Assembly (NCBI GenBank): GCA_029547025.1
Contig: JAKPQA010000085.1
Coordinates: 6,585-70,584, forward strand
DNA: 64,000 bases
Source: Armatimonadota bacterium
GTDB lineage: Bacteria; Armatimonadota; Zipacnadia; UBA1398; JAKPQA01
Direction: 5' to 3'
Shown here: in pieces, positions 1-64,000 of the stretch
Position numbering within the stretch: the first letter of the stretch is position 1
Layout: the number at the start of each line of letters is the position of its first letter
Notes under the pieces: generated by a model
Databases searched by the model: none
What the model saw: the letters and a program-made list of their open reading frames with translations, nothing else
Told to the model about the DNA's origin: nothing
Program-made: the position numbers and the translations under genes

Positions 1-900
1 CTTCACACCGGGGACATTCGCGCGGTGGACGGTGTCTCGCTGACGGTCCACCGGGGGGAGACCTTGGGCCTGGTCGGCGAGAGCGGATGTGGGAAGTCCA
101 CCCTGGGCCGGGTGGCGGTGAAGCTCATGGAGCCCACGCGCGGGCACGTGCGGTTCGACGGCCAGCCGGTGGACCGGCTGAAGGGCATGGAGCTGATGGC
201 CTTCCGCCGGCGCGCGCAGATCGTGTTCCAGGACCCCTACGGCTCGCTGAACCGCCGCATGACCGCCGGCGCCATCGTGGGCGAGGGACTGCACATCCAC
301 CGGCTGGCCCGACGGAGCCAAGTCCGCGACCGGGCGGCGGAGCTGCTACAGCGGGTCGGTCTGGCCGACACGGACGTGGCCCGCTATCCGCACGAGTTCA
401 GCGGCGGCCAACGCCAGCGGATCGGCATCGCCCGAGCGCTGGCCGTGAGCCCCGAGCTCATCGTGTGCGACGAGCCCGTCAGCGCACTCGACGTGTCCAT
501 CCAGGCTCAAATCATCGAGCTGCTGCGCGACCTGCAGCGCGAGCTGAACCTGTCGTACCTGTTCATCGCGCACGATCTGGCGGTGGTCCGGCACATCAGC
601 CACCGGGTGGCCGTGATGTACCTGGGTCGTCTGTGCGAGGAAGCGCCGCGCGACGTGCTCTACGACGAGCCGCTGCACCCCTACACCCGGGTCCTTCTCG
701 CCGCTGTGCCCGAGCCGGACCCGAAGGTACCCCTGCGGCCGCAGGCCCTCCCCGGCGAGGTCCCCAGTCCGGCCAACCCACCGCCCGGCTGCCGGTTCTC
801 GCCGCGCTGCCCGGTGGCCATCGACGTCTGCCGGCGCGAGCAGCCCCAGTGGCGCGAGCTGGCCCCGGGGCACTTCGTCGCGTGCCACGTGGCGGGGTAG
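1..900 (+). CDS. oligopeptide/dipeptide ABC transporter ATP-binding protein (OppF/DppF-like), 5'-partial at window edge
   Basis: The reading frame is open from nt 1. Walker [13 protein letters not shown] signature LSGGQRQR and Walker B LIVCDEP are present, followed by the C-terminal oligopeptide-ABC extension (CRFSPRCP). Confidence 0.85.
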
Positions 901-917
901 GGGAAGCGCGGCGACCC

Positions 918-976
918 TTGGGCCGGATAGGGTCCCACCGGCCTTCGCCAGGTTCCGGCACACCTCCGAGCAACCG
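918..976 (-). repeat. copy A of a ~58-nt intergenic repeat (TTGGGCCGGATAGRGTCCCACC...GGTTCCGGCA...CCTCCGA...ACCG), 3' of the GH38 gene
   Basis: It aligns to 4172-4229 at about 50 of 59 positions by manual alignment. It lies in the convergent intergenic region between the oppF-like and GH38 genes. A hairpin GGCCGG-loop-CCGGCC is possible. Confidence 0.6.
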
Positions 977-1033
977 AGGAGGGGCCGAATGGAAGGGGCC
1001 CGCGCGGCGGGAAGGGCGCCATCCGGCCCGCCT

Positions 1034-3556
1034 TCACCGCACCACCCGCAGCGTCGCGATCTCAAACGGCCGCAGGTCGAATGTCACCGCGCCGTCGGCC
1101 ACCGGCAGCTCGCCCGTGGCCTCCTCGAGCAGGTTCGCCCGCTCGACGCGAGTGGTCCCCTCGGGCAGCCTGACCCGCACGCCCGGGGTGGCGCGGCCCG
1201 AGGCCTCGTAGAGGCGCAGCACCGCCGCACCGTCGGGCGCGGTCCTGAGAGCTGACACGACCACATGGCGGGGTTCCACCTGGGCCCAGCCCCAACGCGT
1301 CGGCAGCGGGCCCGTGTGAGGGGCGGCGGTCCGAGCAATCAGCGGCTGGTTGAGGGCCTGCCCGTGGTGGAACACGCCGGCCTGGCGCCAGTCGCCCTCG
1401 TGGGGCACGAGCGAGTAGTCGAACGCCAGCCGCTTGCCGCGCTCGAGCCCGGTGGCGCTGGTCATGCCCGGCTCGTAGCCGCCGCCAAAGCCGTAGGCGA
1501 CGATCTGCGTGCTCCGCAGGAGGGACAGGACCAGAGCGCCGTCGATGACTGCATTGCCGGGCAGGCCGCGGTTCAGCAGCGCCAGACCCTTCTCGCCATC
1601 GCTCCAGTCCATCCAGTTCTGGGCGGGGAACTCGATGCCCACGGGCCGCTCGATGGCGCCGAAGGGGATCTCGTGCGTCGCCACACCCTCAGCGATCGAC
1701 GAGGGAAAGACGACGCGGTACCGCACGAACTCGTCGTTGTTGAGGATCTCCGTGTGCACATCGACGCGGGGAACGCCCTGGTAGGTGCGGACGACCGTGC
1801 GGAACTGGCCGCGGTCCCCAAACGCGTGGTCCACCGTGAGCTGGAGCATGACCGGGCCAACCACCAGTTGCGCGCCTTCAGCCCGCTGCTCATCGCTGTA
1901 GACGCCCTTCCCGCGCGGCGCGATGGGGTGGGGGTCCTTCATGGCAATGCGGCTGCCGCCATCGAGCGGCTGATAGGGCTCCCACAGGTCGCCGTGGTCC
2001 TCCTCGCGGACCACGATGTTGCCCGGCGCAGCCAGCGCGTCCCAGCCTGTAGCCTTGAGCACGCAGTGGTCGATGGCGCCGGTGGCCGCATCGATGACCA
2101 GCCGCAACGCGTCGGTCTCGAGCACGACCTCGCCGGACACCTGCTGCTCGCCGGCCGGCGGGGCCGCGTCAAACCGCGGTGCCACGCGGTACAGGCTGTG
2201 GCCCAATGCGGGCACGTCGCGGGCGACGAAGGTGATCTCCGCGGCAACCATGCCACCGTCGGGTAGGCGGTCGGCCCGGAGGATCTGCGCCGGCACCGGC
2301 TTACCATCGGGGCCTACGACTGCCACGCCGGTCACACCAGGCTGCCCGAAGCCCACACGGGCGTGCGCCACGTCCGTCCGCCGGGCCCCAGCGCTGTTGA
2401 ACACCACCAATGGGATGCCCGGGCCTTCGGTGCCGATCCGGGCGCAGTACCGGCCGAGGCGGTCCTCGACTTCGGCCCGCGCCAGCCGGCGCGAGTGATC
2501 GTAGCCGCAGACGCTGTCCTCGTAGACGTGGTCGGTCATCACGCCCGACATGAGATCGTGGGCCTGGTTGAACAGCATGGGCTCCCAGGCACCCCACAAA
2601 TCCCGGTCGGCAACCGGCTCGCCGAGCGAGCCGAGCAGCACGCCGAGCTTCTCCGCCGTGGTGAGGGCCGATTCGAGCTCGCGCGTCCACTGCTTGAGCT
2701 CGATGCGGCTGCTGTAGATGCCCTGGAAGATGGGGTTGAGCTCGCCGGTGACCACCGGGAACGTGTCGTCGATGGGCACGGCCGCCTCGTACTCCTGAGG
2801 CGTGGCGAGCTCCACCGCCACCGCGATGTCCGGCTGGGCGTTGTGCGCCGCGGCCACGGCCGGCAGGTGTCCCTCGGGCTCGCAGACATCCGCGCCGCCT
2901 GGCGCCACCCGGCGGTCGCGCTTCGAGAAGGGGTCCAGCATGTGGTAGCGCTCGTCGACGAACCGGCCGAACTCGGGCACCGTGGCCGGCGAGCCATAGC
3001 TCAGCGCATAGCCATGGGGCAGCCAGTAGGCGGGGACCCTGGTGCCATCGATGCCCTCCCACAGGAACTCAGCCGGCGTCTCCCAGCTCGGGACGCCTCG
3101 GAAGAACCAGAACGACCGGAACCCCGCCTGCGCCAGAAGCTGCGGCATCTGCGCATGGTGCCCGAAGGTGTCGAGCTGCCAGCAGACGGTCACATCGACT
3201 CCGAGCTTCTGGCGGAAGAACCGCTTGCCGTACAGCACCTGGCGGATGAAGGACTCGCCGCCCGGCATGTTGACATCGAGCATGACATCGGTGCCGCCCA
3301 CGATGCCGAGCCGGCCCTCGCGGACGAACTGGCGGAAGCGCGCCGCCTCCTCGGGGAACCTCTCGAGGAACGGCCGCACATAGCAGACCTGGTCGAGGGT
3401 GAAACGGAAGTTCGGATGGGCCTCGAGCAGCGCCAGGGCCCGGAGGATGTTGGGCAAGCCCATGTCGAGGTACTGGTCGCGGGTCTTGAAGACCGCGCCC
3501 TCCCAGTGGGTGTGCGGGATGAAGTAGAGAACCGGTCCGCCGCCAGGGCTGGCCAT
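1034..3556 (-). CDS. glycoside hydrolase family 38-like alpha-mannosidase (840 aa)
   Basis: An N-terminal FIPHTHWEG metal-binding motif resembles the GH38 HxHxD/E motif. The overall length and the order of conserved blocks are typical of bacterial GH38. There is no signal peptide. Confidence 0.6.
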   Translation of the reverse strand: MASPGGGPVLYFIPHTHWEGAVFKTRDQYLDMGLPNILRALALLEAHPNFRFTLDQVCYVRPFLERFPEEAARFRQFVREGRLGIVGGTDVMLDVNMPGGESFIRQVLYGKRFFRQKLGVDVTVCWQLDTFGHHAQMPQLLAQAGFRSFWFFRGVPSWETPAEFLWEGIDGTRVPAYWLPHGYALSYGSPATVPEFGRFVDERYHMLDPFSKRDRRVAPGGADVCEPEGHLPAVAAAHNAQPDIAVAVELATPQEYEAAVPIDDTFPVVTGELNPIFQGIYSSRIELKQWTRELESALTTAEKLGVLLGSLGEPVADRDLWGAWEPMLFNQAHDLMSGVMTDHVYEDSVCGYDHSRRLARAEVEDRLGRYCARIGTEGPGIPLVVFNSAGARRTDVAHARVGFGQPGVTGVAVVGPDGKPVPAQILRADRLPDGGMVAAEITFVARDVPALGHSLYRVAPRFDAAPPAGEQQVSGEVVLETDALRLVIDAATGAIDHCVLKATGWDALAAPGNIVVREEDHGDLWEPYQPLDGGSRIAMKDPHPIAPRGKGVYSDEQRAEGAQLVVGPVMLQLTVDHAFGDRGQFRTVVRTYQGVPRVDVHTEILNNDEFVRYRVVFPSSIAEGVATHEIPFGAIERPVGIEFPAQNWMDWSDGEKGLALLNRGLPGNAVIDGALVLSLLRSTQIVAYGFGGGYEPGMTSATGLERGKRLAFDYSLVPHEGDWRQAGVFHHGQALNQPLIARTAAPHTGPLPTRWGWAQVEPRHVVVSALRTAPDGAAVLRLYEASGRATPGVRVRLPEGTTRVERANLLEEATGELPVADGAVTFDLRPFEIATLRVVR

Positions 3557-3584
3557 GGGGTGAGCACCTTCTGTCGGGGATGAG

Positions 3585-4022
3585 CTAGGAGGTTACCAGC
3601 TGGCCGGGCCAGGCCGCGAGGCCGCCGGCGAGGGCGTAGACCTGGCTGAATCCGCGGGCAACGAGGGCCTCGGCCGCAGTGGCGCTCCGCGCACCGATCT
3701 GGCAGACGACGCAGATCCGCGTGGGCGTGTCGATGCCCGCGGCCCATGTATCCAGGTCGGCCAGTGGCCGATTCACCGAGCCGTGGATATGGCCGGCGGC
3801 GAACTCCGCGGGCGTGCGGACGTCGATGATCTGCAAGGGCAGTCCGTCATCCATCAGGGCCTGGAGCTGGGCGGGCGACACCTCGTGCACGATCGTCCAG
3901 TCGAAGGGTCCGCAGCCCGCGGTGAGGAGCGAAAGCACGGCAAGAACCAGGCAGAGTGTGGGGGCAACACGTCGGCGCACGAGATCCCTTCTTCCGTGAG
4001 AGCATGTGCCGAGCATGGACAT
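3585..4022 (-). CDS. rhodanese-domain lipoprotein (sulfurtransferase-like)
   Basis: The C-terminal rhodanese fold includes the active-site loop CVVCQIGARS. The start was chosen at internal Met80/82 (MSMLGTC...), giving a signal peptide with an LLTAGC lipobox. The longer ORF to 4259 has a non-protein-like N-terminus. Confidence 0.6.
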   Translation of the reverse strand: MSMLGTCSHGRRDLVRRRVAPTLCLVLAVLSLLTAGCGPFDWTIVHEVSPAQLQALMDDGLPLQIIDVRTPAEFAAGHIHGSVNRPLADLDTWAAGIDTPTRICVVCQIGARSATAAEALVARGFSQVYALAGGLAAWPGQLVTS

Positions 4023-4171
4023 CCCATGTGTTCGGCTCCGGGGTCCGGGCATCCTTGGTGGCGGAACCAGGCGCTGTGGAACGCGGGCACAAGAACCCCG
4101 TAATCGGCCGGGGAGAGGGAGAGGTTCTCGACAGCCGGCCCGACGTGGGAGCATGCAGGTTACGGTGAACG

Positions 4172-4229
4172 TTGGGCCGGATAGAGTCCCACCAGCCTGC
4201 GCCGGGTTCCGGCAGGCCTCCGAAGACCG
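4172..4229 (-). repeat. copy B of the ~58-nt intergenic repeat, 3' of the 4260-5192 gene
   Basis: It is about 85% identical to 918-976. The stem arm CCGGCC is changed to CCAGCC, which is a G-U wobble only if the RNA is read from the minus strand. Confidence 0.6.
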
Positions 4230-4259
4230 TCCGCACGCCGCGGCGGCGGGCCCTGCCAC

Positions 4260-5192
4260 CTACGTCGCCACGAGTTCGTAGGCCGTGATCTGCAGCGGCG
4301 CCAGTGGCTGCATCTGGATCGTGCCCGCCGGACCCACGTCGCTCGAATCCAGCTTCTCGCCCGACTGGTCGAAGTGCGACAGGGCGAACGCGTCCACGCC
4401 CGGCACCCATGGGGCCAGGTCATAGCGAAACGTCAGGGGACCTTCAGCGCCCTGGTTGAGCACCAGGGCCAGCACGCGCTCGGGGAGCACGTAGGAGACC
4501 ACCCGCGCGCCGGGCGCCCCTTCGGGGAGCAGGCAGCTCCCAATCAGCACGCCGTCGGTGAAGTAGGGCAAGAAGCGTTGCCGCAGGGCGGCGCACTCCT
4601 TAAGCGTGCGCGACGGCGCCGGCACGTTGTCGATGCGCTCCGAGCCGTTGATCCCGTCGGGCTGGCTGGGCCACACGTTGAGGAACAGGTTGTCCATGAA
4701 TGCGAACTTGGCTTCGGCCTCGGAGCGGTTGATGTTGGCGTTCCGCCGGGGCGCCGGGAATGCGTTGGTGTAGGCCTGGCAGTCGCGGTACCCGCCCCAG
4801 TTCCACGTGTAGTCGAGGTCGTCGCAGTCGACCTCGATGTTCCACAGCTCCTCGCCGCTGAAGCTGGCTTCGGGATCGAGGGTGAGCGCGTACTCGCGGA
4901 CGCGCCGCGTCAGGTCCTGCATGGTCGGGGCGGCCTGGCCGGTCCAGTACTGGTCCCAGCTCACCGAGGCGAAGCCCTTGTCGGCCCACGCGCGCAGCGA
5001 TGCGACGACCTCGTCCTGCCACTGCGGATTCGACGGCCCCACCTGCACGCACGAGTAGCCGGTGGCGTAGGGCGGATTCCAGCGCGGCAGCATCTCGGTG
5101 TGGTAAGTCCACCCGTTGTTGTCGGGCACGGCGAGGTTGTACCGCCCGGCCGTCTTCGGGTTGGCCTGGAGGACGCTGAGGAAGGGGATCAT
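4260..5192 (-). CDS. TIM-barrel glycoside-hydrolase-like protein, probably a 5'-truncated remnant
   Basis: The 310-aa ORF starts at ATG 5190-5192. The same frame stays open and protein-like for 29 more codons upstream (..GTEEEFIEAAARCRELGVR-M) to a stop at 5280 with no alternative start. That stop is only 80 nt from the end of the next gene. Confidence 0.4.
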   Translation of the reverse strand: MIPFLSVLQANPKTAGRYNLAVPDNNGWTYHTEMLPRWNPPYATGYSCVQVGPSNPQWQDEVVASLRAWADKGFASVSWDQYWTGQAAPTMQDLTRRVREYALTLDPEASFSGEELWNIEVDCDDLDYTWNWGGYRDCQAYTNAFPAPRRNANINRSEAEAKFAFMDNLFLNVWPSQPDGINGSERIDNVPAPSRTLKECAALRQRFLPYFTDGVLIGSCLLPEGAPGARVVSYVLPERVLALVLNQGAEGPLTFRYDLAPWVPGVDAFALSHFDQSGEKLDSSDVGPAGTIQMQPLAPLQITAYELVAT

Positions 5193-5359
5193 CCGAACGC
5201 CCAGTTCGCGGCAACGCGCGGCGGCCTCAATGAACTCCTCCTCGGTGCCCAGGTGGGGGAACGCCCCGGGCGGCGAGGATCATGCACCCGCTGGTCCCGG
5301 CCATCTTGGCTCATTCCCCTCCGCGATCAGGCGAGTTGCCAGCGGCGCCGGTGCAGGAC

Positions 5360-6220
5360 CTAGGTCAGCGCCCGGATCTGCTCCATCGAGAGCGCCGCGG
5401 CCCGCTTCACATCGCCGCCCAGCACGCGCTGGTAGTAGGTGAATGACTCGAACTCGACCGAGCAGTAGCCCGTGTAGCCGATGTCGTCCAGGGCGGCGAA
5501 GAAGGCCGTCCAGTCGATCATCCCCTCGCCGAGCAGGGGGAAGATGAAGTCGCCCGGCTGGCGCGTGTCGAGCCCGATGGCGTCCTTGAGGTGCACGTGG
5601 ACGATCCGCCCGGCCAACTGCCGCACCGACCACGGCACATCGTTGCGGTAGAGGGCGAAGTGCGAGGGATCCATGTTCACCGCGAGGTAGGGCGACGGCA
5701 CCTGGCGGAAGAGCTCCTGGAGCGTGTAGTAGTCGCGCGCCAGGTGGCCCCAGACAGCCTCGACCGCCAGGAAAACCTTGCGCTCCTCGGCGACCTTCAG
5801 CACGCGCTCGTAGGCGCGGCGGACCAGATCCCACGCCTCGCCATGGGAGATGTCCTGCCCGAGCCTGGGGGCGCTCGGGTCCCACGGCGCCGGCCCGGTG
5901 AACACGTTCAGGGCGGGAATGCCATGGTCGGCTGCGGCCCGGATGCAGTCCTCGATCAGCCCGCAATGCGTGTCGAAACGCGTGGTGTCGCGCTGAACCA
6001 TGTCCTGCTGCACCACCAGCTCGGAAATGCCCAATCCTCCCGCTCTCGTGGCCTCGACCACGGCCGCCAGTTGGGCCGGCGTGTGCGCCTGTGGATGGAA
6101 GTGGGCCAGAGTCCACTCGACGCCGTCGTAACCGAGCTCGGCAAGGGTGCCCACCACCCGGGCGGGCTCCATGGGGGCGAACCCAAGGCTGGCGAGGAAC
6201 GCGTACTTGCGGGTGCCCAT
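5360..6220 (-). CDS. sugar phosphate isomerase/epimerase (xylose-isomerase-like TIM barrel)
   Basis: Motifs typical of the AP-endonuclease-2 / xylose-isomerase TIM family are present (GYDGVEW, HVHLKD, GYTGYCSVE). The start was set at Met18 (MGTRKYAF...). Confidence 0.7.
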   Translation of the reverse strand: MGTRKYAFLASLGFAPMEPARVVGTLAELGYDGVEWTLAHFHPQAHTPAQLAAVVEATRAGGLGISELVVQQDMVQRDTTRFDTHCGLIEDCIRAAADHGIPALNVFTGPAPWDPSAPRLGQDISHGEAWDLVRRAYERVLKVAEERKVFLAVEAVWGHLARDYYTLQELFRQVPSPYLAVNMDPSHFALYRNDVPWSVRQLAGRIVHVHLKDAIGLDTRQPGDFIFPLLGEGMIDWTAFFAALDDIGYTGYCSVEFESFTYYQRVLGGDVKRAAALSMEQIRALT

Positions 6221-6412
6221 AGACCGCAGACCTCCAGTAGTACTCGGTGCGGGTTCGGCCGCCGGGATCACGGCCGCGGTGGGGTTCCCCTTTGGACTCG
6301 CGGGGACCTACCATCGGGACGCCAAGGGCCATGCCGCCAGCCGCGCAGCAGACTGCAGACGCATGGGGGAAACGCGCGGCCCTCCGGCGCCGCACGGCTC
6401 GGCCATGCCCCG

Positions 6413-7999
6413 CTACTCGAACACCACCGAGAGGAGGCCTTCCCGCTCGCAGCGTTCACGAAGGAAGGACCAGGGCGACATGGCCAGCACCCGCCGCACC
6501 TCATCGGGGCACCCGGAGGCCGTGGCGAAGCGGATGTAGTCAAGATACAGGTCGACCACGGACTGCTTGATGTCCTTGACCTCCGCGAAGCCAATGCGCC
6601 ACAGCGGCCACCACATCTCCTCGACGGTGCCGACCGCGGTCCGGAAGCAGGCCAGCGCCTCGTCGGTCCTCCCCAGGGCCGCGTGGGCCTTGGCGGCCAC
6701 GTGACCGGCGGTCCACAGTGTGTGAACGGCGCCCTGTTGCTCGGCGGCGGCCGCGGCAGCCACGGCCTCCTCGCAAGCCGCCTCAGTGTGTCCAAGCCGA
6801 AGCAGGGCGGACGCCCAGGCAGACTGCGCGTCGGCGGCAAGGCCAAGAGCGCCCATCGCTCTGGCACGGGACAGGCACCGGCTCAGCGCATCGGCCGCAT
6901 CCTTCGCGCGCCCCTGATGGAGAGCGACGCGGGCCAGCAGAACCTCGCCCGAGGCCTCCTGGTGTGCGGCCCGAAGCGCCCGCGCCGCCGCGATGGCGGC
7001 GTCCAGTGGCTCGATCGCCCGCTCAGGCTGGCGCGCCTCGAGGTGGGCCGCGCCCAGCGCGAGGCAGGCTTGGATCAGCGCGAAACGCGCCTGACTCGAG
7101 GAGGCCAGGCTCCGCGCCGCCTCCGCATGGACGACCGCATTGCCACACAGTCCCGCGCAGACGTACCACTCGGAGAGAGCCCAGTTCGCCGTCGCCTCGC
7201 GCAGCCGGTCACCGGCCAGTGAAGCGCCCTGGCGAGCCTGGGTCAAGCATCGCCAGGAATCGGCCATGCTCCCCAGACGGAGGTGGCACAAGCCGGTGTT
7301 GATGAGGGATTCGAGGCTCTGGGACCGGCTATCGGCCATGGCGGCCGAGGCCGACATTTGGGTCGACGCGTCCAGAGCTTCGGCGAACTCGCCGGTATCC
7401 AGGTGAATGTTGGCCCGGTTCCCGGCGAGGTAGGCCTGCAGGTAGGCCGTTTCCCGCGGATTCGCCGGCGCACCGGCGAGGAGCGCCTCGGCGTCCTCGA
7501 TCATCGCTTTGGCCCCGGGGTAGTCACCCATGAGGTGGCGGATGGCCGCGATGCTGATCAGCCCCGTGCATCGGAGGAACCAGCTATCGGCCTCGGCAAC
7601 CACCTGGGCCTGGGCCAGCGCGCTCTCGGGCTGGCCCACGAGCTCGTACGCGTTGACCAGTCCTTGGCGTGACCGAAGCTCGCCCGCCCGGTCACCGATC
7701 TCGGACCACAGCTCGATGGCCTTCGAGTACGCGTCGAGGGCCTCCTCGAAGCTGCCGAGCCGCGAGTGGGCGATGCCCAGATGGTGCCAGGCATGCGCCT
7801 GGGCCTTGCGGTCTCCCAGGGACTCGGCCAGAGCCACCAGGCGCGGGCAGGACTGGATCAGCCCTCGCGGGTCGGCCGGACCCGCTTGAGCCTGAACCAG
7901 GAGGCACAAGTCGGAAAGGCGTTCGCGCGCTTCAGCTTCGAGCTCGGGCGACATGCGGGCGCCCGAGCCCTCTGGCGCGCCGGCTGAATCACGAGCCAT
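6413..7999 (-). CDS. TPR-like repeat protein (528 aa, Ala-rich)
   Basis: It contains repeated helical-hairpin TPR-like units (e.g. AHAWHHLGIAHSRLGSFEEALDAYSKAIEL). No catalytic motif was seen. Confidence 0.5.
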   Translation of the reverse strand: MARDSAGAPEGSGARMSPELEAEARERLSDLCLLVQAQAGPADPRGLIQSCPRLVALAESLGDRKAQAHAWHHLGIAHSRLGSFEEALDAYSKAIELWSEIGDRAGELRSRQGLVNAYELVGQPESALAQAQVVAEADSWFLRCTGLISIAAIRHLMGDYPGAKAMIEDAEALLAGAPANPRETAYLQAYLAGNRANIHLDTGEFAEALDASTQMSASAAMADSRSQSLESLINTGLCHLRLGSMADSWRCLTQARQGASLAGDRLREATANWALSEWYVCAGLCGNAVVHAEAARSLASSSQARFALIQACLALGAAHLEARQPERAIEPLDAAIAAARALRAAHQEASGEVLLARVALHQGRAKDAADALSRCLSRARAMGALGLAADAQSAWASALLRLGHTEAACEEAVAAAAAAEQQGAVHTLWTAGHVAAKAHAALGRTDEALACFRTAVGTVEEMWWPLWRIGFAEVKDIKQSVVDLYLDYIRFATASGCPDEVRRVLAMSPWSFLRERCEREGLLSVVFE

Positions 8000-8083
8000 G
8001 GTCGCTCTCCCTTGGTTGGCAGCCAGGTTGCTGGGGCCGTAAGGCCCACTCGACGGTGCCAGCCGATCCGGTGCGACGCGTCG

Positions 8084-8830
8084 CTAGCGCGGTCCAACGA
8101 ACAGCCGCACCGTGTTCGACTCAGCCCTCTCCAGGCGCGCCTGGACCTCAACCCAACCCGTGCCCCACCCGGCCCTCACCTCCAGCACGTTCGGGTCCGA
8201 AGTGGGGAAGATGGACGCGTCAGTTCGCGTCTCCATCAGCCACACGATCTCCGGACAACCCGTCGCGGCGCGCTGGAGGAACGCCCGGACATAGACCGGC
8301 TCGCCGGGACGCACCCATGGCGCGTCCGCCGCAATCCGGATCCGATCCCTGCTGCCGGCGGGGGCCTGGCTGTCTTCGGGCACCAGACCCGCAACCACTT
8401 CGGTCCGCTTGCCACCCCTGACCTTCACTTGGATATCGGCTGCATTCGAGTTTCCGTTGAGATCGAATCGCAAGAGGGACCGGCCGCTGTGAGGAGCACG
8501 GAAGGCGAACCGGCCATCGGACCCGGTCACGCACACCTCGCGCGCTCCGTCGGGCCCCTCGAGGACCACTTGGGCCCCCTCGGCGGGAACATACGCGTCG
8601 GCACCGGCCGAACGAACCAGAGGGGGCAGCGTGTTGGTGGAGGACACCACCACCCCGCTGACGTCCTCGCCATCGGGGATGCTGCCGCCGCCCGTGCGTA
8701 TGCCCGTCGACGAGGCAGCGGGATTGTCCGACGTCGGAGCGCCCCCTCCACACCCCGACACCCAACCGGTAACCACGATGAGACACACCAGACCCAACCA
8801 CCGCGTCACGCTGAACTCGCCATGCCACAT
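8084..8830 (-). CDS. lipoprotein with carboxypeptidase-regulatory-like/Ig-like beta-sandwich domain
   Basis: The start was chosen at Met57 (MWHGEFSVTRWLGLVCLIVVTGWVSGCGG), which gives a signal peptide plus lipobox. VTGSDGRFAFRAP is a CarbopepD_reg-like motif. Confidence 0.45.
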   Translation of the reverse strand: MWHGEFSVTRWLGLVCLIVVTGWVSGCGGGAPTSDNPAASSTGIRTGGGSIPDGEDVSGVVVSSTNTLPPLVRSAGADAYVPAEGAQVVLEGPDGAREVCVTGSDGRFAFRAPHSGRSLLRFDLNGNSNAADIQVKVRGGKRTEVVAGLVPEDSQAPAGSRDRIRIAADAPWVRPGEPVYVRAFLQRAATGCPEIVWLMETRTDASIFPTSDPNVLEVRAGWGTGWVEVQARLERAESNTVRLFVGPR

Positions 8831-9174
8831 CAGCCTCGCCCCCCACTTCCCACGCCGAGCGCCCTGCCGGGGACCCCCGCCAGACCTTGCCGCTCCGGCG
8901 CCGACCCCGACTGCCACCCCCATCGCCAACGCAGCCGCTCGCCGGGCTTCGGCGACGGCGGGCGCTGGCTCTCCGATGCCATCCTTCCACACTGACAAGC
9001 GGTCGCCGTGACAGTCACGTGGGTGTCCGCATGGCGCGTGCCCGCCCCGCGCAGGCCGCAGGCAGTTGGCGGGGGAGGACGGCGAACGACGCCTACCGAA
9101 GAGTGCCGCTCATGACGACGGAATCCTATGGGAGGCGCGCTCGCTTGCACCCATCACCAGGCGTCCACCGCGTC

Positions 9175-10710
9175 ATGGGCATCGTCGGCGTATGCGCGGC
9201 GGGAGTCGTCTTGCTTTGGCTGGCTCCCGGTGCTCCGGGGCAGACGCCCGGCGAGAGAGAAGGAGACACGACCATGGCGGCGCGGACGACGAACTCGAAC
9301 CCCATCGACATTGGCTCGCGGCTCGAGCTGTTCGTGGACCGCTATCTGATCGACACGATGGACCCAAGGCTGTCGCTGGAACTTCATCCGCCCACGCCGC
9401 GCGAGATCGTGATGGTTCACGATGCGCCCTGGGAAGGCAGCGGCACGGGCTACTTCGACGTGTTCCGGGATGGCGACACCATCCGCATGTACTACATCGG
9501 GTATGGGCTGACGAACGAGGACGGCACCGTCATGTCCACTCGCCCCGTGTGCGCCTGCTACATGGAGAGCACCGACGGCATCCACTGGACGAAGCCCGAT
9601 CTCGGGCTCATCGACTTCGCCGGAACCACCCACAACAATGTGGTGTGGATCCGCGAGAGCGCCGACAACTTCGTTGTCTTCAAGGACACGAACCCCAACT
9701 GCCGGCCCGGCGAGGAGTACAAAGCCACGGCATCGGGCCCCGGCGGCCTGTGGGCCTACAAGTCGTCCGACGGCCTGCGCTGGTCGCCGCTGCAGGATGC
9801 GCCCATCATCACCAAGGGCGCCTTCGATAGCCAGAACCTGGCGTTCTGGGACCCCCTGCGCGGGCACTATTGGTGCTACTTCCGCGACTTCCACGACGGC
9901 CTGCGCGACATTCGGGTGGCCACGTCGGCCGATTTCCTCACGTGGTCCGAGCCCGAGATGCTGGCCTATGAGGACTCGCCCGACGAGCAGCTCTACACCA
10001 ACCAGATCATGCCCTATCCGCGGGCGCCGCACATCTTCGTGGGCTTCCCGACGCGGTATGTGGAGCGCGCGTGGTCGGACTCGTTCCTCCCGTTGCCCGA
10101 CCTGCAGCACCGGCAGAACCGGATGAAGATCGCGCCCCGCTACGGCACCGCCATCACCGATGGGCTGTTCATGTCCAGCCGCGACGGCCGCACCTTCCGC
10201 CGCTGGGGCGAGGCGTTCATCCGGCCGGGGCCCGAACGGAAGGACAACTGGCTCTATGGCGACGGCTACCAGTGCCTGGGGATGATCGAGACTCCGGCCG
10301 AGGACCCCACGGCTCCGCCCGAGCTGTCGGTCTACTGCGGCGAGAACTCGTGGAAGACTCCGGTCCGATTGCGGCGCTACACGCTCCGAGTGGATGGGTT
10401 CGTGTCGGTGAATGCACCGCTCGCGGGCGGCGAGATGGCCACGAAGCCCTTGACCTTCACCGGCAAGGAGCTGGTGCTGAACATGGCCACCTCGGCCGCG
10501 GGGAGCATCCGCGTGGAGGTGCAGGGCGCGGACGGCAAGGCGGTGGAGGGCTTCTCGCTGGCCGACTGCGACGAGGTGTTCGGCGACTCACTGGAACGTG
10601 TCGTCACGTGGAAGGGCCGCTCAGACCTGAGTGCACTGGCCGGACGGCCCATCCGGCTGAGGTTCGCGCTGAGCGATGCGGACCTCTACGCGCTGCGGTT
10701 TCGAGAGTAG
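9175..10710 (+). CDS. secreted BNR/Asp-box beta-propeller glycoside-hydrolase-like protein (sialidase superfamily)
   Basis: A signal-like N-terminus (MGIVGVCAAGVVLLWLAPGAPG) is followed by Asp-box-like repeats STDGIHWT, SSDGLRWS and SRDGRTFRRW. The start is uncertain; alternatives are ATG 9112 or 8887. Confidence 0.5.
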   Translation: MGIVGVCAAGVVLLWLAPGAPGQTPGEREGDTTMAARTTNSNPIDIGSRLELFVDRYLIDTMDPRLSLELHPPTPREIVMVHDAPWEGSGTGYFDVFRDGDTIRMYYIGYGLTNEDGTVMSTRPVCACYMESTDGIHWTKPDLGLIDFAGTTHNNVVWIRESADNFVVFKDTNPNCRPGEEYKATASGPGGLWAYKSSDGLRWSPLQDAPIITKGAFDSQNLAFWDPLRGHYWCYFRDFHDGLRDIRVATSADFLTWSEPEMLAYEDSPDEQLYTNQIMPYPRAPHIFVGFPTRYVERAWSDSFLPLPDLQHRQNRMKIAPRYGTAITDGLFMSSRDGRTFRRWGEAFIRPGPERKDNWLYGDGYQCLGMIETPAEDPTAPPELSVYCGENSWKTPVRLRRYTLRVDGFVSVNAPLAGGEMATKPLTFTGKELVLNMATSAAGSIRVEVQGADGKAVEGFSLADCDEVFGDSLERVVTWKGRSDLSALAGRPIRLRFALSDADLYALRFRE

Positions 10711-10855
10711 TGCGGCTCCGTCCGCCGGGGCGGGCCAGCCGCACGGGGGGCCTGTCTCGCTCACTGCCCCGCCTCCGACGCCCCTGACGGCGTTCCGGCG
10801 GGCTCGGCATGCCGGGGGCCACGACCCCATCAGTGTTCATAGGGAGGCCGGATCG

Positions 10856-13800
10856 ATGGCCGGGGCGCTCGTAATGGTCGCGATGGCCGCAACGTACGTG
10901 GCGGCCCCAGCGGCGATGCGCGTCGACGTGGATGTCGACCACCCGGTTCAGCCGGGGCCGAACCTGATCGCGAACGGCGGGTTCGAGGACGTCGAGGGTG
11001 GCCAGCCCGTCGGGTGGCAGTGGAGCCCCCGCAACACGGACGCCACCTTCGCGTTGGTGGAGCCCGGCCGGCGCGGCGGGAAGTGTGTCCGCATCCGCAA
11101 TACGACGCCCTTGAGCCCACACGTGTACGGACAGCTCGTGCTCTCCGAGCCGGTGCCTCTTGCACCGGGCGAGACGTACGTGTTGAGTGGCTACTCGCAG
11201 TCCATCGACCCGGGCCCGGCGTGGGTCGGAGGCGGCGACGGCTGGTGGATGCGTATCCCGCTGGCCGGCACGGCGGGTCGATGGCGACGGTTCAGCCGGA
11301 CGTTCGTGGCGCGCGAAGGCGACGTCCGGTTCGCGCTGATGATCAACACCGACGGGCCCACCGAGGGGTTCCTGGTGGACGACGTCAAGCTCGAGCTCGG
11401 GAGCACCCCTACGCCCGTGGTGCGCGATGACGCGGACACCTCCCTCACGGCCGATCTGGACTTCGAGAGCCCGGTGGATGTGCCGGGCGACGAGTGGTCG
11501 TTCTCCGTGCTGCTCTCGGCGCCGTCGGCCGCGCCGGACTGCGTGGTGCGCTGCGAGGCCCGAGACGAGGGCGGCACGCTCATCGCCGTGGGCGAGAGCC
11601 CAGCCGACCTGCGCGCCGGGGTCACGGCGGCGCACGTGACGTGTCCTCTGGCGGGGATGGCGAATGTCACGGGAATGCTGTCGGTCTCGCTGACCGCTGG
11701 CGACGGCCGCTCGGCGAGCGACGAGGCACCGGTGGCGGTCTATACGCGGGCCGGGTTCCGCGAACGCTTCGCACGAGTCGCGCCGGCCGTCGAGGCTCTC
11801 CGCGCGGCCGTGACGCGCGCCCGGAATGCCGGGCGAAACGTGGCGTACCCCATTGCGGCGCTGCAAGTGGCGGATCGGTTCGGCCCGGTCGTCGAAGCGA
11901 CGGCAGATGCCGGGAACGTGCGTCTGGCCCAGGTCTATTCCGACGACCTGGTCCGCATCTGCGAGACGGCGACCCGCCAGGTTGCGGGGATCGAACAGGG
12001 CGCGCCCGATCCGTCTGTCCCCGATCCTCCCATGGGGAGGCTCCGGATCCGCGGCCGGAACCTCGAGGCGGACGGGGTGGTCGTGAACCTGGTGGGCCCG
12101 CTCGGATACGGCGAGCTCTATGACGAGCTGGACACCGTGCGCAACTACGGGTTCAACGTCGTCGGCGATGACTTCGACGCTTTCGCCTCGCTGTCGATGG
12201 TGACGGGACCCGACACGATCGATGAGACGGCCGTCCCCCGGCTTCGTGCGAACTGGGACCGCCTCCACGCGCTCAACCTGGCCATCAGCTTCAACCCGAC
12301 ACTGCACTACTTCCCCGAGTGGGCCATCACGCGCTACCCGGATATCACCGGCGGGGATCCGGTGGACCGCGTGCCCGACTGGAGCGGGCTGGGGCAGGAC
12401 CGCGGGCAACGGACCAAGGTCTACGGCGGGTTCTTCCCCTTCGCCATCGAGTCACCGACCGTGAAGCACCTGGTCGAGCGGTACTACGCGGCACTGTTGC
12501 CGGGCATCAGGGACCACGAGAGCTTCCACCTGTACTGGCTGATGAACGAGCCCACCTATCGCAGCGACGATCCCGAGTACCGGAGCGCCTATCATCGCTT
12601 CCTGCGGGAGAAGTACGGTGAGGTCTCCGCCCTCAACGAACGATGGGGCACCGGCTTCGAGTCGTTCGACGCCATCCCTCCGGCGCGGGAACCCGCGGAC
12701 CCGGGGCGCTATGACTTCATGACCTTCCACCGCGCGCATGTGGCCGACTGGTTCACGATGCTGGCCACCGAGGTGCGGCGGCACGACCCGGCGGCCATTC
12801 TGTCGAACAAGCCCATGGCCTGGACCATCATGCAGCCCGATGACGGAATCGACTTCGAACGCCAGGCAGAGATCCTCGACATACCGGGCTGCGACGCGGG
12901 CCGGTCGCCCGGATCCAGCGAGTATGCCTTCGCATGGGATGGCGCCACGTTCCTGTTCGACTTCTACAGCTCGGTGGCGCCCGACAAGCCGCAGGCGGAT
13001 TTGGAGTACCACTATGTCCACGAGCCCGAGGTCGCGGCCGAGTACGTGCGGGCTTCGTACTGGCAGTCGTACCTCCATGGGCTACGTGTCAGCACCTTCT
13101 GGGTATGGGCGCGCGGCCAACTGGGCAGCGGCGAGGCCGGAGCCGGCATGACCCACACAGCGTGGAGCCAGCCGAACGTGGGGTGGGGGACCGCCAGCGC
13201 CGCCCTGGATTTGCGGCGCCTGTCGTGGGCCATCGCCCAGTTCCCGCCGCCCGCCGAGGTCGCGCTCTACTTCTGCACCCCATCACTCTATTTGGGCGGC
13301 GGCGAGTACCAGTCGGCCATGAGCAACGCCTACCGGGGCCTGTTCTTCCTCGATGCCCCCGTCGGGTTCGTTACGGACAAGATGCTTGCGGAGGGGCGAG
13401 CAGACGGACTCAAAGTGGTGGTGCTCCCCGCGTGCCGGTGGGTCGAGCGGGAGTCCCTGGACCGCCTCCGCGCCCTGGCGGCCCGAGGCGTGAGGCTGGT
13501 CACCCTCGGCGACGGGCCGACCTTCGATGAGTACCGCCACCCGCACCCTGCCGGCAGCCTCCTGCCCGCAGATGAGGTGACGAGCGTGCGCCCCGGCCCG
13601 CCCGGCGACATCCGCCGGCAGATGGCGCCCATCCTCGACCGCGCGCAGGTCCGCCGCCCCATCCGATGCTTCCGAGCGGACGGCGAGACGCCCGAGGCCG
13701 TTGAGTGCCGGAGTGTGGTCCACGGGGACGGTGTGCTCTGCAGCCTGCTGAACCTCGGCAAAGCTCCGGTGCGGATTCGCCTCGAGCACCATGGCGAGAC

Positions 13801-13909
13801 CGTGCGTTCGTGGAAGGACCTGATCAGCGACCGGGAGTCCGATTCCGGGTGGATGGAGTTGCGGCCCAGCGACCCGCGACTGCTGTGGATCGCCGCCGAT
13901 CGGACCTAG
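10856..13909 (+). CDS. secreted CBM4/9-like carbohydrate-binding module fused to GH42-like beta-galactosidase-type TIM barrel
   Basis: Signal peptide MAGALVMVAMAATYVAAPA. A galactose-binding-like N-terminal module (NLIANGGFE...GWQW...VDDVKLE). GH42-like blocks (YWLMNEP, RWGTGFESFD, FHRAHVADWF). The start at 10856 was preferred over 10676, which overlaps the upstream gene. Confidence 0.6.
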   Translation: MAGALVMVAMAATYVAAPAAMRVDVDVDHPVQPGPNLIANGGFEDVEGGQPVGWQWSPRNTDATFALVEPGRRGGKCVRIRNTTPLSPHVYGQLVLSEPVPLAPGETYVLSGYSQSIDPGPAWVGGGDGWWMRIPLAGTAGRWRRFSRTFVAREGDVRFALMINTDGPTEGFLVDDVKLELGSTPTPVVRDDADTSLTADLDFESPVDVPGDEWSFSVLLSAPSAAPDCVVRCEARDEGGTLIAVGESPADLRAGVTAAHVTCPLAGMANVTGMLSVSLTAGDGRSASDEAPVAVYTRAGFRERFARVAPAVEALRAAVTRARNAGRNVAYPIAALQVADRFGPVVEATADAGNVRLAQVYSDDLVRICETATRQVAGIEQGAPDPSVPDPPMGRLRIRGRNLEADGVVVNLVGPLGYGELYDELDTVRNYGFNVVGDDFDAFASLSMVTGPDTIDETAVPRLRANWDRLHALNLAISFNPTLHYFPEWAITRYPDITGGDPVDRVPDWSGLGQDRGQRTKVYGGFFPFAIESPTVKHLVERYYAALLPGIRDHESFHLYWLMNEPTYRSDDPEYRSAYHRFLREKYGEVSALNERWGTGFESFDAIPPAREPADPGRYDFMTFHRAHVADWFTMLATEVRRHDPAAILSNKPMAWTIMQPDDGIDFERQAEILDIPGCDAGRSPGSSEYAFAWDGATFLFDFYSSVAPDKPQADLEYHYVHEPEVAAEYVRASYWQSYLHGLRVSTFWVWARGQLGSGEAGAGMTHTAWSQPNVGWGTASAALDLRRLSWAIAQFPPPAEVALYFCTPSLYLGGGEYQSAMSNAYRGLFFLDAPVGFVTDKMLAEGRADGLKVVVLPACRWVERESLDRLRALAARGVRLVTLGDGPTFDEYRHPHPAGSLLPADEVTSVRPGPPGDIRRQMAPILDRAQVRRPIRCFRADGETPEAVECRSVVHGDGVLCSLLNLGKAPVRIRLEHHGETVRSWKDLISDRESDSGWMELRPSDPRLLWIAADRT

Positions 13910-13964
13910 GAAGCCGCCGCGCATCGGGGACAGGTGCGCGGCGTGGTGGACAGGCGAATGCCTT

Positions 13965-13980
13965 TGTGATATCTTTCACA
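13965..13980. promoter_or_regulatory. perfect CRP/FNR-family palindrome TGTGA-N6-TCACA upstream of hydA
   Basis: The sequence tgtgaTATCTTtcaca lies 80 nt upstream of the hydA ATG in a locally AT-richer region. It matches the CRP-type consensus half-sites exactly. Confidence 0.4.
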
Positions 13981-14059
13981 AGGCGCGAGGCGCAACCACG
14001 CATCACCCGATCTGCCACTCCTCGTCTGCCTGAACCGCCGATCTTCCGCACTCTAGTGC

Positions 14060-15847
14060 ATGGGTGGGAACACTGTGGGAAATGTAGAACTAACGATTAA
14101 TGGCGTCAGGGTAGAGGCTGACAGCGGCTCGACCATCATGGACGCGGCCGACAAGGCGGGGATCCACATCCCACGGCTGTGCCATCACCCCCGGCTGTCC
14201 ATGCAGGGGGCATGCCGCGTCTGCATCGTCGAGGTGGAGGGGGTTCGGAACACCGTCGCTTCTTGCTGTTACCCGGTCCGGGACGGCATGGTGGTCCGCA
14301 CCCACACCCCCGAGATTCAGCGGCTGCGCCGCGACATCGTCGAGCTGCTGCTGGACAACCATCCCTCGGACTGTAACACGTGCGAGCGGAACGGCAACTG
14401 CGAGCTGCAGCGCCTGGCGTCGGCCATGGGCATCCGCGAGCGGCTGTTCGCGGGCGAGCGCAAGCGGTATGAGAAGGACCTCTCCAGCCCGTCGGTGATC
14501 CGGGACCCCGAGAAGTGCATCCTCTGTGGCCGGTGTATCCGCGTGTGCGGCGAGATCCAGGAGGACGCGGCCCTCAGCCAGGTCTACCGCGGCTTCGACA
14601 CGGTGGTCATGCCCGCGCACAACGCGGGGTTCATGGAGACCGTGTGTGTCTCGTGCGGGCAGTGCATCAACGTGTGCCCGACGGCGGCGTTCCTCGAAAA
14701 GGACGCCACGGCACCCTTCATGAAGGCCATCGCCGACCCAGACACCATCGTGGTGAGCCAGATGGCTCCATCGGTGCGAGCCGCCATCGGCGAGTGCTTC
14801 GGGCTCCAGCCGGGCAGAGCGTGGGAGGGACAGTGCTTCGCCGCCCAGCGCGCTCTGGGTATCGACTACGTGTTCGACACCCAGTTCAGTGCCGATCTCA
14901 CCATCATGGAAGAGGCGGCGGAGTTCGTGGCGAAGGTGAAGGCGGGTGGCCCGCTTCCCAACATCACGTCCTGCTGTCCCACCTGGGTGAAGTACGCCGA
15001 GCACTTCCACCCCGACATGCTCAAGTACCTCTCGTCGGCCAAGTCGCCCATGAGCATGCAGGGAGCCCTGGTGAAGACCTACTGGGCCGAGAAGATGGGC
15101 GTGGACCCCGACCGGATCTTCTCCGTAGCCATCATGTGCTGCACGTGCAAGAAGTTCGAGGCCACCCGCCCCGAACTGCATGTGGATGGCCGAGCCGCGG
15201 TGGACGCGGTACTCACCACACGCGAGTTCGGGTGGCTGATCAAGCACATGGGTATCGACTTCTTCAACTTGCCCGAGGAGGAGCCGGACAGTCCGTTGGG
15301 CAGCTCCACCGGAGCGGGCGTCATCTTTGGGGCCACCGGTGGCGTCACCGAGGCCGCGCTGCGCACGGCCTACTGGATGCTCTTCGACAAGGACCTGCCC
15401 AAAGAGGCCATCGAGTTCAAAGCGGTGCGGGGCATGGAAGGCGTCCGCGTGGCCACGGTGGACTTCGAGGGCCTGAAGGTCAAGGCAGCGGTGGCGCACG
15501 GTCTCGCCAACGCGAACCGGGTTCTCGACCGTCTCCGGGGCGGGGAGGAGTTCCACTGGATCGAGGTCATGGGGTGTCCGGGTGGGTGTATCGGCGGTGG
15601 CGGGCAGCCGTACGCGGGCGCGTACGCGGTGCCGCTGGATGAGGCCATGCTCCTGTGCCGTTCTTGCGCCCTCTATGACCTGGACGCGGCCCGGACGCTT
15701 CGCCTGTCCCATGCCAACCCGGACATCCAGGGCCTGTACCGCGACTATCTGGACAAACCGATGAGTCACCGAGCGCACGAACTGTTGCACACCCATTACT
15801 ATGCACGTGTGCCGTTCGGCATCCGTCCCCAGGAGGCACAGCTCTGA
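14060..15847 (+). CDS. hydA: [FeFe]-hydrogenase catalytic subunit HydA (N-terminal 2Fe-2S, His-ligated 4Fe-4S, 2x4Fe-4S, H-cluster domain)
   Basis: H-cluster motifs P1 ITSCCPTW and P3 EVMGCPGGCIGGGGQP are present. The P2 motif is a variant, IMCCTCKKFE. Accessory cluster motifs HPSDCNTCERNGNC, CILCGRCIRVC and CVSCGQCINVC are also present. Confidence 0.9.
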   Translation: MGGNTVGNVELTINGVRVEADSGSTIMDAADKAGIHIPRLCHHPRLSMQGACRVCIVEVEGVRNTVASCCYPVRDGMVVRTHTPEIQRLRRDIVELLLDNHPSDCNTCERNGNCELQRLASAMGIRERLFAGERKRYEKDLSSPSVIRDPEKCILCGRCIRVCGEIQEDAALSQVYRGFDTVVMPAHNAGFMETVCVSCGQCINVCPTAAFLEKDATAPFMKAIADPDTIVVSQMAPSVRAAIGECFGLQPGRAWEGQCFAAQRALGIDYVFDTQFSADLTIMEEAAEFVAKVKAGGPLPNITSCCPTWVKYAEHFHPDMLKYLSSAKSPMSMQGALVKTYWAEKMGVDPDRIFSVAIMCCTCKKFEATRPELHVDGRAAVDAVLTTREFGWLIKHMGIDFFNLPEEEPDSPLGSSTGAGVIFGATGGVTEAALRTAYWMLFDKDLPKEAIEFKAVRGMEGVRVATVDFEGLKVKAAVAHGLANANRVLDRLRGGEEFHWIEVMGCPGGCIGGGGQPYAGAYAVPLDEAMLLCRSCALYDLDAARTLRLSHANPDIQGLYRDYLDKPMSHRAHELLHTHYYARVPFGIRPQEAQL

Positions 15848-16386
15848 TGGCGTACCGACGCGAGGTTCTGGACACACCCGACTGGTGGCGAGAGCTTGAC
15901 GAGTACATCAACGACCAGCGCGAGAAGAACCGAGGCCACGTACAGAGCGCCCTGATCCCGGTTCTGCACCACGTGCAGGACCGGTATGGGTTCATCCCCG
16001 ACAAAGCGATCAACCACGTGGCCCAGGCGCTGGGTGTACCCACCTCATACGTGTGTGGGGTGGCCAGCTTCTATTCCTACTTCTCGCTGACGCCCAAGGG
16101 GTCATTCACCGTCGCCGTCTGTCTGGGTACCGCTTGCTACGTTCAGGGCAGCCAGGCGGTGGTGGATGAGTTCAGCCGCCGTCTGGGGATCCGGCCGGGT
16201 GAGACCACCGCGGACGGCCTCTTCACCCTGGTCGAGGCCCGTTGTCTGGGCGCGTGTGGCCAAGCGCCGGTTGTGATGGTGAACGATGAGGTCCATGCCG
16301 CCGTCACGCCCGAGCAGGTGCCGAACATCATCGCGCACTACACGGCTCTCGCCCCACGGGAGCCCGCGTCTTCGAACATGGCCTGA
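15847..16386 (+). CDS. hydC: NuoE-like thioredoxin-fold [2Fe-2S] subunit of hydrogenase (HydC-type)
   Basis: The ATGA overlap with the hydA stop indicates translational coupling. NuoE motifs CLGTACYVQG and CLGACGQAPV are present. Confidence 0.8.
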   Translation: MAYRREVLDTPDWWRELDEYINDQREKNRGHVQSALIPVLHHVQDRYGFIPDKAINHVAQALGVPTSYVCGVASFYSYFSLTPKGSFTVAVCLGTACYVQGSQAVVDEFSRRLGIRPGETTADGLFTLVEARCLGACGQAPVVMVNDEVHAAVTPEQVPNIIAHYTALAPREPASSNMA

Positions 16387-16402
16387 GGGAGCCCCGGACC
16401 GC

Positions 16403-18421
16403 ATGCGCGACGTGCCCCTGCGTACCAAGTTGCTGGTGGCGATCATCTCGGTCGCCTCGGTGGGCGGAGTCCTCACGCTCCTTGCCGGAGGGTTCCTGCT
16501 CAACGCGCAGGTGATTCAGGAGGCCAACCGGCGAGTCGAACTGGCGCTCAAGACCGCGCGGTCGGCCCTCGAGACACGCCTGGCCGGGACGCGCACGGCG
16601 TGCTCCCTGCTCGCCGACGAGCTGGGGGCCATGAACGGAGGCCCGGAGTTGGCGTTGCCACCCGAGGGCCTGCTCGAAGGGCTGCGGGACAAGGCGGAGT
16701 TCGACTACCTGCATCTGATCGATGCTCGCGGCATCATACGGGCCACCGCACGAGGAAACGCAACGGGGCAAGCGGACAGCAGTCCGCTGGTCCAGGTCGC
16801 ACTGAAGGAAGGCCGTGCCGTCGACGGGTTCCGGATTGTGCCGTCCTCGTTCCTGGCTTCCGAGAGTCAGGAGCTGGCAGCGAAGTCGCACGTGCAGGTG
16901 ATCCCAACGCCCCGGGCCAAGGGCGACAAGCAGGTCGACTTGAGCGAAGCCATGGTTCTCGAGGCCGCCTCGCCAGTTGTGGTTGCTCCGGGCCGTGTCA
17001 TCGGCGTGGTGCGTGCGGGCATGGTGATCAACCGCAACTCGGACATGGTGGACCGGATTCGGAACACCGTGTTCACCGTCTCGACCTACAAGGGCAAGAA
17101 CTTCGGCACGGTGACCATCTTCCAGGATGACGTCCGGATCGCCACCAATGTGACCGGGCCCGACGGGAGCCGTGCCATCGGGACGCGGGTTTCGGCGGAG
17201 GTGTACGATCAGGTCCTGCGCGACGGGCGGACGTGGTTGGGGCCGGCATTCGTGGTGGGCAACTGGTACGTGAGCGCCTACGAGCCCATCCGCGACGTCC
17301 AGGGCCGGGTCGTGGGCATGCTCTACGCTGGAGTGCTCAAGGATCGCTACGACGACGCGCTCCGCGACGCCATGAGCATGCTGCTCGCCATCGTGATCCT
17401 GGTGACCACCGTGGGCGTTGTCATGTCCTTTTGGCTCTCCAGTCGTATCGCGGGGCCCGTGGTTGGACTCACCCAGGCGGCAGTCCGGGTGGCGCAGGGC
17501 GAGCTGGAGTACCGGCTCCCGGAGCCGGGCTCGGCCCAACGGGATGAGATCCGACAGCTGGTGACGGCCTTCAACCAGATGGTGACCGCCCTGCAGCAGC
17601 GGGATGCACAGTTGAGGGAGACGCTCGACGACCTTCGGAGCACGAGCGACGAACTCCGGCGGTGGAACCAGAACTATCTGGACACTCTGGAGTTCATTAC
17701 CCACGAGCTCAAGAACCAGGTCGCTGCCATGAAGGTCAACCTGCTGGCCGTCCGCGATGGCTACGTGGGTGAGCTCACCGAGGAGCAGTATGAGGCGCTC
17801 GACGATGTGAGCACGGCGATCAACCGGACAGAAGAGATGATTTTAAACTACTTGAACCTGTCCCGGATCGAGAAGGGCGAACTGGAGGTTCGCGCGCAGC
17901 CCGTGGCCATCTCCTCCGACATCCTGCGGCCCGTGCTGCGGGAGCTGAAGGGGCAGTTCGAGGAGAAGCGCATGACGGTCGAGGTGCACGTGCCCGACGA
18001 CATGGTGGTCCAGGCCGATCCGGCGCTGCTCCAGATCGTCTACGAGAACCTCTTGAGCAATGCGGCCAAGTACGGCCGCCAGGGTGGAACGGTTCGAATG
18101 ACCGGCCGGCGCATCAACGGTTGGGTCGAGCTCCACACATGGAATGAGGGACAGGGCGTCTCCGCCGAGCGCCTCGAGGAGTTGTTCCGGAAGTTCTCCA
18201 GACTCCAGCCCCCGGGACACCAGGAGCGGGGAACCGGGCTGGGGCTGTACATCACGCGGGAGATCGTCCGCAAGCACGGTGGGGAAATCAGGGCGGAGAG
18301 CCGCGAGGGCGAGTGGATCGACTTCATCTTCACGCTCCCCCGGCATGACATGCTCCTTGAGGAGTTCCCTGAGGACGTTGCCGATACTGCGGAGGCACTG
18401 CAAACAACGCTGATCCAGTGA
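16403..18421 (+). CDS. membrane sensor histidine kinase (TM-periplasmic domain-TM-HAMP-HisKA-HATPase)
   Basis: There is an N-terminal TM helix, a second TM plus a HAMP domain (PVVGLTQAAVRVAQGELEYRL), an H-box ITHELKNQV, and N/G boxes (NAAKYG, GTGLGLYI). The start is at ATG 16403. Confidence 0.8.
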   Translation: MRDVPLRTKLLVAIISVASVGGVLTLLAGGFLLNAQVIQEANRRVELALKTARSALETRLAGTRTACSLLADELGAMNGGPELALPPEGLLEGLRDKAEFDYLHLIDARGIIRATARGNATGQADSSPLVQVALKEGRAVDGFRIVPSSFLASESQELAAKSHVQVIPTPRAKGDKQVDLSEAMVLEAASPVVVAPGRVIGVVRAGMVINRNSDMVDRIRNTVFTVSTYKGKNFGTVTIFQDDVRIATNVTGPDGSRAIGTRVSAEVYDQVLRDGRTWLGPAFVVGNWYVSAYEPIRDVQGRVVGMLYAGVLKDRYDDALRDAMSMLLAIVILVTTVGVVMSFWLSSRIAGPVVGLTQAAVRVAQGELEYRLPEPGSAQRDEIRQLVTAFNQMVTALQQRDAQLRETLDDLRSTSDELRRWNQNYLDTLEFITHELKNQVAAMKVNLLAVRDGYVGELTEEQYEALDDVSTAINRTEEMILNYLNLSRIEKGELEVRAQPVAISSDILRPVLRELKGQFEEKRMTVEVHVPDDMVVQADPALLQIVYENLLSNAAKYGRQGGTVRMTGRRINGWVELHTWNEGQGVSAERLEELFRKFSRLQPPGHQERGTGLGLYITREIVRKHGGEIRAESREGEWIDFIFTLPRHDMLLEEFPEDVADTAEALQTTLIQ

Positions 18422-18438
18422 GGGACGGGTGACCGATC

Positions 18439-18840
18439 ATGCCCGAGGGCCAGAAGGTCCTGATCATCGACGACGACGTGGACTTCACGGAAGCGAACCG
18501 CCTGGCTCTCGAGGCCAGCGGCTTTCGCGTCACGGTAGCGAACGACAGCAAGACCGGAGCGGAGTTGGCGGCCCAGTCGCCGCCGGATCTGGTCATCTGT
18601 GACCTGATGATGGAGCAGCTGTACTCGGGTTTCTCCGTGGTCCAGTCTCTGGCAGCGCACCACAAGACGAGCGCGGTGCCGATCATCATGGTCTCGGCCG
18701 TGACCACGAGCACGGGATTTCGCGTCGATGTGGATGGTAAGAAGCCCGAGTGGCTCAACGTCGTTGAGTTCGTGAACAAACCGATCGATCCAGTTCTGCT
18801 CGCGGCCAAAGTGGCGGCCGTGTTGGCAGCCAAGGCTTAG
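18439..18840 (+). CDS. single-domain CheY-like response regulator (receiver only)
   Basis: The acidic pocket IIDDD, the phospho-acceptor D in VICDLMM, and a conserved S/T and K (NKP) are all present. The product is 133 aa. Confidence 0.8.
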   Translation: MPEGQKVLIIDDDVDFTEANRLALEASGFRVTVANDSKTGAELAAQSPPDLVICDLMMEQLYSGFSVVQSLAAHHKTSAVPIIMVSAVTTSTGFRVDVDGKKPEWLNVVEFVNKPIDPVLLAAKVAAVLAAKA

Positions 18841-18853
18841 GACGGATGGCGTG

Positions 18854-20746
<1,893 letters not shown>

Positions 20747-20857
20747 CGGCGAAGACCCGGGGCCGGCGCCGCGACTCGGGCTCAGCGGGGTGGGCGGCAT
20801 CGCCGGCCCCCGTGCCGAGAAGGGGGCGGCCCCCGGCCGGCCGAAGGTCCTTGGACT

Positions 20858-22420
20858 ATGGCGTCCGACGCACTCGATGACCATCATGGGCCGAGCGAGG
20901 AGGTCCCCGCGCCCCCCGCGGACAAGCTGCTTGTCGTGGACGACGAGAGTGGCATCCGCAAAGGGTGTGAGCGAGTCCTCCGCGCTCGCGGCCATGAGGT
21001 GTTCCTCGCCGAGACGGCCGAGCGGGGACTCGAGATCCTCGCCGAGCATCCCGACATGGACGTGGCTCTGGTCGATCTGCGGATGCCGGGCATGGGAGGC
21101 CTCGAGTTCCTCCAGCATGCGCGCACCGCGGTCCCCGAAATGGTCTCGGTAGTCATCACGGCCTACGCGACTCTCGAGACGGCAGTCGAGGCAACCCGGC
21201 GCGACGCCTTTGACTTCCTGACGAAGCCGTTCACGCCCGACCAGCTCACGAGCGTGGTGGACAAGGCGTTGGGCCGGGCACGGCTGATCCGTGAGCGGAA
21301 CCGGCTGCGCGCGGAGCGCGAGATGCGCCTGCTCGAGCTGGCCACCGAGCAGTCACGTCTGCGCACCATTATCAACTGCATGGCCGACGCGGTTCTGGTC
21401 TGCAACGCCGAGCATCACCTCGTCCTCTACAACCCGGCGGCACTGCGAGTGCTTCCCGGCCTCAACCCCGGGAAGCCGGTGGCCAGACTCGCCGAGGTTC
21501 TGGAACCGCCGGAGCTCCTGCATACCATCGAAGAGACCGGAGCCACCGGGAAACGGCTCTCGAAGGAGATCGAGATGGTGCACCGGCGCGAGGGCGGATG
21601 GGCCCTGGCGAATGTGGCGCCGGTCGTGGATGAGACCAGCGGAAGGGTCCTCGGGTCGGTGACCGTGCTTCGCGATATCACGGAGCTGAAGAAGGTCGAC
21701 CAGGTCAAAGCTCAGTTCGTGAACATGGTGGCCCACGAGTTGCGGTCGCCGCTGGCGGCCGTGGACAGCTACCTCTCCATCATGCAGCAAGGCTTGGTCG
21801 AGGACCCGGACAAGCGGCGCGAGGTTCTCTGCCGAAGCCGGGACCGCCTCCGGGCCCTCCTGGACCTGGTCAGTGACCTTCTCGATGTGTCGCGCATGGA
21901 AGCCGGGACGGTTCGCCGCGAGATCGCCGCGCAGTCGCTGGACGAGATCATCCGCGAGGTCGCGGAGCTGATGGGACCCTACGCGGCCGAAAAGGGCGTG
22001 ACCATTCACGTCGACGTGCCCCCGAACCTGCCGCCGGTCGAGGGAGATCGCGAGGAGTTCGTCCGGCTCTTCACCAACCTGGTCAGCAACGGAATCAAGT
22101 ACAACGTGGACAATGGCACCGTCACCATCACGGCTCGTCACGAGGGCCATTTCGTCGAGGTTGCCGTGAGCGACACCGGCGTGGGGATTAGCGAGGACGG
22201 GCTCAAGAGGCTGTTCGGCGAGTTCTTCCGCGAGAAGCGGCCGGAGACGCGCTACGCGACGGGCACGGGCCTTGGCCTGAGCATCGTGAAGCGCATCGTC
22301 GAGTTCTACCACGGCCATGTGGATGTGCGAAGCGAGCTCAACCAGGGCTCGACGTTCACCGTATCGCTGCCCTGCAAGTACGAGACCAGACCGCCAGCCT
22401 CGCCGGAGGCCCATGGCTAG
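20858..22420 (+). CDS. hybrid response-regulator/histidine kinase (REC-PAS-HisKA-HATPase)
   Basis: The N-terminal receiver has LLVVDDE, a D in ALVDLRMP and TKPF. It is followed by a PAS-like region, an H-box MVAHELRSPLAAV, and a HATPase domain (NGIKYN, GTGLGLSIV). Confidence 0.8.
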   Translation: MASDALDDHHGPSEEVPAPPADKLLVVDDESGIRKGCERVLRARGHEVFLAETAERGLEILAEHPDMDVALVDLRMPGMGGLEFLQHARTAVPEMVSVVITAYATLETAVEATRRDAFDFLTKPFTPDQLTSVVDKALGRARLIRERNRLRAEREMRLLELATEQSRLRTIINCMADAVLVCNAEHHLVLYNPAALRVLPGLNPGKPVARLAEVLEPPELLHTIEETGATGKRLSKEIEMVHRREGGWALANVAPVVDETSGRVLGSVTVLRDITELKKVDQVKAQFVNMVAHELRSPLAAVDSYLSIMQQGLVEDPDKRREVLCRSRDRLRALLDLVSDLLDVSRMEAGTVRREIAAQSLDEIIREVAELMGPYAAEKGVTIHVDVPPNLPPVEGDREEFVRLFTNLVSNGIKYNVDNGTVTITARHEGHFVEVAVSDTGVGISEDGLKRLFGEFFREKRPETRYATGTGLGLSIVKRIVEFYHGHVDVRSELNQGSTFTVSLPCKYETRPPASPEAHG

Positions 22421-22464
22421 CAGCGGCGGGCGCGTTCGGTGCCCGCCCAGAGGAGTGTGCCCGA

Positions 22465-22881
22465 TTGCCTGTCGAACGGACCCTGTCGATCGTCAAGCCG
22501 GACGCCTTGAGCGCCGGTCATCTGGGTGAGATCATCGCGGCCTATGAGGCCGCCGGCCTGCGCGTGATCGCCGCGACCGTGATGCGCCTCACCCCGGAGC
22601 TTGCCGAAGGGTTCTATGCCGAGCACCGGGGAAAGCCGTTCTTCGGGGGTCTGATCGACTTCATGACCTCAGGCATCTGCATGCCCATGGTGCTCGAGGG
22701 AGAGGACGCCATCGAGCGCGTGCGCGCCATCCACGGGGCTACCGACCCGGCCGACGCGGCACCGAGCACCATTCGGGCTCGATTCGGCACCCAAGTGACC
22801 CGCAACGCAGTCCACGGCTCAGATAGTCTCGCCAGTGCCGCCCGGGAAGTCGCCTTCTTCTTCCCGCAACTGGGCGCGTAG
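22465..22881 (+). CDS. ndk: nucleoside diphosphate kinase
   Basis: ERTLSIVKPDA and the NAVHGSDS active-site His region are present. A TTG start is preceded by AGGAG 9 nt upstream. Confidence 0.85.
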   Translation: MPVERTLSIVKPDALSAGHLGEIIAAYEAAGLRVIAATVMRLTPELAEGFYAEHRGKPFFGGLIDFMTSGICMPMVLEGEDAIERVRAIHGATDPADAAPSTIRARFGTQVTRNAVHGSDSLASAAREVAFFFPQLGA

Positions 22882-22887
22882 ATCGAC

Positions 22888-23907
22888 CTAGAACTTCTGC
22901 CGCATCCGGGTGAAATACTCAGCCAACGGCTGGACCTGGCCGCGCTGGCCGGCCGGCAGCCCCCGGTAGAACTCCAGGCCGTCGTCGATAACGCCCGCGA
23001 CCTTCTGTCGGACGCCGTCCGCCCCGGCGCCCTGCATGGACGCCAGCCGGTCGAACATGGTGCCGAACATGTCCTGGGCGTACTGAATGGCCTGTGCCCG
23101 GTCTTCAGGCGACATGTTCTGGAGCTCCCCAAATGCGAAAGCGAAGATCTGCATCCTCAGTTCCTTGGGGAGGTTCGCGTACATCCCAAAGTTCTTCTCG
23201 AACCCCTCGAGAATCTCTTCATCGCTGGTGTAGTCGAGCACCTGGGCGACATTGTCGGGCGTCATGCCATACAACACATACACGGGTTTGGCGACACACC
23301 CGGCGTGCGAGGCGAGCGCCTCGATCAGCTCGCGCACTGAGCACTTGGGAGCATCCACCGCGAAGGCCTCGGCCGATGGCGTGCCCTCATAGATGAAGGG
23401 AACGCGGTACAGCGTGGCGAGCTCGCCGAGGGCTTCGGTGAGGACCACACCGTCGGCCTTGATCGGGCCTACGGTAGACTCGTCGCGGACCTTGTCCGCG
23501 GGCCGATCAGGACGTTTGAGGTCCGTCGGCTGGGTCTCCTTGCCGGTGGGGTCCTTGGGGGTGATGAGGTAACCGGGTCGGCGAGCCACGCGGCCCATGC
23601 CACCCAGTAGGACGTATACCTGGTCGACGTTCGGGGCCGTGAACTGGAGCGGGCCCACCGCGAAGTCCATCGGCTCAGCCACGGCCATGGCCACGTCGAA
23701 CTTCTCCTGGAGGTACGTCGCCAGATCCTTCACAGTACCACCGGCGAAGTTGATGGCGATCGTGCCCTTCTCCGTTTCGCCGGCGCCGGTGGCCTGCGTG
23801 GGCTGGTCTACTTGGGTGGCCGGGAGATCGTCCGATAGGGCGGCGCCGCAAACTGCGGCGATGGCGGCAAGGCAGCAGAGGAACAGACGCCTGGACATCA
23901 TCGTCAC
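22888..23907 (-). CDS. secreted hypothetical protein (339 aa)
   Basis: A signal peptide (MTMMSRRLFLCCLAAIAAVCGAAL) is present. No recognisable catalytic motif was seen. Confidence 0.4.
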   Translation of the reverse strand: MTMMSRRLFLCCLAAIAAVCGAALSDDLPATQVDQPTQATGAGETEKGTIAINFAGGTVKDLATYLQEKFDVAMAVAEPMDFAVGPLQFTAPNVDQVYVLLGGMGRVARRPGYLITPKDPTGKETQPTDLKRPDRPADKVRDESTVGPIKADGVVLTEALGELATLYRVPFIYEGTPSAEAFAVDAPKCSVRELIEALASHAGCVAKPVYVLYGMTPDNVAQVLDYTSDEEILEGFEKNFGMYANLPKELRMQIFAFAFGELQNMSPEDRAQAIQYAQDMFGTMFDRLASMQGAGADGVRQKVAGVIDDGLEFYRGLPAGQRGQVQPLAEYFTRMRQKF

Positions 23908-24311
23908 CTTCCGTGGGTCACCATGGGTCTACGATCACCATGTCTCGAAACGCAACCATGCCCGGTCGGCCCAGACACAAACCGCGCATCCGCCCTGCCG
24001 TCGGCCGGCGCAGACATGGGATGCAGCTCGCGTTCCTGGGTACTTCGACGCTCGGCGTGGCTCGCGTACTCACACCAGTCAGCGCCTCCTTGTACTGAGT
24101 TTCCCTTCCGGACAGCCGAGCCGCCAATGGGCACCCGTGCTGCCGGGCCATGCGACGGCTCTGGCGGGGCTGAGCGCCGGGGACCCCAGAGTGGATTTGC
24201 ACCGGGCCTGGACTCACAGCACTCTGCTTCGGCGAGCGAATGCGACCCAAGGGGCGGGCGCGCCGGCCGCGAATAGGCGGAACGGTGCTCTGATGCTAAT
24301 GGGGTGAGAGT

Positions 24312-27300
24312 ATGCGTCCCGAACTCCTGCTGACCGTCGCGCTGACCGCCCTGTTACTGGCCGTGGTGGCCGGTAGGGCAGCCGGTGGTGACTATGGTGG
24401 CGCCGTGCGGCGGACTGATGGGCTTGTGGCCTACTGGCCCTTCGATGGCGGACTGGAAGACGTGGTCGGGGGCGCGCTGGGGACGCCTGAGGGCATGGTC
24501 CGCTTCGTCCCGGGCGTGGCGGGCACATCCGGGATCGAGCTCGACGGCCGGGGTTTCGTGACGGCTCCACCGATCCTGGGCGCGGACGGCCCCGAGTCGA
24601 CGATCGAGCTGTTCTTCCGTCCCCTGCCGTCACCGAGCCCGGGCAACCCGTGTCTGGTCTCGATTCGGGACGAGAAGCGGGCCCGGGTCAGTCTGCACAT
24701 CTCCGCTGATCTGAGGCGGCTGGCGGTCTGGAACGGCGGAGGAGCCGGCTGGGTGGATCTGGCGCCGGAAGCGGACCTGGGAGAGGGTGTCTGGCACCAT
24801 GTCGCCCTGACCCACGGGCGCGAGGGCGTTCGCCTCTACCTGGACGGCGTGGCGTGGCCGGGGGCGGTCGGCCCGTCGGGCGAGCGCGGTCTGCCCGTCC
24901 AGATCGGCGCGCCGACCGCGACCGGTGACTTCGAGGTGTTCCGGGGCGCGCTGGATGAGGTAGCCCTCTACTCACGAGCCCTTACGGCCGAAGAGGTCGC
25001 CGCGCACGTCGACGCCGCGGGCGACGAGTGGGCCGCGCGGCGCCGGCGTATGGCGGCGGTCGCGGCGGCGTTCACCGAGGAGCAGGCTCGGCGCCGGGAG
25101 GCCGCCCGCGCCGCTCGGCGCGAGCGCGTGGCGGCCATGCTGGCTGATCCGGCGCTCCTCGAACGCGGAGAGCGCCGCGTGTACCGGGGCGACCATCTTG
25201 AAGCCATCCGCTTCTGCGTGGGCGGCATTGGGGCGGGCACGATCCAGATGGACGGCCAAGCTCGTCTTGCGGCCTGGCAGATCTTCAACAATCACACCGA
25301 GGCCGAGTTGCCCCATAGCTTCCTGGCTATCGCGGCCGGTCCCGCCGGAGCACGTCGTGTGGTCCGGTGCCTGCAGACCGCGCCCGAGGGGCCCTTCGCG
25401 GCGATGGAGCGGCTGGGATTTCAAGGGGAGTACCCGCTGGCCTGGTACGAGTTCGAGGACGGCGAGCTTCCGGTGACCGTGCGGCTCGAAGCGTTCAGTC
25501 CCTTCATCCCGCTGCGGACGCAGGACTCATCCATCCCGTGCGCCGTGTTCCGCGTGGGTGTCGCGAACCCGGGGGGGCAAAGCGTCGAGGTGTCGCTCAT
25601 CGCGGTTCAGCAAAACGCGGTGGGGTACTTGGGCCACGGCGCCGTCGAGGGGTGCGACCACGTGGACTATGGTGGCAATCGCTGCACCGTGCTGGCGCGT
25701 GACGGGGCTACGGTGCTCCACATGACGTCTGATAAGGGCCCGAGACGTCCGGGCGCGGGCGACATGGCCCTGACTGTACTGGGGCCAGCGGGCACGGGAT
25801 CGGCCGATGTGGGCCACCTCAGTGGCCTTCACCACGCGCTGGCCCAAGGCCAAGCACCGAGCGCTCCCGGCTCGGCAGGGCCGACCCCGGCCGGGCGTAC
25901 TCTCGACGGGGCAGTGGCATCGTCGTTTCGCTTGGCCCCGGGCGAGAGCCGCACGGTGACGTTCGTGTTGGCCTGGCACTTCCCGAACGCCGTACATGGT
26001 GCCTCCGGCAGCGGGTGGGACCACCATGGGAACCAGTACGCCAACGTGTGGGGCAATGCGCTGGAGGTTGCCGAGTACGTGCGCACTGAGCTTCCACGGC
26101 TGAGCCGTGAGACCCACGAGTTCCATCGGGCTGTGTACGACAGCAACCTCCCACACTGGCTGCTGGACCGCATCACCTCACAGCTGGCGGTGCTTCGGAG
26201 CCGGACGTGCTATTGGGCTCAGGATGGGTACTTTGGGGCTTGGGAGGGCTGCGGGCAAAGCAGCGGGTGCTGCGCGGGCAACTGCACCCATGTGTGGCAC
26301 TACGCTCAGGCCCACGCCCGGCTGTTTCCCGACCTGGCCCGCCGGATGAGGGAGCAGTCGCTGTCGTACCAGCGAGAGGACGGTAGTCTTCCGTTCCGGC
26401 ACCCGTCCGAGAGCGTTGCCGCTGACGGCGAACTCGGGGAGATCCTGGGGGTGTGGCGCGAGCATTTGTGCGCGGCCGACGAGTCATGGCTTTCGCAGGC
26501 GTGGCCGCGGACCCGGGCGGCCATGGAGCACGCCATCCGCACGTGGGATCCGGACGAAGACGGCGTGCTGGCGGGGTACCAGTGGAACACGCTCGACTGC
26601 GCGGTGGGCGGGAGCACGTCGTGGTTGGGGAGCCTGTATCTGGCTGCGCTGGCAGCCAGCGAGCGCATGGCGGCTCTGCAGGGCGATCCGCAGCGCGCCG
26701 AACGCTACCGAGCCATCCGCAACCGCGGCGCCGTGACGCAAGATGCCACGCTGTTCAACGGGGAGTACTACATCCAGTTGCCAGATCCCGAGCCGCGCAA
26801 CGACTACGTCGACGGATGCGCCATCGACCAGCTTCTGGGCGAGTGGTGGGCCACCCAGGTGGGACTGCCGACCGCCTATCCCGACGACCATGCGCGCCGC
26901 GCTCTGTCGGCGCTAATCGAGCACAACTTCCGGCCAACGCTTGCGGGCGTGACTCAGTCGCCTCGGAAGTTCGTCGCCGATGAGGATGCGGGCCTGCAGA
27001 TGATCCAGTGGCCGAAGGGAGACAGACCCTCGCCGTGCATCCTCTATGGGGACGAGATCATGACTGGCTTCGAGTATGCCGCCGCGGCGACGATGGTGCA
27101 GAAGGGTATGCTCCGTGAGGGGCTCATGGTGGCCAAGGCGGTCAGCGATCGGTACGACGGACGGCTTCGGGAGGGGCTGACACCGGGCGACACGGCATCG
27201 TGGGGATACAGCGGGAACCCGTTTGGGGACGATGAGTGTGGCAAGTACTACGGCCGAGCGATGAGTGTCTGGTCGCTCCTGCTCGCCTGCCAGGGATTCT

Positions 27301-27656
27301 CATACGACGGCCCGGCGCACCGCATCGGCTTCGCTCCCATCTGGCAGCCGGAGGACCACTCATCGTTCTTCACGGCAGCGGAGGGGTGGGGCGTGTACCG
27401 TCAGCGTCGCATGCCCGGGTCGCTCCGCGCAGTGCTGGACGTGCGCTTCGGCCGGGTGGCCGTCCGCGAGCTGACACTAGCGCTGCCCGAGGGCGTGAAC
27501 TGCAGCGGAGGCCGGGTTGCGATGGGCGGGAGCGAGGTTCCCGCGACGATTGCGGGCGGTGGCCGTGGCGTGCAAGTCCGTATCGGCAAGGACCGACTGG
27601 TCACCGCAGGTCAGGAGCTGGTGGTGGAACTGGCGTTCGAGGCGCCAGACGGGTAG
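24312..27656 (+). CDS. secreted LamG/ConA-like domain fused to GH116-like (GBA2-type beta-glucosidase/glucosylceramidase) catalytic region
   Basis: There is a signal peptide. The N-terminal ~230 aa is a Laminin_G_3-like module (ELFFRPL...GVWHHVALTHG...LDEVALYSRAL). A GBA2_N-like block (YRGDHLEAIRFCVGGIGAGTIQMDG) and a DUF608-like (alpha/alpha)6 region (GNCTHVWHYAQAH) follow. Confidence 0.55.
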   Translation: MRPELLLTVALTALLLAVVAGRAAGGDYGGAVRRTDGLVAYWPFDGGLEDVVGGALGTPEGMVRFVPGVAGTSGIELDGRGFVTAPPILGADGPESTIELFFRPLPSPSPGNPCLVSIRDEKRARVSLHISADLRRLAVWNGGGAGWVDLAPEADLGEGVWHHVALTHGREGVRLYLDGVAWPGAVGPSGERGLPVQIGAPTATGDFEVFRGALDEVALYSRALTAEEVAAHVDAAGDEWAARRRRMAAVAAAFTEEQARRREAARAARRERVAAMLADPALLERGERRVYRGDHLEAIRFCVGGIGAGTIQMDGQARLAAWQIFNNHTEAELPHSFLAIAAGPAGARRVVRCLQTAPEGPFAAMERLGFQGEYPLAWYEFEDGELPVTVRLEAFSPFIPLRTQDSSIPCAVFRVGVANPGGQSVEVSLIAVQQNAVGYLGHGAVEGCDHVDYGGNRCTVLARDGATVLHMTSDKGPRRPGAGDMALTVLGPAGTGSADVGHLSGLHHALAQGQAPSAPGSAGPTPAGRTLDGAVASSFRLAPGESRTVTFVLAWHFPNAVHGASGSGWDHHGNQYANVWGNALEVAEYVRTELPRLSRETHEFHRAVYDSNLPHWLLDRITSQLAVLRSRTCYWAQDGYFGAWEGCGQSSGCCAGNCTHVWHYAQAHARLFPDLARRMREQSLSYQREDGSLPFRHPSESVAADGELGEILGVWREHLCAADESWLSQAWPRTRAAMEHAIRTWDPDEDGVLAGYQWNTLDCAVGGSTSWLGSLYLAALAASERMAALQGDPQRAERYRAIRNRGAVTQDATLFNGEYYIQLPDPEPRNDYVDGCAIDQLLGEWWATQVGLPTAYPDDHARRALSALIEHNFRPTLAGVTQSPRKFVADEDAGLQMIQWPKGDRPSPCILYGDEIMTGFEYAAAATMVQKGMLREGLMVAKAVSDRYDGRLREGLTPGDTASWGYSGNPFGDDECGKYYGRAMSVWSLLLACQGFSYDGPAHRIGFAPIWQPEDHSSFFTAAEGWGVYRQRRMPGSLRAVLDVRFGRVAVRELTLALPEGVNCSGGRVAMGGSEVPATIAGGGRGVQVRIGKDRLVTAGQELVVELAFEAPDG

Positions 27657-27721
27657 TCCGTCGTCAGGCGGCGCTTCGTCTGGATGACTCTGCATGACTG
27701 CAACCCTGGGAGGATCGAGCG

Positions 27722-28477
27722 ATGCTGCTGGACGGTAAGGTCGTCATCGTCACGGGGGGCGGGCGCGGGATCGGTGCGAACGTGTCGCGGGTGCTGGCGC
27801 GCCATGGGGCGCGGGTGGCCGTGGTGTACTCGACGAGCAAGAGCAAGGCGCAGACGGTGGTGACGGAGATCGCGAAGGCCGGCGGAACGGCGAAAGCGTT
27901 CCAGGCGGATGTGCGCGATGTGGACTCCGTCGAGACCATGGTGAAGGCAGTGAAGCGCCAGTTCAAGCGCATCGATGGCGTGGTCAACAATGCCATTGCG
28001 GGCCGGCAGCACGCGCCGTTCGACCAGGCCACCTGGACCGACTACCAGGACATGTTCGACTTTGGCTGCAAGGCAGTCGTGAACCTGATTCGGGCCGTCC
28101 GGCCGATCATGAAGGCTCAGGGCGGGGGGCGGATCGTGAACATCGTGACCGAGCTGTGGAACATGGGCTCGGCCGAGTGGTCTACCTACTTGGCCGGCAA
28201 AGGGGCGATGGTGGGCCTCTCGCGCTCCCTGGCGAGCGAGCTCGGACCGGAGGGGATCACCATCAACATGGTGGCCCCGGGCTGGATGGCCGACGAGAAG
28301 GTGGACCCGTCCTCGGACGCGTCGATCCGCTTCGGGCAGACGTTGCCGGTTCGGTTCCACGGCAGTGCCGACGAGATTGGCAATGGCTGCGTGTTCTTCC
28401 TGAGCGACCTGGCACGGTATGTCACGGGTGCCTATCTGCCCGTGACGGGCGGCCGCGTGACACAGATGGGCGCGTAG
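27722..28477 (+). CDS. short-chain dehydrogenase/reductase (SDR) family oxidoreductase
   Basis: Rossmann motif TGGGRGIG, an NNAI(A)G block, and a catalytic YxxxK-equivalent (YLAGKGA) are present. Confidence 0.85.
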   Translation: MLLDGKVVIVTGGGRGIGANVSRVLARHGARVAVVYSTSKSKAQTVVTEIAKAGGTAKAFQADVRDVDSVETMVKAVKRQFKRIDGVVNNAIAGRQHAPFDQATWTDYQDMFDFGCKAVVNLIRAVRPIMKAQGGGRIVNIVTELWNMGSAEWSTYLAGKGAMVGLSRSLASELGPEGITINMVAPGWMADEKVDPSSDASIRFGQTLPVRFHGSADEIGNGCVFFLSDLARYVTGAYLPVTGGRVTQMGA

Positions 28478-28504
28478 CGGACGAGAGGGAAGGGGCCCGT
28501 CGAG

Positions 28505-29635
28505 ATGAGCAGACCCATCGGTATGGGCGTCGTGGGGGCCGGAAGCATCGGGATCCGTGGAGCGCTCCAGCACCTGTGCCTGCCCGACGTTCAGGATCGC
28601 GTGAGACTGGCAGCGGTGTGCGATCCGGTTCCGGGGCGGGCGGCGGCCGCCGCCGCCAAGTATGGAGTGCCACACGCCTACCAGAGCTTCGAGGAGCTGC
28701 TGGCCGACGACTCGGTCGATGCGGTCACACTGGGATCACCCATTGGTCTGCACTATGAACAGGGCTTGGCCGCGGTGCGTGCCGGCAAGCACGTTCACTT
28801 CAACAAGACGATGACGACGACCGCAAGTGAGGCCACGAAGATCATCAACGAAGCCGCGGCCCATCGCGTGAGACTGGTTGCATCGCCTGGGCAGATGCTG
28901 CGGCCCATCAACCAGCGCATCCGCAGGCTCGTGCAGGATGGAGCCCTCGGACGCCTGGCCTGGGCCGCCACGGGAGCGGGCTTTGGAACGTACCATGAGA
29001 ACGAGGGATGCCGCCAGGGCGACGATGTGCTCAGCAACATCAACCCGGCATGGTACTGGCGGAGACCCGGGGGCGGGCCACTCTTTGACATGACCGTGTA
29101 CGGGCTGCACTCGCTTACGGGCGTGCTCGGACCGGCCCAACGCGTGGCGGGCATGTCGGGAGTGGCCGTGCGCGAGCGCGAGTTCCAGGGGACGCGGTAC
29201 GCCTGCGACGCCGACGACAACACACTGCTGTTGCTGGACTTCGGCAATCAGACCTACGCATTCGTCTACGGCGCTCTCTCAGGGATGCTGACGGAGTTCG
29301 GCCTGGCCAGCTACTTCGGTACTCGCGGGCACATCGCGGGCCGCACGATGAACGGAGAGCCAATCGACTATCCGGGCCGGACCGAGGCCGAGGCGGCGGG
29401 CGGCGACAACGTGCTGTTGCCCCATGTGGTGGGCCCCCATCGAGAGCTCGATGAGGCCCACGTCTTCGAGGACATCATGCAGCTCGTGGACTGGGCTCGC
29501 GAGGGGATCCCCTCGCCCGCGACCGCCGAGCATGCGCGCCATGTAATCGAGATCTTCGAGGCCGGGTACCGAGCCGCTGAGACCGGCGAGACTCAGACGC
29601 TGACCACGACCTTCGAGCTGCCAGACCAGGGGTGA
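28505..29635 (+). CDS. Gfo/Idh/MocA family NAD(P)-dependent oxidoreductase
   Basis: N-terminal Rossmann motif GVVGAGSIG and a GKHVHFNK block are present. The C-terminal alpha/beta domain is typical of the family. Confidence 0.8.
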   Translation: MSRPIGMGVVGAGSIGIRGALQHLCLPDVQDRVRLAAVCDPVPGRAAAAAAKYGVPHAYQSFEELLADDSVDAVTLGSPIGLHYEQGLAAVRAGKHVHFNKTMTTTASEATKIINEAAAHRVRLVASPGQMLRPINQRIRRLVQDGALGRLAWAATGAGFGTYHENEGCRQGDDVLSNINPAWYWRRPGGGPLFDMTVYGLHSLTGVLGPAQRVAGMSGVAVREREFQGTRYACDADDNTLLLLDFGNQTYAFVYGALSGMLTEFGLASYFGTRGHIAGRTMNGEPIDYPGRTEAEAAGGDNVLLPHVVGPHRELDEAHVFEDIMQLVDWAREGIPSPATAEHARHVIEIFEAGYRAAETGETQTLTTTFELPDQG

Positions 29636-29696
29636 GCGGGCGCGGCAGGAGGATCGTCCGGCGGGCTGCGCGAAGCCTTGAGGACGGTATGGGGGC

Positions 29697-32018
29697 ATGC
29701 GGGGGCGTGACTGCACCATGGACACCACTGTGGGGTCGCCTGTGCCGAAGCGTGCGGGCCGGCTGATCTGGTTCCAGGCTGCCGGCGCTGTCGTGACCAG
29801 CATGGGCGCGTTCCTGGTACTGTGTCTGTGTGTGATCATCCCCTCGATGCGCGCCAGTCTGATCGACGGCAAGCGCGAAGCGATTGCAGACCACACCTCG
29901 GTGGCCGTGGCGATCCTGGCAGAGTCCTATGCCAAGGAGCGCGCTGGCAAAGCAACACGAGAGGAAGCTCAGCGCGATGCCCTCCGTGTTCTTCGAGGCT
30001 TACGGTACGGGGTCGACGGCAAGGACTATTTCTGGGTGAACAACCTCGAGCCCCGGGTGTTGATGCATCCCTATCGCACGGACCTCGAAGGCCAGTATGT
30101 AGGGGATTTCGTCGATCCCGCAGGCTGCTACGTGTTCCGAGAGGCAGCGGACACGGCCCGCAGGAGTGGCCAGGGCTTCATGGAGTACCACTGGCAGTGG
30201 ATGGATGATCCCCAACAGATCCGGCCCAAAGTGTCCCATGTGCGGTGGTTCGAGCCTTGGGGTTGGGTCGTGGGCACCGGCGTCTATCTTACCGACGTCG
30301 ACCGGCAGGCGAGCGCGCTGATGCGGCGCACCGTCGAGGCATCCGTGGTCGTCGGCTGTGTGCTTCTGCTGCTGTCGGGCCACCTGGCCCTGCTCGCGAC
30401 CGGCCGCGAACGCAAACGTACCGAGATGGAGGCAGCTCTGGTTCAGTCCGAGCGCCGGCTCGGTGAGATCGTCGCGTCCATCCCCGACGCGGTGGTGGTA
30501 AGCGACGCCAACCGGCGCGTGGTGACGTGGAACCGGGCCGCCGAGGAGATGACTGGAGTCGCGGCCACCGAGATCATCGGACAGCCCATCGAGCGGGTGG
30601 CCGTGGCCCTCTACGGTGAGCCGCGCCGCCTGCTGCTGGACGTGGCATGCGGCGACCCGATGGACGAGATCGGCGAGTGGGCCCATGTGCGCCAAGAGGG
30701 AGACCGCGTCGAGGGCTACGCGCGCTGCACGGGCTTGCCGAACGGCCCGCGGTGGCTCTACGCTGCGGCCTGTCCGTTGCGCGGAACCGACGGGGAGATC
30801 ACCGGGGCGATTGAGACGCTTCGGGATGTCACCGCCTGGCGGGAAGTGGAACGCGAGCGGAACGAGCTTCAGCATCAGCTCGACCGGGCCCAGAAGATGG
30901 ATGTCATGGGGCGATTGGCCGGTGGCGTCGCGCACGACTTCAACAACCTGCTGTGCCCAATCCTGGGCTGGGCGGAGCTGATCGCGCTGGACCCGGAGGC
31001 GTCCACCGTCTGCCGGGAGAGCGCGGCCCGGATCGCGGCCACGGCCGAGCGGGCGGCTGAGCTCACGCGCAAGCTTCTGGCCTTCGGCCGGCAGCAGGCG
31101 TTCGAGCGCGTTCCTCTGGACCTGAACCAGGTGGTCTCCGGGTTCGAGCCCATTATGCGCAGCGCGCTCCGGGAGGACACCGAGCTGTCCATCGTCCAGG
31201 ACCCGGGTCTCTGGCCGATACGGGGCAACGCGGGGCAGCTCGAACAGGTGCTGATGAACCTGATCGTAAACGCCCGTGACGCCATGCCCGGGGGCGGCAC
31301 GGTCCGTGTGACGACATCCAACCGGACGATCGGCGCGGAAGACCCCATGATCGGGCAGCGCATTGAGCCCGGCAGCTACGTCTGCCTGTCTGTCGAAGAC
31401 ACGGGCATCGGGATGGATGCGCAGACTCTCGAGAGGGCCTTCGAGCCGTTCTTCAGCACCAAGCCCTCGGGTCAGGGGACCGGCCTGGGCCTGGCGTCGG
31501 TGTACGGGATCGTCCGGGAACACGGCGGCCGTGTATGGGTGTACAGCGAGCCCGGCCATGGGACGACGTTCCGCATCCTGCTGCCTCGCACTACCCCAGC
31601 GGAGACCGTAGGGCCCGGCACTGAACTATCCGCCGTCAGTCTGACGGGTCACGAGACGGTGCTTGTGGTCGAGGATGAGGACACGGTTCGCGAGCTGGTT
31701 ACCGAGGTCCTGGCCATGTATGGGTACACGGTGTTGCCTGCCTCGAACGGGGTCGAGGCACTTGATCTGCTGCAGAGGGGCAACCATGTGGCCGACCTGG
31801 TGCTCACCGACGTGGTGATGCCGCTCATGAGCGGGCGGCAGCTGCGGGATCGCCTGGCGGAGGCCCAGCCGGACCTGCGCGTCGTGTTCATGTCCGGGTA
31901 TGCAGCCGATCTCACCGACGCGGCGATGGCGGGCCCAGGCGGCAGGCACCGTCTTCTCCTCAAGCCGTTCTCGACCACCGAGTTGCTGCGCGCCGTCCGC
32001 CAGAGCCTCGACGAGTAG
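29697..32018 (+). CDS. hybrid sensor histidine kinase/response regulator (TM-Cache-like periplasmic domain-TM-PAS-HisKA-HATPase-REC)
   Basis: There are two TM segments flanking a Cache-like region (YFWVNNLEPRVLMHPYRTDLEG). A PAS domain, an H-box GGVAHDFNNLL, a HATPase domain (NARDAM, GTGLGLASV) and a C-terminal receiver (LVVEDED...DLVLTDVVMP...LKPF) follow. An alternative start lies at ATG 29718. Confidence 0.75.
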   Translation: MRGRDCTMDTTVGSPVPKRAGRLIWFQAAGAVVTSMGAFLVLCLCVIIPSMRASLIDGKREAIADHTSVAVAILAESYAKERAGKATREEAQRDALRVLRGLRYGVDGKDYFWVNNLEPRVLMHPYRTDLEGQYVGDFVDPAGCYVFREAADTARRSGQGFMEYHWQWMDDPQQIRPKVSHVRWFEPWGWVVGTGVYLTDVDRQASALMRRTVEASVVVGCVLLLLSGHLALLATGRERKRTEMEAALVQSERRLGEIVASIPDAVVVSDANRRVVTWNRAAEEMTGVAATEIIGQPIERVAVALYGEPRRLLLDVACGDPMDEIGEWAHVRQEGDRVEGYARCTGLPNGPRWLYAAACPLRGTDGEITGAIETLRDVTAWREVERERNELQHQLDRAQKMDVMGRLAGGVAHDFNNLLCPILGWAELIALDPEASTVCRESAARIAATAERAAELTRKLLAFGRQQAFERVPLDLNQVVSGFEPIMRSALREDTELSIVQDPGLWPIRGNAGQLEQVLMNLIVNARDAMPGGGTVRVTTSNRTIGAEDPMIGQRIEPGSYVCLSVEDTGIGMDAQTLERAFEPFFSTKPSGQGTGLGLASVYGIVREHGGRVWVYSEPGHGTTFRILLPRTTPAETVGPGTELSAVSLTGHETVLVVEDEDTVRELVTEVLAMYGYTVLPASNGVEALDLLQRGNHVADLVLTDVVMPLMSGRQLRDRLAEAQPDLRVVFMSGYAADLTDAAMAGPGGRHRLLLKPFSTTELLRAVRQSLDE

Positions 32019-32130
32019 GAACAGGGACTCGACTCCCCGAACCTGTCCCGATCGAGCGCTTGGGGCACCCGTTGGCCGCCCCCGCCGGGATGCCGGGGGA
32101 CGCGCTACGGTCCGAAGGGGGCGAAATCGC

Positions 32131-33162
32131 GTGCTTGCCGCCGTTCTCGAGGACTTCGGCCGCCTCGAGTTGAGGGAAGTGCCCGCGCCGGAGCCGGAGC
32201 CCGGCGAGGTCGTGGTCCGGATCCACTCATGCGGCTTCTGTGCGACCGACTACAAGGCCATTCGAGGACTCCGCCGCAATGTGACCTTCCCCTTCATCCC
32301 TGGACACGAACCTGCGGGCGTGGTCTCGGCGGTGGGGACGGGAGTGACGGGGTTCGCGGAGGGCGACGAGGTCATCATCATGCCCTCGGGCTACTGTGGC
32401 GTGTGCTCGCAGTGCCGGGTGGGGCGCACACACTACTGCGAGCGGTGCTTCACGACGGGGGGCGATGGCCCCGACGATGTGCGTCCGGGTGCGTTCGCGG
32501 AGTACATGAAGACCAGCGCCACCTGCTTGTTCCGGAAACCCGCTGGTGTCCCGTTCGACACGGCGGCCCTGACGGAACCACTCTCGGGGGCGTGGAAGGG
32601 GATGATCCAGTACAGCGAGATGACCGTTGGTGACGACGTCGTCGTCATCGGCGTGGGCGGCATCGGCCTCCTGTGCCTGATGGTCGCCCGAGCAGCGGGC
32701 GCGGGCCGTCTGATCGCCATCGACCCCAGCGCGTATGCCCGCACCAATGCCCTCGCCCTGGGTGCGACGCACGCGGTGGATCCTTCGGCCGGTGATGCCA
32801 GGGAGCAGGTACACGGGATTCTGCCCGAGGGGCCAGACCTGGTGGTGGAAGCGGCGGGCCCGATTGAGGCCGTGCGACTTATGGTTGACCTGCGGCGGCG
32901 CGGCACGCGCTGGAACGTCTTTGGGATCACCACCCACGAGTCGTTCGAGCTCGATGGAGGCCTCACCCATTTCCTCGAGGGGCGCATGGATGCCAGTTTC
33001 GGTACCACGCCCCTGGCGATGCAGAAGGCCATCCGGCTCATGGAGACGGGCCTGGTGGATCCCGGCAACATCATCTCGCACCGTTTCCCCCTCTCGGCCA
33101 TCCACGACGCCGTCGACACCATGGGCCAGCCCGAGCGGAACAAGGTGATCATCAATCCATGA
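32131..33162 (+). CDS. zinc-dependent alcohol/polyol dehydrogenase (MDR family)
   Basis: A GTG start is preceded by AAGGGGG. Catalytic Zn ligands (CGFCATD...GHE) and the structural Zn motif CGVCSQCRVGRTHYC are present, plus a GxGxxG-like motif VIGVGGIG. Confidence 0.75.
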   Translation: MLAAVLEDFGRLELREVPAPEPEPGEVVVRIHSCGFCATDYKAIRGLRRNVTFPFIPGHEPAGVVSAVGTGVTGFAEGDEVIIMPSGYCGVCSQCRVGRTHYCERCFTTGGDGPDDVRPGAFAEYMKTSATCLFRKPAGVPFDTAALTEPLSGAWKGMIQYSEMTVGDDVVVIGVGGIGLLCLMVARAAGAGRLIAIDPSAYARTNALALGATHAVDPSAGDAREQVHGILPEGPDLVVEAAGPIEAVRLMVDLRRRGTRWNVFGITTHESFELDGGLTHFLEGRMDASFGTTPLAMQKAIRLMETGLVDPGNIISHRFPLSAIHDAVDTMGQPERNKVIINP

Positions 33163-34151
33163 GGGCCATCGTGAACACGGGGCCGGGCACACTCGACTGG
33201 CTCGAGTGGCCCGACCCAACATGCGGACCCGGGCAGGTCAGGATCCGAGTTCACGCCTGCGGTATCTGCGCCACCGACCTCGAGATGATCCGTGGCTGGG
33301 AGCGTACCGGCTACCCTTCGATCCCGGGTCACGAGTGGTCGGGGGTGATCGACCAGGTGGGCAACGGCGTCGATCCTCAGCTGGTCGGACGGCCGTGTGT
33401 GGCGGAGAACGTGTTGGCGGACGGTGGCGAGGTCGGCTTCGAGCATCCGGGCGGCTATGCCGAGTACCTTGTGACCGAGGCGGCCAATACGCAGGTGCTA
33501 CCCGAGACGTTCGACGCCGGCTCTGCGGCCCTCATCGAGCCGTTGGCCGTGTGCGTCCGCGCCATGCGACGCGCCCGGTGCATGCCTCTGCGGCCAGACG
33601 GGCCCGCGGAGCTCCCCCCTCGGTGCCTGGTACTGGGCGATGGCCCGATCGGCCTGCTGACGGTGATGCTGCTGCGGCGATGTGGGACCCCGGACATCAC
33701 GATGGTGGGCGGACGCCCGGCACGGCTGAATCTGGCCCGGGAGTTCGGCGCTGCCGACACCCTGAACTACCACGAGCTGCATGGCGAACTGAAGGAGGCA
33801 CTGGGTCGGGACTGGCCGATGGTGGTCGAGGCCTCGGGCTCCGCCAGTTCGATCGAGGCAGCGCTGCTCGTGACCCGTTTGGGCGGGAGGGTGCTCATGG
33901 TCGGCGACTACGGTGACGCCCGCGCCGCCTTCCGCTGGAATCGGTTCATCCACGGCGAACTCGAGCTGATCGGCAGCAACGCCAGTGCTGGCGCCTGGCC
34001 CGAGGCGGTCCGGCTCGCCGTCGATGAGGGGTTGCCACTGGGCCGCCTGATCTCCGCCCGCGTCGCGGCGGCGCGTTTCGCAGACGCCATCGGCATGGCC
34101 GAGGCCGACCGCGCGTGCGTCAAGGTCATTCTCGACTGGACGGCAGCCTGA
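33159..34151 (+). CDS. zinc-dependent alcohol/polyol dehydrogenase (MDR family), second tandem copy
   Basis: ATGA start/stop overlap with the previous gene. CGICATD...GHE motifs and an LGDGPIGLL nucleotide-binding motif are present. It lacks the structural-Zn Cys cluster. Confidence 0.75.
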   Translation: MRAIVNTGPGTLDWLEWPDPTCGPGQVRIRVHACGICATDLEMIRGWERTGYPSIPGHEWSGVIDQVGNGVDPQLVGRPCVAENVLADGGEVGFEHPGGYAEYLVTEAANTQVLPETFDAGSAALIEPLAVCVRAMRRARCMPLRPDGPAELPPRCLVLGDGPIGLLTVMLLRRCGTPDITMVGGRPARLNLAREFGAADTLNYHELHGELKEALGRDWPMVVEASGSASSIEAALLVTRLGGRVLMVGDYGDARAAFRWNRFIHGELELIGSNASAGAWPEAVRLAVDEGLPLGRLISARVAAARFADAIGMAEADRACVKVILDWTAA

Positions 34152-34226
34152 GGCTCGCCCCCATGCGTGGAGGTGTCTGGCCGTACCGGCGCTCACGGGC
34201 CAAGCATTCGCGCGGCAGGGACTGGT

Positions 34227-34272
34227 CGGCGGGTTCACCAGCCGCCCCGGGCCCGGCGGGTTCATCAGCCGC
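34227..34272. repeat. direct repeat CGGCGGGTTCAYCAGCCGC x2 in convergent intergenic region
   Basis: The two 19-20 nt copies (34227-34246 and 34253-34272) differ at one position. A related copy sits at 39351-39369. Confidence 0.45.
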
Positions 34273-34292
34273 TGCGCCTCTGGGCGCCACCG

Positions 34293-35681
34293 TCAGTCGC
34301 GCCGAACCAAGCGCAACGCGATGTCCTCCTCGTACGCGGGAGAGGATAGCGCCAACTCGCCACCCGGGTGGTCCAGCTCCGGTCCCCGGATAGTCTCCCC
34401 GGTTCTGGGATTGACCCACTCGGCCACATAGCGCCCTGTGGGGGCCTCCAGGCGAATGCCCACCTGGGTGCCGCCCTCGACGTACACCGCGAAGGCCCGG
34501 CCTGGCTCAACGAGGGCGCGGCACGAGACGCCCCCGGTGCTCGAGCGGACCGTGTCAGTCGACGGGGCCATCCGCACGAAGTCGAAGCTCTCGATGAAGC
34601 GCTTGAGGACCCCCATCTGGTGACGGAATGCCCGCCCGCCCCCGCCCGGCTGCCCCTCGGGCAGCGGGAAGGTCCCGTCCTCATGCTGGGCGGTGAAGGA
34701 GTAGTCCAGGTGGTCGAACACCGCCCCACCGGCCATAAGGAAGTGCCAAGCCTCGGCGCGGTATGGCCGATCGGCGGTGCCCCGGAAACCGGTCTCGTCG
34801 TCAGCGATGACGCGTCCCAGATGATAGTTCCGCGTCACAGCGTCCGGCGGCGCCGCGTAGTGGAAGTTCAGGATGGAGATGGCGGGGTGCGGTGTGTCGA
34901 CGAGGGCAGATCCGTTCGCGATGTTCTGGGCGATCAGGTGCCGATGAGGGCGCGCGGTTTCGGCCTCCCAGATCACATCGGCGATGCGGTGCTGCCACGG
35001 AAGGGTCACGCCTCCGAAATAGGGCTCGTTGCAGATCTCATAGTAGACGTTGTCGAAACCGGCCAGCTCATGGACGATGCGGCGCACCATGGCTTCCTGA
35101 ACGCGCTGGAGACCCGAGTCGCGCAGGGTGTAGACCTCCTCACGTGCCATGTCCCCGACACCGTTGACGTTGTTCGTCGCCTTCAGGGGACTCAGATCCC
35201 ACTGCTCGTCACCGTAGAACGGACAGAACAACACCAGTTCGACCACAATGCCCCGCTCACCGGCTTGGCGGCAGAAGTCAGTCAGGCGAGAGAAGTAGGC
35301 CGCGTCCCATGCCTCCAGGTCGAACTTGTTGCCGCCCCCCGCATAGCCCGGCTGGTCGCTGCGAGCCCAGGGAGTGATCAGGCGGCCTTCGGCCGGGGCC
35401 AGCGTGTTCTCGCGGATGCCGAAAGCCCCGTGATGCTCCATGTAGGCCCCCGAGAACGTGCGGGTCAGGTTGAGCCCCTCGCGACGCAGCTCGTCCAGAT
35501 AGGGCACGTAATCGAAGTCGAGGTTCAGCACCGCGCCGTAGTGTTCACCTGACGTGACCAACACGGAGGGCTCGCCCCGGAAGAGGAAGTAATGTGGGTT
35601 GTCCGGATGGAGACAGATGGGCGCGCTCAAGGCCGAGACGGGGCCCAGAGCGGCCAGGAGGACTGCGGGAGCAGTGGCCAT
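34293..35681 (-). CDS. secreted GH5-like (clan GH-A) glycoside hydrolase
   Basis: Signal peptide MATAPAVLLAALGPVSALSA. The catalytic acid/base block YYEICNEPYFGG is the NEP motif of GH5/clan A. The start was set at Met26. Confidence 0.6.
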   Translation of the reverse strand: MATAPAVLLAALGPVSALSAPICLHPDNPHYFLFRGEPSVLVTSGEHYGAVLNLDFDYVPYLDELRREGLNLTRTFSGAYMEHHGAFGIRENTLAPAEGRLITPWARSDQPGYAGGGNKFDLEAWDAAYFSRLTDFCRQAGERGIVVELVLFCPFYGDEQWDLSPLKATNNVNGVGDMAREEVYTLRDSGLQRVQEAMVRRIVHELAGFDNVYYEICNEPYFGGVTLPWQHRIADVIWEAETARPHRHLIAQNIANGSALVDTPHPAISILNFHYAAPPDAVTRNYHLGRVIADDETGFRGTADRPYRAEAWHFLMAGGAVFDHLDYSFTAQHEDGTFPLPEGQPGGGGRAFRHQMGVLKRFIESFDFVRMAPSTDTVRSSTGGVSCRALVEPGRAFAVYVEGGTQVGIRLEAPTGRYVAEWVNPRTGETIRGPELDHPGGELALSSPAYEEDIALRLVRRD

Positions 35682-35806
35682 CGCGTGGTCCCTCCGTACC
35701 GGGTGGTGCGGCATCGGCCGCTGGCCAGGTGGCTGGGCTCGTTCGCCGCGGGCCACTGGACACCTGCGCGTTGCTGCCGAGCCAGACCGCGGATGAGGTG
35801 CACGCC

Positions 35807-37240
35807 ATGTGCGGAGAAGGCCATAGGCTGGCCGGCGGCGCGATGCTCACTGATCGCGAGCTCGAGGGTGTTCTCGACTTGGCTCTCGATGTGATCTCGC
35901 GGATCGGCCTGGAGATCCATGACCATGAACTCCGCGAGGTGGCGGCACGCGGGCTCGGGGTGCCCAACGGCCCTCGGCTCACGGCCACCCGCAGTCAGGC
36001 AGAAGCGTACCTGGCCTCGTGGCGCCGGCGTGTGGACATGAGGAAGTCGACCGAGGCGACCGGAACCGCCGGCGAAGCGCCACGCCTCGGGCTGGGCGTG
36101 ATGCCCTACAGCCACACGTATCTGGACCCCCGTACGAACCGCCACGTCCCGCTCACCGGGGTGCGACTCATCGAGGCCACCCGCTTCCTGTCCACGTTTC
36201 CCGGCGACCAGCTTACCTCGTCGGTACCTGGGCACCCCGTCGATGTACCGGCTGCGTTGCAGTCGCTCTTCCAGTACAAGACGGGAGCCCAGTACAACCC
36301 TCAGGGCGGCGGGTACGGCTGGCTCGGTCCCCCAAGAGTTGCCGAGTATGTGCTGCGCATGGCCGAGGAGGTGGGGCACCCGATCACCGCCACAGTAGTC
36401 TACGTCGACTCCCCGCTGCGACTCGGAGGCCACGAGCTTCGCACGGCGTATGAGCTGCGGCACCGTTTCGCCGAGGTGCATGTCGGGAACATGGGGAGCT
36501 GTGGCGCGACGCTCCCGCTCCACCCGCGAACGGCCCTCGCCCTCTCGTGGGCAGAAGCCATACTCGCGGGCCTCTGCGTCGAGTTCCTGACCGGATTGCC
36601 GACCGACTGGGGAGGAACGCTCGAGCCATTTGACCTTCGTGCGCAGACGATCCCCTTCGGCGCGCCGGAGCAGGCCCTGTACTACCAGATGGGACGGGAA
36701 GCCTCAGCTTGGCTGACCGGCAATAGGCCGCACGCCGGCCATGCGCCCCTGCTCACCATGGCGAAAGTGCCGGGCGCGCAGGCGGCGCTCGAGAAGGGCA
36801 TGTCGGCCGCTCTTGGTGTCGCCCGGGGCTGCACCTCACTGGGCGCCGCGGGTAGTCTGAGTGCGGACGAGGTATTCAGTCCGGCTCAGGTGGTCCTCGA
36901 TCTGGAGCTTCGCGACTGGCTGGAGCGGTTCGCGGCCGGCATTTGCCGGCCTGAGGACGAGCCCGCGGACCCGCTCAAGGCCATCCGCGAGGCATTGTCC
37001 GGCCGAGGGTTCGCCGCGGCTGACGCGACACTCGACAGCTATGCGGCGCTATCGTGGTTCCCCCGACACCTGCGCCGTGAGATGCTGGACCGGTGGCGGG
37101 ACCTCGGTTCGCCTTCGGCAGAGGAAACGGCGCGGGAGGAAGCCATCGAGCGGATCGAAGGGGCCCAATGGACACTCCCGGAGCCGCTGTTTGGGGCGCT
37201 CGAAGCCATCTATGCCGAGGCGGCCGCGTGTCTCGGGTAA
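35807..37240 (+). CDS. MttB-superfamily (trimethylamine-methyltransferase-like) protein without in-frame amber codon
   Basis: The N-terminal pattern LTDRELEGVLDLALDVISRIGLEIHDHELREVAARGLGV is typical of MttB/MtgB-family starts. The ORF is uninterrupted, so pyrrolysine is not used. An alternative start lies at ATG 35843. Confidence 0.5.
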   Translation: MCGEGHRLAGGAMLTDRELEGVLDLALDVISRIGLEIHDHELREVAARGLGVPNGPRLTATRSQAEAYLASWRRRVDMRKSTEATGTAGEAPRLGLGVMPYSHTYLDPRTNRHVPLTGVRLIEATRFLSTFPGDQLTSSVPGHPVDVPAALQSLFQYKTGAQYNPQGGGYGWLGPPRVAEYVLRMAEEVGHPITATVVYVDSPLRLGGHELRTAYELRHRFAEVHVGNMGSCGATLPLHPRTALALSWAEAILAGLCVEFLTGLPTDWGGTLEPFDLRAQTIPFGAPEQALYYQMGREASAWLTGNRPHAGHAPLLTMAKVPGAQAALEKGMSAALGVARGCTSLGAAGSLSADEVFSPAQVVLDLELRDWLERFAAGICRPEDEPADPLKAIREALSGRGFAAADATLDSYAALSWFPRHLRREMLDRWRDLGSPSAEETAREEAIERIEGAQWTLPEPLFGALEAIYAEAAACLG

Positions 37241-37409
37241 GGCGGCGCCGCCGTCCCCAAGGCGGAACCTGTCTGCGCAGAGGAGAGCGGCGCCGGGTCC
37301 CCGAATGCCTTGATGGGGTGAACGTCTCGACCCCGATGGTCACCCGCCGTGCCGCTGATCCCTCCCGGGCGCGGGTGGCGAGGCTTCCGGGCTCAGGAGG
37401 TTGGCGAGC

Positions 37410-38081
37410 ATGCGTCTCAGCAAGGGAGCCATAGTGGCTCTCATCGTCGGGCTGGTCGTCGTGGTTCTCGTGACCTACTTCACTGCCGAGATTCAGAACT
37501 TCGTGGCACTGAAGGCGTGGAGCAAAGGGGCGACGCGGGCAGTAGCGGCTCGGGTCGTCGACGCGATCCAGAACCGGGATGCGGCAGCCATCCAGGAGTT
37601 CTGCGGAGGCCCCGTGAAGCCGACGGAGGCCGACGGCAAACTGGTGGCGCTCGGTATCACCGGTGGCATGGCGCCCCCGCCCGTCCCGGTCGAGAACCTG
37701 ACACCGGTCGAGGGCGTCGACAAGGCACGGATCGCGTTCCAGATTCGTCCGCCCCACGGCACCGCCACAGTTACGATGGCGGGACCGAACGGCAGCCAGA
37801 TCGTGCTGACCCTCAAGCCCGAGAAGGGGAAGTGGAATCTCGTGATGGTCTCCTCCTCGGTCCGGGCCCAGAATGCAGCCGCGGGGAAGACGGTGGGGCC
37901 CGGCGCGCAGAAGGGTGCCGGGAAGGCGCCGGGCGGTTCCGGAGGCCCCGGAGGCACGAGCAAGGGAGCCGGAGCCAAAGGACTGGGATCCAAGGGCCCC
38001 GGGGCTATCGGCTCTCCCGTGGGCGGCGGGAGCCCCAAAGGCGTACCCCGTGCGGCGCCCACCGAGGCGCCCGCGACATAG
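37410..38081 (+). CDS. small type-II membrane-anchored protein, paralog 1 of tandem triplet (conserved core + long G/P/K/S-rich tail)
   Basis: ATG 37410 is preceded by AGGAGG at -9. MRLSKGA plus a single TM helix, then the conserved core (EIQNFVALKAWS...GMAPPPVPVE...KGKWNLV). The C-terminal ~70 aa is low-complexity. Confidence 0.55.
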   Translation: MRLSKGAIVALIVGLVVVVLVTYFTAEIQNFVALKAWSKGATRAVAARVVDAIQNRDAAAIQEFCGGPVKPTEADGKLVALGITGGMAPPPVPVENLTPVEGVDKARIAFQIRPPHGTATVTMAGPNGSQIVLTLKPEKGKWNLVMVSSSVRAQNAAAGKTVGPGAQKGAGKAPGGSGGPGGTSKGAGAKGLGSKGPGAIGSPVGGGSPKGVPRAAPTEAPAT

Positions 38082-38142
38082 CTAGCTGGGGGCCGAACAG
38101 TCCATGTGAGGTTCTCCATTCCCATACCCGAAGGGTGATCCC

Positions 38143-38685
38143 ATGCGCATCAGCAAGGGCGCCGTCGCGGTTCTTGTGATCGGCATCGTGGCGGTGATTC
38201 TGGGCACGTACTTCGCCGGTGAGATCCAGAACTTCGTGGCCCTGCGCGCATGGAGCACCGGGGCCGCACGCGCCGCCGCCGGCCGACTGGTTGAGGCGAT
38301 GAAGAACCGGGACCTCGAGACGGTCAAGGGCTTGTGCGGTCCGGATGTCAAAGTGGGGGAAGCCGAAGGCCAGCTTACGGGTATCGGACAGGCTGGACCC
38401 ATGGCGCCGCCACCGATTCCCATCGACCTGCTGCTCCCGAGTGAGAGTGTGGATCAGGCCACGATATCCTTCGACATTCCGCCGCCCCGGGGCACGGCAC
38501 TGGTCACCATCGCTGGGCCCGAGGGACGGACGATCAAGTACCACCTGAAGCCCACCAAGGGCAAGTGGCTGCTCGTGGGCGTCAGCTCTGCGATGACCGG
38601 CACCGCGGGGGGCGGAGCCAGCGCGGCTTCTACCGGCCCCAAGTCGTCGCCAAACAGCAAGAGCAACCCGCGGCCCGGATCGTGA
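38143..38685 (+). CDS. small type-II membrane-anchored protein, paralog 2 of tandem triplet
   Basis: It starts MRISKGA followed by a TM helix. By eye it is about two-thirds identical to paralog 1 over the first ~45 aa, and it conserves C, GPMAPPPIPI and KGKWLLVGV. Confidence 0.55.
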   Translation: MRISKGAVAVLVIGIVAVILGTYFAGEIQNFVALRAWSTGAARAAAGRLVEAMKNRDLETVKGLCGPDVKVGEAEGQLTGIGQAGPMAPPPIPIDLLLPSESVDQATISFDIPPPRGTALVTIAGPEGRTIKYHLKPTKGKWLLVGVSSAMTGTAGGGASAASTGPKSSPNSKSNPRPGS

Positions 38686-38716
38686 CACCGTCCGCGCGCA
38701 ACGGGAGATGAGTCGG

Positions 38717-39349
38717 ATGCGGGTCAGCAAAGGGGCCGTCGTCGCATTGGCGGTCGGCCTCGTGGTTGTCGTCCTTGTTACCTACTTCGCCGACGAGGTT
38801 CGCAACTTCTTCTCCCTGGGTGCGTGGAGCACGAGCCGGGCTCGAGCGGCGACCGCTCGGGTCATCGAGGTGATTCGGGATCGCGACTTCGCAGCCGCGC
38901 AGGCCCTCTGCGGGCGCCAGGTCAGAGCCGCTGAGACCGACGGCAAGCTCAGCGGGTTGGGCATGGCCGGTCCCATGACTCCACCGCCGATCCCCATTGA
39001 GCTGCTCACCCCAACTGCGAACGCAGATCAGGCGAAGATCACGTTCCAGCTCGCGGCCATGATGGGCACGGCCACGGCAGAGCTCCCGGGCCCCGACGGC
39101 TCCAGGATCCGCTTGGTGCTCAAGCGTCCCCAGGGGAAGTGGCTTCTGGTCGGTGTAACGACCACGGGGACCTACCTCCCGGCGCCGGGCAAGGGGGGCG
39201 AGGGGAGCAGGTCGCCCAAGAGCCCGACTGCCGAGAGCGGCCGGCCGAAGGGACCAGGCGAGGCTGGGCCACCGGTAGACGCGACGCACACGCCAGAGGC
39301 CGCGCCGTCGAAGGCGAAGGGCCTGCCGGGAGCCGGACCCGCGACGTAG
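38717..39349 (+). CDS. small type-II membrane-anchored protein, paralog 3 of tandem triplet
   Basis: It starts MRVSKGA followed by a TM helix and the same conserved core (GPMTPPPIPIE, KGKWLLVGV). The start was preferred at 38717 over 38708 because of RBS spacing and agreement with the paralogs. Confidence 0.5.
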   Translation: MRVSKGAVVALAVGLVVVVLVTYFADEVRNFFSLGAWSTSRARAATARVIEVIRDRDFAAAQALCGRQVRAAETDGKLSGLGMAGPMTPPPIPIELLTPTANADQAKITFQLAAMMGTATAELPGPDGSRIRLVLKRPQGKWLLVGVTTTGTYLPAPGKGGEGSRSPKSPTAESGRPKGPGEAGPPVDATHTPEAAPSKAKGLPGAGPAT

Positions 39350-39350
39350 C

Positions 39351-39369
39351 CCGGGCGGGTTCATTCGCG
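39351..39369. repeat. third copy of CGGGCGGGTTCATYCGC-type motif at convergent gene ends
   Basis: CCGGGCGGGTTCATTCGCG resembles the 34227/34253 direct repeats (CCGGCGGGTTCATCAGCCG). Confidence 0.35.
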
Positions 39370-39382
39370 AGTGATGCCCTTC

Positions 39383-41965
39383 TCACCGTGTGCGGAGATG
39401 CACGATTCTCACGTCGCCGGACGGCACGGACAGGCGCACGCGGGTTGAGTGCGCATCAGTCCGAACGTCGAGCGCGGTGCCCGCGACCCACTCGTCGGCG
39501 CCCACACAGGGCTCGTCGAGCTCCACGAGTACGGCGGCCGTCTCCTCTTCCCGGATCCACGGCATTCCACGGGGCTGTTTGTAGGCCCCCCGGTTGTTGA
39601 GCAGGCCAACGACCCAGCCGTCGGCAGCGCGGTTCACCATCCACTGCACGCCGGGGCTGACCCTGACGGGGACAAGTCCACTGGTCACGTGGCGGAGCAG
39701 GTGGTCCATGAGGCCGAGTGGCTCCTGGTTGCTGTCCAGGAGATAGTGCGGGGTCGTAAGCACCACGTGCCCGGCTCCCACGCGGTGATCGGACACCAGG
39801 ACATCGTTCGAGCCGGGGACGGTAACCACGGGGCGGGCGCCGTGCATCTCGGCAACGGCATAATCGAACTCCGCCGAGCGCATGGTGGAGCCGTCGAGAT
39901 GGCAGATGGCCTCAGTGGCGCGACGCACCTCACCGGTCAGGGCGGCCCCAGTCAGCAAGGTCGGGAGGGAGGAGCCCACCTGCCGGGCGTTGGCAACCAG
40001 AGTGCCTCCGGCACGCACGTAGTCGTCGAGCCGCTGGGCCAACGCGCCGTCGATGCGCACCTCGCCGACCAGGATCGCCACGGGGTAGTTGCCGAGTGTG
40101 TGGCATGTGGCGGTCGTCAAGCCGTCGAAGATGTCCCCGTACGGGGTCTCGGTGAGGTACCCTCGCTCGAGCTTCTCCAGGCCGAGCCCTGCGTCCTCCG
40201 GCTCCCAACCAGTTCCGGGTTCGTGCCAAGGGTACACCAGGTTGAAGAAGTGATCCATCATGCGATCGCCGTCGGACAACGGTAGGCGTCCCCAGATTCG
40301 GTGAGGCGCGCAGCCCCGCGGCGACCACCCATGCGCGAAGTCGAGGATCACGGCGACAGGGGTGTAGGGTGTGCCCCGGTCCTTCTCGCGGTCCAGGCGG
40401 AACAGGCGCTCGGCCATCTCGCCCACGGGCGACAAGCGCCACTTCTCCGGCTGACCGGACGTCTCGAAGCCGGCCAGTTGGCGGAGGGCGCTCTCGCGCA
40501 TCACCAGCAACCGGTAGTTCTCGAACCACAACATGTTCGCGCCCGCCAGCCAGGTCGCGTAGCAGAAGCGCTTGTGGAGCATGGGCGAGTGCCCGCTGAA
40601 CATGGCCGCATCGGCTTCGAGGACCTCGGGGACGTAGGAGTAGTCCGTCACGGTGCCGGCGAACCATGAAGAGAGATCGATGCCCCACGGCTTGCCAGAC
40701 TCCCTTCCCGCGCCGCGCGTGAAGGCGATTTGGAGGTTCGTGCAGGGGATGTTCTCGCCGATCTCTGCCACGACCGAGGAGGCACCCCATGCGAACGCGT
40801 GGTGGTGGAAGAAGCGGTAGCCGTCCAGAGCCATAACGGCGCGCTTCACCGGTGTCGTGTCGGCCAGCTCCTCGTACCTCTGTCTCAGGCGTTCGAGTCC
40901 CTCATAGCGGTCGCGGATTGGGCCACCGAACCAGTCGCGCATATCCATGCGTATAAGCCCGTCGCCCCACTCGTTGAGTGGCCCACCGGGCCCGAGCTTC
41001 AGGCCGTAGAACCCAAGAAAGCGATCACGGGCGCTGGCCACGATACGCCGCTGCACACGCTGGGTCTCCGGGTCAAGCGACGGCTCAAGGGTGAACGGTC
41101 TGCGTTCGCCTGCCATGAGGCCCCGGTCGTTGGGCGCGAACAGCCAGGCCGCGTCAGCGAAGACCGGGTGGTCGGCCATACCCCACTCGTGCCATTCATC
41201 AGGACGGTACTCGGCCAGATGCCAGAACGTCCGGCCCGCGATCTCAATCGGCCGCCACGCGTCGGCGATTCTGAAGGCCGTGTCGCGCCCGCCGAGCGGG
41301 CGGCACGCGGGCTCGAGTTCAGCCTCGCGGGCACGGATGCTGATGTTGTCCAGCATGAAGCCCCAGCGGCTGTCCGGTCCCACCGCCGCCGCGTCGAAAC
41401 GGATCCTCCCGCGCACCATGGGGTCGTGTGGGAATGCGGCCCGCCAGCAGATGCGGCCCGTGTCGCGTTCGGCAACGATGATCACCGCCGTGGTGTCCTG
41501 GCAGAAGACGGTGACGTGGTACCACCGGTCATCCTCGGGGGCGAGGCGTGCCCCAGAGCGCCGGCAGTCCCACCGCCCGCCGTAGTGGCTCCATGCGCCA
41601 CCGGAGTACTCGACGTACCAGGCGGCGCCGTCCCACTCCTGCTCCGGCGCACTCTGCGTCACCTGGCACGATACGCAGTTGGCATAGCCTCCCAGGCGCT
41701 CCGCCGCGGGCTGCAGGTAGTCGAACTCGACCACATGGAACGGAGGCACCTCGGCCAGTGAGGTGAGGGTGCATCCACCGCCTATCCCGAGTAGGTGCAG
41801 GACGCCATTCTCGACGCGAACGAACGAGCCCGGCGTCTCGCTGGCGTGCACGTCCCACTTGCTGGCATCGACACCGGAGCCCCCGAAGTCGTCCTCGAGG
41901 ATGGACCGAGCGCCCAATGGGGCACACAGGGTGACCAGGGCCACGACAAGGAAACCAGTGAGCAT
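39383..41965 (-). CDS. secreted ConA/LamG-like (DUF1080-type) domain protein with large uncharacterised C-terminal region (860 aa)
   Basis: The start was set at Met20, giving the signal peptide MLTGFLVVALVTLCAPLGA. The N-terminal block LEDDFGGSGVDASKWDVH...VENGVLHL is typical of ConA-like lectin/glucanase modules. Confidence 0.5.
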   Translation of the reverse strand: MLTGFLVVALVTLCAPLGARSILEDDFGGSGVDASKWDVHASETPGSFVRVENGVLHLLGIGGGCTLTSLAEVPPFHVVEFDYLQPAAERLGGYANCVSCQVTQSAPEQEWDGAAWYVEYSGGAWSHYGGRWDCRRSGARLAPEDDRWYHVTVFCQDTTAVIIVAERDTGRICWRAAFPHDPMVRGRIRFDAAAVGPDSRWGFMLDNISIRAREAELEPACRPLGGRDTAFRIADAWRPIEIAGRTFWHLAEYRPDEWHEWGMADHPVFADAAWLFAPNDRGLMAGERRPFTLEPSLDPETQRVQRRIVASARDRFLGFYGLKLGPGGPLNEWGDGLIRMDMRDWFGGPIRDRYEGLERLRQRYEELADTTPVKRAVMALDGYRFFHHHAFAWGASSVVAEIGENIPCTNLQIAFTRGAGRESGKPWGIDLSSWFAGTVTDYSYVPEVLEADAAMFSGHSPMLHKRFCYATWLAGANMLWFENYRLLVMRESALRQLAGFETSGQPEKWRLSPVGEMAERLFRLDREKDRGTPYTPVAVILDFAHGWSPRGCAPHRIWGRLPLSDGDRMMDHFFNLVYPWHEPGTGWEPEDAGLGLEKLERGYLTETPYGDIFDGLTTATCHTLGNYPVAILVGEVRIDGALAQRLDDYVRAGGTLVANARQVGSSLPTLLTGAALTGEVRRATEAICHLDGSTMRSAEFDYAVAEMHGARPVVTVPGSNDVLVSDHRVGAGHVVLTTPHYLLDSNQEPLGLMDHLLRHVTSGLVPVRVSPGVQWMVNRAADGWVVGLLNNRGAYKQPRGMPWIREEETAAVLVELDEPCVGADEWVAGTALDVRTDAHSTRVRLSVPSGDVRIVHLRTR

Positions 41966-41996
41966 GATGTTGACCACTGATGGTACCTCGGTCCGC

Positions 41997-43793
41997 TCAG
42001 GCGGTGAGAAACTGCACTGCAACGCGGTGACGCCCGATGGGCACCGGGAAGTAGGCCCAGTTGGACGCGCATTCGGTCACGCGTTTCGGGATCACATCCG
42101 CGGATTCGACGAAGCAACGCGCGCCGACGGATTGGCCCAGACACACCCGGATGACGCACCCCGATGGGTCGGGACAGTCGACGACAAACTCGAGCAGGTT
42201 CCCGTCGAAGAGGGCGTCCTCGACCGTAGTCGCGTCGCGGTTCATCCACCACTCGTTGAGTCGATCGCTGCCCATGTATGCCACCGTGGCCCCGAGCTCG
42301 TCGACATAGCGAAGAAGCTCATCGATGGCCTCGCGGCACCCGGGAGAACCGGCGATGTAGACCGGGTGGTAGAACAGGCACATCGTGAGACGACCGGCGA
42401 GGGCCAGATCGACCGCACGACGTACCGCGGCGGGATCGCACTGCTCGTCCTGGTACCCGACTTCGTACCCCGTGATGGCCTCCTGGACGAAGGGCAGGCG
42501 CCGGTTACCGTGGCGCCAGTCGTCCCACACGTGCCGGGGGAAAGCAGTACCGAAAGAGAATCCGGTCACGTTGGTGGGGTTCATCCCGACGGGCTCGGGA
42601 CCGAACCACGAGTTGTCGCCGGTCCCACCCGTGGCCGCGATCCACCGGGCGGGATCGGCCCACCCGCACCATCGGCACCAGTGGTTCACCGAGCACCGCG
42701 AGCTTCGGCCGAATGCCCGCATGAACTGGTCTGCTTGGGCCCGCACATCGTGTTCGGTGAACCCGCACGGATGGCTGAACCCGTCGACAAAGTTGTAGTG
42801 CAGCGCGAGCTCGTGGCCGTTGGCCTCGATGTGAGCGGCCTCCTGGGCGCTCACCGCGAACCCCTCACCGACGGGCATCAGGTTGATGTGATAGGGCAGG
42901 CCCCGGCTCCGCATGAAGTCCGACGCGGGCACCTGATTGCCGGCCTCGCCCTCATCGTCGCCGCCGAAGTAGAACACGGCGTCCGCCACCCGCCCTCCGG
43001 CGGGTGGGAGGGCGTCAACCATGGGGATTGGCCTGAGGCCCAGGATGACCCGGAGGAGTGATTGGAGCACGTCGGTGTACGGCACGGCCACATCGTTGTC
43101 GCCGACAATGCGGGCGTCCATCGCTCGCAGGTAGCCATCGCCATCATAGTCGCGGTCGATCGGTCTTCCCTGGTGGATCGCCCACATCGTCTGGGCGACA
43201 TCGAAGGCAAAATAGCAGGCGTAGCCCGCCCCGACACGCCGGAGCGTAACCCCGGCGTACGGGGTCTCCACAGCGCGCCTGCCACAGGTTGGCGCATCGG
43301 GCGATGGCTCCATCACCGTTGCGAGAGTCTCGACGCCCTCATCGTCAGCAACCACCAGCCGCACGGGGGAAACCACGAGGAGCGGCTGGTCCTCGAACCC
43401 GGCGGGATGCACATCGGAGGCCAAGTTGCAGTCGGTGAGCCGAAGGTAGGCCGCGATGCCAAAGTCGCCTTCGGGCTGCTTCAGGCAGCCCTCCACGCGG
43501 ATGCCGAACAGCTCTTCGAGCCCAACCGTCGCAAAGCCAATGAGTATCCCCCCGGCCCGGACCCATGCTTCCGCGGCTGACGGGACCGTGGGCGAGACGC
43601 CCGGATGGGAGCCGGCCACGACCACAGCATACCCGGCCAGACGGATCAGGTCCCGCGCATCGGCCGGGGCCAGACGTTCGGGCGTGATACCGAGACGCCG
43701 CAGGATCTCCTCCGTGTACACCGGCCAGTAGTTGCGGCCGGCTGCGTTCGCATCGCTGTGCGCCTGCGCGTCGTACACCCACGCGACTCGCAT
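41997..43793 (-). CDS. hypothetical protein with GATase1-like (beta-galactosidase-trimerisation-like) N-domain and polysaccharide-deacetylase-like region
   Basis: The start was set at Met59 (MRVAWVYD...) to avoid a 117-nt overlap with the upstream gene. Assignment is weak and by pattern only (FYFGGDDEGE, HELALHYNF). Confidence 0.35.
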   Translation of the reverse strand: MRVAWVYDAQAHSDANAAGRNYWPVYTEEILRRLGITPERLAPADARDLIRLAGYAVVVAGSHPGVSPTVPSAAEAWVRAGGILIGFATVGLEELFGIRVEGCLKQPEGDFGIAAYLRLTDCNLASDVHPAGFEDQPLLVVSPVRLVVADDEGVETLATVMEPSPDAPTCGRRAVETPYAGVTLRRVGAGYACYFAFDVAQTMWAIHQGRPIDRDYDGDGYLRAMDARIVGDNDVAVPYTDVLQSLLRVILGLRPIPMVDALPPAGGRVADAVFYFGGDDEGEAGNQVPASDFMRSRGLPYHINLMPVGEGFAVSAQEAAHIEANGHELALHYNFVDGFSHPCGFTEHDVRAQADQFMRAFGRSSRCSVNHWCRWCGWADPARWIAATGGTGDNSWFGPEPVGMNPTNVTGFSFGTAFPRHVWDDWRHGNRRLPFVQEAITGYEVGYQDEQCDPAAVRRAVDLALAGRLTMCLFYHPVYIAGSPGCREAIDELLRYVDELGATVAYMGSDRLNEWWMNRDATTVEDALFDGNLLEFVVDCPDPSGCVIRVCLGQSVGARCFVESADVIPKRVTECASNWAYFPVPIGRHRVAVQFLTA

Positions 43794-43849
43794 CGGCCTC
43801 CTGGGGGAGCCAACCAAGGGGCTCACTGCCTCTCGCAACTGGGCTGAAC

Positions 43850-45007
43850 CTATGCGAGCCGCTCGACGGCCCGGCGAAGCCGATCGGCCTGAGCGGCGAC
43901 GGCGTCGTCGGGCTGGAACGGGTAGCCCAGTATGATGTTCGGGAACAGGGCTTCCACCTTGGGGCACAACCCATCCGGGTACTGGTTGCCCGTGCCCTCG
44001 TAGAGTGGGCAGTCCAGCGGGCAGCCCCGCCCGGCGCCCAGCCGTTCGGCGATGAGCGGGTGACGGTAGGCCGGCATGTTCGTATAGCCCATTCCGATGC
44101 CGACCTGCTCCTCCTCGAGCACCCGGGCGAAGTCGTCACGGGGAAGGCCTATCCGCTCGCCGTGGAAGGTAGCGCCCCAGAGGTGGAAACTGTGCTCGGC
44201 CTCGGCCGGCCCTCGCTGGAGGTCGATGAACTCGCAGTCGGCCACCGCAGCATCCAGCATGGCGGCGGCGCGGCGGAGGCCCTCGATGTAGCCCGGCAAG
44301 CGCTCGAGCTGGGCGATGCCGATGGCGGCCACGGGTTCGGACATCCGGTAGTTGTAGTGCATCCCATATGCCACGGACATGAACGTCGGCGCCCCCGCAT
44401 GCAGGTTCAGCTTCCCCGCGAGCTCATCGTTGTCCGTCAGCGCCATACCGCCATCACCCAGACCCATCTGCTTGCTGGCTTGGAAGCTGAAGGACCCGAT
44501 GTCCCCCCACGTGCCGACGCACTTGCCCTTGTACCGTGTCAGCAGAGCATGGGCACAGTCCTCGATGACCACGATGCCATGCCGGTGTGCCACCTCGACG
44601 ATGCGGTCAATCTCGGCAGGTAGACCGCAGACGTGGGTCACGATGAGTGCCTTGGTCCGCTCGGTGATGCGCGCCTCGATGGCGTCGGGATCCATGTTCC
44701 ACGTCACCGGGTTGACGTCCACGAAGACGGGAATGGCGTTCGCATACATCGTGGCCATGGCGCCGAACACGCACACGGGATCGCAGATGACCTCGTCCCC
44801 CGCCCCGGCTCCAGCCGAGATGACGGAGGCATGCAGCACCGACATGGCACAGTTCATGGCCACACCGTGCTTCGCGCCATGGGCCTCAGCGAAAGCCTTC
44901 TGAAAGCGCGGGGTAAGCTGGCCGCCATCGAGGATGGAGAGATGCCCCGACTGCAGCACCTCGCGAACCAGACCGAGGTCTCGGTCATCGAACACTCGAG
45001 TGGGCAT
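43850..45007 (-). CDS. DegT/DnrJ/EryC1/StrS-family PLP-dependent aminotransferase
   Basis: The family N-terminus MPTRVFDDRDLGLVREVLQSGHLS is present, along with the PLP-lysine region SFSFQASKQMGLGDGG. The start was set at the internal Met184 of the computed ORF. Confidence 0.8.
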   Translation of the reverse strand: MPTRVFDDRDLGLVREVLQSGHLSILDGGQLTPRFQKAFAEAHGAKHGVAMNCAMSVLHASVISAGAGAGDEVICDPVCVFGAMATMYANAIPVFVDVNPVTWNMDPDAIEARITERTKALIVTHVCGLPAEIDRIVEVAHRHGIVVIEDCAHALLTRYKGKCVGTWGDIGSFSFQASKQMGLGDGGMALTDNDELAGKLNLHAGAPTFMSVAYGMHYNYRMSEPVAAIGIAQLERLPGYIEGLRRAAAMLDAAVADCEFIDLQRGPAEAEHSFHLWGATFHGERIGLPRDDFARVLEEEQVGIGMGYTNMPAYRHPLIAERLGAGRGCPLDCPLYEGTGNQYPDGLCPKVEALFPNIILGYPFQPDDAVAAQADRLRRAVERLA

Positions 45008-45167
45008 GGGGTCCTCCGAAGGGTGCGGGGTGTCCGGACGATCCGGATGAGCGGGGCTTCTGCCCCTCCGCGTGGAGTTCCTGCGGGGTGCCGAGCCTGC
45101 GGCGGGCGCAGGGCATGGTGGCGCACCAGGCGAAGGGGACCCCGCTCCGCTCCGCGGCGATCCGTCG

Positions 45168-48100
45168 ATGCGAAAGGTGGGGCTCGATTTGGTCGGTATC
45201 TGGTTGGGTAGTGCCCTCGTGATCGGGGCGGCGACGCCATCCGCAGCGGGGGAGTCCCGCTCGGACGACGCGGTGGTTCGTTGGACGGACCGGACCATTG
45301 AACTCGAGACACGCGCTGTCCTGCTGCGCCTCGACATGCCAGCCGCCGGTGGCTTGCGCCGGTCGGCGTGGGTGAACCGATCCACGGGCGTGGATGTCGT
45401 TGCGGGCGGGACACAGGCCGACTTCTCCGTCACGGTCGACGGGCAGCTGTTGTCCTCGACCGATGCATCGTTCGTCGTCAAGAGCGTTGCGTGCCAACGC
45501 ACCGAGCACGGTGCGCTGCATGTCACGCTTCGCGTCGCGCATCCCAAAGTGGGCATCGCGCGCCACTATGTGGTTCATCCGGGCATTGGCCTGATCCGGG
45601 GGTGGCTGGAGATCTCCAATGTCGCCAGGACCCCCGTGCGCGTGGGCGAGCCCTCGATCGCTGGAGCGCGACATGGTGGCCGCGAGCTCGACCTGCTCTG
45701 GATGAGCGGTGCTGAACTTCCCGGCGACTCATGGCGGATGCGACGCGAGCCCCTGCGCGGTGCCCGCCGCGTGTTTGACTCATACGATAGCCCGCCCGGG
45801 GCCACGAGTGCGGCTCTCCCGGGCGACGGCGTCGACACGCAGATTCGTCTCAACGATCGCGTGATCTGGCCCGAGGCGGGCTGGGCGCACTCGGCGCACT
45901 CGAACGACCCCGTCAGCCACGATGTGACCGTGGAGCTGCGTCAGGGAGACCGGGTCGAGTTCGTACTGGCTCGGGCAGGCCACATGACATGTGACACCAC
46001 CGAGTGGGACCCCGTCATCGAGTTCGCCGACGGCGAGCGCTTCCAGGCGTCGGCTGGCTTCAGCGACGTTCAGGGAGCGCGGGACTGGTCCTATGAATAT
46101 GAGAGCGATGGCGGCCAGCGCACCCCATGCGTGTATGACCCCGCTCCCGGGCGGTACGGACAGCGCTGGCGCCGGGCCATCGGCGTGATCGAGCCGTTCA
46201 TCTCAGCCACGGAGATGCACCCCGACCCTGAAGGCCGCGCAGTCCGTGTGTTTGCGTCCTCGCGAACGGGGAAGGCTACCATCCGCGGCACCGTTCGGAA
46301 CACGGGCAATGGTGGGCCGGCGGGCCAAGGCTTCCGCTTGGGCACCATGACCTACGTACCATGGTTCTGCGTGATGGATGCCGACACGCGGACAGGAGCC
46401 TATGTCGGGTTCGACTGCATGGCCCATTGGCGGGCCGAGCTCGGCGAGGACGGTTCGGTGGCCGTGTTCCTCGCCGGGTACTCGAGAGAGCTGGCGCCCG
46501 GCGGTACTATCCGGACGCCGTATTCCTTCATGGGGCTGTTCACAGAAGACCTGGACGAGATGGGTCAGGACATCCTCGAGTGGCAGTACCGCCACCTGTG
46601 GGACTACACGCGCGAGCCATGGTTTCCAGCCACTCGCATGCTCGGATACTGGATGAAGGGCACTGCGTGGGGCAGACAGAGCTGGGTCGGTGGCCAGCCG
46701 GACTACGAATCCACCTTCCGCAAGGTGTTCCGGACTGCCGACTTCATGCGCTATGTCGGCGGCGATACGTACCACCGCGACTGGGGCTGGTGGGACCGGG
46801 CGGGCGACTGGAACGGGCCCGACTTCCGCACGACAGGTCGTTACCTGAGAGAGTATGGCATGGGCCAGCTCATCTATGCCTTCATCTACACCGTCGATCC
46901 CGAGTCAAGCGTCGCTCGCGCCCATCCTGAATGGCTGGCAGACCCGAATACGTTGGACCAGTCGATGCCGGAAGTCGTCGACTACCAGGTTGACCTGCTC
47001 GCCAGCTTCTACAAGCGTTGGGGCCCATTCCAGTGGCGAAATGACAGTGTCCCGCTCGGCCGGCGCGACGGGGACGACAGCGTGTTGCTGGGGCAGCAGC
47101 AGGGCCTCATGGAGACTCTGCGTCGGTTCCTCGACACCCACCCCGACTGCGCGTTCCAGGGCGTGAACGGCGGAGGCATGGGGCTCAATTGGGAGTACCT
47201 CGGCTATGCCAGCGGCTTCCAGTTCACGGACGGGCAAGCCGGGCAGCTGGCGAGCTACTACGCGACCTACCTGTTCCCGCCCGACAAGATCAATGACATG
47301 CCCGACATCTGGGATCCCGCCAAGTTTGATCCGGCCACATGGCGATCGCTTCTGTGCACCAATTTCGACATGACCGGCGACACGTTTGACCTCGCGCAAC
47401 TGGAGGGAATCCGCCAGATCGTCGACATCTACCACTACCTGCAGAGCCGCGGAGTCGTGGGGAGATGGGTGCGGGTGTACCATCCCACAGTGACAGGCGA
47501 TGACCCCACCATGTACCTCCAGCGTCTGAGCTGGGACCGGAAGCGGGGCATCATCATCACCAAGCACCGGATCACGGGAGTGGTCGTGGTCCACCCGAAA
47601 GGCCTCGAGCCCTACGAGCGGTATGAGGTCACACTCCAGGAGAGCCCTGAGTCGTTCGTGAGGACCGGGGCCCAGCTCATGGAGGATGGAGTCCGTCTGA
47701 GTGATCCGCCCCCCGGTGAGCTCATTTACCTGAACCTGTCGGATCACCCAGGGAATCGCGTCGACAGGACGCCGCCGGCGACGCCCGGGAGCGTGGCCTC
47801 CAGCGTCGCGCAGCATATGGGGGTCCCGGGCGTTGACCTGCGCTGGGCCCCCGCGGACGATGACTGCTGGCTCAGCTACTACGAGATCGCCCGCGACGGG
47901 AAGATCGTCGGCCGCGTCGCGAAGGGATGCTTCTACTTCGACCATTCCGCCGACGCCGACCCGGCGGCCGTCTACGCCGTCCGAGCGGTTGACGGGGCGG
48001 GCAATGTCTCGGCATGGGCTGCCGCGAAGCCTTGCGCGGGCCCGCGCCGCCAGGTGGTGCGCGCGGTGGGCGGCCAGGGCCTGCGCTTCACGGGGACCTG

Positions 48101-48434
48101 GGAGCCGGAGGCCGATCTGGACCCAATCGGCAACGGGACACTCTTGCGCGCGGCGGCTGCCGGCGCGTCGGCGACTCTATCCTTCACGGGGCGCGGCCTG
48201 GTGATCCACTCGCGCCTCGGAGAGCGGGGAGGGCTGGCCCGAATCGCCATCGACGACGAGGAACCCGTCGTGGTCAGCTGCTACAGCGCCGACGAGATCC
48301 CCCAGTGGCCGCTTTTCGAGCGCGGGTGGGATGCCTCGAGCGAGCACCACGTGCGAATCGAGTGCCTCGGGCAACCCGACGCCCGCGGTACCGGCACTAA
48401 CGTCTGGCTCGACGCGGTGGCGGTGCACCCGTGA
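45168..48434 (+). CDS. large secreted multidomain glycoside-hydrolase-like protein (TIM-barrel-like core, Fn3-like and C-terminal CBM-like domains)
   Basis: Signal peptide MRKVGLDLVGIWLGSALVIGAA. An Asp-rich putative catalytic block YHRDWGWWDRAGDWNG is present. An Fn3-like segment (LRWAPADDDCWLSYYEIARDG...AVYAVRAVDGAGNVS) and a terminal beta-sandwich follow. The family was not determined. Confidence 0.4.
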   Translation: MRKVGLDLVGIWLGSALVIGAATPSAAGESRSDDAVVRWTDRTIELETRAVLLRLDMPAAGGLRRSAWVNRSTGVDVVAGGTQADFSVTVDGQLLSSTDASFVVKSVACQRTEHGALHVTLRVAHPKVGIARHYVVHPGIGLIRGWLEISNVARTPVRVGEPSIAGARHGGRELDLLWMSGAELPGDSWRMRREPLRGARRVFDSYDSPPGATSAALPGDGVDTQIRLNDRVIWPEAGWAHSAHSNDPVSHDVTVELRQGDRVEFVLARAGHMTCDTTEWDPVIEFADGERFQASAGFSDVQGARDWSYEYESDGGQRTPCVYDPAPGRYGQRWRRAIGVIEPFISATEMHPDPEGRAVRVFASSRTGKATIRGTVRNTGNGGPAGQGFRLGTMTYVPWFCVMDADTRTGAYVGFDCMAHWRAELGEDGSVAVFLAGYSRELAPGGTIRTPYSFMGLFTEDLDEMGQDILEWQYRHLWDYTREPWFPATRMLGYWMKGTAWGRQSWVGGQPDYESTFRKVFRTADFMRYVGGDTYHRDWGWWDRAGDWNGPDFRTTGRYLREYGMGQLIYAFIYTVDPESSVARAHPEWLADPNTLDQSMPEVVDYQVDLLASFYKRWGPFQWRNDSVPLGRRDGDDSVLLGQQQGLMETLRRFLDTHPDCAFQGVNGGGMGLNWEYLGYASGFQFTDGQAGQLASYYATYLFPPDKINDMPDIWDPAKFDPATWRSLLCTNFDMTGDTFDLAQLEGIRQIVDIYHYLQSRGVVGRWVRVYHPTVTGDDPTMYLQRLSWDRKRGIIITKHRITGVVVVHPKGLEPYERYEVTLQESPESFVRTGAQLMEDGVRLSDPPPGELIYLNLSDHPGNRVDRTPPATPGSVASSVAQHMGVPGVDLRWAPADDDCWLSYYEIARDGKIVGRVAKGCFYFDHSADADPAAVYAVRAVDGAGNVSAWAAAKPCAGPRRQVVRAVGGQGLRFTGTWEPEADLDPIGNGTLLRAAAAGASATLSFTGRGLVIHSRLGERGGLARIAIDDEEPVVVSCYSADEIPQWPLFERGWDASSEHHVRIECLGQPDARGTGTNVWLDAVAVHP

Positions 48435-48994
48435 AGCACATTGTCGTGGTCGACTTCGCGACGGCATCGTGCATTCTCGGCGCCGTGAAGGATGTCGATG
48501 CGGTGGTGTCCATCGGCGATCCCGGCTCCGCTCCGCCTCCGACGCTCCACCGCGAGGGCCGCCAGATCCTGCGCCTCGAGTTCCACGATGTGGAGCGCGA
48601 CTCGGTGACGGCCGAAGAACTGATTGCCGCGGGTATTCCTTCGGTCGGCTTCACCCCGCCGAGCCGAGAGATGGTCCGTGAGCTGCTCGACTGGTCACCC
48701 AGGCTACTGGCAGGGGAGGGGACCCTCGTGTGTCACTGCCTGTCGGGCCTGTCGCGGAGCACCGCCTGCGCCGCGGTTCTTGCCGCCGTCGACCGCGGAC
48801 CGGGAGGCGAGCTGGCAGCCATGGCGACCGTGGCGAGCCGCACCCAGCACGTTTTTATGCCGAACCGGGCCATCCTGCGGCTTGCGGATGAGCTGCGGGG
48901 GCCAGGCTCACGGCTCCTCGAGGCGTACGACACGTGGCGTACATCCGACGGCGAATGGCTACAGGGGGCGTCGCATGGTTACCGTCCGGGGTAA
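48431..48994 (+). CDS. protein-tyrosine/dual-specificity phosphatase superfamily protein (HCxxGxxRS P-loop)
   Basis: The GTG start overlaps the upstream stop (GTGA). The signature VCHCLSGLSRST matches HC(X5)R(S/T). The product is 187 aa. Confidence 0.6.
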   Translation: MKHIVVVDFATASCILGAVKDVDAVVSIGDPGSAPPPTLHREGRQILRLEFHDVERDSVTAEELIAAGIPSVGFTPPSREMVRELLDWSPRLLAGEGTLVCHCLSGLSRSTACAAVLAAVDRGPGGELAAMATVASRTQHVFMPNRAILRLADELRGPGSRLLEAYDTWRTSDGEWLQGASHGYRPG

Positions 48995-50648
48995 CGCGAT
49001 CGATGTCGAGACACGCACACTGGTGGCCCGTATCGAGAACGGGCTGATCACGCGGCTTCGGAGCAAGGCGGGCGGGACCGAGCGCATTCGGGGCGGCCCG
49101 TGGGACTATTCGGCTCTGCAGTTGGTGTACCCGGGCCAGGGCCCGCTGGACGTGCTCGACCGGCTGGCGGGGCGGGTCTCATGCCATCAGCGGTCGGCAG
49201 GGTGCGCCGAGGTGCGTCTCCACGGGTGGGACGCGGACGGGGTGATCCGTGTCTCGGAAGACGAGGCGACGGGCGACCTCGTCGTCGAGCCCTCGGCGTA
49301 CTCCTCGCGTGCGGGTGTGCTCTCATGCCGATGGCTCGTGCCCGGCATCGCCGCGGATCTGGAGCTGATCGCACCCTTCTTCCAGGGAGTGCGCCTGCCA
49401 CTGAGCGACTCGCTGCTGGAGGGCCGATGGTTCTGGCCGCAGTTGTGGGAGGCCGGCCTGGCGATCCTGCAGGGGCGCGGCGGCGGATTCTGGATCCACT
49501 GCCAGGACTCGCGCTACCGCTACAAGGCGCTCAACATTGAGAAGGCGACACTCGGGCTCGAGACCGAGGCTTACGGCCCGGTCGAGCGCAATCGGGGCGC
49601 AGGCGGGCTGCAGTGGCGAGTCAATGTCTATGAAGGCGAGTGGCGTGTCCCCGCGACCGCCTATCGCGACTGGCTGTGGGAGGCCTACGGCTTGGCGGCC
49701 GAAGAGCGAGCCCGCAAGCCCTGGGTCGGCGACGTCCGTTTCGCGGTGTCGTGGTACGGCGGTGATCCTGAGCTTCTCGATGCGCTCGCCGAACGGCTGA
49801 GTCCCCACCAGGTTCTTCTGCACTACTCCAACTGGCGCACCGACCCCTACGACGAGAACTACCCGACCTATGACCCCTCGCCGGCCGCCTGCGATGTCTT
49901 CGCCAAGGCCCGGAAGATGGGCTTCCATGTCATGCCTCACTGCAACTCGGTCGACATGGACCCCACGCATCCAGCCTATCACTACGTTCGAGACTTCCAG
50001 TACCGAGACGTCCAGACCAAGCGATTGCTCGGCTGGGGCTGGGATCCCGAACACGGCCGAGTACTGGGGGTCCCCGACTCCTACGCCAGCCTCGCCGAGA
50101 ACCGTCGGCGTAAAGTGATGGTGAAGATCCACCCCGGGCTGTCCATGTGGCGCTCGATCCTTGCGGAGCATGTCGGCCAGGCCACTCAGCTTCTGGGCAC
50201 GGATTGCGTCTTTGTCGATGTCACGCTCTGCAGCCACAACCTGGACAACTGCCTGGTCGAGGACGCCACCTCGACCGAGGGCATGAAGCGGCTCATCTCC
50301 GAGATAGCCGGGCTGGGAGGCGGGTTAGCCGTGGGCGGGGAGGGGCGCAACGAGGTCACGATGCAGGGCCTGTCCTTCGCCCAGGCCCATCTCTACCGGA
50401 GCTGGCAGAGCAGCATCGACGGACTCGAACGGGCGGGGCGATGCCCGCTCAATGCCTTCCTGTTCGACCGCCTATGCCGCACCTTCGGGTACAGTGGCCT
50501 GGGCGGACGCACCGAGAACGAGGAGCTTCGGATGGAGGTCCACCACCAGCTCGGCGCCATCCCGACGGTCACCGTGAGCCATGCCGAGGAGATCCGCTCG
50601 CCCAACCGGGCCGTGGCACGAGCCCTCGATCGCGCCCTGGGGTCTTGA
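48975..50648 (+). CDS. hypothetical protein (557 aa), translationally coupled to phosphatase-like gene
   Basis: ATG 48975 lies inside the last 20 nt of the upstream gene. The product is rich in W/Y/H/D blocks (HVMPHCNSVDMDPTHPAYHYVRDFQYRD), which suggests a glycan-binding or hydrolase fold. No family was assigned. Confidence 0.4.
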   Translation: MVTVRGNAIDVETRTLVARIENGLITRLRSKAGGTERIRGGPWDYSALQLVYPGQGPLDVLDRLAGRVSCHQRSAGCAEVRLHGWDADGVIRVSEDEATGDLVVEPSAYSSRAGVLSCRWLVPGIAADLELIAPFFQGVRLPLSDSLLEGRWFWPQLWEAGLAILQGRGGGFWIHCQDSRYRYKALNIEKATLGLETEAYGPVERNRGAGGLQWRVNVYEGEWRVPATAYRDWLWEAYGLAAEERARKPWVGDVRFAVSWYGGDPELLDALAERLSPHQVLLHYSNWRTDPYDENYPTYDPSPAACDVFAKARKMGFHVMPHCNSVDMDPTHPAYHYVRDFQYRDVQTKRLLGWGWDPEHGRVLGVPDSYASLAENRRRKVMVKIHPGLSMWRSILAEHVGQATQLLGTDCVFVDVTLCSHNLDNCLVEDATSTEGMKRLISEIAGLGGGLAVGGEGRNEVTMQGLSFAQAHLYRSWQSSIDGLERAGRCPLNAFLFDRLCRTFGYSGLGGRTENEELRMEVHHQLGAIPTVTVSHAEEIRSPNRAVARALDRALGS

Positions 50649-50657
50649 GCGCACCGA

Positions 50658-51707
50658 CTATCCGCCGTAGAACCACTCCGTGCGGACCCGCGCCACATGA
50701 AGCCCATCGCGGGCGTGGTAGCTCAGGACGCACACGTCCTCGTTCGGCAGGAAGGTCACGCTCTGGTAGCCGTAGTCGTCCTCGGGGTCGCTGGCCAGCT
50801 CTCGAGGGCTCTCCCAGGTCTCTCCTTCATCCTTCGAGATGACCGACACCAGCGGCGTGCGGCGTCCGCCATCGCCCGCCGTGGTCCGAATGAGCAGCAG
50901 GTCACCCGTGCTCGGGATCCGCTTCACCGTTACCGCGCACGCGTTGGCCGAGATGGGCAGCTCCCGGACCAACTCGCCCGCCGACCAGTTCGCGCCCTGG
51001 TCGGCCGAGTACGCCCGGCCCAGGAACCCGTTGTAGGTCCGGAAGACCATCAGCAGGCGGCCGTCCCTGAGCTCCTCGATGTGCGCCTCCTGGGCCTCCA
51101 TGGGGTCCATGTCAACCTCGTTGGCGCTCATGTGCCACGAATAGGCGTTGTCGTCCGAGTGGAACGCGCAGGCCACATAGCCTCCGTGATCGTTCGAGTC
51201 GGGCCACCGCTTCTTCCGCTCGGCCGCGGCGATAACCCGCCCCGAGGCCAGCCGCGTGATCTTGTCGTTGTGCACGATGACGTAGCCGGGGCAGGGGGTC
51301 ATCACGAACTGCTCGCTCCAGGTCTTGCCGTCGTCGGCAGACCGGCGGTAGTAGTTGTGCCCGTAGTAGGGCACGGCCCCGCTGCCGTAGATGTAGGAGA
51401 GCAGCAGATCACCGTTGGCCAAGCGCACGAGACTGGGATGACAGTAGTAGCCCTGAGTCGAGGGCGCGGCCGGGTTGGGCACCAACACCACTTCGTCGCT
51501 CCAGGTCCGTCCTCCGTCCGTCGACGTGCGCGACATGATGCCATCGAGCGTGTAGCACAGGAGGAGCGAGCCGTCGCCAAGCACCTCGATGTCCCCCGGC
51601 ATGCCCCGCGGGCCGAACGGGCCCTTCTCGATCGTCACCACACGAACGTCGGTGAACAGCGCCTCCGGCGCCGCGACCGGGGTGAGCAGCAGCCCCATGC
51701 AGAGCAT
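50658..51707 (-). CDS. secreted BNR-repeat exo-alpha-sialidase-like glycoside hydrolase (GH33-like)
   Basis: Four Asp-boxes are present: STDGGRTWS, SADDGKTWS, SADQGANWS and SKDEGETWE. The start was set at Met51/54, giving the signal peptide MLCMGLLLTPVAAPEA. Confidence 0.6.
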   Translation of the reverse strand: MLCMGLLLTPVAAPEALFTDVRVVTIEKGPFGPRGMPGDIEVLGDGSLLLCYTLDGIMSRTSTDGGRTWSDEVVLVPNPAAPSTQGYYCHPSLVRLANGDLLLSYIYGSGAVPYYGHNYYRRSADDGKTWSEQFVMTPCPGYVIVHNDKITRLASGRVIAAAERKKRWPDSNDHGGYVACAFHSDDNAYSWHMSANEVDMDPMEAQEAHIEELRDGRLLMVFRTYNGFLGRAYSADQGANWSAGELVRELPISANACAVTVKRIPSTGDLLLIRTTAGDGGRRTPLVSVISKDEGETWESPRELASDPEDDYGYQSVTFLPNEDVCVLSYHARDGLHVARVRTEWFYGG

Positions 51708-51843
51708 CAATGGCCCAGCCTCCTCCAGTGTCCGCGTTGGGGTCTGGTTCGCGGGTGCCCCACGGAGGCCCTTCGCGCCTCCGCCCACGCAGGTTGGCGC
51801 TGCCGCGTCCCGGAACAGGCAGATCTGCGGAGGTGAGCTCCCG

Positions 51844-54006
51844 ATGCTGATGCTCATCGTGACGGTGGCCGCTCAGGACGTCCTACCCGCTCAGCCGATC
51901 GGCGACAAGACACTGGTGGCCTGGGTGTCGCCGGCGAGCCTGACCCAGAGCGGGGGAGCCGTCCTGAGCGTCGGGGGTACGAGCAACCTCTTCGATGCCA
52001 TCGTGTTCGGTGAGATCGCGCCCGGGCGCTGGATGGCGGGCAGCAACTTCTTCCTCCGCACAGCGCAAGACCAGGCGGCGTGGCCCGCCGAGACGGCGCA
52101 ACCAGGGACGCTCGTGCAGATCGCTATTGCCTACGAGGGCAAGCGAGTCCACATCTACCGCAACGGCGCTCCATACGCCGAGTACGGGTTTCAGGGCGAT
52201 CCAGCCCCGCTGACGACCGACAGCCCTGTCCTGTTGGGGCTGCGCCATCGCGGAGCGCTGAACGGCTATTTCGCCGGCGGCATCGCGGATGCGCGGATCT
52301 ACGGCTCGGCGCTCAGCCAGGAAACGATTGCCGCCCTGAAGTGCGGGCGAAGAGGCGGCCCGCAGCCGCTGGGTTGGTGGACCTTCGAGGATGACAGCCT
52401 GAGAGACCGTATGGGACGCTACCCTCCGGGACGCCTCGTGGGTGGGGCACGGATTGAGGATGGCCTGCTCCAACTGGATGGGGTGACCGGGTGCATGGTG
52501 GTTCAGCGAGGCAACACGGCGGCACGGGAGACGGAGGGCTGGCCCAGATATCACGTGACAGCGCTGCCCGACGAGGGCGTGGCGCTTCCCTATGACGCCA
52601 ACGGGTGCATATACTGGAAAGGGAAGTACCACCTAATGTACATCTTCCAGCGCCCCGATGGCGGGCACTGCTGGGGTCATCTGTCGAGCCGCGACCTGAT
52701 CCACTGGACCTACCACCCGACAGCCCTCGAGCCAATGCCAGGCGATCCCGACAAGGGAATATTCAGCGGCAATGCATTCATCAATAGAGACGGCGTGCCG
52801 ATGTTGTGCTGGTTCGGCGTAGAGGCCGGGGTGTGTGTCGCAACAGCCCTGGACGATGACCTGGTCCGCTGGCAGAAGCACTCCAGGAACCCGATCATCC
52901 CCATGCCCAAGCCTGGCGACCCGGGGTATGGTCTCTACACCGTCTGGGACCCCTACCTGTGGCTCGAGGGCGACACCTACATGTGCCTGCTTGGCGGTAA
53001 CCGCCTGCCCATCGACCGCGATACGCTCTACCTTTGCACCTCGCCCGATCTGGTGAACTGGACGCCGCGCGGTCCATTCTACGAGGGCGATCCCGCCTGG
53101 CGGCGGTCCGACGAGGATTGCTCGTGCCCCGACTTCTTCCGGCTCGGCGACAAGCATGTGCTCATGTGCATCAGTCACGCCATTGGCGCGCGGATGTACA
53201 TCGGCCGCTTCGGCGGCGATACGTTCACACCCGAACAGCATGTGCGGATGAACTGGCCAGGCGGCATGTTCTTCGCCCCCGAGAGTCTTGAGGACGCCCG
53301 GGGGAGACGCATCTTCTGGGCGTGGGTCACCGATCCGCGTATCGGGCCCGCACAGCAGGCGACGGGCTCGGGTTTCCAGAGTCTGCCCCGCGTTCTGTCC
53401 CTCGGTGCGGATGGCACACCGCGAATCAGGCCGGCTGAGGAGCTGGAACGCCTCCGAGGCCACCACGAGCGGCGGCGCACCATCGAGATCCCTGCCGACG
53501 GCGAAGTCACGCTCGAGGGGATTGCGGGTCAGCATCTCGAACTGGGGCTCGAGATCCAACCGGCTCGGGCCGAACGGGTGGGTCTGAAGGTGCGCTGCTC
53601 GCCGGATGGCGAGGAGCAGACGGCCGTGTGGTGCGACCGGGCCAGCGGCGTCCTGCGGGTCGATGTGTCGAAGTCGACGCTCCGGCCCGACGTGACCTAT
53701 GGCTCGCCGCCATTCACGTCCTACAGCCTCCAGAACGCTACGGACAACCCGAACCCGATCCATCAGTTCGAGGCACCACTGGAGCTTGCCGCCGGCGACC
53801 CCATCCGTCTGCGGGTGTTCATCGATGGGCCCATGATCGAGATCTTCGCCAACGACCGGCAGTGCGTGACGCAGGTTGTGTTCCCCCGGCGGCGTGACAG
53901 CACAGGGATCCGGCTCTGCGCCGTGGGGGGCGGCGCCACCGTCTCGCGGCTCGACGCGTGGACCATGAAACCGCTTGAGTTCGAGGACCGGCGGGCGAGG
54001 CCATAG
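51844..54006 (+). CDS. ConA/LamG-like domain fused to GH32 (fructan/sucrose hydrolase family) beta-propeller + C-terminal beta-sandwich
   Basis: GH32 blocks are present: YDANGCIYWKGKYHLMYIFQ (the NDPNG nucleophile motif), WGHLSSRDLIHWTYHPTAL, FSGNAF and WDP. The 'EC' acid/base region reads DEDCSCPDFF. The start was chosen at 51844 (MLMLIVTVAA...). Confidence 0.7.
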   Translation: MLMLIVTVAAQDVLPAQPIGDKTLVAWVSPASLTQSGGAVLSVGGTSNLFDAIVFGEIAPGRWMAGSNFFLRTAQDQAAWPAETAQPGTLVQIAIAYEGKRVHIYRNGAPYAEYGFQGDPAPLTTDSPVLLGLRHRGALNGYFAGGIADARIYGSALSQETIAALKCGRRGGPQPLGWWTFEDDSLRDRMGRYPPGRLVGGARIEDGLLQLDGVTGCMVVQRGNTAARETEGWPRYHVTALPDEGVALPYDANGCIYWKGKYHLMYIFQRPDGGHCWGHLSSRDLIHWTYHPTALEPMPGDPDKGIFSGNAFINRDGVPMLCWFGVEAGVCVATALDDDLVRWQKHSRNPIIPMPKPGDPGYGLYTVWDPYLWLEGDTYMCLLGGNRLPIDRDTLYLCTSPDLVNWTPRGPFYEGDPAWRRSDEDCSCPDFFRLGDKHVLMCISHAIGARMYIGRFGGDTFTPEQHVRMNWPGGMFFAPESLEDARGRRIFWAWVTDPRIGPAQQATGSGFQSLPRVLSLGADGTPRIRPAEELERLRGHHERRRTIEIPADGEVTLEGIAGQHLELGLEIQPARAERVGLKVRCSPDGEEQTAVWCDRASGVLRVDVSKSTLRPDVTYGSPPFTSYSLQNATDNPNPIHQFEAPLELAAGDPIRLRVFIDGPMIEIFANDRQCVTQVVFPRRRDSTGIRLCAVGGGATVSRLDAWTMKPLEFEDRRARP

Positions 54007-54027
54007 GATCGAGACCGGCGGCCCCTC

Positions 54028-54081
54028 GGCCCAACGCCCGTCGGTGGGGCCCGCTCGCTGCCAGTGCCGACGGGTTGGGCC
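54028..54081 (+). terminator. long imperfect hairpin (8+6 bp stem with bulge, ~22-nt loop) immediately after GH32 stop
   Basis: GGCCCAACGCCCGUCGG ... CCGACGGGUUGGGCC. It is followed by GUCUUGGGG, a weak U-tract, so it may be a terminator or attenuator. Confidence 0.3.
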
Positions 54082-54265
54082 GTCTTGGGGCTCGAGTGAG
54101 AGGGCGCTCGACGAGGACCTCGTGAAGCCCCCCTCGTGACCCGGCGCCCGTTGGCATCATCACCCATGGAGGTCCGAGACCGCTGCGGGGTGTATCCTCC
54201 CCACCGCGAGGCGATGGACCGGCCCCCGCCTCCCACACGTCAGCGCCACATCGGAGGTACCGCAG

Positions 54266-55363
54266 TTGAGTGCCACCAGGCTCCTCTCCGCACCCGCTGT
54301 GCTGTCGGTCGCCGCGTGCATCGCGGGCCCGGTCCAGGCTCAGGGTCTCGAGGGACTCCCGACCATCGTCCGCGGCGACCATCAGGGATTCGCCAACTCA
54401 GGATGGAAGTACGACCGCTACTCCAACCTGCCCTCGCTCGACGCCCACACCAGCATGCTCGTGGCCGACATCAGAGGCCCGGCGGTGATCCGCCACATCC
54501 ACACCACGCGCCACCATCCACCTGAGCTGATGGCGCGCGGTATCGTGCTCGAGATCTGGTTCGACGACGCCAAGGAGCCCGCAGTGATGTCGCCCCTGGC
54601 CGACTTCTTCGGCGATGGCTGCAACGGCGCCAGCCGGACCTTCAGCACGCCACTGATCGAGTGCGCGCCGTGGAGCTACAACGCCTACATCCCCATGCCC
54701 TTCAAGAAGCGGGCTCGGGTCATCCTCCGCAACGATACGGACAAGGACGCGATGAACTACTCCTACGTCGAGTGGGAGCCGCTCGACGACTGGGACGAGG
54801 ACTTGGGGTACTTCCACGCGACCTATCGCCGCGAGCAGTTCCAGCTCCGCCCGGACACCAGCCACACGTTCTTCCAGATCGAGGGCACCGGCCACGTGAT
54901 CGGCCGGCAGTTGAGCATCCTCACCGATGAGCCGTTCTTCCGCGGCTTCAACTGCGTGATGGAGGGCAACAACGAGATCGACGTCGACGGCCGCGAGCGT
55001 GCGTTCGACTACCTGGGCACTGAAGACTCGTTCACCTTCAGCTGGGGCTTCCAGGAGGAGTTCGTCGGCCTTCGCTCGGGTATGCCGCATGTGGTCCACG
55101 GTGACAGCAACTCGCTATCGATCTTCCGCTTCCACGACCACATGCCCATCCGTTTCGACAAGAGCCTCACCTGGCGCATCAACTGGCAGGAGGAGAAGGG
55201 CTTCGTCACCTCGCCGAAGTGGCAGGAGGCACTGGCCCGCGACGGTTCGTGTAGGGTCGACTATGCAACCGTGTTCTACTGGTATCAGGATGAGCCGGGT
55301 GGCTTCGAACACGCGCCGCTGGCCGAAGTGGCCCTGCGGGGCAACAAGCCCGCGGCCCCGTAG
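54266..55363 (+). CDS. secreted DUF2961-family protein (GH172-like)
   Basis: A TTG start is preceded by GGAGG 9 nt upstream. Signal peptide MSATRLLSAPAVLSVAACIAGPVQA. Size (~365 aa) and blocks (VLEIWFDD, PLADFFGDG) were recognised as DUF2961, but the call is by pattern only. Confidence 0.5.
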   Translation: MSATRLLSAPAVLSVAACIAGPVQAQGLEGLPTIVRGDHQGFANSGWKYDRYSNLPSLDAHTSMLVADIRGPAVIRHIHTTRHHPPELMARGIVLEIWFDDAKEPAVMSPLADFFGDGCNGASRTFSTPLIECAPWSYNAYIPMPFKKRARVILRNDTDKDAMNYSYVEWEPLDDWDEDLGYFHATYRREQFQLRPDTSHTFFQIEGTGHVIGRQLSILTDEPFFRGFNCVMEGNNEIDVDGRERAFDYLGTEDSFTFSWGFQEEFVGLRSGMPHVVHGDSNSLSIFRFHDHMPIRFDKSLTWRINWQEEKGFVTSPKWQEALARDGSCRVDYATVFYWYQDEPGGFEHAPLAEVALRGNKPAAP

Positions 55364-55509
55364 GTCGGTAGTCGCCGCGCCACCGAGGGCGCCCGCCGAC
55401 ATGGGGTCTCGGTGCTCGTGCCCGCGGGCCTGGTGGCCGGCACTGTCCGGGGTCCGTGATGGCTCTGATTGCCCGGCACACTGCACTGCCTGTTGGGAGG
55501 TACCCACCC

Positions 55510-57381
55510 ATGGCTCCATCCTCCTCTCTCGCTCCCGCTGCCCTCGCCGCGGTCCTGCTCCTCCTTGTCCCGGCCATGGCAGTCGACTACTACGTCGCCG
55601 CCGATGGTGCCGACGCCAATGCCGGCACGAGCCCCGATGCCGCCTGGCGGACACTCGCGCGCGTCAACGCGGCCGAGCTGCTGCCCGGCGATACCATCCG
55701 GTTCCGCCGCGGCGACACCTGGCGCGGGCAGCTCATCCCGAAGAGCGGCGGCGACGCAGGCGTCATCACCTATACGGCCTACGGCGAGGGGCCGAAGCCA
55801 CTCCTCCTGGGCTCGCTGGACCTCTCGCCGCCCGACATATGGGTGCCGGCCGGCGACAACCTGTGGGAGACACGGCCTGCCGAGTCGCTGGGCGAGCCAA
55901 TCCTCGGCACGCCGGGCGCCCCAGGCCCGGTACGGTGGTCGCTCTACTGCGAGAACGGCGCTCAGGCCACCATGGCCTACGATGCCGCCACGGGGGAGTG
56001 TCGCATCCACTGCGATGCCTCGGGCGGGGTCGGGTCCGACATCCAGCTCATCGCCGCCCCGTTTGCCGTCTCGAGCAACGTCGCCCTGCAGCTGCGGTTC
56101 CGTGCCAGGGCCAGTCAGCCGTTTCACCTGCCCGGCCCGGTTCTCATGAAGGCCGGGCCGCCCTGGACCGGCTACTCCACCACCCGCTACGAGCGCATCG
56201 GCGATGTGGGCACCGAGTGGGTCGAGATGTCGCGCCTCTACGGCATCTCGGTGAACGCCGACGACGGCCGGCTCACCCTGTTCCTCGGCGGGGCCCTGCC
56301 TGCGGGGGCCGACCTCTTCCTCGCCGACCTGACACTCAGCCCGTGCGATCCCTCGGCAATTCCACTCGTTGATGTGGGCAATCTGATCTTCGACGACGAG
56401 GCCGAGTGCGGCGTGAAGGTCTTCGAGCCGGACCAGCTCGACGGCCAGGGCAAGTACTGGTACGACGAGGCACGCTGCGTGGTCCGAATGTGGTCCGCCG
56501 GCAACCCCGGCGAGCACTATCGGCACATCGAGGGAGCCCTTCGGCAGCACATCGTCGACCAAAGCGGCGTGGGCTATGTCACCTACGACGGCCTGTGCCT
56601 CAAGTACGGCGGCGCCCACGGCTTCGGTGGCGGCAGCACCCAGCACATCACGATCCGCGACTGCGACCTGGGCTACATCGGTGGCGGCGATCAGATGGGC
56701 GGGGACCAGACGGTCCGCTTCGGCAACGGCATCGAGTTCTGGGGCGCCGCCCACGACTGCCTGGTCGAGAACTGCCGGCTCTGGCAGATCTACGATGCCG
56801 CACTCACGAACCAGAACCTCGGCAGCGTGGTCGAAGAGGCCAACATCACCTACCGCAACAACGTGATCTGGGATTCCGAGTACTCCTTCGAGTACTGGAA
56901 CCGCCCGGCAGAGTCCATCACCCGCAACATCGTGTTCGAGCACAACACGTGCGTCCGCGCTGGTTTCGGCTGGGGGCACACGCAGCGACCGGATCCAAGC
57001 GGGCGGCACCTGTGTTTCTACACGTCCGACGCCACCGCGTCGGACATCATCATCCGCGACAACATCTTCTGCGAGGCGCGGGAGCACGCGTTCAGCGCCC
57101 AGTGGTGGAACCGCGAGCAGCTCCCCTCGCTGGTGATGGACCACAACCTGTGGTTCCAGAGCGAGGGTGCCGTGATCTCGTACGCCGATGCGCGGTACAC
57201 GGTGGATCAGTTCGCGGCCTATCAGGCTGAGCTCGGGCTCGACGCCAACTCCGTCGCGGCCGAGGCCCGGTTCGTGAACGCCGACGCGTTCGACTTTCGC
57301 CTCGCCCCCGGCTCCCCCGGCATCGGCGCCGCCAGTGACGGCACCGACATGGGCGCCGCCGGGCCAGTCCTCCAGCCATAG
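55510..57381 (+). CDS. secreted right-handed parallel beta-helix (pectate-lyase-fold) protein
   Basis: Signal peptide MAPSSSLAPAALAAVLLLLVPAMA. There are repeated beta-helix rungs with N/D-rich turns (ITIRDCDLGYIGGG, LVENCRLWQIYDAALTN, IIIRDNIF). Confidence 0.5.
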   Translation: MAPSSSLAPAALAAVLLLLVPAMAVDYYVAADGADANAGTSPDAAWRTLARVNAAELLPGDTIRFRRGDTWRGQLIPKSGGDAGVITYTAYGEGPKPLLLGSLDLSPPDIWVPAGDNLWETRPAESLGEPILGTPGAPGPVRWSLYCENGAQATMAYDAATGECRIHCDASGGVGSDIQLIAAPFAVSSNVALQLRFRARASQPFHLPGPVLMKAGPPWTGYSTTRYERIGDVGTEWVEMSRLYGISVNADDGRLTLFLGGALPAGADLFLADLTLSPCDPSAIPLVDVGNLIFDDEAECGVKVFEPDQLDGQGKYWYDEARCVVRMWSAGNPGEHYRHIEGALRQHIVDQSGVGYVTYDGLCLKYGGAHGFGGGSTQHITIRDCDLGYIGGGDQMGGDQTVRFGNGIEFWGAAHDCLVENCRLWQIYDAALTNQNLGSVVEEANITYRNNVIWDSEYSFEYWNRPAESITRNIVFEHNTCVRAGFGWGHTQRPDPSGRHLCFYTSDATASDIIIRDNIFCEAREHAFSAQWWNREQLPSLVMDHNLWFQSEGAVISYADARYTVDQFAAYQAELGLDANSVAAEARFVNADAFDFRLAPGSPGIGAASDGTDMGAAGPVLQP

Positions 57382-57548
57382 GTCCATGGAGCCGGGCGCA
57401 GCCCTGGCCCTGAGCCCCACTCCACCCAGGCCGTGTGCATGGGGGCGACCCGCGAGCTGGGAGGCCAGACAGGGGCGCGCCGCCTCTGCGCTAACGCTTG
57501 CGCGTCCTACGCAGGCCACCCGTACCCCCCATGGCGAATGTTGGCCGT

Positions 57549-59012
57549 ATGCGCAACACCAGCCAACGACCCGATGAGCATCGCATCACCCGCCGCGACT
57601 TCGTCCGCTCTGCCGCCCTGACGGCCGGCGCGGTCGGCCTCGCCGGCACGATGGGACACGCACAGGAGGCAGACCCGGTGGCAGAACAGGGACCGATCCG
57701 ATCGCGATTCCTCTGGACGTGGGACCACTGCACCACATGGGCGCTCAACCGCGCCGGCGGACACGACATGGGCGCCTCGAACGATTACGGACGCACCACC
57801 GAATCGTTCATCGCCGACTACTCATCTGCGCTCCGCTGGTGCGGCAAGCACGGCATCGAGGGCATCGTCGTCTGGGGGCTGCTCAGGGACCGCCACGGCG
57901 GGCTCGAATCGGTGAAGCGCCTCTGCGAGGTCGCCAAGGAGAGCGGGACCAAGCTGTTGGCCGGCGTCGGGCTCAACGCCTACGGCGGCGTTTACTACGA
58001 GGGCAACTCACCGTGGTCACTCGAGCAGCACCTGAAGGCCAACCCGGAGCTCTATGGGATCGACGCCAAGGGCGAGCGGATGATCTTCGACTTCGGCTTC
58101 GCCGGGCAGAAGCTGTGCCATCACGCGTGCCCCTCGCGCCCCGAGAACCAGGAGTACGCGGCCGAGTCGCTCCGCTGGCTGATGGAGACCACCGACATCG
58201 ACGGCGTCCAGATGGAGGCCGGCGATACGGGCGTCTGCCAGTGCCCGACCTGCAAGGCGCGGCGCAGGCACCCCGTGTCGGGCTTCTCGTGGGAGGACAT
58301 GGCCCTGATCTACGCCAAGGCCACAGAGGCCATCCGGTCGGTGCGGCCCGAGGCGACCGTCATCGTCGAGACCTACTCACATCCGCAGCCCCACGAAAAC
58401 CCTGAAGAGGCCCCCGGGTTCGGCGGGGGCGCCCCCGAGTGGGCGGGCGAATGCCTGGCTCAGTTCCCCGAGGGCGTGTTCGTCCAGTGGGTGTGTGACC
58501 AGTACATCGCGCCCACGCGTGCCCGCGAGTGGACGGATGCGGGACGACCGCCGGCCGGCCCCAGGCGCCACATCATGCGTGCCCACATGGGGACCTACTG
58601 GCATCGCTACCGTGACGAGCTGGCGATTGACTGGATCGCTGAGATGGCCGGGCGGAGCGCCACCCACGGGTTCGATGCGCTGTCGATCTTCGGCGAGAGC
58701 TCGCCGTTCCACGCCGGATCGGAGCTCAACTACCTGGCCCTGGCCGACTACGGTTCGGACAGCAACCCGGCGTGTGAGCTCAGTTCGTTCCTCGACCGGG
58801 TCGCGGCGCCCCTTTTGGGCGGGCCGGAGCGGGCACGGCGGTTCCTCGAGATCGCGCGGCTCATCGACCACCGGGAGCAGATCCCGGAGGCCCTGGCCGA
58901 CGGCCGGCGCATCGCGGCCGACCTGTCTGGCCGCCCGGCGCAGCGCTGGACGTGGCTGTGCAACTACCTGGCCTCGTTCATCTACCCCGAGCCGCCGCTT
59001 GGGGACGACTGA
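57549..59012 (+). CDS. Tat-exported hypothetical protein with Cys-rich motifs (CHHAC, CQCPTCK)
   Basis: A twin-arginine signal RRDFVRSAALTAGAVGLAGTMGHA is present. Alpha/beta-barrel-like periodicity suggests a glycosidase-like fold. No family was assigned. Confidence 0.45.
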   Translation: MRNTSQRPDEHRITRRDFVRSAALTAGAVGLAGTMGHAQEADPVAEQGPIRSRFLWTWDHCTTWALNRAGGHDMGASNDYGRTTESFIADYSSALRWCGKHGIEGIVVWGLLRDRHGGLESVKRLCEVAKESGTKLLAGVGLNAYGGVYYEGNSPWSLEQHLKANPELYGIDAKGERMIFDFGFAGQKLCHHACPSRPENQEYAAESLRWLMETTDIDGVQMEAGDTGVCQCPTCKARRRHPVSGFSWEDMALIYAKATEAIRSVRPEATVIVETYSHPQPHENPEEAPGFGGGAPEWAGECLAQFPEGVFVQWVCDQYIAPTRAREWTDAGRPPAGPRRHIMRAHMGTYWHRYRDELAIDWIAEMAGRSATHGFDALSIFGESSPFHAGSELNYLALADYGSDSNPACELSSFLDRVAAPLLGGPERARRFLEIARLIDHREQIPEALADGRRIAADLSGRPAQRWTWLCNYLASFIYPEPPLGDD

Positions 59013-59046
59013 CGCGGCCGCGCTAGCACCCGCATTGGAGGTGGCG

Positions 59047-59718
59047 ATGGTGAAGGTCCTCGGGATCCTGGGATCACCGCACGCGCAGGGCAACACCGTA
59101 CTGCTGCTCGACGCCGTGCTCGAGGGCGCCGCTGCAGAGGGCGCAGAGACGGAGAAGGTCGAGCTGGCGAAGCTCGATCTCAGGTTCTGCATCGGGTGCG
59201 GCCGGTGCTACGCCGCCGGCAGCTGCATCCACGACGACGGCGTGGCTGCCGTGCAGAGGCGGATGGTCGATGCCGATGGTGTGGTGCTGGCCAGCCCCAA
59301 CTACATGCACTCGGTGACCGCGCAGATGAAGGCCTTCATGGACCGCTGCAGTCTCCACGTGCACTGTTTCTTGCTGACCGGGAAGTACGGCGCCGGCGTG
59401 GCCACGGCGGGTGGCGGGGGCGAAGAGCGCGTCGCGGGTTTTGAGAACGAGTTCCTGCGGCTCTGCGGCGCTCAGACCGTGGGCATCGCCGCCGCACTGG
59501 CGGCCGGACCGGCGGCGCTGCGAGACCAGGAGGCCGCGCTCGCCGGGGGGCGGGACCTGGGCGCCGACTTGGTGGCCGCGATCCGCGAGCGCAGGCAGTA
59601 CCCCGATCAGGCGGAAGAGCACGCGGCCTTCGCGGGGCGGATGAAGCAGCTTGTTGCCCGCATGGCCGAACACGCTCCGTTCCAGTATGAGTACTGGGAG
59701 AAGATGGGGTGGCTGTAG
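59047..59718 (+). CDS. flavodoxin-like NAD(P)H-dependent FMN reductase / iron-sulfur flavoprotein family
   Basis: The flavodoxin-like N-terminus VKVLGILGSPHAQGNT is present, along with LASPNYMHSVTAQMKAFMDR and a CxxC..C cluster (CIGCGRCYAAGSC). Confidence 0.6.
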   Translation: MVKVLGILGSPHAQGNTVLLLDAVLEGAAAEGAETEKVELAKLDLRFCIGCGRCYAAGSCIHDDGVAAVQRRMVDADGVVLASPNYMHSVTAQMKAFMDRCSLHVHCFLLTGKYGAGVATAGGGGEERVAGFENEFLRLCGAQTVGIAAALAAGPAALRDQEAALAGGRDLGADLVAAIRERRQYPDQAEEHAAFAGRMKQLVARMAEHAPFQYEYWEKMGWL

Positions 59719-59746
59719 GCGGTTCGGGCCCAAGGGGTGGCTTGCC

Positions 59747-61144
59747 GTGCCGAAACCGAGGATTGCCATCGCCGGCATCGGGCACGAGAGCAACACGTAC
59801 TCGACACGCATGACGGGGCGAGCGGATTTCCGCATCCTGCGCGGGCCGGAGATTGGGGACGACGCGTCACTGCCTGCGGCCGCGGAGGTGGACTGGGCGC
59901 CAGCCCTGGTGGCCTACGCGGCACCGAACGGGATCGTCGCGCGCGATGCCTACGAGGCGCTCAAGGCCGAGCTCCTCGAGCGACTCAGCGCCGCCACGCC
60001 CCTCGATGGCGTCCTGCTGCGCCTGCACGGGGCCATGGAGGTTGAGGGGATCGGTGACGGCGAGACGGACCTCTTGATGGGCGTTCGCGACGCGGTTGGG
60101 CCGGACGCGCTCGTGTCCGGGCGGCTTGACCTGCATGCGAACCTGTCGCCCCTCGCCGCCGCGACCGCCGACGTGCTGACCGCGCACCGCACCGCACCGC
60201 ATGTGGACGCGCGGGAGACGCTGGGCCGGGCGGCTCGCCACCTGATCCGAGCGCTGGCCGACCGGCTGCGCCCACGCAACTGCCTGGTGAAGCTGCCCCT
60301 GCGCCTTCCGGGCGAGTTCGCGGTGACGGATCACGAGCCGGCCCGGTCGCTCTACGCCCGGTTGGTGGAGCTGGAGTGCCACCCGGGCATCCTCGATGCG
60401 TCCCTGGCCATCGGGTGCGCCTGGACCGATTCCGCGCATGCGGGTGTCGGCACGTGGTTGGTGGCGGAGTCGGAACCTCACCAGGCCCGCGCGCTGGCAC
60501 TGGCGCAGGAGTTCGCCGAGACCATCTGGCGCCGGCGCGGGGAGTTCGGGCCCGACGTGCCCACGGGCGAGCTGCCCGTCGTGCTCGAGCGCGCGCTGGC
60601 CAGCGCTCAGCGCCCCGTGGTCATCGCTGACTCCGGCGACAACCCCGGCGCCGGCGGGGCGGGGGACACGACGGTCGTGCTCGAGGCGCTGCTAGCGGCG
60701 GGCGTCACCGGGGCACTGGTGGCAGGCATCGCGGATGCAGAGGCCGTCGGGGCCTGCTGCCGAGCCGGCGAAGGCGAGTCCGCCACACTGGCACTGGGCG
60801 GGAAGCTGGACCGGACCAGCGGCCGGCCACTCGAACTGCGCGTCGAGGTTGAGCGCGTGGTCCCTGGGGTTCTGGCCGTGGTCCGCGCCGAGGGTGTACG
60901 CCTCATCATCACGTCATCGAGGAGCCAGCTCTCGGAGGAGAGCCACTACCTGGAGGCCGGCCTGGATCCCTCGGCCTACCGGATAGTCGTGGTCAAGTGC
61001 GGGTACATGTCCAGCTACCTGAAAGGCATCGCGGGTGAGCGGCTAATGGCGCTAACGCCGGGCTTCACCACACTCCGCCCGGCGTGTGTCGTCGATCGGG
61101 CAACCGGATGGGCCACGCCGGCCCCGGGGGGGTGGGGCGGGTAG
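59747..61144 (+). CDS. M81-family metallopeptidase (MlrC/microcystinase-C-like; DUF1485+DUF1446)
   Basis: The MlrC N-terminus RIAIAGIGHESNTYS is present. A putative GTG start at 59747 has AAGGGG at -9. No in-frame ATG lies outside the upstream gene. Confidence 0.6.
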   Translation: MPKPRIAIAGIGHESNTYSTRMTGRADFRILRGPEIGDDASLPAAAEVDWAPALVAYAAPNGIVARDAYEALKAELLERLSAATPLDGVLLRLHGAMEVEGIGDGETDLLMGVRDAVGPDALVSGRLDLHANLSPLAAATADVLTAHRTAPHVDARETLGRAARHLIRALADRLRPRNCLVKLPLRLPGEFAVTDHEPARSLYARLVELECHPGILDASLAIGCAWTDSAHAGVGTWLVAESEPHQARALALAQEFAETIWRRRGEFGPDVPTGELPVVLERALASAQRPVVIADSGDNPGAGGAGDTTVVLEALLAAGVTGALVAGIADAEAVGACCRAGEGESATLALGGKLDRTSGRPLELRVEVERVVPGVLAVVRAEGVRLIITSSRSQLSEESHYLEAGLDPSAYRIVVVKCGYMSSYLKGIAGERLMALTPGFTTLRPACVVDRATGWATPAPGGWGG

Positions 61145-61288
61145 ACGAGGCGATGCCGAGAACGCCTCGCGAGAGCCGTGGGGACTCCCGCTCGCGCCGC
61201 CCTTGGTCGCGCCGCGCGAACGCGACGGCTCAGGAACGACGGCCTTGGGGGCCTGAGATGTGGGCGCGGGGCCTGCCTCGCCCTGGCT

Positions 61289-62317
61289 TCACCCGACCGG
61301 AAACCACCTGCGTACCTGCCGCCAGAGTCCGGCGCCCTGGCCGCGCCGGATCTGGTCGAACAGTACTGCGGCGAGGAGGATGAGGCCGCGAGCGACATAC
61401 TGGTAGAAGGTCTCCACATTCCGGAGATTCATGGCGTTCTGGACCGCCCCCATGACCAAGACGCCGATGATCACCCCATGAATGGTCCCCACGCCGCCCG
61501 AGAGCGAGACCCCTCCGAGAACACATGCCGAGATGACGTCGAGCGACAAGCCCACCGAGCAGTTGGGCTGACCACTCGTCATGCGCGCCGCCAGCACCAC
61601 GCCAGCGAGGCCGGCCATAAGCCCTTGCATGGTGAAGATCAGGATCTTGAGGCGGTCCACTGGGATACCCGCCAACCGGGCTGCTTCGGCGTTGCCGCCA
61701 ATGGCGAGGGTGTTCGGACCAAGAGTCGTCCGGACCAGCAGGATCCCAAAGAACAGGAAACACAGCAGGGTGATGAACACGGGGTTTGGGATGGGGCCGA
61801 TGGTGCCGGTGCCGAGCGGGAAGAACCGGTCGTTGTAAATCGCTACTGCCTCGCCCTTGGAGATGATAAACCCGAGTCCACGAACGATCTGCATCGTCGC
61901 CAGCGTGGCAATCAGGGCGTTGATGCGCAGCTTCGCGATGAGGACGCCGTTCACGAGACCGACGATGCCGCCCGCCAGGACGCCTCCCGCGATGCCCATG
62001 GGAACACTGTCGGTGGCGTTGATCAACACGGCGGCCAGCACGCCCGAGGCCGCCACGACCGACTCGATGGAGAGATCGAAATCGCCCGAGGCCAAGCAGA
62101 AGAGCATGGTGCAGGCCACCATGCCGACCGTGGAGACCGAGAGAGCCAGGGCTTCCATGTTCCGCACGGTGAAGAACGCGGGGACCCAGAGCTTCAGCCC
62201 CACGAGCAGTGCCAGGATGACGACCAGCAGGGCAGCGTTTTGCCAAAGCAGGCCGAGCACCCGCGTGCCGAGTGGCGCGGGCAACGTCGACGGTGCGGTA
62301 GAGCGGTCCATAGTCAC
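61289..62317 (-). CDS. sugar ABC transporter permease (RbsC/XylH-type, ~10 TM)
   Basis: Multiple hydrophobic helices and a conserved EAA-like loop region are present. It lies adjacent to a two-domain ABC ATPase. The GTG start at 62317 is uncertain; an alternative ATG is at 62311. Confidence 0.8.
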   Translation of the reverse strand: MTMDRSTAPSTLPAPLGTRVLGLLWQNAALLVVILALLVGLKLWVPAFFTVRNMEALALSVSTVGMVACTMLFCLASGDFDLSIESVVAASGVLAAVLINATDSVPMGIAGGVLAGGIVGLVNGVLIAKLRINALIATLATMQIVRGLGFIISKGEAVAIYNDRFFPLGTGTIGPIPNPVFITLLCFLFFGILLVRTTLGPNTLAIGGNAEAARLAGIPVDRLKILIFTMQGLMAGLAGVVLAARMTSGQPNCSVGLSLDVISACVLGGVSLSGGVGTIHGVIIGVLVMGAVQNAMNLRNVETFYQYVARGLILLAAVLFDQIRRGQGAGLWRQVRRWFPVG

Positions 62318-62326
62318 TCCCCGAGC

Positions 62327-63844
62327 CTATCGTGTGCCCGACGGCGTCGCCTCAATGTCAGGCAGCGCGAGGCGAAGGACAGTCTGTTCGTCGGCGGCGG
62401 AGCGAGGCAGTTGCGCCACGATCCGGCCGCCGCGCATGACGAGGACTCGGTCCGAGATCCCGAGCACCTCGGACAGATCACTCGATGCAACCAAGACGGC
62501 CAGGCCCTGCGCGGCCAGCCGTGCTATGGTGGCGTACATCTCGCTCTTGGCGCCCACGTCGATGCCGCGCGTCGGCTCGTCGAGCAGGAGCACGCGCACC
62601 GGGCACGAGAGTGAGCGCGCCAGCAGCAGCTTCTGCTGGTTCCCACCCGAGAGCGTGGATGCGAACTGCCGTAGTGACGCAGCGCGAACATCGAGCAATC
62701 TCGCGTGTCGCTCAGCGTTCTCCCATTCCTTCCGCGGCCGGAGAAACCCGAGCCGCGCGAGGGAATGACGAGCGGTCAGATTGATGTTGTCGGCCACCGA
62801 CCGCTCGGGCACGATGCCTTCCTTCTTCCGGTCCTCAGGGCAGAACGCCAGGCCGGCGCGGACCGCGGCCCCGGGGCTGTTGGCGCGCACCTCCTGCCCA
62901 TCGATCGCCACCGTGCCGCCCTGACGAGTCACGGCGCCAAAGAGACACTTGAGCAGCTCGGTGCGGCCGGCGCCGACCAGTCCGAACAGGCCCACGACCT
63001 CGCCTCGCGCCACCGTCAGATCAAGCGGCGCGGGGATCCCGGGGCCCACGAGACCACGGACCACCAGACGGGCGTCGCCCGTCTGGCGCGGAGAGTAATG
63101 GTACACATCCCGGATGTCGCGCCCCACCATCCGACTCACGAGCACATCGGTGGACAAGCCCTGCAGGGAATCGAAACTGCCGACAACACGACCGTCGCGG
63201 AACACGGTAGCCGAGTCGCAGACCTGGAAGATCTCCTGCAGGCGATGGGAGACGTAGATCACCACACGACCGTCGCGTCGCAGGGAGGCGATCACTTCGA
63301 AGAGCCTCTCGACCTCGCGGTCCGAGAGGCTGCTCGTCGGCTCGTCGAATGCCATGATCTTGGCATCGCGGGCCAGCGCCTTGGCAATCTCGACGACCTG
63401 CCGTTGAGCCACGGGCAGTCGGCCCACTCGAACGTTCGGGTCGATGTCCTCTCCGAGCCGGGCCAAGTGCTCGGAGGCCGCGCGCCGGGCGGCGCCCCTG
63501 TCGAGCCACCCAGCTGTGGCGGGCATGTGCCCAAGATAGATGTTCTCAGCCACCGACAGATCGGGCACGAGCTGCAGTTCCTGGTGGATAACCGCCACAC
63601 CCGCACGGAATGCGTCGGCCGTGGACCGGAACGACTGGAGCCGCCCGCCGAACCGAAGCGCGCCGGCATCGGGGGCGTGGACGCCTCCCAGGATCTTCAG
63701 GAGGGTCGACTTCCCCGCCCCGTTCTCACCGATGAGCGCATGCACCGACCCCTCGGCGACACTCAGCGACACGGAATCGAGCGCCTGGACACCCGGGAAC
63801 GCTTTGCTGACCGCGTCGAACTCAAGGTAAGGCCTGGAGCCCAA
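62327..63844 (-). CDS. sugar ABC transporter ATP-binding protein with duplicated ABC domains (RbsA/XylG/MglA-type)
   Basis: Two Walker A motifs (GENGAGKST, GLVGAGRTE) and two ABC signature motifs (LSGGNQQK and LSDREVE-region) are present. A putative TTG start is at 63844. Confidence 0.85.
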   Translation of the reverse strand: MGSRPYLEFDAVSKAFPGVQALDSVSLSVAEGSVHALIGENGAGKSTLLKILGGVHAPDAGALRFGGRLQSFRSTADAFRAGVAVIHQELQLVPDLSVAENIYLGHMPATAGWLDRGAARRAASEHLARLGEDIDPNVRVGRLPVAQRQVVEIAKALARDAKIMAFDEPTSSLSDREVERLFEVIASLRRDGRVVIYVSHRLQEIFQVCDSATVFRDGRVVGSFDSLQGLSTDVLVSRMVGRDIRDVYHYSPRQTGDARLVVRGLVGPGIPAPLDLTVARGEVVGLFGLVGAGRTELLKCLFGAVTRQGGTVAIDGQEVRANSPGAAVRAGLAFCPEDRKKEGIVPERSVADNINLTARHSLARLGFLRPRKEWENAERHARLLDVRAASLRQFASTLSGGNQQKLLLARSLSCPVRVLLLDEPTRGIDVGAKSEMYATIARLAAQGLAVLVASSDLSEVLGISDRVLVMRGGRIVAQLPRSAADEQTVLRLALPDIEATPSGTR

Positions 63845-63892
63845 CTGGGCACATCCATCCCTTCGCCACGGGCCGCGGGGCGCTTCAGTCGA

Positions 63893-64000
63893 GTAGGCCC
63901 TGCTCGGTCATCACCTTGCGGCACGTGTCCCGGGTCACTACCGTGGCTTCAGTGAGAGTCATCTTGGGGGGCTCCTTGCCCTCGGTGATCCACTTGAACA
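63893..64000 (-). CDS. C-terminal fragment of probable sugar ABC substrate-binding protein (gene continues beyond window)
   Basis: The open frame ...WITEGKEPPKMTLTEATVVTRDTCRKVMTEQGLLD* ends 48 nt upstream of the ATPase gene. Position and orientation fit an SBP-ATPase-permease operon. Confidence 0.35.

Follow-up and report, generated by a model that had tools for sequence, protein, structure and literature searches.

A GGAG-tagged family of REP/BIME-like palindromes and its probable cognate RAYT transposase in Armatimonadota

The REPs (repetitive extragenic palindromes) that canonically accompany RAYTs (REP-associated tyrosine transposases, of the HUH/Y1 type) are defined by an unpaired GT[AG]G (or CGTC) tetranucleotide (PMC3733652, PMC6006769), and those of E. 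coli act on mRNA 3′ ends (summarised in PMC3733652, PMC3479197). Subclass 2.7 of the TnpA_REP proteins carries the signature [ND]HVH / WQ / YI[LR][NQ]NP (Quentin et al. 2018, PMC6006769, Table 1), is described with 'long canonical REPs', and ranges over the Cyanobacteria and a few other phyla (PMC6006769). A related arrangement is that of the TIRtrons, or TIRYTs, in which a RAYT-like gene lies between long inverted repeats, some of them double palindromes (Di Nocera et al. 2013, PMC3733652); these repeats also form moderately abundant families, in Acidobacteria and Planctomycetes (PMC3733652). The text of neither PMC6006769 nor PMC3733652 mentions the Armatimonadota, and a full-text search of a limited literature set returned no papers combining Armatimonad* with extragenic palindromes.

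Two similar non-coding stretches, here called copies A and B, are present 3.2 kb apart in the window (the whole 64-kb stretch of Armatimonadota DNA that was analysed; G+C 67.7%). We propose, with a probability of roughly 85%, that they are decayed members of an Armatimonadota REP family whose cognate enzyme is a RAYT, flanked by units of the family in related genomes. REP/BIME-like families with a cognate RAYT are already known; this one is tagged GGAG rather than GTAG, and is apparently not yet described in Armatimonadota. On this proposal, the unexpected conservation of a non-coding sequence is accounted for by its belonging to a REP-RAYT system, and the range of such domesticated or selfish repeats would come to include a phylum that has received little study and is represented mostly by MAGs.

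Two degenerate repeats and a third, inverted unit

Comparison of one copy against the window by blastn aligns positions 918–969 with 4172–4223 at 88.5% identity (46/52, ungapped, E ~2e-13), which bears out the earlier note's report of two stretches about 85% identical at 918–976 and 4172–4229. The 22-mer TTGGGCCGGATAGRGTCCCACC occurs exactly twice in the window, with no occurrences expected (100 shuffles), and no further direct copy was found in the 64 kb by nhmmer, blastn or an unfiltered covariance-model search. The flanks of the two copies do not align on either side, and the repeat is therefore a bounded unit and not a segmental duplication. On direct reading the substitutions between A and B have no 3-base periodicity, so the copies are taken to be non-coding and the open reading frames that overlap them (596–973 and 3585–4259) to be spurious; within the latter, the rhodanese domain covers only the C-terminal part. 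The features of this region are as follows.

25–900, plus strand: oligopeptide-type ABC transporter ATPase (Pfam ABC_tran and oligo_HPY)
920–967, plus strand: core of copy A, degenerate type-1 REP unit (covariance model 16.3 bits, with an 8-nt gap)
968–977, no strand: spacer GAGCAACCGA of the window doublet, corresponding to the GAACACCTC...GA linker of intact doublets
978–1029, minus strand: intact type-2 REP unit, inverted, GGGCCGGATGGCGCCCTTCCCGC-CGC-GCGGGCCCCTTCCATTCGGCCC plus CTCC (GGAG at 978–981 on the plus strand)
1034–3556, minus strand: GH38 alpha-mannosidase (Pfam; 100% identical to the Armatimonadota MAG protein P0066)
3585–3971, minus strand: rhodanese-domain protein of ~129 aa (Pfam Rhodanese; start inferred from an orthologue)
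4174–4221, plus strand: core of copy B, degenerate type-1 REP unit, singlet (covariance model 15.1 bits, same gap)
4260–5192, minus strand: gene of unknown function (from the list of open reading frames; GC3 0.92, coding-like)

The setting of the two copies differs in part from that first described, in which both were placed just 3′ of minus-strand genes. Their non-coding location stands, but copy A starts 19 nt after the stop codon of the plus-strand ABC-ATPase gene (898–900) and is separated from the GH38 stop codon (1034–1036) by the better-preserved inverted unit at 978–1029, missed by the earlier note. The stop codon of the 4260–5192 gene, which has no Pfam match and is 85% identical at the nucleotide level to part of a called gene in the sister-species locus L094 (L numbers designate loci fetched for comparison), lies 38 nt past the end of copy B. 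Copy B is also ~200 nt upstream of the rhodanese gene, whose orthologue in L094 is called at 130 aa, the alignment ending at a common RBS and start. The ~200-nt stretch that separates copy B from the rhodanese start (3972–4171) is by eye visibly less G+C-rich, and is likely to be the promoter or leader of the rhodanese-GH38 pair.

Both copies depart from the family consensus in the same way. Copy A has an intact 5′ foot GGGCCGGATAGGGTCCCACC, a damaged apical hairpin and a CTCC tag at 964–967, and contains an exact 20-mer common to ~90 units elsewhere; the CTCC tag of copy B is at 4218–4221. Alignment to the covariance model reveals that A and B have an 8-nt deletion in common, removing CCCTATKC, the 3′ strand of the second stem (P2), and direct reading shows that both carry the same stem-breaking G-to-C change in the apical stem. 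A and B therefore descend from one already-damaged unit, and neither represents the functional form of the family. Their scores (16.3 and 15.1 bits with model R1) compare with 56–85 bits for 49 canonical units. Folding of each strand, suggested at the outset as a check, gave structures no more stable than shuffled sequence for the window copies, whether folded as RNA or as DNA: the z-scores are −0.47 for the window doublet (916–1033) and +0.29 for copy B, against −5.97 for the intact doublet at L064 1550–1682, which folds at −50 kcal/mol. The hairpin is thus visible only from relatives and not from the single window copies. Two of the six differences between A and B fall at the fourth apical pair position (window 940/950 and 4194/4204), where a purine-purine mismatch is swapped, G/A in copy A and A/G in copy B, an observation that concerns these two sequences only.

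The inverted unit at 978–1029 is the best covariance-model match in the window (33.6 bits, E 3e-5, match 976–1029), ends 4 nt before the GH38 stop codon, and gives the expected hairpin when folded as DNA. Together with copy A it forms a tail-to-tail inverted doublet (920–1029) that fills the space separating the convergent ABC-ATPase and GH38 genes. The spacer of this doublet was compared with those of the doublets in L025, L026, L035, L038, L064 and L083, and many metagenome contigs contain the same combination of type-1 and type-2 units, joined by the linker CCTCCGAACACCTC...GAGGAGG. No inverted partner was found downstream of copy B, and the window as a whole contains three units only; the weak model matches at 10614–10656, 61104–61124, 29338–29459 and others are, on reading, generic GC-rich hairpins inside genes.

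Several other identities were considered for the copies and set aside. TAGGGT/TAGAGT could be taken for a TANNNT −10 box with an upstream G, and no sigma-70-like site was scored; this promoter idea was dropped because ATAGGG is one strand of a conserved stem. An ECF-type GGAAC-N17 promoter on the minus strand is, by reading, not conserved in relatives. The integron attC motif GTTRRRY fits at copy B and in L002, in a flank that is not conserved in other copies, and an HDV-like ribozyme (GGCCGG...GGUCCCA) has a mismatched stem topology.

Spread, anatomy and placement of the family

A scan of one genome per species yields 20-mer matches at 10 loci, eight of them in MAGs of Armatimonadia and Ca. 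Zipacnadia, the other two being unrelated and apparently matching by chance. A metagenome scan adds 76 loci with the 20-mer, including the window's own population (L029 and L072, 99.7–99.9% identity), which is present in the digester samples Ga0116184–Ga0116187, and in the 86 loci fetched there are ~100 units. The 117-kb contig Ga0209613_1000097 has at least 8 units, and one MAG contains 3 exact 20-mer matches. The 20-mer is also present at least 8 times in each of three 41–45 kb contigs classed as viral by IMG/VR (L098–L110; IMGVR_UViG_3300026255_000271, 3300026198_000202 and 3300026311_000743), where the highest density was seen, one exact match per ~5 kb; these contigs represent a prophage region into which REPs have spread, or else host DNA that was wrongly labelled viral.

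The intact unit is an imperfect palindrome of 36–118 nt (median 54) with a constant order of parts: GGGCCGGATAGGGTCCCACC, a variable perfect hairpin, GGTYCCCCCTATKCGGCCC, and an unpaired CTCC tag. There are three stems. The first is the foot, GGGCCG/CGGCCC. The second is ATAGGG/CCCTAT in type-1 units and ATGG/CCAT in type-2 units. The third consists of ACC/GGT and a variable apex; among 49 distinct canonical units there are 40 different self-complementary apical inserts of 1–41 nt, and 42 of the 49 have the unpaired CTCC/GGAG tag. Two features of the immediate flanks may also be recorded, namely that a pyrimidine precedes GGGCCGG in 50 of 51 non-redundant units (C in 36, T in 14), and that the commonest dinucleotide after the CTCC tag is GA (19/49); either is possibly a cleavage or target signal for the RAYT.

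Units also occur as head-to-head pairs and in 132-nt tandem arrays at other loci. Tandem arrays of 3–4 units, with spacings of 246, 132 and 133 nt, are present at L028 5289–5880 and L055 6717–7175, and the same array is found in the IMG/VR loci L102, L108 and L109. The repeated block consists of the unit with 25 conserved nt on its 5′ side (CAGGCGGGCTGAGCGTGAACCTTCG) and, on its 3′ side, a segment that is likewise conserved and ends in GGGAGGGA, a sequence able to pair with the CCCTCC tag. At L063 789–891, inside a long open reading frame according to the crude gene caller described below, a canonical unit sits exactly within another palindrome, GCTTCAGCCCATTG...CAATGGGCTGAAGC, which suggests that this unit was inserted into the loop of a pre-existing hairpin.

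The alignment of 32 sequences shows that the family hairpin is under selection. Pairing is maintained in 97.9% of cells, and four variable apical pairs have two-sided compensatory changes in 31 cells, compared with 9.4 after shuffling of columns (none of 500 shuffles attains 31). When the partner column is slid by 1–3 positions as a register-shift control, pairing collapses to 36–55%. Covariation in the apical helix is almost exclusively Watson-Crick: G-U pairs occupy no cell of the aligned apical pairs and account for 4 of 269 apical pairs in folds. The earlier note had held that a functional element would be refuted if there were only two copies genome-wide and no structural covariation. This is clearly not the case: the genome and metagenome scans returned the 8 MAG and 76 metagenome loci above, with ~100 units, and the covariation stands at 31 versus 9.4 cells.

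Placement was assessed at all loci with a crude GC3-based gene caller. By its calls, 69 of 74 strict non-redundant units (93%) are outside genes, with five scored as intragenic, and of the 42 units adjoining a gene 3′ end, 33 are no more than 100 nt from the stop codon (median distance to the adjacent stop codon, 61 nt). Orientation with respect to the adjacent gene is unbiased, 18 units being on the same strand and 24 on the opposite one (n = 42). There are no target-site duplications in 68 units, with no flanking direct repeats of 4 nt or more, and 3-nt flanking matches are at the level of the shuffle control. A strand-neutral hairpin, a sequence-invariant foot, an unpaired tag and the lack of duplications together constitute the anatomy of a REP, and not that of a structured RNA or a DDE-type MITE.

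The best-surviving alternative, which we nonetheless consider quite improbable, is that the copies are a strand-specific structured RNA (a small RNA, a cis-regulatory 3′-UTR element or a terminator-like stabiliser) to which the RAYT is linked only incidentally. Hairpin covariation is strong, as such an RNA would require, but the near absence of G-U pairs is not in keeping with it, and sequence-invariant stems with a tag fit recognition by a protein better than RNA folding. Most units do lie within 100 nt of a stop codon, yet the 18 to 24 split of orientations is unbiased, and copy B is antisense to the gene before it. The window doublet, for its part, provides each of the two convergent genes with a same-orientation unit right after its stop codon, and the action of E. 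coli REPs on mRNA 3′ ends offers a precedent; against this, there is no U-tract terminator at A or B (the only terminator-like site in 600–4600 is at 4096–4113 on the minus strand), the window copies fold no better than shuffles, and Rfam gives no matches either at gathering scores (window and 8 loci) or at E≤1 (four element-rich loci). Of the possibilities raised by the earlier note, the small RNA, 3′-UTR and terminator options are thus not supported, in view of the balanced orientations, the scarcity of G-U pairs, the lack of Rfam matches at E≤1 and the shuffle-like folds of the window copies. Its REP-like option is the right one, the sequence being part of a multi-copy, extragenic, hairpin-forming family that flanks a RAYT in related genomes.

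The associated RAYT and the sister-species locus

When E. coli RayT is compared with all of the fetched loci by tblastn there is one strong match, at L058 1023–1376 (29% identity, E 8e-15). The corresponding open reading frame scores 95.6 bits with the NCBIfam REP_Tyr_transpos equivalog model (cut-off 80), compared with 25.8 bits with the IS200 model (below its cut-off of 55), and matches Pfam Y1_Tnp. The HUH, WQ and Y..NP motifs are kept in 13 homologues, and the homologues include proteins labelled RayT and Armatimonadota transposases. Contigs were fetched for four of these: L088, L089/90 (GCA_964549395.1), L091/92 and L093 (the Armatimonadetes MAG GCA_013360385.1).

The RAYT gene of L058 lies between a minus-strand unit at 852–918, which contains the exact family 19-mer, and a plus-strand unit at 1412–1466, with the GGAG/CTCC tags outermost. 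The same arrangement, a minus-strand unit upstream, a plus-strand unit downstream and the tags outermost, is found in L089/90, L091/92 and L093, where GGAGGGGCCG.ATGG...CCATCCGGCCC is upstream of the RAYT and GGGCCGGAT...AT.CGGCCCCTCC downstream. In L088 the downstream unit is clear and the upstream one is weakly detected, as the foot-plus-tag remnant TTCGGCCCCTCC (13.9 bits). Inverted units are accordingly present on each side of the RAYT at five independent loci, the upstream one in L088 being weak. L093 also has very short units of 38–39 nt around its RAYT (GGGCCGGATGGGGCCCC..GGGGCCCCATTCGGCCCCTCC; 1373–1500 and 2071–2394), two upstream and three downstream, the downstream ones within a ~164-nt tandem repeat. 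The 64-kb window itself contains no RAYT gene detectable by tblastn, and none appears among the 25 most frequent of the 57 Pfam families reported for 32 window open reading frames.

The nature of this protein bears on a second alternative, which we regard as very improbable: that the copies are MITEs, terminal repeats from an insertion sequence of the conventional DDE type, or the two ends, left and right, of an IS200/IS605 element (PATE). The doublet has inverted termini (GGGCCGGAT...ATCCGGCCC), but its single units are themselves palindromes, found alone, in both pair orientations and in arrays, and no target-site duplications accompany the 68 units. The associated protein belongs to the Y1/IS200 superfamily, but it is identified by the RAYT equivalog score and not by the sub-threshold IS200 score; the units that flank it are inverted, whereas IS200/IS605 ends are distinct LE and RE structures; and no TnpB or DDE gene was called beside the RAYT in the six RAYT loci with gene calls (L088–L093). 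A mere local duplication or chance similarity without any family, to which the two direct copies in the 64-kb window and their private derived features might point, can be dismissed, since the copies match at E ~2e-13 within the window between unrelated flanks and ~100 related units in other genomes and metagenomes refute it.

For the preferred reading, that of decayed units of a REP family with a cognate RAYT, a mechanism can be outlined from the established behaviour of E. coli RayT (PMC3479197; summarised in PMC3733652). By analogy, the RAYT would recognise the folded foot and tag on single-stranded DNA, and would cut and rejoin unit DNA at this position; in this way single units, inverted doublets and arrays could be seeded wherever insertion is tolerated, for the most part shortly downstream of genes. 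Hints on mobilisation by the RAYT are indirect, and consist of the absence of target-site duplications in 68 units and the turnover of families at orthologous sites described below. The RAYT would fail to recognise the deleted form of A and B, which are most likely immobile relics of one damaged unit. Those units at gene ends that are transcribed may act as 3′ hairpins, as E. coli REPs do.

A look-up of the exact window GH38 protein gave no contig; orthologous loci were reached through homologues of the GH38 protein, and include a syntenic locus of a sister species (L094–L096) in which GH38 is 85% identical at the amino acid level and the flanking genes are 83–87% identical at the nucleotide level. 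The sites of A and B are occupied there by two sister copies of a different long-hairpin repeat of ~125 nt, in the same orientation, at the following positions.

L094 8552–8675 (also L095, L096): long-hairpin repeat, corresponding to window 918–1031
L094 3916–4039 (also L095, L096): long-hairpin repeat, corresponding to window ~4172–4229

This repeat has an outer stem GGGGTCTGGAGC/GCTCCAGACCCC and an inner stem GGCTCCTGACCCC/GGGGTCAGGAGCC, followed by CCCTCC and GCTGAACACC; the CCCTCC tag and the GAACACC linker are all that it has in common with the window family. On the ABC-ATPase side of the copy-A site, its left junction is no more than ~4 nt from that of the window. At the copy-B site, the position of the junction is blurred by an extra gene and an N gap in L094. 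Across window 3972–4171, homology stops right after the common RBS and start of the rhodanese gene, CACGAGATCCCTTC[T/C]TCCGT, and it is in this stretch that the sister species carries an extra gene, of 468 aa. No GGGCCGGAT-type unit was found in 14.5 kb of the sister-species loci, and no empty site was found in the sister species, the orthologous sites holding another palindromic repeat, so that no clean insertion polymorphism was obtained. These sequences show that repeat families turn over at fixed sites, which suggests either site preference or in-situ replacement, and is no clean empty-site proof of mobility.

A more specific idea, which we offer tentatively and consider rather unlikely, is that REP families replace one another in situ, with RAYT-driven insertion directed at pre-existing REP or terminator hairpins. 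If so, the family currently active in a lineage would overwrite older units site by site, and the resemblance of A and B would be a product of targeted replacement and not of random insertion. The window family would also be the first GGAG-tagged REP-RAYT system to be described in Armatimonadota, and one that is conserved between lineages at the class level; paired-site turnover between sister species, if general, would provide a handle on the renewal of REP populations. There are also practical uses. The covariance model and consensus can be used to mask or annotate these repeats in MAGs, where they break assemblies and can pass for ncRNAs, and the GGAG tag, together with the hypervariable apical hairpin, lends itself to testing which features a RAYT reads, expected to be the foot and tag rather than the apex.

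Comparison with known systems

The E. coli REP/BIME system with RayT (TnpA_REP; Quentin subclass 2.2, Bertels group 2) resembles the Armatimonadota family in several respects. First, both have extragenic imperfect palindromes with an unpaired 4-nt tag at one end. Second, two unit types alternate in orientation and are joined by characteristic linkers, as the Y and Z units are in BIMEs. Third, the RAYT gene is bracketed by units. Finally, the L058 protein is 29% identical to RayT and has the same HUH, WQ and Y motifs. The E. coli foot GTAG-GCCGGATAAGG also looks like the Armatimonadota GGAG-GGGCCGAATAGGG, but the best match of E. coli REPs to model R1 is not significant (15.5 bits, E 0.06), so this resemblance is a lead only, and the idea that they are one sequence family was set aside on the same score. 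The systems further differ in their tags, GTAG in E. coli and GGAG in this different phylum, and in the length of the unit, which is greater in Armatimonadota (median 54 nt, maximum 118) and goes with a hypervariable apical hairpin. The GT[AG]G/CGTC tetranucleotide by which canonical RAYT-associated REPs are defined is replaced by CTCC/GGAG, within the same anatomy.

The REPIN-RAYT system of Pseudomonas (Bertels and Rainey 2011, PMC3116915; group 3 RAYTs, PMC5581495) likewise has inverted doublets with short spacers, which fold as one structure in the way that the intact L064 doublet does (the window doublet, at z = −0.47, does not), singlets that are read as decayed remnants, and a RAYT with flanking repeats. 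In contrast to REPINs, the Armatimonadota doublet joins a type-1 unit to a type-2 unit; complementarity between its halves is thereby confined to the feet and tags, and the structure formed is a branched fold in place of a single long hairpin. The occurrence of head-to-head pairs and of tandem arrays of 132 nt is a further difference. With TnpA_REP subclass 2.7 the comparison is of motifs alone: those of the L058 protein (DHVH, WQ and YILNNP) match the subclass signature, whereas the REPs of that subclass are reported with a 5′ GT[AG]G and the Armatimonadota units have GGAG. Lastly, the TIRtrons and TIRYTs are similar in that a tyrosine transposase gene lies between long inverted palindromic repeats, and differ in their GGGGWSAS motif, which is not evident by reading in the Armatimonadota units. 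Unlike TIRtron repeats, those units keep the REP anatomy of foot and unpaired tag and occur as singlets, and the Armatimonadota protein passes the RAYT equivalog model.

Follow-up and report, generated by a model that had tools for sequence, protein, structure and literature searches.

Signalling genes set among the structural genes of a hydrogenase raise the question of what ties the two together. We addressed this question for a locus at positions 14060-22420 of the 64-kb stretch of Armatimonadota DNA that was analysed (hereafter the window). Six genes lie there on a single strand, in the order HydA, HydC, HK1, REC, HydB and HK2, and their calls were verified with Pfam and PDB sequence searches. 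The features of the region are:

13947-13975, plus strand: promoter-like site, TGGACA, 17-nt spacer, TATCTT, extended -10 TG (consensus match only)
13964-13981, no strand assigned: perfect 18-bp palindrome TTGTGATATCTTTCACAA, candidate Rex-type or CRP-like operator (pattern search)
14060-15847, plus strand: hydA, HydA catalytic subunit of [FeFe] hydrogenase with M3-type domain layout (Pfam, PDB matches)
15847-16386, plus strand: hydC, NuoE-like [2Fe-2S] subunit (Pfam, PDB matches)
16403-18421, plus strand: HK1, membrane sensor kinase (Pfam, full-length homologues)
17039-17338, plus strand: sCache_3_3 module of HK1, the second periplasmic module (AlphaFold2, Foldseek, PDB sequence search)
18439-18840, plus strand: REC, stand-alone receiver without output domain (Pfam Response_reg)
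18851-20746, plus strand: hydB, NuoF-like flavoprotein subunit (Pfam, PDB matches)
20858-22420, plus strand: HK2, cytoplasmic REC-PAS-HisKA-HATPase kinase (Pfam)
22465-22881, plus strand: ndk, nucleoside diphosphate kinase (Pfam NDK)

Every gene call was upheld, and with it the gene order and the interleaving of signalling genes with hydA, hydC and hydB reported in a preliminary description. The tight spacing on one strand also held, with gaps of -1, 16, 17, 10 and 111 nt from hydA to HK2; the stop codon of hydA and the ATG of hydC overlap (ATGA). A terminator scan detected no terminator-like site between these genes; it returned two matches where 4.6 were expected, the sole plus-strand one lying inside HK1. 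From the spacing alone, we infer that the genes from hydA to HK2 are co-transcribed as one operon. The ndk gene begins 44 nt downstream of HK2 and may be co-transcribed with it. It was found in the closest relatives only, was not among the recurrent neighbours of the signalling genes, and is not a conserved component of the HK1/REC/HK2 module.

The enzyme itself has the features of a bifurcating hydrogenase. HydA comprises Fer2_4, NADH-G_4Fe-4S_3, two Fer4, Fe_hyd_lg_C and Fe_hyd_SSU domains and carries the H-cluster motifs TSCCPTW, MCCTCKKFE and EVMGCPGGCIGGGGQP. Its top PDB sequence matches were two bifurcating HydA1 proteins, from T. kivui (8a6t, E 8e-175) and A. woodii (7q4v, E 2e-160), and CpI was weaker (E 1e-131). 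HydC (2Fe-2S_thioredx, E 8e-52) matched T. kivui HydC best (8a6t_C). HydB consists, according to Pfam, of an N-terminal thioredoxin-like domain followed by Complex1_51K, SLBB, NADH_4Fe-4S and two Fer4 domains, its C-terminal part being a 2x[4Fe-4S] domain. Full-length matches (670-777 bits) linked it to the HydB or NuoF-type flavoprotein subunits of bifurcating enzymes with solved structures, namely A. mobile NiFe-HydB (7t2r_B), A. woodii HydB (7q4v_B) and the subunits of T. kivui (8a6t_B) and T. maritima (7p5h_B). The HydA-NuoE-NuoF composition had been taken as bifurcating in type, and with solved bifurcating enzymes outscoring CpI for HydA, and HydB and HydC in agreement, assignment to the NuoEF-coupled, electron-bifurcating class (Bfu/group A3) is supported at the sequence level. 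All three subunits share their domain layouts with the HydABC enzymes of T. kivui, A. woodii and T. maritima (8a6t, 7q4v, 7p5h), and these or equivalent bifurcating subunits are their best or near-best full-length solved relatives. Unlike in those organisms, genes for a sensor kinase and receiver separate the subunit genes here, and a second kinase gene follows. The L2 motif of HydA reads MCC instead of MPC, and the N-terminal domain of HydB has three of the four cysteines of A. mobile HydB. A kinase-like ATPase is likewise embedded in Thermoanaerobacter-type hyd operons, in which a small HATPase_c-only gene lies between the nuoE-like and nuoF-like genes; those proteins, of 150-210 aa, lack sensor, HisKA and receiver, whereas full sensor kinases and receivers are encoded here. 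Both kinds of kinase gene co-exist in two loci (L006 and L063).

The interleaved hyd/HK1/REC order was found in 11 other Armatimonadota loci (HydA 70-78% identical), 10 of which came from a scan of GTDB species representatives. Because the order repeats in these loci, the arrangement is not due to chance; synteny thus confirmed that the signalling genes recur in homologous hyd loci. The wider comparison showed that the set is not confined to the hyd locus. Hydrogenase or maturase genes were located within 10 kb of HK1 orthologues in 32 of 50 non-redundant loci, spanning Armatimonadota, Thermodesulfobacteriota, Myxococcota, Verrucomicrobiota and Kiritimatiellae. In some, HK1 lies near [NiFe] genes with NuoE/NuoF-GltD/NuoG and hypCFDE; in others, near MvhD/HdrA/HdrBC-like and [NiFe] genes (Mvh/Hdr-type) or the maturase genes hydGEF. 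A Verrucomicrobiota locus has the order HK1-hydB-hydA-hydC-REC-REC, and in Kiritimatiellae an HK1 orthologue sits beside a [NiFe] hydrogenase. The sole recurrent neighbours of HK1 in the 50 loci were HK2, REC and hydrogenase subunits, HK2 being adjacent or nearby in 28 of 42 clustered loci. The remaining 18 loci have no hydrogenase gene within view; 11 of them are on contigs of about 10 kb or shorter, and at least two (L012 and L029) have long flanks. HK1-HK2 is also kept in Zipacnadia, reported to lack [FeFe] hydrogenases and to have a formate-using Wood-Ljungdahl metabolism (PMC10290634). HK1/REC/HK2 is a portable module, which attaches to [FeFe] HydABC, two [NiFe] classes, hydEFG and hyp genes and also occurs alone. 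We found no published description of this set beside hydrogenases.

The operon may be under redox control. The only sigma-70-like match in 13000-24500 is the putative promoter upstream of hydA, and the palindrome at 13964-13981 overlaps its predicted -10 hexamer, beginning 96 nt before the ATG of hydA. It is the sole match at two or fewer mismatches in the 64-kb window; about 3.9e-4 perfect matches would be expected from base composition. Of the 10 Armatimonadota loci that cover the region 5' of hydA, 7 have a palindrome with up to two mismatches in the last 250 nt before the gene, and two HK1-HK2-only Zipacnadia-type loci (L028 and L030) have one 113-124 nt before HK1. The Rex consensus is TTGTGAANNNNTTCACAA (PMC6391272, PMC2883068), and the palindrome could equally well be a CRP-type site. 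Rex regulons of Clostridia and Caldicellulosiruptor that include hydrogenase genes have a TTGTGAA-N4-TTCACAA-type 18-bp palindrome in the hydrogenase promoter, as here (PMC6391272). In contrast to these, the phylum here is Armatimonadota, and the putative regulon would add a multi-kinase sensor module.

The module had been proposed to tie the hydrogenase to an extracytoplasmic signal. This tie is strengthened because the embedding in the operon is conserved, and formate is now suggested as the signal. The mechanical ORF of HK1 opens at 16286; its true start is almost certainly 16403, giving 672 aa, because JGI calls in 94%-identical relatives begin there. The protein is organised as TM1, a two-module periplasmic domain of 290 aa that includes the sCache_3_3 module (Pfam), TM2, HAMP, HisKA and HATPase_c, and full-length homologues with 50-63% identity occur in several phyla. 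An AlphaFold2 model of the periplasmic domain (16499-17368) had a pLDDT of 93.6. In Foldseek, its sCache-type matches were the formate-bound 8py0 (rmsd 2.0 Å over 121 columns, 25% identity) and 8py1, with whole-domain dCache matches ranking level with them. The only significant matches in a PDB sequence search were also 8py1 (E 2.4e-11) and 8py0 (E 4e-8), and sequence likeness to solved structures is confined to the sCache_3_3 module.

The formate contacts Thr/Arg/Thr/Thr/Tyr were defined experimentally in solved sCache domains by authors who put the residue pattern forward as predictive of formate binding (PMC11804620). Independent work demonstrated formate binding by a sCache_3_3 domain from the gut that has the formate motif (PMC11844446). 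HK1 shares fold and Pfam family (sCache_3_3) with PacF, Atu0526, R3 (8py1) and R6 (8py0) (Monteagudo-Cascales et al. 2025, PMC11804620), retains their salt-bridging Arg and Thr/Thr/Thr/Tyr contacts and, like formate-specific Cache domains, gives a partial Cache_3-Cache_2 match as well. The predicted pocket residues are T238, F240, R245, T248, T261, Y293 and Y308. In 39 orthologues ranging down to 35% overall identity, conservation is 100% for T238, F240, R245, T248 and Y293 and 95% for T261. The best reading of these data is that HK1 would detect formate outside the cell, which would serve as a proxy for H2 that can be bound.

Unlike these four chemoreceptors, HK1 has a histidine kinase as output and a bimodular domain with the formate-like module second, and its genomic context is hydrogenase genes; formate-type Cache domains are found almost exclusively in chemoreceptors, and in PacF the formate site lies in the membrane-distal first module (PMC11804620). 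HK1 might instead respond to a periplasmic binding protein or to another very small anion, with bicarbonate, nitrite and acetate as candidates, or module 1 might be the real sensor, which we regard as unlikely but worth serious thought. The position of the module is one argument for it. Another is the pocket floor, where the Phe that sets pocket size in solved domains (F182/F175) is replaced by an invariant Tyr that could alter specificity; an additional invariant Arg262 directly follows Thr261. Moreover, 22% of gut-bacterial sCache_3_3 domains lack a formate-based ligand assignment (PMC11844446). Against this, every polar formate contact is invariant in HK1, the matches to solved structures are restricted to two formate-bound domains, and module 2 is much more conserved than module 1. 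In a Pfam scan of the 64-kb window, genes for formate dehydrogenase, pyruvate formate-lyase and formate channels were all absent.

The motifs of the signalling proteins suggest that kinase and phosphatase roles may be divided between HK2 and HK1. The H-box of HK1 (HELKN) includes the HisKA phosphatase motif HExxN, and in its G1 box Asn (residue 581) replaces the canonical ATP-binding, adenine-contacting Asp. Of 115 database homologues, 114 have this Asn, which takes the alignment position of the G1 Asp in HK853, VicK and 8u4x; ATP binding may still be possible. HK2 has a canonical G1 box (DTGVG) and an H-box (HELRS) without the Thr/Asn at His+4 that has a phosphatase role (PMC3510030); its orthologues all have the G1 Asp (26/26), and their H-box is HELRA or HELRS. 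REC matches the PleD Rec domain best among PDB entries, and 23 orthologues show no variation in its acidic pair, its phospho-acceptor Asp55 or its KP-motif Lys. The preliminary description saw in this set a complete phosphorelay with two kinases. There are indeed two HisKA-HATPase proteins; given the non-canonical G1 box of HK1, they are perhaps one kinase and one phosphatase-biased sensor. Completeness does not hold: the set lacks an Hpt domain, and its receivers are not joined to any output domain.

How the module acts on the hydrogenase was the next part of the question. Known hydrogenase regulators, HoxJ/HoxA and HupT/HupR, act through a kinase and a DNA-binding regulator. By this precedent, HK1 and HK2 would phosphorylate a DNA-binding regulator encoded elsewhere and switch the hyd operon by an external or redox cue, a scheme that we consider rather improbable. 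The linkage of module and hydrogenase is tight and conserved, and strain variant L067 carries an OmpR-type regulator immediately after HK2; that regulator, however, has its own kinase and is missing in other relatives. In the 50 loci, the neighbourhood of the module shows no recurrent DNA-binding response regulator, and no DNA-binding regulator was detected among the 36 called genes of the window, all Pfam-scanned. The conserved element 5' of hydA has the form of a Rex/CRP-type palindrome and differs from the direct repeat typical of response regulators. The original proposal that the module is wired to hydrogenase expression or assembly is not supported by these findings: the putative Rex-type operator on the hydA promoter is a different, already familiar route to hydrogenase gene control. 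Signalling proteins are also encoded with hydrogenase genes in the HoxBC-HoxJ-HoxA and HupUV-HupT-HupR systems and with group C [FeFe] HydS and its kinases/phosphatases, all thought to fit hydrogenase use to H2 availability. Compared with these, the window contains no sensory hydrogenase and no NtrC-type or other DNA-binding regulator, and the sensor is an outward-facing membrane Cache kinase. A sensory group C [FeFe] hydrogenase has been described next to group A3 (PMC11406978).

Post-translational control, in which phosphorylated REC would bind HydABC or the maturation machinery and gate activity or direction, appears quite unlikely. Stand-alone receivers such as CheY and DivK commonly work via protein-protein contact, and REC, devoid of an output domain, lies between the structural genes hydC and hydB in 12 loci and adjoins [NiFe] large subunits in other phyla; many HK1-HK2 loci, on the other hand, lack REC. 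It is very unlikely that the kinases are passengers of the same Rex-type redox regulon with another target (carbon flux, surface behaviour) and the hydrogenase merely a co-regulated neighbour. In favour of this reading, HK1-HK2 pairs without hydrogenase still have the upstream palindrome (L028, L030), one pair is accompanied solely by a 101-aa Fer2_4 remnant (L014) and another has a HAMP-SpoIIE phosphatase downstream (L012). Against it, the module has come to lie beside three hydrogenase classes that are unrelated, and beside both sets of maturase genes, in five phyla or more, which would be difficult to account for without a functional tie.

We therefore favour a formate-sensing, redox-tuning role of the module in the HydABC operon, an explanation in five steps that we hold as likely to be right as wrong. 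First, the promoter with its -10 under the Rex-type palindrome would drive the operon, so that enzyme and sensors would be co-produced at high NADH/NAD+. Second, the sCache_3_3 pocket of HK1 would read the extracytoplasmic space, with formate the most likely ligand and a stand-in for external H2 and the reducing-equivalent pool. Formate rather than H2 is also the cue in E. coli, where FhlA, a cytoplasmic sigma-54 activator of hydrogenase genes, binds formate directly; by contrast, the proposed system would sense the extracytoplasmic space by two-component signalling, with no assigned output. Third, HK2, having a normal ATP site and no phosphatase Thr/Asn, would probably phosphorylate, governed by its own REC and PAS inputs; HK1, with HExxN and the G1 Asn, would probably set the level of receiver phosphorylation as a ligand-gated phosphatase or atypical kinase. 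Fourth, both receivers lack an output domain, so the signal would have to exit via an unlinked partner or protein-protein contact. Fifth, the HK1/REC/HK2 set occurs next to several kinds of hydrogenase in uncultured bacteria. Because these include [FeFe] HydABC, NuoEF-linked [NiFe] and Mvh/Hdr-type [NiFe] enzymes as well as hydEFG and hyp genes, the module would most likely tune H2/formate redox metabolism in general, not any single enzyme.

A Pfam scan of the region between positions 14060 and 22420 of the window (GC content about 67%) revealed six open reading frames (ORFs) on the + strand with high third-position GC. They carry exactly the domains named in the preliminary description, whose account of the gene content is thus borne out:

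14060-15847, + strand, hydA, catalytic [FeFe] subunit (H-cluster motifs, PDB sequence matches)
15847-16386, + strand, hydC, NuoE-like subunit (Pfam 2Fe-2S_thioredx), its ATG overlapping the hydA stop
from 16403, + strand, HK1, membrane sensor kinase with a periplasmic domain (Pfam sCache_3_3, HAMP, HisKA, HATPase_c)
18439-18840, + strand, REC, receiver-only protein
18851-20746, + strand, hydB, NuoF-like subunit (Pfam Complex1_51K, SLBB, NADH_4Fe-4S, two Fer4)
20858-22420, + strand, HK2, cytoplasmic REC-PAS-HisKA-HATPase kinase

Since both the Pfam domains and the high GC3 belong to the + strand ORFs, long antisense ORFs such as the one at 14090-15877 on the minus strand were set aside as artefacts of high GC. 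The mechanically called HK1 ORF begins at 16286, which would mean a 100-nt overlap with hydC. A start at 16403 (MRDVPLRTK...) gives 672 aa, the length called by JGI in 94%-identical relatives. With this start, the successive intergenic gaps are -1, 16, 17, 10 and 111 nt, followed by 44 nt to ndk. No terminator-like sites were found in the gaps between the locus genes, nor any structured RNA in the 111-nt hydB-HK2 gap, whose fold is no more stable than that of shuffled sequence (z -0.2).

The identities of the three hydrogenase subunits are secure because of the H-cluster motifs and the PDB matches of all three, so that the HydA, HydB and HydC calls made from the sequence alone can be retained. 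HydA was examined for the patterns TSCCPxW (L1), MPCxxKxxE (L2) and ExMxCxxGCxxGGGQP (L3), and contains TSCCPTW (L1), MCCTCKKFE (L2) and EVMGCPGGCIGGGGQP. Among PDB sequences, its closest solved relatives are the bifurcating HydA1 proteins of T. kivui (586 bits) and A. woodii (539 bits), both above CpI (443-446 bits). HydB aligns end to end (670-777 bits) with HydB/NuoF-type flavoprotein subunits of solved bifurcating enzymes, across the N-terminal thioredoxin-like and C-terminal 2x[4Fe-4S] domains (two Fer4 at residues 576-627 by Pfam), and the top PDB match of HydC is T. kivui HydC. By similarity and subunit composition, the predicted membership of HydABC in the bifurcating class (NuoEF-coupled, Bfu or group A3) is well supported.

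In the L2 motif of the window HydA (IMCCTCKKFE), Cys takes the place of the Pro in the MPC normally found in [FeFe] hydrogenases, at a position adjoining an H-cluster-ligating Cys. Met-Cys-Cys is also present in every Armatimonadota HydA orthologue, from related loci on other contigs (L004, L009, L010, L016, L018, L019, L022, L024, L049 and L050), and the Verrucomicrobiota orthologue (L038) retains MPC. In the thioredoxin-like domain of HydB (18851-19150), Cys occurs at three of the four positions aligned with the [2Fe-2S] ligands of A. mobile HydB (G-x-A-T-C ... C-x-G-x-C). This three-Cys pattern is kept clade-wide, L038 included, and the cluster may be lost or may be held by a different ligand.

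Several phyla contain full-length HK1 homologues at 50-63% identity, an unusually high value among sensor kinases. When species-representative genomes were scanned by alignment, 45 orthologous loci emerged, all 45 from metagenome-assembled genomes; all carriers of the module are uncultured. Neighbourhoods were compared by tblastn, gene clustering and Pfam annotation of the contigs. The embedding of two-component genes among the HydABC genes, as claimed in the preliminary description, is upheld by synteny, since the order hydA-hydC-HK1-REC-hydB(-HK2) repeats in 11 other Armatimonadota loci. Other arrangements were as follows:

Thermodesulfobacteriota loci: nuoE-x-nuoF/gltD-nuoG-like-[NiFe] small-[NiFe] large-x-REC-HK1-HK2-hypCFDE
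Myxococcota loci: HdrBC-like-HdrA-like-MvhD-[NiFe] small-large-small kinase-REC-HK1-GAF kinase
Verrucomicrobiota, one locus: HK1-hydB-hydA-hydC-REC-REC
Kiritimatiellae, one locus: two [NiFe] pairs flanking HK1 and REC
Two more contigs: HK1(-HK2)-hydG-hydE-hydF beside [FeFe] or NuoEF genes

Hydrogenase or maturase genes lie at most 10 kb from HK1 in 32 of 50 non-redundant loci, and HK1-HK2 pairs were also found with no hydrogenase in view. Clustering of all neighbours (46 loci) limited the recurrent ones to HK2 (28 loci), REC (21 loci) and hydrogenase subunits. Across the 50 loci, no DNA-binding or output-domain regulator recurred near HK1. Used as a query against 1.84 billion representative proteins, the periplasmic domain gave 255 clusters at E <= 1e-30; in most of them the protein measures 635-705 aa and the domain spans residues ~33-320. 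Because this majority shares length and domain position, HK1 forms one coherent kinase family. The HK1/REC/HK2 set is a portable module.

A short [NiFe] pair adjoins HK1-HK2 in several proteobacterial and PVC loci (L013 18509-20973, L017 4953-9442, L039 7258-9832 and L051 3372-5394, in the coordinates of each contig). Its large subunit, of about 430 aa, is 27-31% identical to the Hox-like one. The pair is followed by a receiver and a PilS-like 6TM-GAF kinase in L013 and L017, and by a HycI-type protease in L039; it could be a sensory hydrogenase unit. In a Candidatus Zipacnadum locus (L014), a 101-aa ORF with Fer2_4 only (9683-9988) lies immediately upstream of HK1-HK2. Because a fucose-pyrophosphorylase/GHMP-kinase gene is common to L014 and to the region upstream of hydA in the Armatimonadota locus L004, this ORF looks like a hydA remnant left after loss of the hydrogenase genes.

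The AlphaFold2 model of the HK1 periplasmic domain (pLDDT 93.6) comprises a long helix and then two PAS-like modules. The second module is the sCache_3_3 domain (Pfam E 3.7e-34, profile positions 3-106 of 107) and contains nearly all invariant positions. The only significant phmmer matches of the periplasmic domain in the PDB are 8py1 (E 2.4e-11) and 8py0 (E 4e-8), chemoreceptor sensor domains crystallised with formate, and Foldseek places the model on 8py0 with an rmsd of 2.0 A over 121 columns. In the solved domains, formate is contacted by an essential salt-bridging Arg (PacF R142, R3 R118, R6 R111), by Thr and Tyr hydrogen-bond donors, and by a pocket-floor Phe (R3 F182, R6 F175) that excludes ligands bigger than formate (PMC11804620). 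In 39 HK1 orthologues, down to 35% overall identity, T238, F240, R245, T248 and Y293 are invariant and T261 is kept in 95%. The pocket-floor Phe is replaced in all 39 by an invariant Tyr308, a change that is conservative in size and adds a hydroxyl. A gut sCache_3_3 domain with the motif bound formate in an independent screen (PMC11844446). Given the PDB matches and the retained formate-contact residues, we propose that HK1 would sense formate or an equally small anion. Caveats on this reading are Tyr308 where the solved domains have Phe; the second position of the HK1 module, as PacF binds formate in its first module; and the near-confinement of formate-type Cache domains to chemoreceptors (PMC11804620).

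As a cue, formate makes biological sense, being interconvertible with H2 and, unlike H2, bindable without a metal cofactor. Zipacnadia, which retain the HK1/HK2 module, have been reported to lack [FeFe] hydrogenases and to possess a formate-using Wood-Ljungdahl metabolism (PMC10290634). Genes for formate dehydrogenase, PFL and FocA are absent among the 36 called genes of the window (Pfam), as are hydEFG. A c-type haem sensor was ruled out, the HK1 periplasmic domain having no CXXCH.

Both REC and the HK2 receiver keep the acidic pocket, the phospho-acceptor Asp and the conserved Lys. HK2 has all of the H, N, G1, F and G2 boxes, with a canonical DxGxG in G1 (26/26). In HK1, the G1 position that aligns with the Asp of HK853, VicK and one further solved kinase is Asn in 114 of 115 homologues, a departure from the canonical G1; in GHKL ATPases this Asp contacts the adenine amino group. 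HisKA phosphatase activity needs Thr or Asn at His+4 (PMC3510030). This motif is intact in the HK1 H-box (HELKN), and the H-box of HK2 (HELRA or HELRS) is without it. These complementary G1 and H-box patterns suggest that HK2 would be the kinase and HK1 a ligand-gated phosphatase or atypical kinase. Each receiver either stands alone or is part of HK2, and no receiver with a DNA-binding or enzymatic output recurs nearby in the 50 loci; nor is a DNA-binding regulator linked to the module found among the 36 called genes (Pfam). The HK2 PAS domain has no conserved Cys or cofactor signature.

In L067 (15264-17422), a 94%-identical strain variant, an OmpR-type response regulator replaces ndk, shares 4 nt with the end of HK2 and is followed by a HAMP kinase. 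The variant reflects a true rearrangement or else a chimeric assembly. As a general output this regulator was rejected, since it is missing in all other relatives and brings its own kinase. In a deltaproteobacterial locus with only HK1-HK2 (L012), a HAMP-SpoIIE (PP2C) phosphatase follows HK2 (13712-15394), a hint of output by partner switching in some lineages.

The promoter region was searched for a palindrome of the TTGTGAA-N4-TTCACAA type. The perfect palindrome TTGTGATATCTTTCACAA lies at 13964-13981, overlapping the -10 of the only promoter-like site, and fits the Rex operator consensus TTGTGAANNNNTTCACAA (PMC6391272, PMC2883068); base composition leads one to expect 3.9e-4 perfect matches per window. 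In 7 of 10 orthologous loci, which are related by descent and not independent, the 250 nt upstream of hydA contain a site with at most two mismatches; such sites also lie upstream of HK1 in two HK1-HK2-only loci. Ten of 11 sites read TTCACAA in the right half, and the core of the palindrome is also that of CRP sites. In Firmicutes, hydrogenase genes are known to be under Rex control (PMC6391272), and the operator-like sites lead us to predict the same for the hyd genes here. The Pfam scan of the 36 called genes of the window revealed no rex-like gene, and the hydrogenase loci outside Armatimonadota had no Rex-type motif nearby. In L041, a short Armatimonadota contig, TTGTGAAATACTTCACAA matches the Rex consensus perfectly and follows closely after HK2 at the contig end (2727-2744).

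A second, unrelated hybrid sensor kinase (sCache_2/dCache_2-PAS-HisKA-HATPase-REC, 29697-32018) is located 7 kb downstream of the locus amid sugar-metabolism genes. Between 34293 and 50648 of the window runs a series of eight GC3-rich ORFs (174-1120 aa) that have no Pfam match at E <= 1e-5 and are spread over these stretches:

34293-35756, - strand
37401-39349, + strand
39383-43967, - strand
44379-48434, + strand

The next ORF (48624-50648) matches DUF6259 only. Glycoside hydrolases (GH38, GH42-like, GH116 and GH32) are numerous in the remainder of the window, and the other surroundings of the locus are oxidoreductases, ABC transporters and proteins without a Pfam match.

Regulatory [NiFe] hydrogenases with HoxJ/HoxA are already known. 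In these group 2b systems and in the sensory [FeFe] hydrogenases of group C, the kinase is encoded beside a second, sensory hydrogenase or a HydS with a PAS domain; the window holds one hydrogenase only, which has no PAS domain (Pfam). Small HATPase-only genes inside hyd operons are also known (for example in the related loci L006 and L063), as are formate-specific Cache domains, Rex sites and group C [FeFe] sensors beside hydrogenases (PMC11406978). In full-text searches we found no literature description of an outward-facing Cache kinase family with HK2/REC partners, and no account of such a module joined to three hydrogenase classes or inserted between hydC and hydB.

A more far-reaching reading, which we regard as rather unlikely, is that HK1/REC/HK2 would be a phylum-spanning sensor of formate as a proxy for H2, dedicated to near-equilibrium flavin-based bifurcating hydrogenases. 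The Cache domain would read external formate, HK2 would phosphorylate, the G1-Asn HK1 would dephosphorylate, and REC would act directly on the enzyme or its maturation and not on transcription.

Bifurcating hydrogenases work near equilibrium, and their direction is set by the external pool of H2 and formate; fermentation and syntrophy in digesters, sediments and guts are governed by this pool. The H2-sensing systems known so far rely on costly sensory hydrogenases. A Cache kinase that reads formate and is encoded alongside [FeFe], NuoEF-linked [NiFe] and Mvh/Hdr-type enzymes would offer a simple alternative that is also widespread. Such a kinase would carry the formate-Cache family beyond chemotaxis into two-component signalling, and the HK1/HK2 pair would be a natural case of kinase and phosphatase roles split over two paired histidine kinases. 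The system would also give a concrete handle, namely a soluble domain of 290 aa, point mutants and a predicted ligand, on the poorly understood question of how uncultured fermenters choose between making and using H2.

Follow-up and report, generated by a model that had tools for sequence, protein, structure and literature searches.

Tandem triplication of bitopic membrane proteins with a predicted NTF2-like outer domain in Armatimonadota

Three consecutive genes on the + strand of a 64,000-nucleotide stretch of DNA from an Armatimonadota bacterium (the whole stretch is called the window here) encode small membrane-anchored proteins that resemble each other and end in low-complexity tails of different length. 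The locus raises the question of what these proteins are, how old the array is and what three versions of one protein might do at the cell envelope of a phylum that has barely been cultured and whose envelope is almost unstudied.

An old triplet from an unnamed Armatimonadota family

The three open reading frames were present as given in the initial annotation, with copy 1 at 37410..38081 (223 aa, N-terminus MRLSK), copy 2 at 38143..38685 (180 aa) and copy 3 at 38717..39349 (210 aa). Their coding nature was supported by a GC3 of 0.81–0.82, similar to that of the rest of the genes in the window, and by dN/dS values far below 1 in the called frame. The ATG of copy 1 at 37410 is preceded 9 nt upstream by AGGAGG (37395–37400), and the ATG of copy 3 at 38717 is preceded at the same distance by GGGAG (38703–38707). 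This Shine-Dalgarno spacing supports the start codons annotated earlier for copies 1 and 3. The alternative starts TTG 37401 of copy 1 and ATG 38708 of copy 3 abut the Shine-Dalgarno sequences and were not preferred; ATG 38708, which is in frame, is less likely.

The three proteins were found to be 51–57% identical in pairwise, gapless comparison over residues 1–150. When the part beyond the transmembrane (TM) helix was compared separately (residues 36–150), BLASTP returned 49–55% identity with E values of 9e-38 to 5e-42; thus, the likeness is not limited to the TM helix. The earlier estimate that the cores are about two-thirds identical is too high for any pair and is close to the mean three-way column identity of 64%. 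Similarly, the core is conserved as described, but the sequence blocks reported as invariant are not all so, since TYFTAE occurs in copy 1 and QGKW in copy 3. Gene conversion between the copies was checked with sliding windows and the longest identical runs, and no tract was detected; all 90-nt windows showed higher identity between orthologs than between paralogs, and paralogs shared no identical run longer than 14 nt. Gene order, synteny and 1:1 orthology of the triplet were preserved across four contigs, the triplet being conserved in loci L001, L017 and L018, and the tree showed the topology ((c3,c3),((c2,c2),(c1,c1))) with the triplet clade nested within a wider family. These results together showed that the locus arose by lineage-specific tandem triplication of one gene of a small unnamed family, and that the triplication predates the divergence of at least four sampled genomes, in agreement with the initial view that the array is not recent.

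The size and range of this family were examined by an exhaustive HMM search of 1.84 billion (1.84e9) representatives, which gave 76 matches at E<1e-3. Three of these (P0027, P0048 and P0062) are large repeat proteins in which a 40-residue stretch was matched many times, and they were removed as spurious; on reading, P0027 and P0062 proved to be an adhesin-like protein of eukaryote type and a repeat protein, and P0048 has a like match pattern. The remaining 73 are nearly all full-length matches to proteins of 150–240 aa, all named members come from Armatimonadota, Armatimonadia or Armatimonadetes metagenome-assembled genomes (MAGs), and the family is frequently multi-copy within a genome. A word-indexed homology search was too insensitive for this purpose, as copy 2 retrieved four near-identical proteins and missed its paralogs, and a 55-sequence profile retrieved seven. 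The locus search with the A2 alignment returned nothing from genome contigs and only the source organism (L011) from metagenome contigs, and that with the A6 alignment returned two Armatimonadota MAGs.

A set of 55 members was used for the Pfam and NCBIfam profile tests, charge bias and conservation. No significant match was obtained in Pfam, NCBIfam or the PDB sequences, and the proteins had no matches in PADLOC or PHROGs. The window copies gave only Tim44 in Pfam (E 0.046, 14 bits against a cut-off of 29.6). Among the 55 members, weak matches were scattered over the NTF2-clan families DUF4440, Lumazine_bd_2, Tim44 and AtzH-like, the best being DUF4440 (four members, E 0.005) and Lumazine_bd_2 (one member, E 0.0013), and the gathering threshold was not reached for DUF4440, SnoaL-like, Tim44, Lumazine_bd_2 or DUF4878. 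The PDB search with 3- and 55-sequence profiles ranked bS20 and tankyrase helices best and gave weak ketosteroid isomerase/NTF2 matches at E > 0.01. Thus, these proteins form a sequence family without a name that has so far been seen only in Armatimonadota, for which a profile and a name are now possible.

Membrane topology and predicted fold

Each protein contains one strongly hydrophobic 19-mer within residues 6–25 (Kyte-Doolittle 2.6–2.8), and all other segments score 1.0 or less. The TM helix spans approximately residues 6–24 in copy 1 (37425–37481) and 7–25 in copy 2 (38161–38217) and copy 3 (38735–38791). Across the 55 members the mean number of Lys and Arg residues was 3.4 on the N-terminal side of the helix and 1.6 on the C-terminal side, and the positive-inside rule was obeyed by 45 of them. 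Hydropathy and charge bias thus bear out the single N-terminal helix and type-II topology recognised at first sight, and each product is predicted to be bitopic, N-in/C-out, with a basic N-terminus of 5–6 residues and an uncleaved signal-anchor helix. A cleavable Sec signal peptide was considered and rejected on inspection, because no small-x-small site follows the hydrophobic stretch of 19–20 residues and most homologues have 15–55 hydrophilic residues before the helix. The helix is followed by a conserved amphipathic juxtamembrane helix (E27, I28, L34 and the invariant W37), which in copy 1 leads with Trp37 into the outer domain. Cultured Armatimonadota stain Gram-negative and are diderm, so in this organism the outer domain would probably face the periplasm and not the cell surface.

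The conserved extracytoplasmic core was confirmed as an outer domain of ~115 residues, which structure modelling places in the NTF2-like alpha+beta cone fold. It spans approximately residues 38–150 in copy 1 (37521–37859) and positions 38254–38592 and 38828–39166 in copies 2 and 3, respectively. In the predicted domain, 5–6 antiparallel strands form a strongly curved beta-sheet into which the N-terminal helices pack, with a beta-hairpin and a Pro-rich loop where many NTF2 folds carry a third helix. In SnoaL/DUF4440-type members of the superfamily, common hallmarks are an Asp that caps helix 2 (the “gD” motif) and a last strand with G-x-W-x-hydrophobic. Both are present in this family, with D57 conserved in 95%, G140 in 80% and W142 in 93% of the 55 members. 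The residues conserved family-wide are Trp, Gly, Pro, hydrophobics and the helix-capping Asp57, which are probably structural; mapping of conservation in the 55 members onto the secondary structure revealed no conserved polar residue in the sheet. The earlier statement that the core matches no named family therefore stands at the level of sequence and not at that of fold, and the placement in a well-characterised group reaches the superfamily level only, where the fold implies no single function. A single TM helix with an NTF2-like domain is a familiar architecture and the fold is very common; the locus gives no sign of a new mechanism or of an answer to a long-standing question.

The closest named relative is the C-terminal model of Rv0361 (NF051431, Rv0361_Cterm), which was matched by 37 of the 55 members at E<=0.1 (best E 1.2e-5), all below threshold. 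Copies 1 and 2 of the window scored ~18 bits (E 2e-3) against a cut-off of 37 bits and copy 3 had no match; such widespread scores below the cut-off indicate remote homology and not membership. The alignment pairs our residues 6–70 with model positions 6–68 (the first helices), and for the window copies it covers the N-terminal half only. In both families an extracytoplasmic domain follows one N-terminal TM helix. Rv0361, for which a ...DDQWKI... peptide and membrane and surface localisation were reported (PMC2891697), carries in this peptide an end strand that resembles our GKWxLV. However, it is an actinobacterial protein of ~30 kDa, whereas ours are Armatimonadota proteins of 150–240 aa with a signature of E27, L34, W37 and the GPMxPPxP loop, and the Rv0361 family is equally uncharacterised in function.

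The soluble NTF2-like/SnoaL/DUF4440-type proteins (3fsd, 3fka, 3cnx and the CaMKII hub domain) are 8–20% identical to ours with no threshold reached, and many of them are enzymes whose cone contains a conserved Asp, His or Tyr, whereas ours are membrane-anchored and have no conserved polar sheet residue. The accessory NTF2 domains of Pgp2, Csd6 and Bd1075 are fused to an LD-carboxypeptidase/transpeptidase and are not TM-anchored on their own; no similarity to them was found in sequence and no cell-wall genes lie beside the triplet. An RsgI9-type anti-sigma factor with an NTF2-like sensor was also considered and set aside, as the window copies have only 5–6 residues before the TM helix and no anti-sigma domain, and the N-terminal extensions read in homologues are Pro/Ala/Glu/Lys-rich and almost all without Cys or His.

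Selection on cores and tails and the proposed role

The tails follow the outer domain at 37860–38078 in copy 1 (73 aa, Gly/Lys/Ala/Pro, pI 11.3, net +8), 38593–38682 in copy 2 (30 aa, Ser/Gly/Ala/Pro) and 39167–39346 in copy 3 (60 aa, Pro/Gly/Lys/Ala). Those of copies 1 and 3 end in PAT and their ends align (KGPG..G.PV ... PAT). When orthologs from the four contigs were compared, dN/dS of the core was 0.10–0.32 across the three copies, and all three cores are maintained by purifying selection. In all six pairs but the closest, which gave 0.42, the copy 1 tail was at 0.10–0.16, as compared with 0.10–0.14 for its core, and its orthologs are 82–88% identical at the amino-acid level. The tails of copies 2 and 3 were at or near neutral (0.5–1.2), copy 3 showing 0.10–0.14 in the core and 0.5–1.1 in the tail. 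The claim that the tails have diverged freely is therefore correct for copies 2 and 3 but not for copy 1. A low-complexity Lys/Gly/Pro/Ala tail that is as constrained as a folded domain is the most unusual detail of this locus, and the purifying selection on it points to a specific interaction element and not a spacer.

These findings are probably best explained by triplicated bitopic NTF2-like envelope proteins that are non-catalytic and whose tails have sub-functionalised. A non-catalytic binding or scaffold/assembly role at the cell envelope appears most likely, given that the sheet lacks a conserved polar residue. As in VirB8, TraM, DotI and the Rv0361 family, the domain would be anchored on the outside of the cytoplasmic membrane, and the paralogs may have sub-functionalised mainly through their C-terminal tails. 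The probable target of the constrained polycationic copy 1 tail is either a partner protein or an anionic component of the envelope, with peptidoglycan, lipid headgroups and outer-membrane lipid as candidates. The tail of copy 2 would be dispensable, and that of copy 3 evolves fast but retains its composition and C-terminal PAT. As NTF2-like domains commonly dimerise or trimerise, it may be speculated that the three copies act jointly as a hetero-oligomer. Its obligate form, for example a 1:1:1 trimer by analogy with the TraM/TcpC pyramids, docked by the copy 1 tail and the copy 1/3 PAT to peptidoglycan, the outer membrane or a PDZ-type partner, is improbable; if true, it would give Armatimonadota an envelope tether or assembly platform of their own, without a counterpart in model bacteria. 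The copy 1 tail and the stable three-gene arrangement offer the best experimental handles.

The gene neighbours vary between family loci, and guilt by association thus yields nothing consistent. In three loci a protein of ~790 aa encoded downstream of a family gene reads like an outer-membrane protein. Its only match was LptD_N at E 0.12, with none in the PDB and NCBIfam, and its homologues in L014–L016 have no family gene within the fetched flanks; its link to LptD is a weak lead. An ECF sigma operon with its own candidate anti-sigma gene lies near a family gene only in L003 and L009/L010. An association with the family was rejected, as this adjacency is synteny of two related genomes and is absent elsewhere.

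Other explanations were weighed against a non-catalytic binding or assembly role. The VirB8-like proteins (VirB8, DotI, CagV, TraM of pIP501 and TcpC) share with ours the bitopic N-in arrangement and outer NTF2-like domain, and TraM sets a precedent for an oligomerising, surface-exposed bitopic NTF2-like protein (PMC3548508). They are, however, encoded in T4SS/conjugation clusters, whereas neither the 64-kb window nor the called-gene tables of ten family loci contained genes for a T4SS, a pilus or a mobile element. Our family has no sequence-level match to them, it is chromosomal and syntenic and not mobile, VirB8 is not among the 25 commonest Pfam families for the 55 members at E<=1, and in the structure matches VirB8-like folds ranked no better than enzymes, CaMKII hubs and designed NTF2 proteins, the Z distribution being flat. 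It is thus very unlikely that the triplet nucleates assembly of a trans-envelope secretion or conjugation machine. Somewhat less doubtful, but still unlikely, is a role as periplasmic carriers or sensors of a lipid or hydrophobic ligand (MlaC-like), or as accessory factors of outer-membrane biogenesis, in which a lipid or glycolipid would sit in the NTF2 cone close to the inner membrane until it is passed on. The ~790-aa neighbour does not help this reading, as its LptD_N match is not significant and the triplet itself has no such neighbour, and no Mla or Lpt genes adjoin.

The initial annotation had suggested an array of surface proteins with variable tails that mediates adhesion or matrix binding or helps to evade phage and immunity. 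Such a role would fit a tandem set of paralogs in which the low-complexity tails are unequal in length and two of them near neutral, and it would fit the finding of the remote relative Rv0361 on the mycobacterial surface (PMC2891697). However, purifying selection acts on the cores, four contigs share the same copy number and gene order with stable 1:1 orthologs, neither gene conversion nor cassette shuffling was seen, and the copy 1 tail is strongly conserved. In addition, PADLOC and PHROGs returned no defence or phage families, the source organisms are environmental MAGs and not host-associated pathogens, and an anchor in the cytoplasmic membrane would leave the proteins unexposed in a diderm. 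The suggestion therefore found no support and is highly improbable. A type IV pilin-like or pseudopilin identity draws on the N-terminus, where MR[LIV]SKG|A[VI] and the ~20 hydrophobic residues after it look like a class III signal peptide and several homologues have [KR]G.S.G|A[VI] directly before the helix. As the earlier reading had held, this likeness is superficial: Glu at +5 is missing (position +5 counted from Gly6 is Leu or Val), only 62% of members retain Gly6, extensions at the N-terminus are up to 55 residues long, and N_methyl (PF07963) is absent from the 25 most frequent Pfam families of the 55 members. The globular part is predicted to be NTF2-like, its two helices being distinct from the TM helix, and not an alpha-beta roll on a continuous alpha-1 helix, and a pilin-like nature has next to no probability.

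The leader of copy 1 and a probable operon

A non-coding leader at 37302..37409 (+ strand), which includes the AGGAGG of copy 1, precedes the triplet. The scans found no sigma-70 consensus in this leader and no promoter, and no terminator at the array end. An RNA structure in the leader was not supported, with a fold z-score of −0.79, three covarying pairs among four sequences and no Rfam match. The leader is 81–93% identical across the four syntenic contigs, whereas the 61 nt directly upstream are only 43–51% identical between the more distant pairs, and it is probably the promoter and 5′ UTR of copy 1. The intergenic gaps are 61 nt between copies 1 and 2 and 31 nt between copies 2 and 3, a spacing which suggests that the three genes form one operon.

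The three genes and the age of the triplication

The ORF listing of the window contained the three plus-strand genes as the initial annotation had described them, namely copy 1 (37410–38081), copy 2 (38143–38685) and copy 3 (38717–39349), separated by 61 and 31 nt. The start codons assigned there were preferred over the starts of the longest ORFs (37401 and 38708) because each MR[LIV]SKGA start has a properly spaced Shine-Dalgarno-like element upstream, such as AGGAGG (37395–37400) located 9 nt 5′ of the ATG at 37410 in copy 1 and GGGAG (38703–38707) located 9 nt 5′ of the ATG at 38717 in copy 3. The GC content at third position in the triplet (0.81–0.82) matched other genes of the window, which is 65–72% GC, and the antisense and off-frame ORFs are typical shadow ORFs of GC-rich DNA. 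The triplet genes are functional.

The three copies aligned without gaps over residues 1–150 with pairwise identity of 51–57%. When the transmembrane (TM) helix was left out (residues 36–150), BLASTP among the copies gave 49–55% identity (E 9e-38 to 5e-42), showing that the similarity extends beyond the helix. An Armatimonadota MAG encodes a hypothetical protein with the exact sequence of copy 2, and the triplet recurred in the same order and with similar lengths in three more contigs (L001, L017 and L018), the orthologs being 223 aa for copy 1, 152–180 aa for copy 2 and 210–214 aa for copy 3. The long contigs L001 and L017 share an MttB-family gene upstream and a ~870-aa convergent gene downstream, and in L018 a cut 403-aa gene alone was visible upstream. 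In a neighbour-joining tree, where the triplet clade was sampled from two genomes (the window and L001), the copies formed one clade, ((c3,c3),((c2,c2),(c1,c1))), nested inside the wider family. The triplication therefore arose within this lineage yet predates the split of the sampled genomes. The dS between paralogs (~1.1–1.4) is near saturation, and the earlier view that the array is not recent is supported. Ortholog similarity exceeded paralog similarity in every 90-nt window and the longest identical run between paralogs was 14 nt; thus, there was no sign of recent gene conversion among the copies. These comparisons show that the tandem triplication is old and confined to this lineage.

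The 108-nt non-coding leader before copy 1 (37302–37409) was 81–93% identical across the four contigs, whereas the 61 nt upstream of it were 43–51% identical between the more distant pairs. This contrast suggested a dedicated promoter and 5′ UTR apart from the upstream MttB-like gene, and the region 37302–37409 is probably such a conserved element. Consensus scans found neither a sigma-70 promoter at the leader nor a terminator at the array end. In the alignment fold, the Shine-Dalgarno region pairs with an upstream GACCCCG; a stable RNA structure in the leader was unsupported (fold z-score −0.79, three covarying pairs in four sequences and no Rfam match).

Fold, family and membrane topology

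The three proteins showed no significant match in Pfam, NCBIfam, PDB sequences, PADLOC or PHROGs. The AlphaFold2 models of copy 2 (residues 1–150) reached a pLDDT of 81.9 from six aligned sequences and of 92.1 (pTM 0.78) from 55, and their secondary structure was identical. They contain the TM helix (residues 5–23), a short juxtamembrane helix (25–34), two helices (40–54 and 58–64), a β-hairpin (69–83), a Pro-rich loop (84–106) and four further strands beyond this loop. Foldseek agreed with an NTF2-like fold, but weakly (E at least 3.5e-3); it found no close relative with a solved structure, and no NTF2 sub-group was prominent.

When 1.84 billion representatives were searched exhaustively with a profile, 76 proteins scored E < 1e-3 and 32 among them E < 1e-10; nearly all family matches were 150–240 aa long, covering the TM helix and the entire domain. 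Three repeat proteins of 1446–2140 aa (P0027, P0048 and P0062; E 1e-12 to 1e-5) were rejected as homologues; they matched through 5–11 repeated 40-residue stretches (…YSPPPVTIT… or …DGNKYTMTL..NGQWKLPG…), and multi-domain scoring inflates their scores. Wherever a member carried a source name, this was an Armatimonadota, Armatimonadia or Armatimonadetes MAG. The 55 aligned members all stayed below Pfam thresholds, the scattered weak matches being to NTF2-clan families. The NCBIfam model NF051431 ("Rv0361 family membrane protein") matched 37 of the 55 below its cut-off (best E 1.2e-5), and this consistency indicates a remote homology to the Rv0361 family. Rv0361, a mycobacterial protein with one TM segment, has been detected both in membrane fractions and at the cell surface (PMC2891697). 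The family itself is unnamed and apparently restricted to Armatimonadota. The locus had been called an undescribed element, which holds for the sequence family and not for its fold or for its architecture of a TM anchor with an NTF2-like domain, both of which are common.

Each copy has a single strongly hydrophobic 19-mer within residues 6–25 (Kyte-Doolittle 2.6–2.8) and none above 1.0 elsewhere. Among the 55 members, Lys plus Arg averaged 3.4 in the 15 residues N-side of the helix versus 1.6 in the 15 residues C-side, and 45 members held the positive-inside rule. Most homologues carry a Pro/Ala/Glu-rich N-terminal extension of 15–55 residues with KKK or RRG at its end; this extension has been lost in the window clade, whose proteins begin 5–6 residues before the helix. 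The helix is taken as an uncleaved signal anchor because the hydrophobic stretch is long, no small-x-small site follows it and conservation within the family is highest in the segment just past it. The triplet products are therefore bitopic N-in/C-out proteins with an extracytoplasmic NTF2-like domain. Cultured Armatimonadota stain Gram-negative and hence this outer domain would be periplasmic.

Conserved residues, tails and possible function

Family-wide conservation was limited to hydrophobic positions and to W37 (100%), D57 (95%), L34 and W142 (93% each), G128 (91%), P99 (89%), G76 (84%), A52 (82%), G140 (80%), E27 (64%), P90 (62%) and I28 (60%). D57 and G140-x-W142 are generic NTF2/SnoaL hallmarks, and the family-specific signature, [YF]24-x-x-E-I-x5-L-x-x-W37, is located at the membrane interface. 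Within the sheet, none of the residues conserved family-wide was His, Tyr, Asp, Glu, Arg or Lys, and an enzymatic role of the ketosteroid isomerase, SnoaL or scytalone dehydratase type is therefore unlikely.

In each copy the tail is basic, with Gly, Pro, Lys, Ser and Ala abundant. When dN/dS was compared in four genomes, the copy 1 tail (73 aa, pI 11.3, net +8) gave 0.10–0.16 (closest pair 0.42) and its core 0.10–0.14, with 82–88% amino acid identity of the tail between orthologs; the constraint on this tail equals that on its folded core. The copy 2 tail (30 aa) is missing in L001 and L017 and gave ~1.2 where present (core 0.13–0.32), and the copy 3 tail (60 aa), which has kept its composition, gave 0.5–1.1 (core 0.10–0.14). 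The free divergence of tails proposed earlier is thus compatible with copies 2 and 3 and contradicted by copy 1. The C-terminal tripeptide PAT is common to copies 1 and 3 (PST in L018), and similar Lys/Gly/Pro/Ala tails occur sporadically in the distant members P0013, P0029 and P0031. The picture suggested by these rates is sub-functionalisation after duplication, and neither free drift nor diversifying selection.

The outer domain is most likely a non-catalytic binding or scaffold module on the outer face of the cytoplasmic membrane, and the polycationic, constrained tail of copy 1 probably acts as a specific interaction element. Binding to the envelope has a precedent in the NTF2 domain of Pgp2, which binds peptidoglycan (PMC8038945). 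The three products may form hetero-oligomers, an analogy being offered by the trimeric TraM/TcpC (PMC3548508) and by further NTF2-like proteins that oligomerise. A VirB8-like component of a larger machine and a pilin-like subunit are both unlikely readings of these anchored proteins. Because the neighbours differ in almost every family locus, genomic context is uninformative on function. A variable adhesin array is likewise improbable, and the role in surface variation suggested in the initial annotation found no support.

One family clade has, directly downstream and on the strand of the family gene, a gene for a secreted ~790-aa protein with an N-terminal signal peptide (8722–11088 in L006, 8654–9586 in L003, where it is cut, and about 6560–8956 in L013). 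Its C-terminal part is long, Ser/Thr/Asn/Tyr-rich and ends in Phe, and its LptD_N match was faint and not significant (E 0.12). The protein reads like an outer-membrane β-barrel and could perhaps be a very divergent Armatimonadota LptD, an identity that sequence matches in Pfam, NCBIfam and PDB did not confirm. Its homologues at other loci have no family gene nearby, and a lipid carrier or Lpt accessory factor is an unlikely role for the triplet products.

Loci of the family and surroundings of the triplet

Multi-copy loci recur in the family, L002 having three family genes in 11 kb and L008 a tandem pair, and an ECF sigma operon was nearby in two related loci only (L003; L009/L010). Downstream of a family member, L002 (7120–8370, plus strand) encodes a 416-aa secreted protein whose sole Pfam match was a weak Porin_4 (E 0.0097) and whose C-terminal ~110 residues (…AFSNCLERGSFDLLESV…REGSAWRVRAVTW) resemble another NTF2/DUF4878-type domain.

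Convergent to the triplet, two minus-strand genes (39383–42022 and 41997–43967) with ORFs overlapping by 26 nt encode 879- and 656-aa proteins without a Pfam match at E ≤ 1e-3, the former with an N-terminal hydrophobic anchor or signal. Synteny holds for both in L001, at 86% and 83% identity, and in L017 as judged from gene size and position. The gene immediately upstream of the triplet (35804–37240, plus strand), kept at this position in L001 and L017, encodes a homologue of MttB-superfamily methyltransferases (PF06253, E 1.9e-20); its longest-ORF start is 35594, the Pfam match and orthologs favour a start near 35804, and the ORF has no in-frame stop such as a pyrrolysine UAG would be. When window 34151–35804 was compared with L001 4692–7527 and L017 158–2993, both contigs had a 472-aa FAD_oxidored gene flanked by the second alcohol dehydrogenase gene and a 462-aa minus-strand gene; the window, where 33159–34151 is directly followed by 34293–35756 (minus strand), has no room for it, a gene-content difference inside otherwise conserved synteny.

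Farther away (14060–15847, 16286–18421, 18851–20746 and 20858–22420), genes for a HydA-type [FeFe]-hydrogenase large subunit, which carries 2Fe-2S/4Fe-4S domains at its N-terminus, and for a NuoF-like flavoprotein subunit are interspersed with a Cache/HAMP histidine kinase gene, and a response-regulator/PAS hybrid kinase gene comes after them; the arrangement looks like a bifurcating-type hydrogenase cluster in which signalling genes are embedded. The window showed no mobile-element genes. Large glycoside hydrolases are abundant (1034–3556 on the minus strand, 10676–13909, 24312–27656 and 51589–54006), namely a GH38 α-mannosidase, a GH42-like enzyme, and a GH116 and a GH32 enzyme that both carry a Laminin_G_3 domain, a content that fits a polysaccharide-degrading Armatimonadota chromosome.

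Follow-up and report, generated by a model that had tools for sequence, protein, structure and literature searches.

A probable lineage-specific three-gene operon in an Armatimonadota bacterium encodes a predicted cytoplasmic DSP-fold phosphatase beside carbohydrate-related proteins

Laforin, SEX4 and LSF2 are glucan phosphatases whose P-loops (CNAGVGR, CTAGMGR and CSAGLGR, respectively) share a signature of Cys, a hydrophilic residue, Ala, Gly, an aliphatic residue, Gly and Arg. Enzymes of this type engage glucans via CBM20, CBM48 or dedicated surface sites (PMC9254107). In bacteria, the mannan PULs of Bacteroides thetaiotaomicron encode the phosphatases BT3783 and BT2630, which were shown to remove phosphate groups both from sugars and from high-mannose N-glycan (PMC4978465). 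BT3783 was expressed as a mature protein from residue 27 (PMC4978465), which suggests a signal peptide and hence a location that is probably not cytoplasmic. AgaSK from Ruminococcus gnavus consists of a GH36 alpha-galactosidase fused to a sucrose kinase (PMC7688924). The locus described here lies in a 64,000-nt stretch of DNA from an Armatimonadota bacterium (the window, meaning the whole stretch that was analysed), in which a phosphatase gene is placed between genes for a GH36-like protein and a DUF6259 protein (Table 1).

Table 1. Positions of the three-gene unit, its boundary genes and the main features of the phosphatase gene within the window.
Feature	Position	Strand	Details
DegT/DnrJ/EryC1-type aminotransferase gene	43850..45007	-	Divergent; marks the operon 5' boundary; Pfam PF01041 at 1.6e-72
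First gene of the predicted operon	45168..48434	+	1088 aa; predicted exported, distant GH36-like glycoside hydrolase; ORF product 100 % identical to NCBI protein P0265
GTGA start/stop overlap, GH36-like gene/phosphatase gene	48431..48434	+	4 nt; read from sequence
Phosphatase ORF	48431..48994	+	GTG start, stop TAA 48992-48994; 187 aa; predicted cytoplasmic DSP-fold cysteine phosphatase
D53 codon	48587..48589	+	Putative general acid, motif LRLEFHD; read from sequence
Lineage-specific D-loop extension	48602..48649	+	Residues ~58-73; columns gapped in 97-128 of 132 family members
P-loop H102-C103-L-S-G-L-S-R109-S110	48734..48760	+	HCLSGLSRS; read from sequence
Overlap, phosphatase 3' end/DUF6259 gene start	48975..48994	+	20 nt; read from sequence
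Third gene of the predicted operon	48975..50648	+	557 aa; predicted cytoplasmic DUF6259 protein; Pfam PF19773 at 9.9e-11, above cut-off
BNR_2 (sialidase-like beta-propeller) gene	50658..51857	-	Convergent; operon 3' boundary; Pfam PF13088 at 5.3e-26

The phosphatase gene (translation MKHIVVVDF...VCHCLSGLSRST...YRPG) overlaps both of its neighbours. The GH36-like gene ends with TGA at 48432-48434 and overlaps the phosphatase gene, which starts with GTG, by four nucleotides; this junction, GCACCCGTGAAGCAC, is identical in the 87 % identical relative L001. At the other end, the DUF6259 ATG precedes the phosphatase TAA and has an SD-like AGGGGG upstream at ~48962-48967. The 20-nt overlap is not kept in L001, which has a 10-nt spacer instead; GGGGG before the DUF6259 ATG and an MV(A/T)VR protein start are common to both. 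A first-pass annotation of this DNA had recorded the 187-aa ORF, its HCLSGLSRST P-loop and the two overlaps, all of which can be read directly from the sequence. Its 557 aa for the downstream product is also correct; the upstream product, given there as 1089 aa, has 1088 aa when translated from the ATG at 45168, which NCBI also takes as the start of the identical protein. A scan found no promoter-like or meaningful terminator-like sites inside the three-gene unit, Rfam and tRNA scans gave nothing relevant, and tblastn found no paralogues of the three proteins in the window. Both boundary genes occupy equivalent positions in L001-L004, the DegT-type gene as a 385-aa gene; the BNR_2 gene begins 10 nt past the DUF6259 stop. 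Judged from sequence, the three genes appear to be co-transcribed, the phosphatase is probably translationally coupled with its flanking genes, and the unit is very likely to be a real operon specific to one Armatimonadota lineage.

Chance is excluded as the origin of the phosphatase ORF by codon usage, homologues and substitution pattern. Its GC3 of 0.79 is similar to that of the flanking genes, and homologues that are 31-36 % identical were found at E values of 2.3e-9 and 1.5e-6 in a database of 5.8 billion proteins. Compared with the L001 orthologue, dN/dS is 0.108 over ~0.7 synonymous substitutions per site; for the two flanking genes, the corresponding ratios are 0.143 and 0.108. The ORF is a real gene under purifying selection. 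In its AF2 model, residues 3-8 form strand 1 and residues 9-18 form helix 1 of the fold, with pLDDT of 95-96. Because these N-terminal residues belong to the fold, the protein lacks a signal peptide, as had been proposed, and is predicted to be cytoplasmic.

The phosphatase model (pLDDT 91.2) has a DSP core with one extra C-terminal helix (162-180), and the P-loop lies between strand 98-103 and helix 109-122. The best Foldseek matches in the PDB are DSPs only, with DUSP22 first (8e-6), followed by DUSP15, SSH2, DUSP28 and PTPMT1 (prob 1.00, TM ~0.5-0.6, and 17-21 % identity to DUSP22/DUSP15). A family profile searched against the PDB gave DUSP15 at 7.5e-11 and DUSP22 at 6e-10, and a single-sequence search gave the archaeal Tk-PTP and ShufPTP as best matches at E 2-4e-3. 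C103, G106, R109 and S110 do not vary among the 120-132 relatives compared. D53 is likewise invariant (132/132 and 120/120 family members) and aligns, in the profile search, with the D-loop Asp of DUSP15 (LRIPVAD) and DUSP22 (LCIPAAD). Fold placement and a search for the general-acid Asp had been proposed as checks; they lead to DUSP22/DUSP15 as the nearest structures and to D53 as the putative general acid. The intact Cys-X5-Arg-Ser loop, the DSP fold and the aligned Asp bear out the earlier assignment to the DSP/PTP type, and sequence and model together indicate with high confidence an active DSP-fold phosphatase of the bacterial 'predicted protein tyrosine phosphatase' family. Established PTP/DSP enzymology and the conserved residues suggest that the C103 thiolate would attack the phosphate ester, that R109 and the P-loop backbone would hold the phosphate, that D53 would protonate the leaving group, and that the phosphocysteine intermediate would then be hydrolysed with assistance from S110.

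The active-site region also has unusual features. The D-to-C spacing is 50, compared to a family mode of 36 and a bulk of 32-43, and the D-loop is ~14 residues longer, with a predicted short helix (61-66, pLDDT ~82) inside the extension. The C+2 residue is Ser in 2 of 249 members (the window protein and its 87 % identical relative) and Ala in 224, while C+5 is Ser in 236 of the 249. Long spacing combined with Ser at C+2 is common only to these two proteins. A Ser where Ala is near-universal, and a D-loop so long that D53 might not reach the active site, could indicate a catalytically dead pseudophosphatase, and a mis-called ORF is a related concern. However, every invariant catalytic residue is intact, the AF2 model is confident and the gene is under purifying selection; neighbour-like codon usage and significant homologues likewise oppose a mis-call. 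Such explanations are highly improbable.

By sequence comparison the phosphatase belongs, as a divergent member, to a very large and uncharacterised bacterial family, which is labelled 'predicted protein tyrosine phosphatase' by JGI and 'tyrosine phosphatase family protein' by NCBI. The JGI name is borne by COG4551 and COG5350 (PMC2887360). Family searches returned 5901 representatives at E<=1e-3 and 1906 at <=1e-10, and the window ORF matches the family profile, which includes the window sequence itself, at 9e-45. All family invariants are present (S27, F51xD53, H102C103, G106, S108R109S110, P144N145, D153 and L156), and the length class (~160-190 aa) and the motifs LxLxFxD53 and HC103xxGxSR109S110 are shared. 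In contrast, identity to any family member outside its own lineage is at most ~40 %, and the longer D-loop and the Ser for Ala at C+2 set it apart; since these depart from typical but non-defining family features, the protein is a divergent member rather than an outsider. No experimentally tested function was found for any family member in the literature searched. Pfam gave only a sub-threshold match to PF22785 Tc-R-P, a polymorphic-toxin DSP-PTPase (18.5 bits against a cut-off of 27 bits, E 0.003, residues 64-116), and no carbohydrate-binding module in this 187-aa single domain; NCBIfam gave no match. Relatives have weak Pfam matches to PTP-SAK and PTP-NADK.

The upstream protein is distantly GH36-like by predicted fold and by profile. 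Its AF2 model (pLDDT 84.6) begins with a signal-like helix, followed by beta-sandwich domains; a TIM barrel spans residues ~460-760 and an FN3 domain ~870-950, and a further beta-sandwich lies at the C-terminus. The model also shows the three-domain GH36 architecture, in which a (beta/alpha)8 barrel is flanked by an N-terminal beta-sandwich and a C-terminal beta-domain. Foldseek matched it to GH36 alpha-galactosidases in the PDB at E 6e-24 to 1e-19 (TMt 0.64-0.72 over ~900-960 columns), although it is ~12 % identical to solved GH36 structures. A profile search against the PDB matched 8k1a (E 7e-7) and an FN3 (2.7e-11); in single-sequence PDB searches of both flanking proteins, an FN3 match was the one informative result. 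No Pfam model reaches threshold for the upstream protein, and sub-threshold matches among its homologues are to Glyco_hydro_36C (32/33, best 3.3e-5), 36N (13/33) and Melibiase (5/33, best 3.1e-5). The N-terminus carries a hydrophobic segment, MRKVGLDLVGIWLGSALVIGAATPSAAG, modelled as a low-confidence helix (6-20) before the folded domain. A hydrophobic N-terminus occurs in nearly all homologues checked, just ahead of a conserved RSEDAVVRW, which agrees with the signal peptide proposed earlier; the protein is predicted to be exported.

The DUF6259 protein has no N-terminal hydrophobic segment. Its orthologues (51-69 % identity) adjoin Sugar_tr, URO-D-like, GlcNAc 2-epimerase, GH20 and GH88 genes, and a literature search for DUF6259 found no papers. 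A relationship between the GH36-like family and DUF6259 was considered and rejected (hhalign probability 0.3 %). With a GH36-like protein upstream and a downstream protein whose orthologues occur in sugar-utilisation loci beside sugar transporters, GH20 and GH88, 'CAZyme operon' is a fair name, and the earlier placement of the phosphatase inside a carbohydrate-enzyme operon holds. The window also bears GH38, GH42-like, GH116, GH32 and DUF2961 genes, and it encodes several sensor kinases. No sugar kinase or enzyme specific for phosphorylated glycans was identified in it.

The gene triple is restricted in distribution. Apart from the window organism (L062), only one relative, 83-89 % identical (L001-L004), was found to have it. 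The phosphatase is absent from nine loci of GH36-like homologues with 42-65 % identity, and 79 loci of DUF6259 orthologues, 60 of them with 700 nt or more of upstream sequence, likewise lack it. Reciprocally, none of 46 phosphatase-family loci from other phyla, gathered from a genome search with a 4-sequence alignment, contains a homologue of the window neighbours. Co-occurrence elsewhere, a check set out by the first-pass annotation, was thus confined to one ~85 % identical relative. With an arrangement limited to one lineage, the 'glycan phosphatase' role remains a guess, and the locus alone does not predict the function of the wider family. Between genomes, the order of genes around members of either flanking gene family differs greatly. 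The phosphatase was also considered as a detached domain of a neighbouring gene; this was rejected, as the neighbours' homologue loci have no fused or adjacent phosphatase domain. Price et al., in 2006, reportedly found that functionally unrelated genes are often joined in new, lineage-specific operons.

The phosphatase could be unrelated to the operon, a versatile module that landed between two genes of a plastic glycan island and whose substrate is a different kind of phosphoester, for example a nucleotide or NAD derivative, a lipid (PGP or phosphoinositide) or RNA ends. Variable gene order around both flanking families is in keeping with this, as are the weak Tc-R-P match, the PTP-SAK and PTP-NADK matches of relatives, and the lipid phosphatase PTPMT1 among the fold matches. 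Family contexts are also very heterogeneous: the settings seen are T6SS Hcp with NADase_transloc, a DinG-like helicase with a 4-nt overlap, and a thiolase together with DUF2059 and a second PTP-SAK-type gene, and most members are alone. In the neighbour scan of the 46 loci, no partner is shared across phyla, and only lineage-specific ones occur (SDR, radical-SAM, GH1, an ORF with an Hpt-like motif, and ComB-like). Six gammaproteobacterial loci have a 2-phosphosulfolactate phosphatase homologue (ComB-like) downstream of the family gene, at a distance of -4 to +53 nt, which lends weak support to the idea that family members may handle small metabolites. Unlike most family members, which stand alone or in unrelated contexts, the window gene overlaps both neighbours inside a CAZyme operon. 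Its retention with a conserved GTGA junction and a dN/dS of 0.11 over ~0.7 synonymous substitutions per site also weighs against an unrelated passenger, as does the position of the Tc-R-P score under its cut-off. PADLOC gave no defence-system match for the phosphatase, three relatives or the DUF6259 protein, and no toxin, immunity or secretion genes lie near the phosphatase in the window. On balance, a passenger of this kind is unlikely.

A regulatory role, in which the co-expressed enzyme removes phosphate from pTyr and/or pSer/pThr of a cytoplasmic protein such as the DUF6259 enzyme, a transporter or a glycan-utilisation regulator, is a slightly better prospect, but it is still rather doubtful. 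HEAT repeats are the only recurrent fusion partner of the family and are carried by many members; as a protein-interaction module that could provide a binding scaffold, they suggest that at least some family members act on proteins. The nearest solved structures, DUSP22 and DUSP15, are protein-directed atypical DUSPs, and Tk-PTP and ShufPTP, the best single-sequence matches, are archaeal protein tyrosine phosphatases. The family gene of five Verrucomicrobiota loci adjoins an ORF bearing an Hpt-like motif (AHKIKGSA), and the sensor kinases of the window could be read in the same way. DSP-fold likeness, however, cannot separate protein from non-protein substrates, and an overlapping-codon position within a catabolic operon would be unusual for a signalling phosphatase. 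The first-pass annotation had reasoned that homologues beside kinases would indicate ordinary tyrosine-phosphatase signalling; neither the window nor the surroundings of the family members examined showed a Ser/Thr/Tyr kinase or BY-kinase. The GH36-like enzyme would also be out of reach after export.

The overall best explanation, favoured at somewhat less than even confidence, is that of an active cytoplasmic DSP phosphatase that was recruited in one lineage and acts on a soluble sugar-phosphate substrate. In one Armatimonadota lineage, the gene would have been inserted between the genes for the exported GH36-like protein and the cytoplasmic DUF6259 protein. Its product may, as a tentative proposal, dephosphorylate a soluble phosphorylated sugar or oligosaccharide from the operon's pathway once this has been imported to the cytoplasm, and the longer D-loop and the Ser that replaces Ala in the P-loop could be adaptations to such a substrate. 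That the substrate is carbohydrate-derived is a similarly tentative suggestion. Catabolic pathways normally retain sugar phosphates and do not hydrolyse them. A polymer-acting role of the laforin/SEX4 type is not part of the preferred reading: the GH36-like hydrolase is predicted to be exported and the phosphatase is not, so the two would have no common polymer in one compartment, and the phosphatase could not regulate the mature exported enzyme. Of the original proposal that the protein dephosphorylates a glycan or sugar, or regulates its neighbours, the carbohydrate context survives, whereas conservation of the neighbourhood and the mature exported hydrolase as a target do not.

A bolder version, which we consider improbable, would be a bacterial DSP-fold phosphatase for phosphorylated carbohydrate, the first of its kind: a member of a large orphan family that gained a longer D-loop and a modified P-loop, and that partners an unclassified GH36-like exo-enzyme and a DUF6259 enzyme in degrading a phosphorylated, possibly alpha-galactoside-type, glycan. 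If true, three unannotated families would gain a function in a single step, and laforin and SEX4 would have a bacterial counterpart that acts on soluble oligosaccharides. The locus is a defined test case: the three-gene operon is compact, and none of its products has a characterised function. If a carbohydrate phosphate is the substrate, it could offer experimental entry to a phosphatase family that numbers thousands of members but has no known function.

Among known systems, the atypical eukaryotic DUSPs DUSP22/JSP-1 and DUSP15/VHY are the top profile and fold matches of the phosphatase; they share the HCxxGxSRS P-loop and the aligned D-loop Asp, and are also single-domain proteins of ~150-190 aa. 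The window protein differs from them in its extra C-terminal helix (162-180), its long D-loop and its setting as a bacterial operon gene. The archaeal small PTPs (Tk-PTP and the derived ShufPTP) are of similar size and have the motif 'FT(A/P)PS...HC(M/L)xGLxRS' in common with it; their general-acid Asp (PIPDFTAPS), however, aligns with Gly73, whereas the window family conserves D53 further upstream. BT3783 and BT2630 resemble the window gene in that they are phosphatase genes within glycan-utilisation loci, but they have a Mg2+-dependent fold resembling tyrosyl-DNA phosphodiesterase and not that of a Cys-based DSP (PMC4978465). AgaSK is a precedent for a GH36 enzyme that is physically coupled to phospho-sugar chemistry, and its galactosidase domain (2yfn) is among the top fold matches of the upstream protein. 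Unlike the present system, it has a kinase and not a phosphatase, is a fusion rather than an operon, and combines both activities in one cytoplasmic protein.

Laforin, SEX4 and LSF2 resemble the window protein in their DSP catalytic domain and CX5R chemistry, and the link to carbohydrate was an analogy drawn by the earlier note. This analogy does not hold up in detail. The window protein lacks the CBM20, CBM48 or comparable glucan-binding platform of glucan phosphatases, its P-loop (CLSGLSR) does not fit their signature, and laforin, SEX4 and LSF2 are absent among its best 50 Foldseek PDB matches and best 60 profile matches. Glucan phosphatases also share a compartment with their insoluble polyglucan substrate, whereas here the hydrolase partner is predicted to be exported and the phosphatase is not. 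If a carbohydrate phosphate is nevertheless the substrate, DSP-type sugar dephosphorylation would reach beyond the starch and glycogen metabolism of eukaryotes into glycan catabolism in bacteria.

The phosphatase open reading frame is a real gene, as judged from a third-position GC of 0.79, the same as that of its neighbours, from distant homologues that are significant at 2.3e-9 and 1.5e-6 when 5.8 billion sequences are searched, and from a dN/dS of 0.108 relative to the orthologue on related metagenome contigs. This value indicates purifying selection and stands beside 0.143 and 0.108 for the flanking genes. The G+C content of the window is 67.7%. The protein is 100% identical to the NCBI entry 'MAG TPA: hypothetical protein PLD23_14985 [Armatimonadota bacterium]'. 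Reading of the sequence bears out the first-pass annotation, which had reported a 187-aa frame with a P-loop motif, a GTGA overlap with the upstream gene and a 20-nt overlap with the downstream one; the motif, VCHCLSGLSRST, occupies residues 100-111. The three-gene unit is bounded by a divergent DegT-type aminotransferase gene and a convergent BNR_2 gene; it has no internal promoter-like site, and its sole terminator-like match is at chance level.

Positions of the features discussed, in the window and at loci of homologues
Feature	Sequence	Position	Strand	Remark
HydA-like large subunit	window	14060-15847		[FeFe]-hydrogenase cluster (14060-20746)
NuoE-like 2Fe-2S thioredoxin-like protein	window	15847-16386		[FeFe]-hydrogenase cluster
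Cache/HAMP sensor histidine kinase	window	16286-18421		between NuoE-like and NuoF-like genes
NuoF-like flavoprotein	window	18851-20746		[FeFe]-hydrogenase cluster
Response-regulator/histidine-kinase hybrid	window	20858-22420		after NuoF-like gene
GH116-type and GH32-type hydrolases	window	24312-27656, 51589-54006		N-terminal Laminin_G_3 (concanavalin-like) domain in each
Two large ORFs	window	39383-43967	-	lengths 879 and 656 aa, downstream of DegT gene
GH36-like gene	window	45168-48434	+	1088 aa, fold and profile
GTGA overlap, upstream TGA and phosphatase GTG	window	48431-48434	+	read from sequence
Phosphatase ORF	window	48431-48994	+	GTG start, 187 aa
Overlap of phosphatase 3' end and downstream ATG-initiated gene	window	48975-48994	+	20 nt
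DUF6259 gene	window	48975-50648	+	557 aa, DUF6259 match above threshold
Gene context of family member P0004	L005	399-2765		directly upstream of T6SS Hcp and NADase_transloc genes
Gene context of tandem-domain family member P0006	L142	4539-8020		overlaps DEAD_2 (DinG/XPD-like) helicase gene by 4 nt
Two DSP-type genes	L143	6378-8074		700 nt apart, DUF2059 gene between
Type II CRISPR-Cas (Cas9, Cas1, Cas2)	L007	13869-18180		about 2.6 kb downstream of GH36-like homologue

As a DSP-fold phosphatase, the protein adds a divergent new member to a bacterial family that is annotated but uncharacterised. An exhaustive profile search for this family retrieved 5901 cluster representatives at E<=1e-3, with 1906 of them at <=1e-10; the majority of members stand alone and are 155-200 aa long. 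At threshold the family is covered by neither Pfam nor NCBIfam models, and its members match DSPc, Tc-R-P or Y_phosphatase below threshold. They are named 'predicted protein tyrosine phosphatase' by JGI, which is the title of both COG4551 and COG5350 (PMC2887360), and 'tyrosine phosphatase family protein' by NCBI. In alignments of 132, 71 and 120 members, (near-)invariant positions are S27, a strand-plus-Asp motif LxLxFxD53, P144-N145, D153 and the P-loop region H102-C103-x-A-G106-x-S108-R109-S110-x-A112. The window phosphatase carries all of S27, the LxLxFxD53 motif, H102, C103, G106, S108, R109, S110, A112, P144-N145 and D153. An inactive protein is highly improbable. The best matches in a profile search against PDB are DUSP15 (7.5e-11) and DUSP22 (6e-10), where D53 aligns with the Asp in 'LRIPVAD' and 'LCIPAAD', respectively, which is the general acid of these enzymes (D57). 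In an AlphaFold2 model from 120 homologues (pLDDT 91.2, pTM 0.87), the P-loop follows strand 98-103 and precedes helix 109-122. Foldseek matched this model in PDB to DSP-fold phosphatases only (probability 1.00, TM about 0.5-0.6): DUSP22, DUSP15, Slingshot-2, DUSP28, DUSP14, PTPMT1, MKPs, VHR, PRL-1 and Tk-PTP. The family invariants, profile matches, confident model and Foldseek matches together support a predicted phosphatase fold with a catalytic triad. If established PTP/DSP enzymology applies, the C103 thiolate would attack the phosphoester while R109 and the P-loop amides hold the phosphate, D53 would give a proton to the leaving group and S110 would aid hydrolysis of the phosphocysteine intermediate.

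Several features set the window protein apart from its family, to whose members other than the close relative it is at most about 40% identical. Its invariant Asp lies 50 residues from the catalytic Cys, compared to a family mode of 36 and a bulk of 32-43, and spacings of at least 50 occur in only 8 of about 250 family sequences. Residues from about 58 to 73, which are alignment gaps in most relatives, are extra and include a short helix after the Asp in the AlphaFold2 model. At C+2, 224 of 249 relatives have Ala, and Ser is confined to the window protein and its 87% identical relative.

The upstream protein has no Pfam match at threshold. It is a distant GH36-like enzyme according to three types of match: weak Pfam matches among its 33 homologues (Glyco_hydro_36C in 32, Glyco_hydro_36N in 13, Melibiase in 5), PDB matches of the family profile to GH36 alpha-galactosidases (8k1a, 7e-7; 6phw, 1e-4), and an AlphaFold2 model (pLDDT 84.6) that matches GH36 alpha-galactosidases in PDB (E 6e-24, TMt 0.65-0.72, identity about 12%). 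It additionally has an FN3 domain (2.7e-11 in the profile search) and a C-terminal beta-sandwich. This family is rare: 5.8 billion proteins yield about 35 clusters at 90% identity. An N-terminal hydrophobic stretch, 15-20 residues long and directly before a conserved 'RSEDAVVRW', is consistent with a putative signal peptide; it is found in nearly all homologues checked and is poorly conserved in sequence. At two homologue loci (L011, L012) the GH36-like gene adjoins a Lactamase_B_3 gene and canonical GH36 Melibiase genes, and L007 is a Chthonomonadales contig with a 53% identical homologue.

The DUF6259 protein has no hydrophobic N-terminus, and we found no mention of DUF6259 in the literature. 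Its orthologues occur at 80 metagenome loci (51-100% identity), where recurrent neighbours are a sugar MFS transporter (Sugar_tr), two URO-D-like genes and a GlcNAc-2-epimerase-family gene (e.g., L084, L102, L117, L118) or, alternatively, GH20 and GH88 genes (L067, L072). These recurring sugar-gene neighbours suggest a role in sugar catabolism, as a cytoplasmic enzyme. Carbohydrate-active enzymes are plentiful in the window (GH38, GH42-like, GH116+LamG, GH32+LamG, DUF2961), and with a GH36-like gene upstream and DUF6259 in sugar loci, 'CAZyme operon', as the unit had first been termed, is a fair description. Pfam gave no match at E<0.1 for the two large minus-strand ORFs; these are kept in position in three contigs of the close relative (L001-L003) as genes of 864-869 aa and 598-609 aa, and may be part of the same glycan-utilisation island. 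In L001 the BNR and GH32 genes are separated by a GH89 (NAGLU) gene that the window lacks.

The gene triple, with the same GTGA junction, recurs in contigs from several JGI metagenomes in which the phosphatase is 87% identical and the flanking proteins are 83% and 89% identical, and also in L062, a contig 100% identical to the window. JGI samples with the window organism include 3300022664 and 3300026163. At nine loci of 42-65% identical GH36-like homologues, hmmsearch of six-frame ORFs found no member of the phosphatase family within +/-8 kb, and the genes downstream of these homologues are unrelated to one another. Only one of the 80 DUF6259 loci (L062) has the phosphatase; 60 of them have at least 700 nt upstream, which is enough to reveal such a gene. 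Among 46 phosphatase-family genome loci from Acidobacteriota, Verrucomicrobiota and Proteobacteria, there is no homologue of any of the nine genes around the window phosphatase and no neighbour common across phyla, and the majority of family genes have opposite-strand flanking genes or gaps >100 nt. Because the triple is absent from the other homologue loci of all three genes and family contexts vary, the phosphatase in a CAZyme operon is a recent, lineage-specific recruitment and not a family property. A conserved phosphatase/CAZyme neighbourhood had been set beforehand as the decisive test, and was the main support expected for the first-pass proposal of a glycan phosphatase; the operon context of that proposal is real, but the triple is confined to the window organism (including L062) and its 83-89% identical relative, and the proposal thereby loses this support. 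Price et al. are said to have reported in 2006 that new operons frequently join unrelated genes, which tempers inference from gene context. It is rather unlikely that the gene merely hitch-hikes in a plastic glycan island and that its product acts on a small molecule, nucleotide or lipid with no link to the operon.

Other family contexts include a thiolase, DUF2059 and a second PTP-SAK-type gene. In six loci from gammaproteobacterial MAGs (L050, L053, L054, L055, L057, L058), the family gene is followed by a homologue of about 250 aa of 2-phosphosulfolactate phosphatase (ComB; PDB 2yyv, E 1.2e-13), with a gap of -4 to +53 nt in the four measured, which makes a two-phosphatase gene pair. HEAT repeats are the only recurrent domain fusion among members scanned: a sizeable subgroup (P0012, P0017, P0018, P0020, P0028, P0058, P0073, P0100, P0112, P0146 and others) has the DSP domain C-terminal in proteins of 290-640 aa, the remainder being HEAT or PBS-lyase HEAT-like repeats. 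These fusions, and the likeness to DUSP22/15 and Tk-PTP, speak for a protein substrate, which we consider somewhat unlikely for the window phosphatase. The gene's place in an operon with overlapping codons, the continued selection on it and the changed surroundings of the active site point, tentatively, to a soluble phosphoester that derives from carbohydrate and belongs to this pathway as a possible substrate. It is decidedly unlikely that the protein is a bacterial DSP that has specialised in a phosphorylated oligosaccharide and acts with a new GH36-like family and DUF6259. None of the three products is functionally characterised, and the locus is a handy three-gene test case.

Laforin, SEX4 and LSF2 bind glucan via CBM20, CBM48 or dedicated surface sites (PMC9254107). 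The window protein, in contrast, is a bare DSP domain. The P-loop of these glucan phosphatases follows the pattern C-hydrophilic-A-G-aliphatic-G-R, whereas that of the window phosphatase is C-L-S-G-L-S-R, and all three are absent among its top PDB fold and profile matches. Laforin-like action on the same polymer as the hydrolase is not plausible because export is predicted for the hydrolase partner but not for the phosphatase. A carbohydrate substrate would be expected to be a phosphorylated sugar or oligosaccharide that is soluble and imported into the cytoplasm. Phosphatases also occur in Bacteroides mannan PULs (BT3783, BT2630; PMC4978465), with a metal-dependent fold unlike the DSP fold of the window protein. 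In AgaSK, a GH36 domain is fused with a sucrose kinase, so GH36 can couple to phospho-sugar chemistry (PMC7688924), and AgaSK (2yfn) is among the PDB fold matches of the upstream GH36-like protein.
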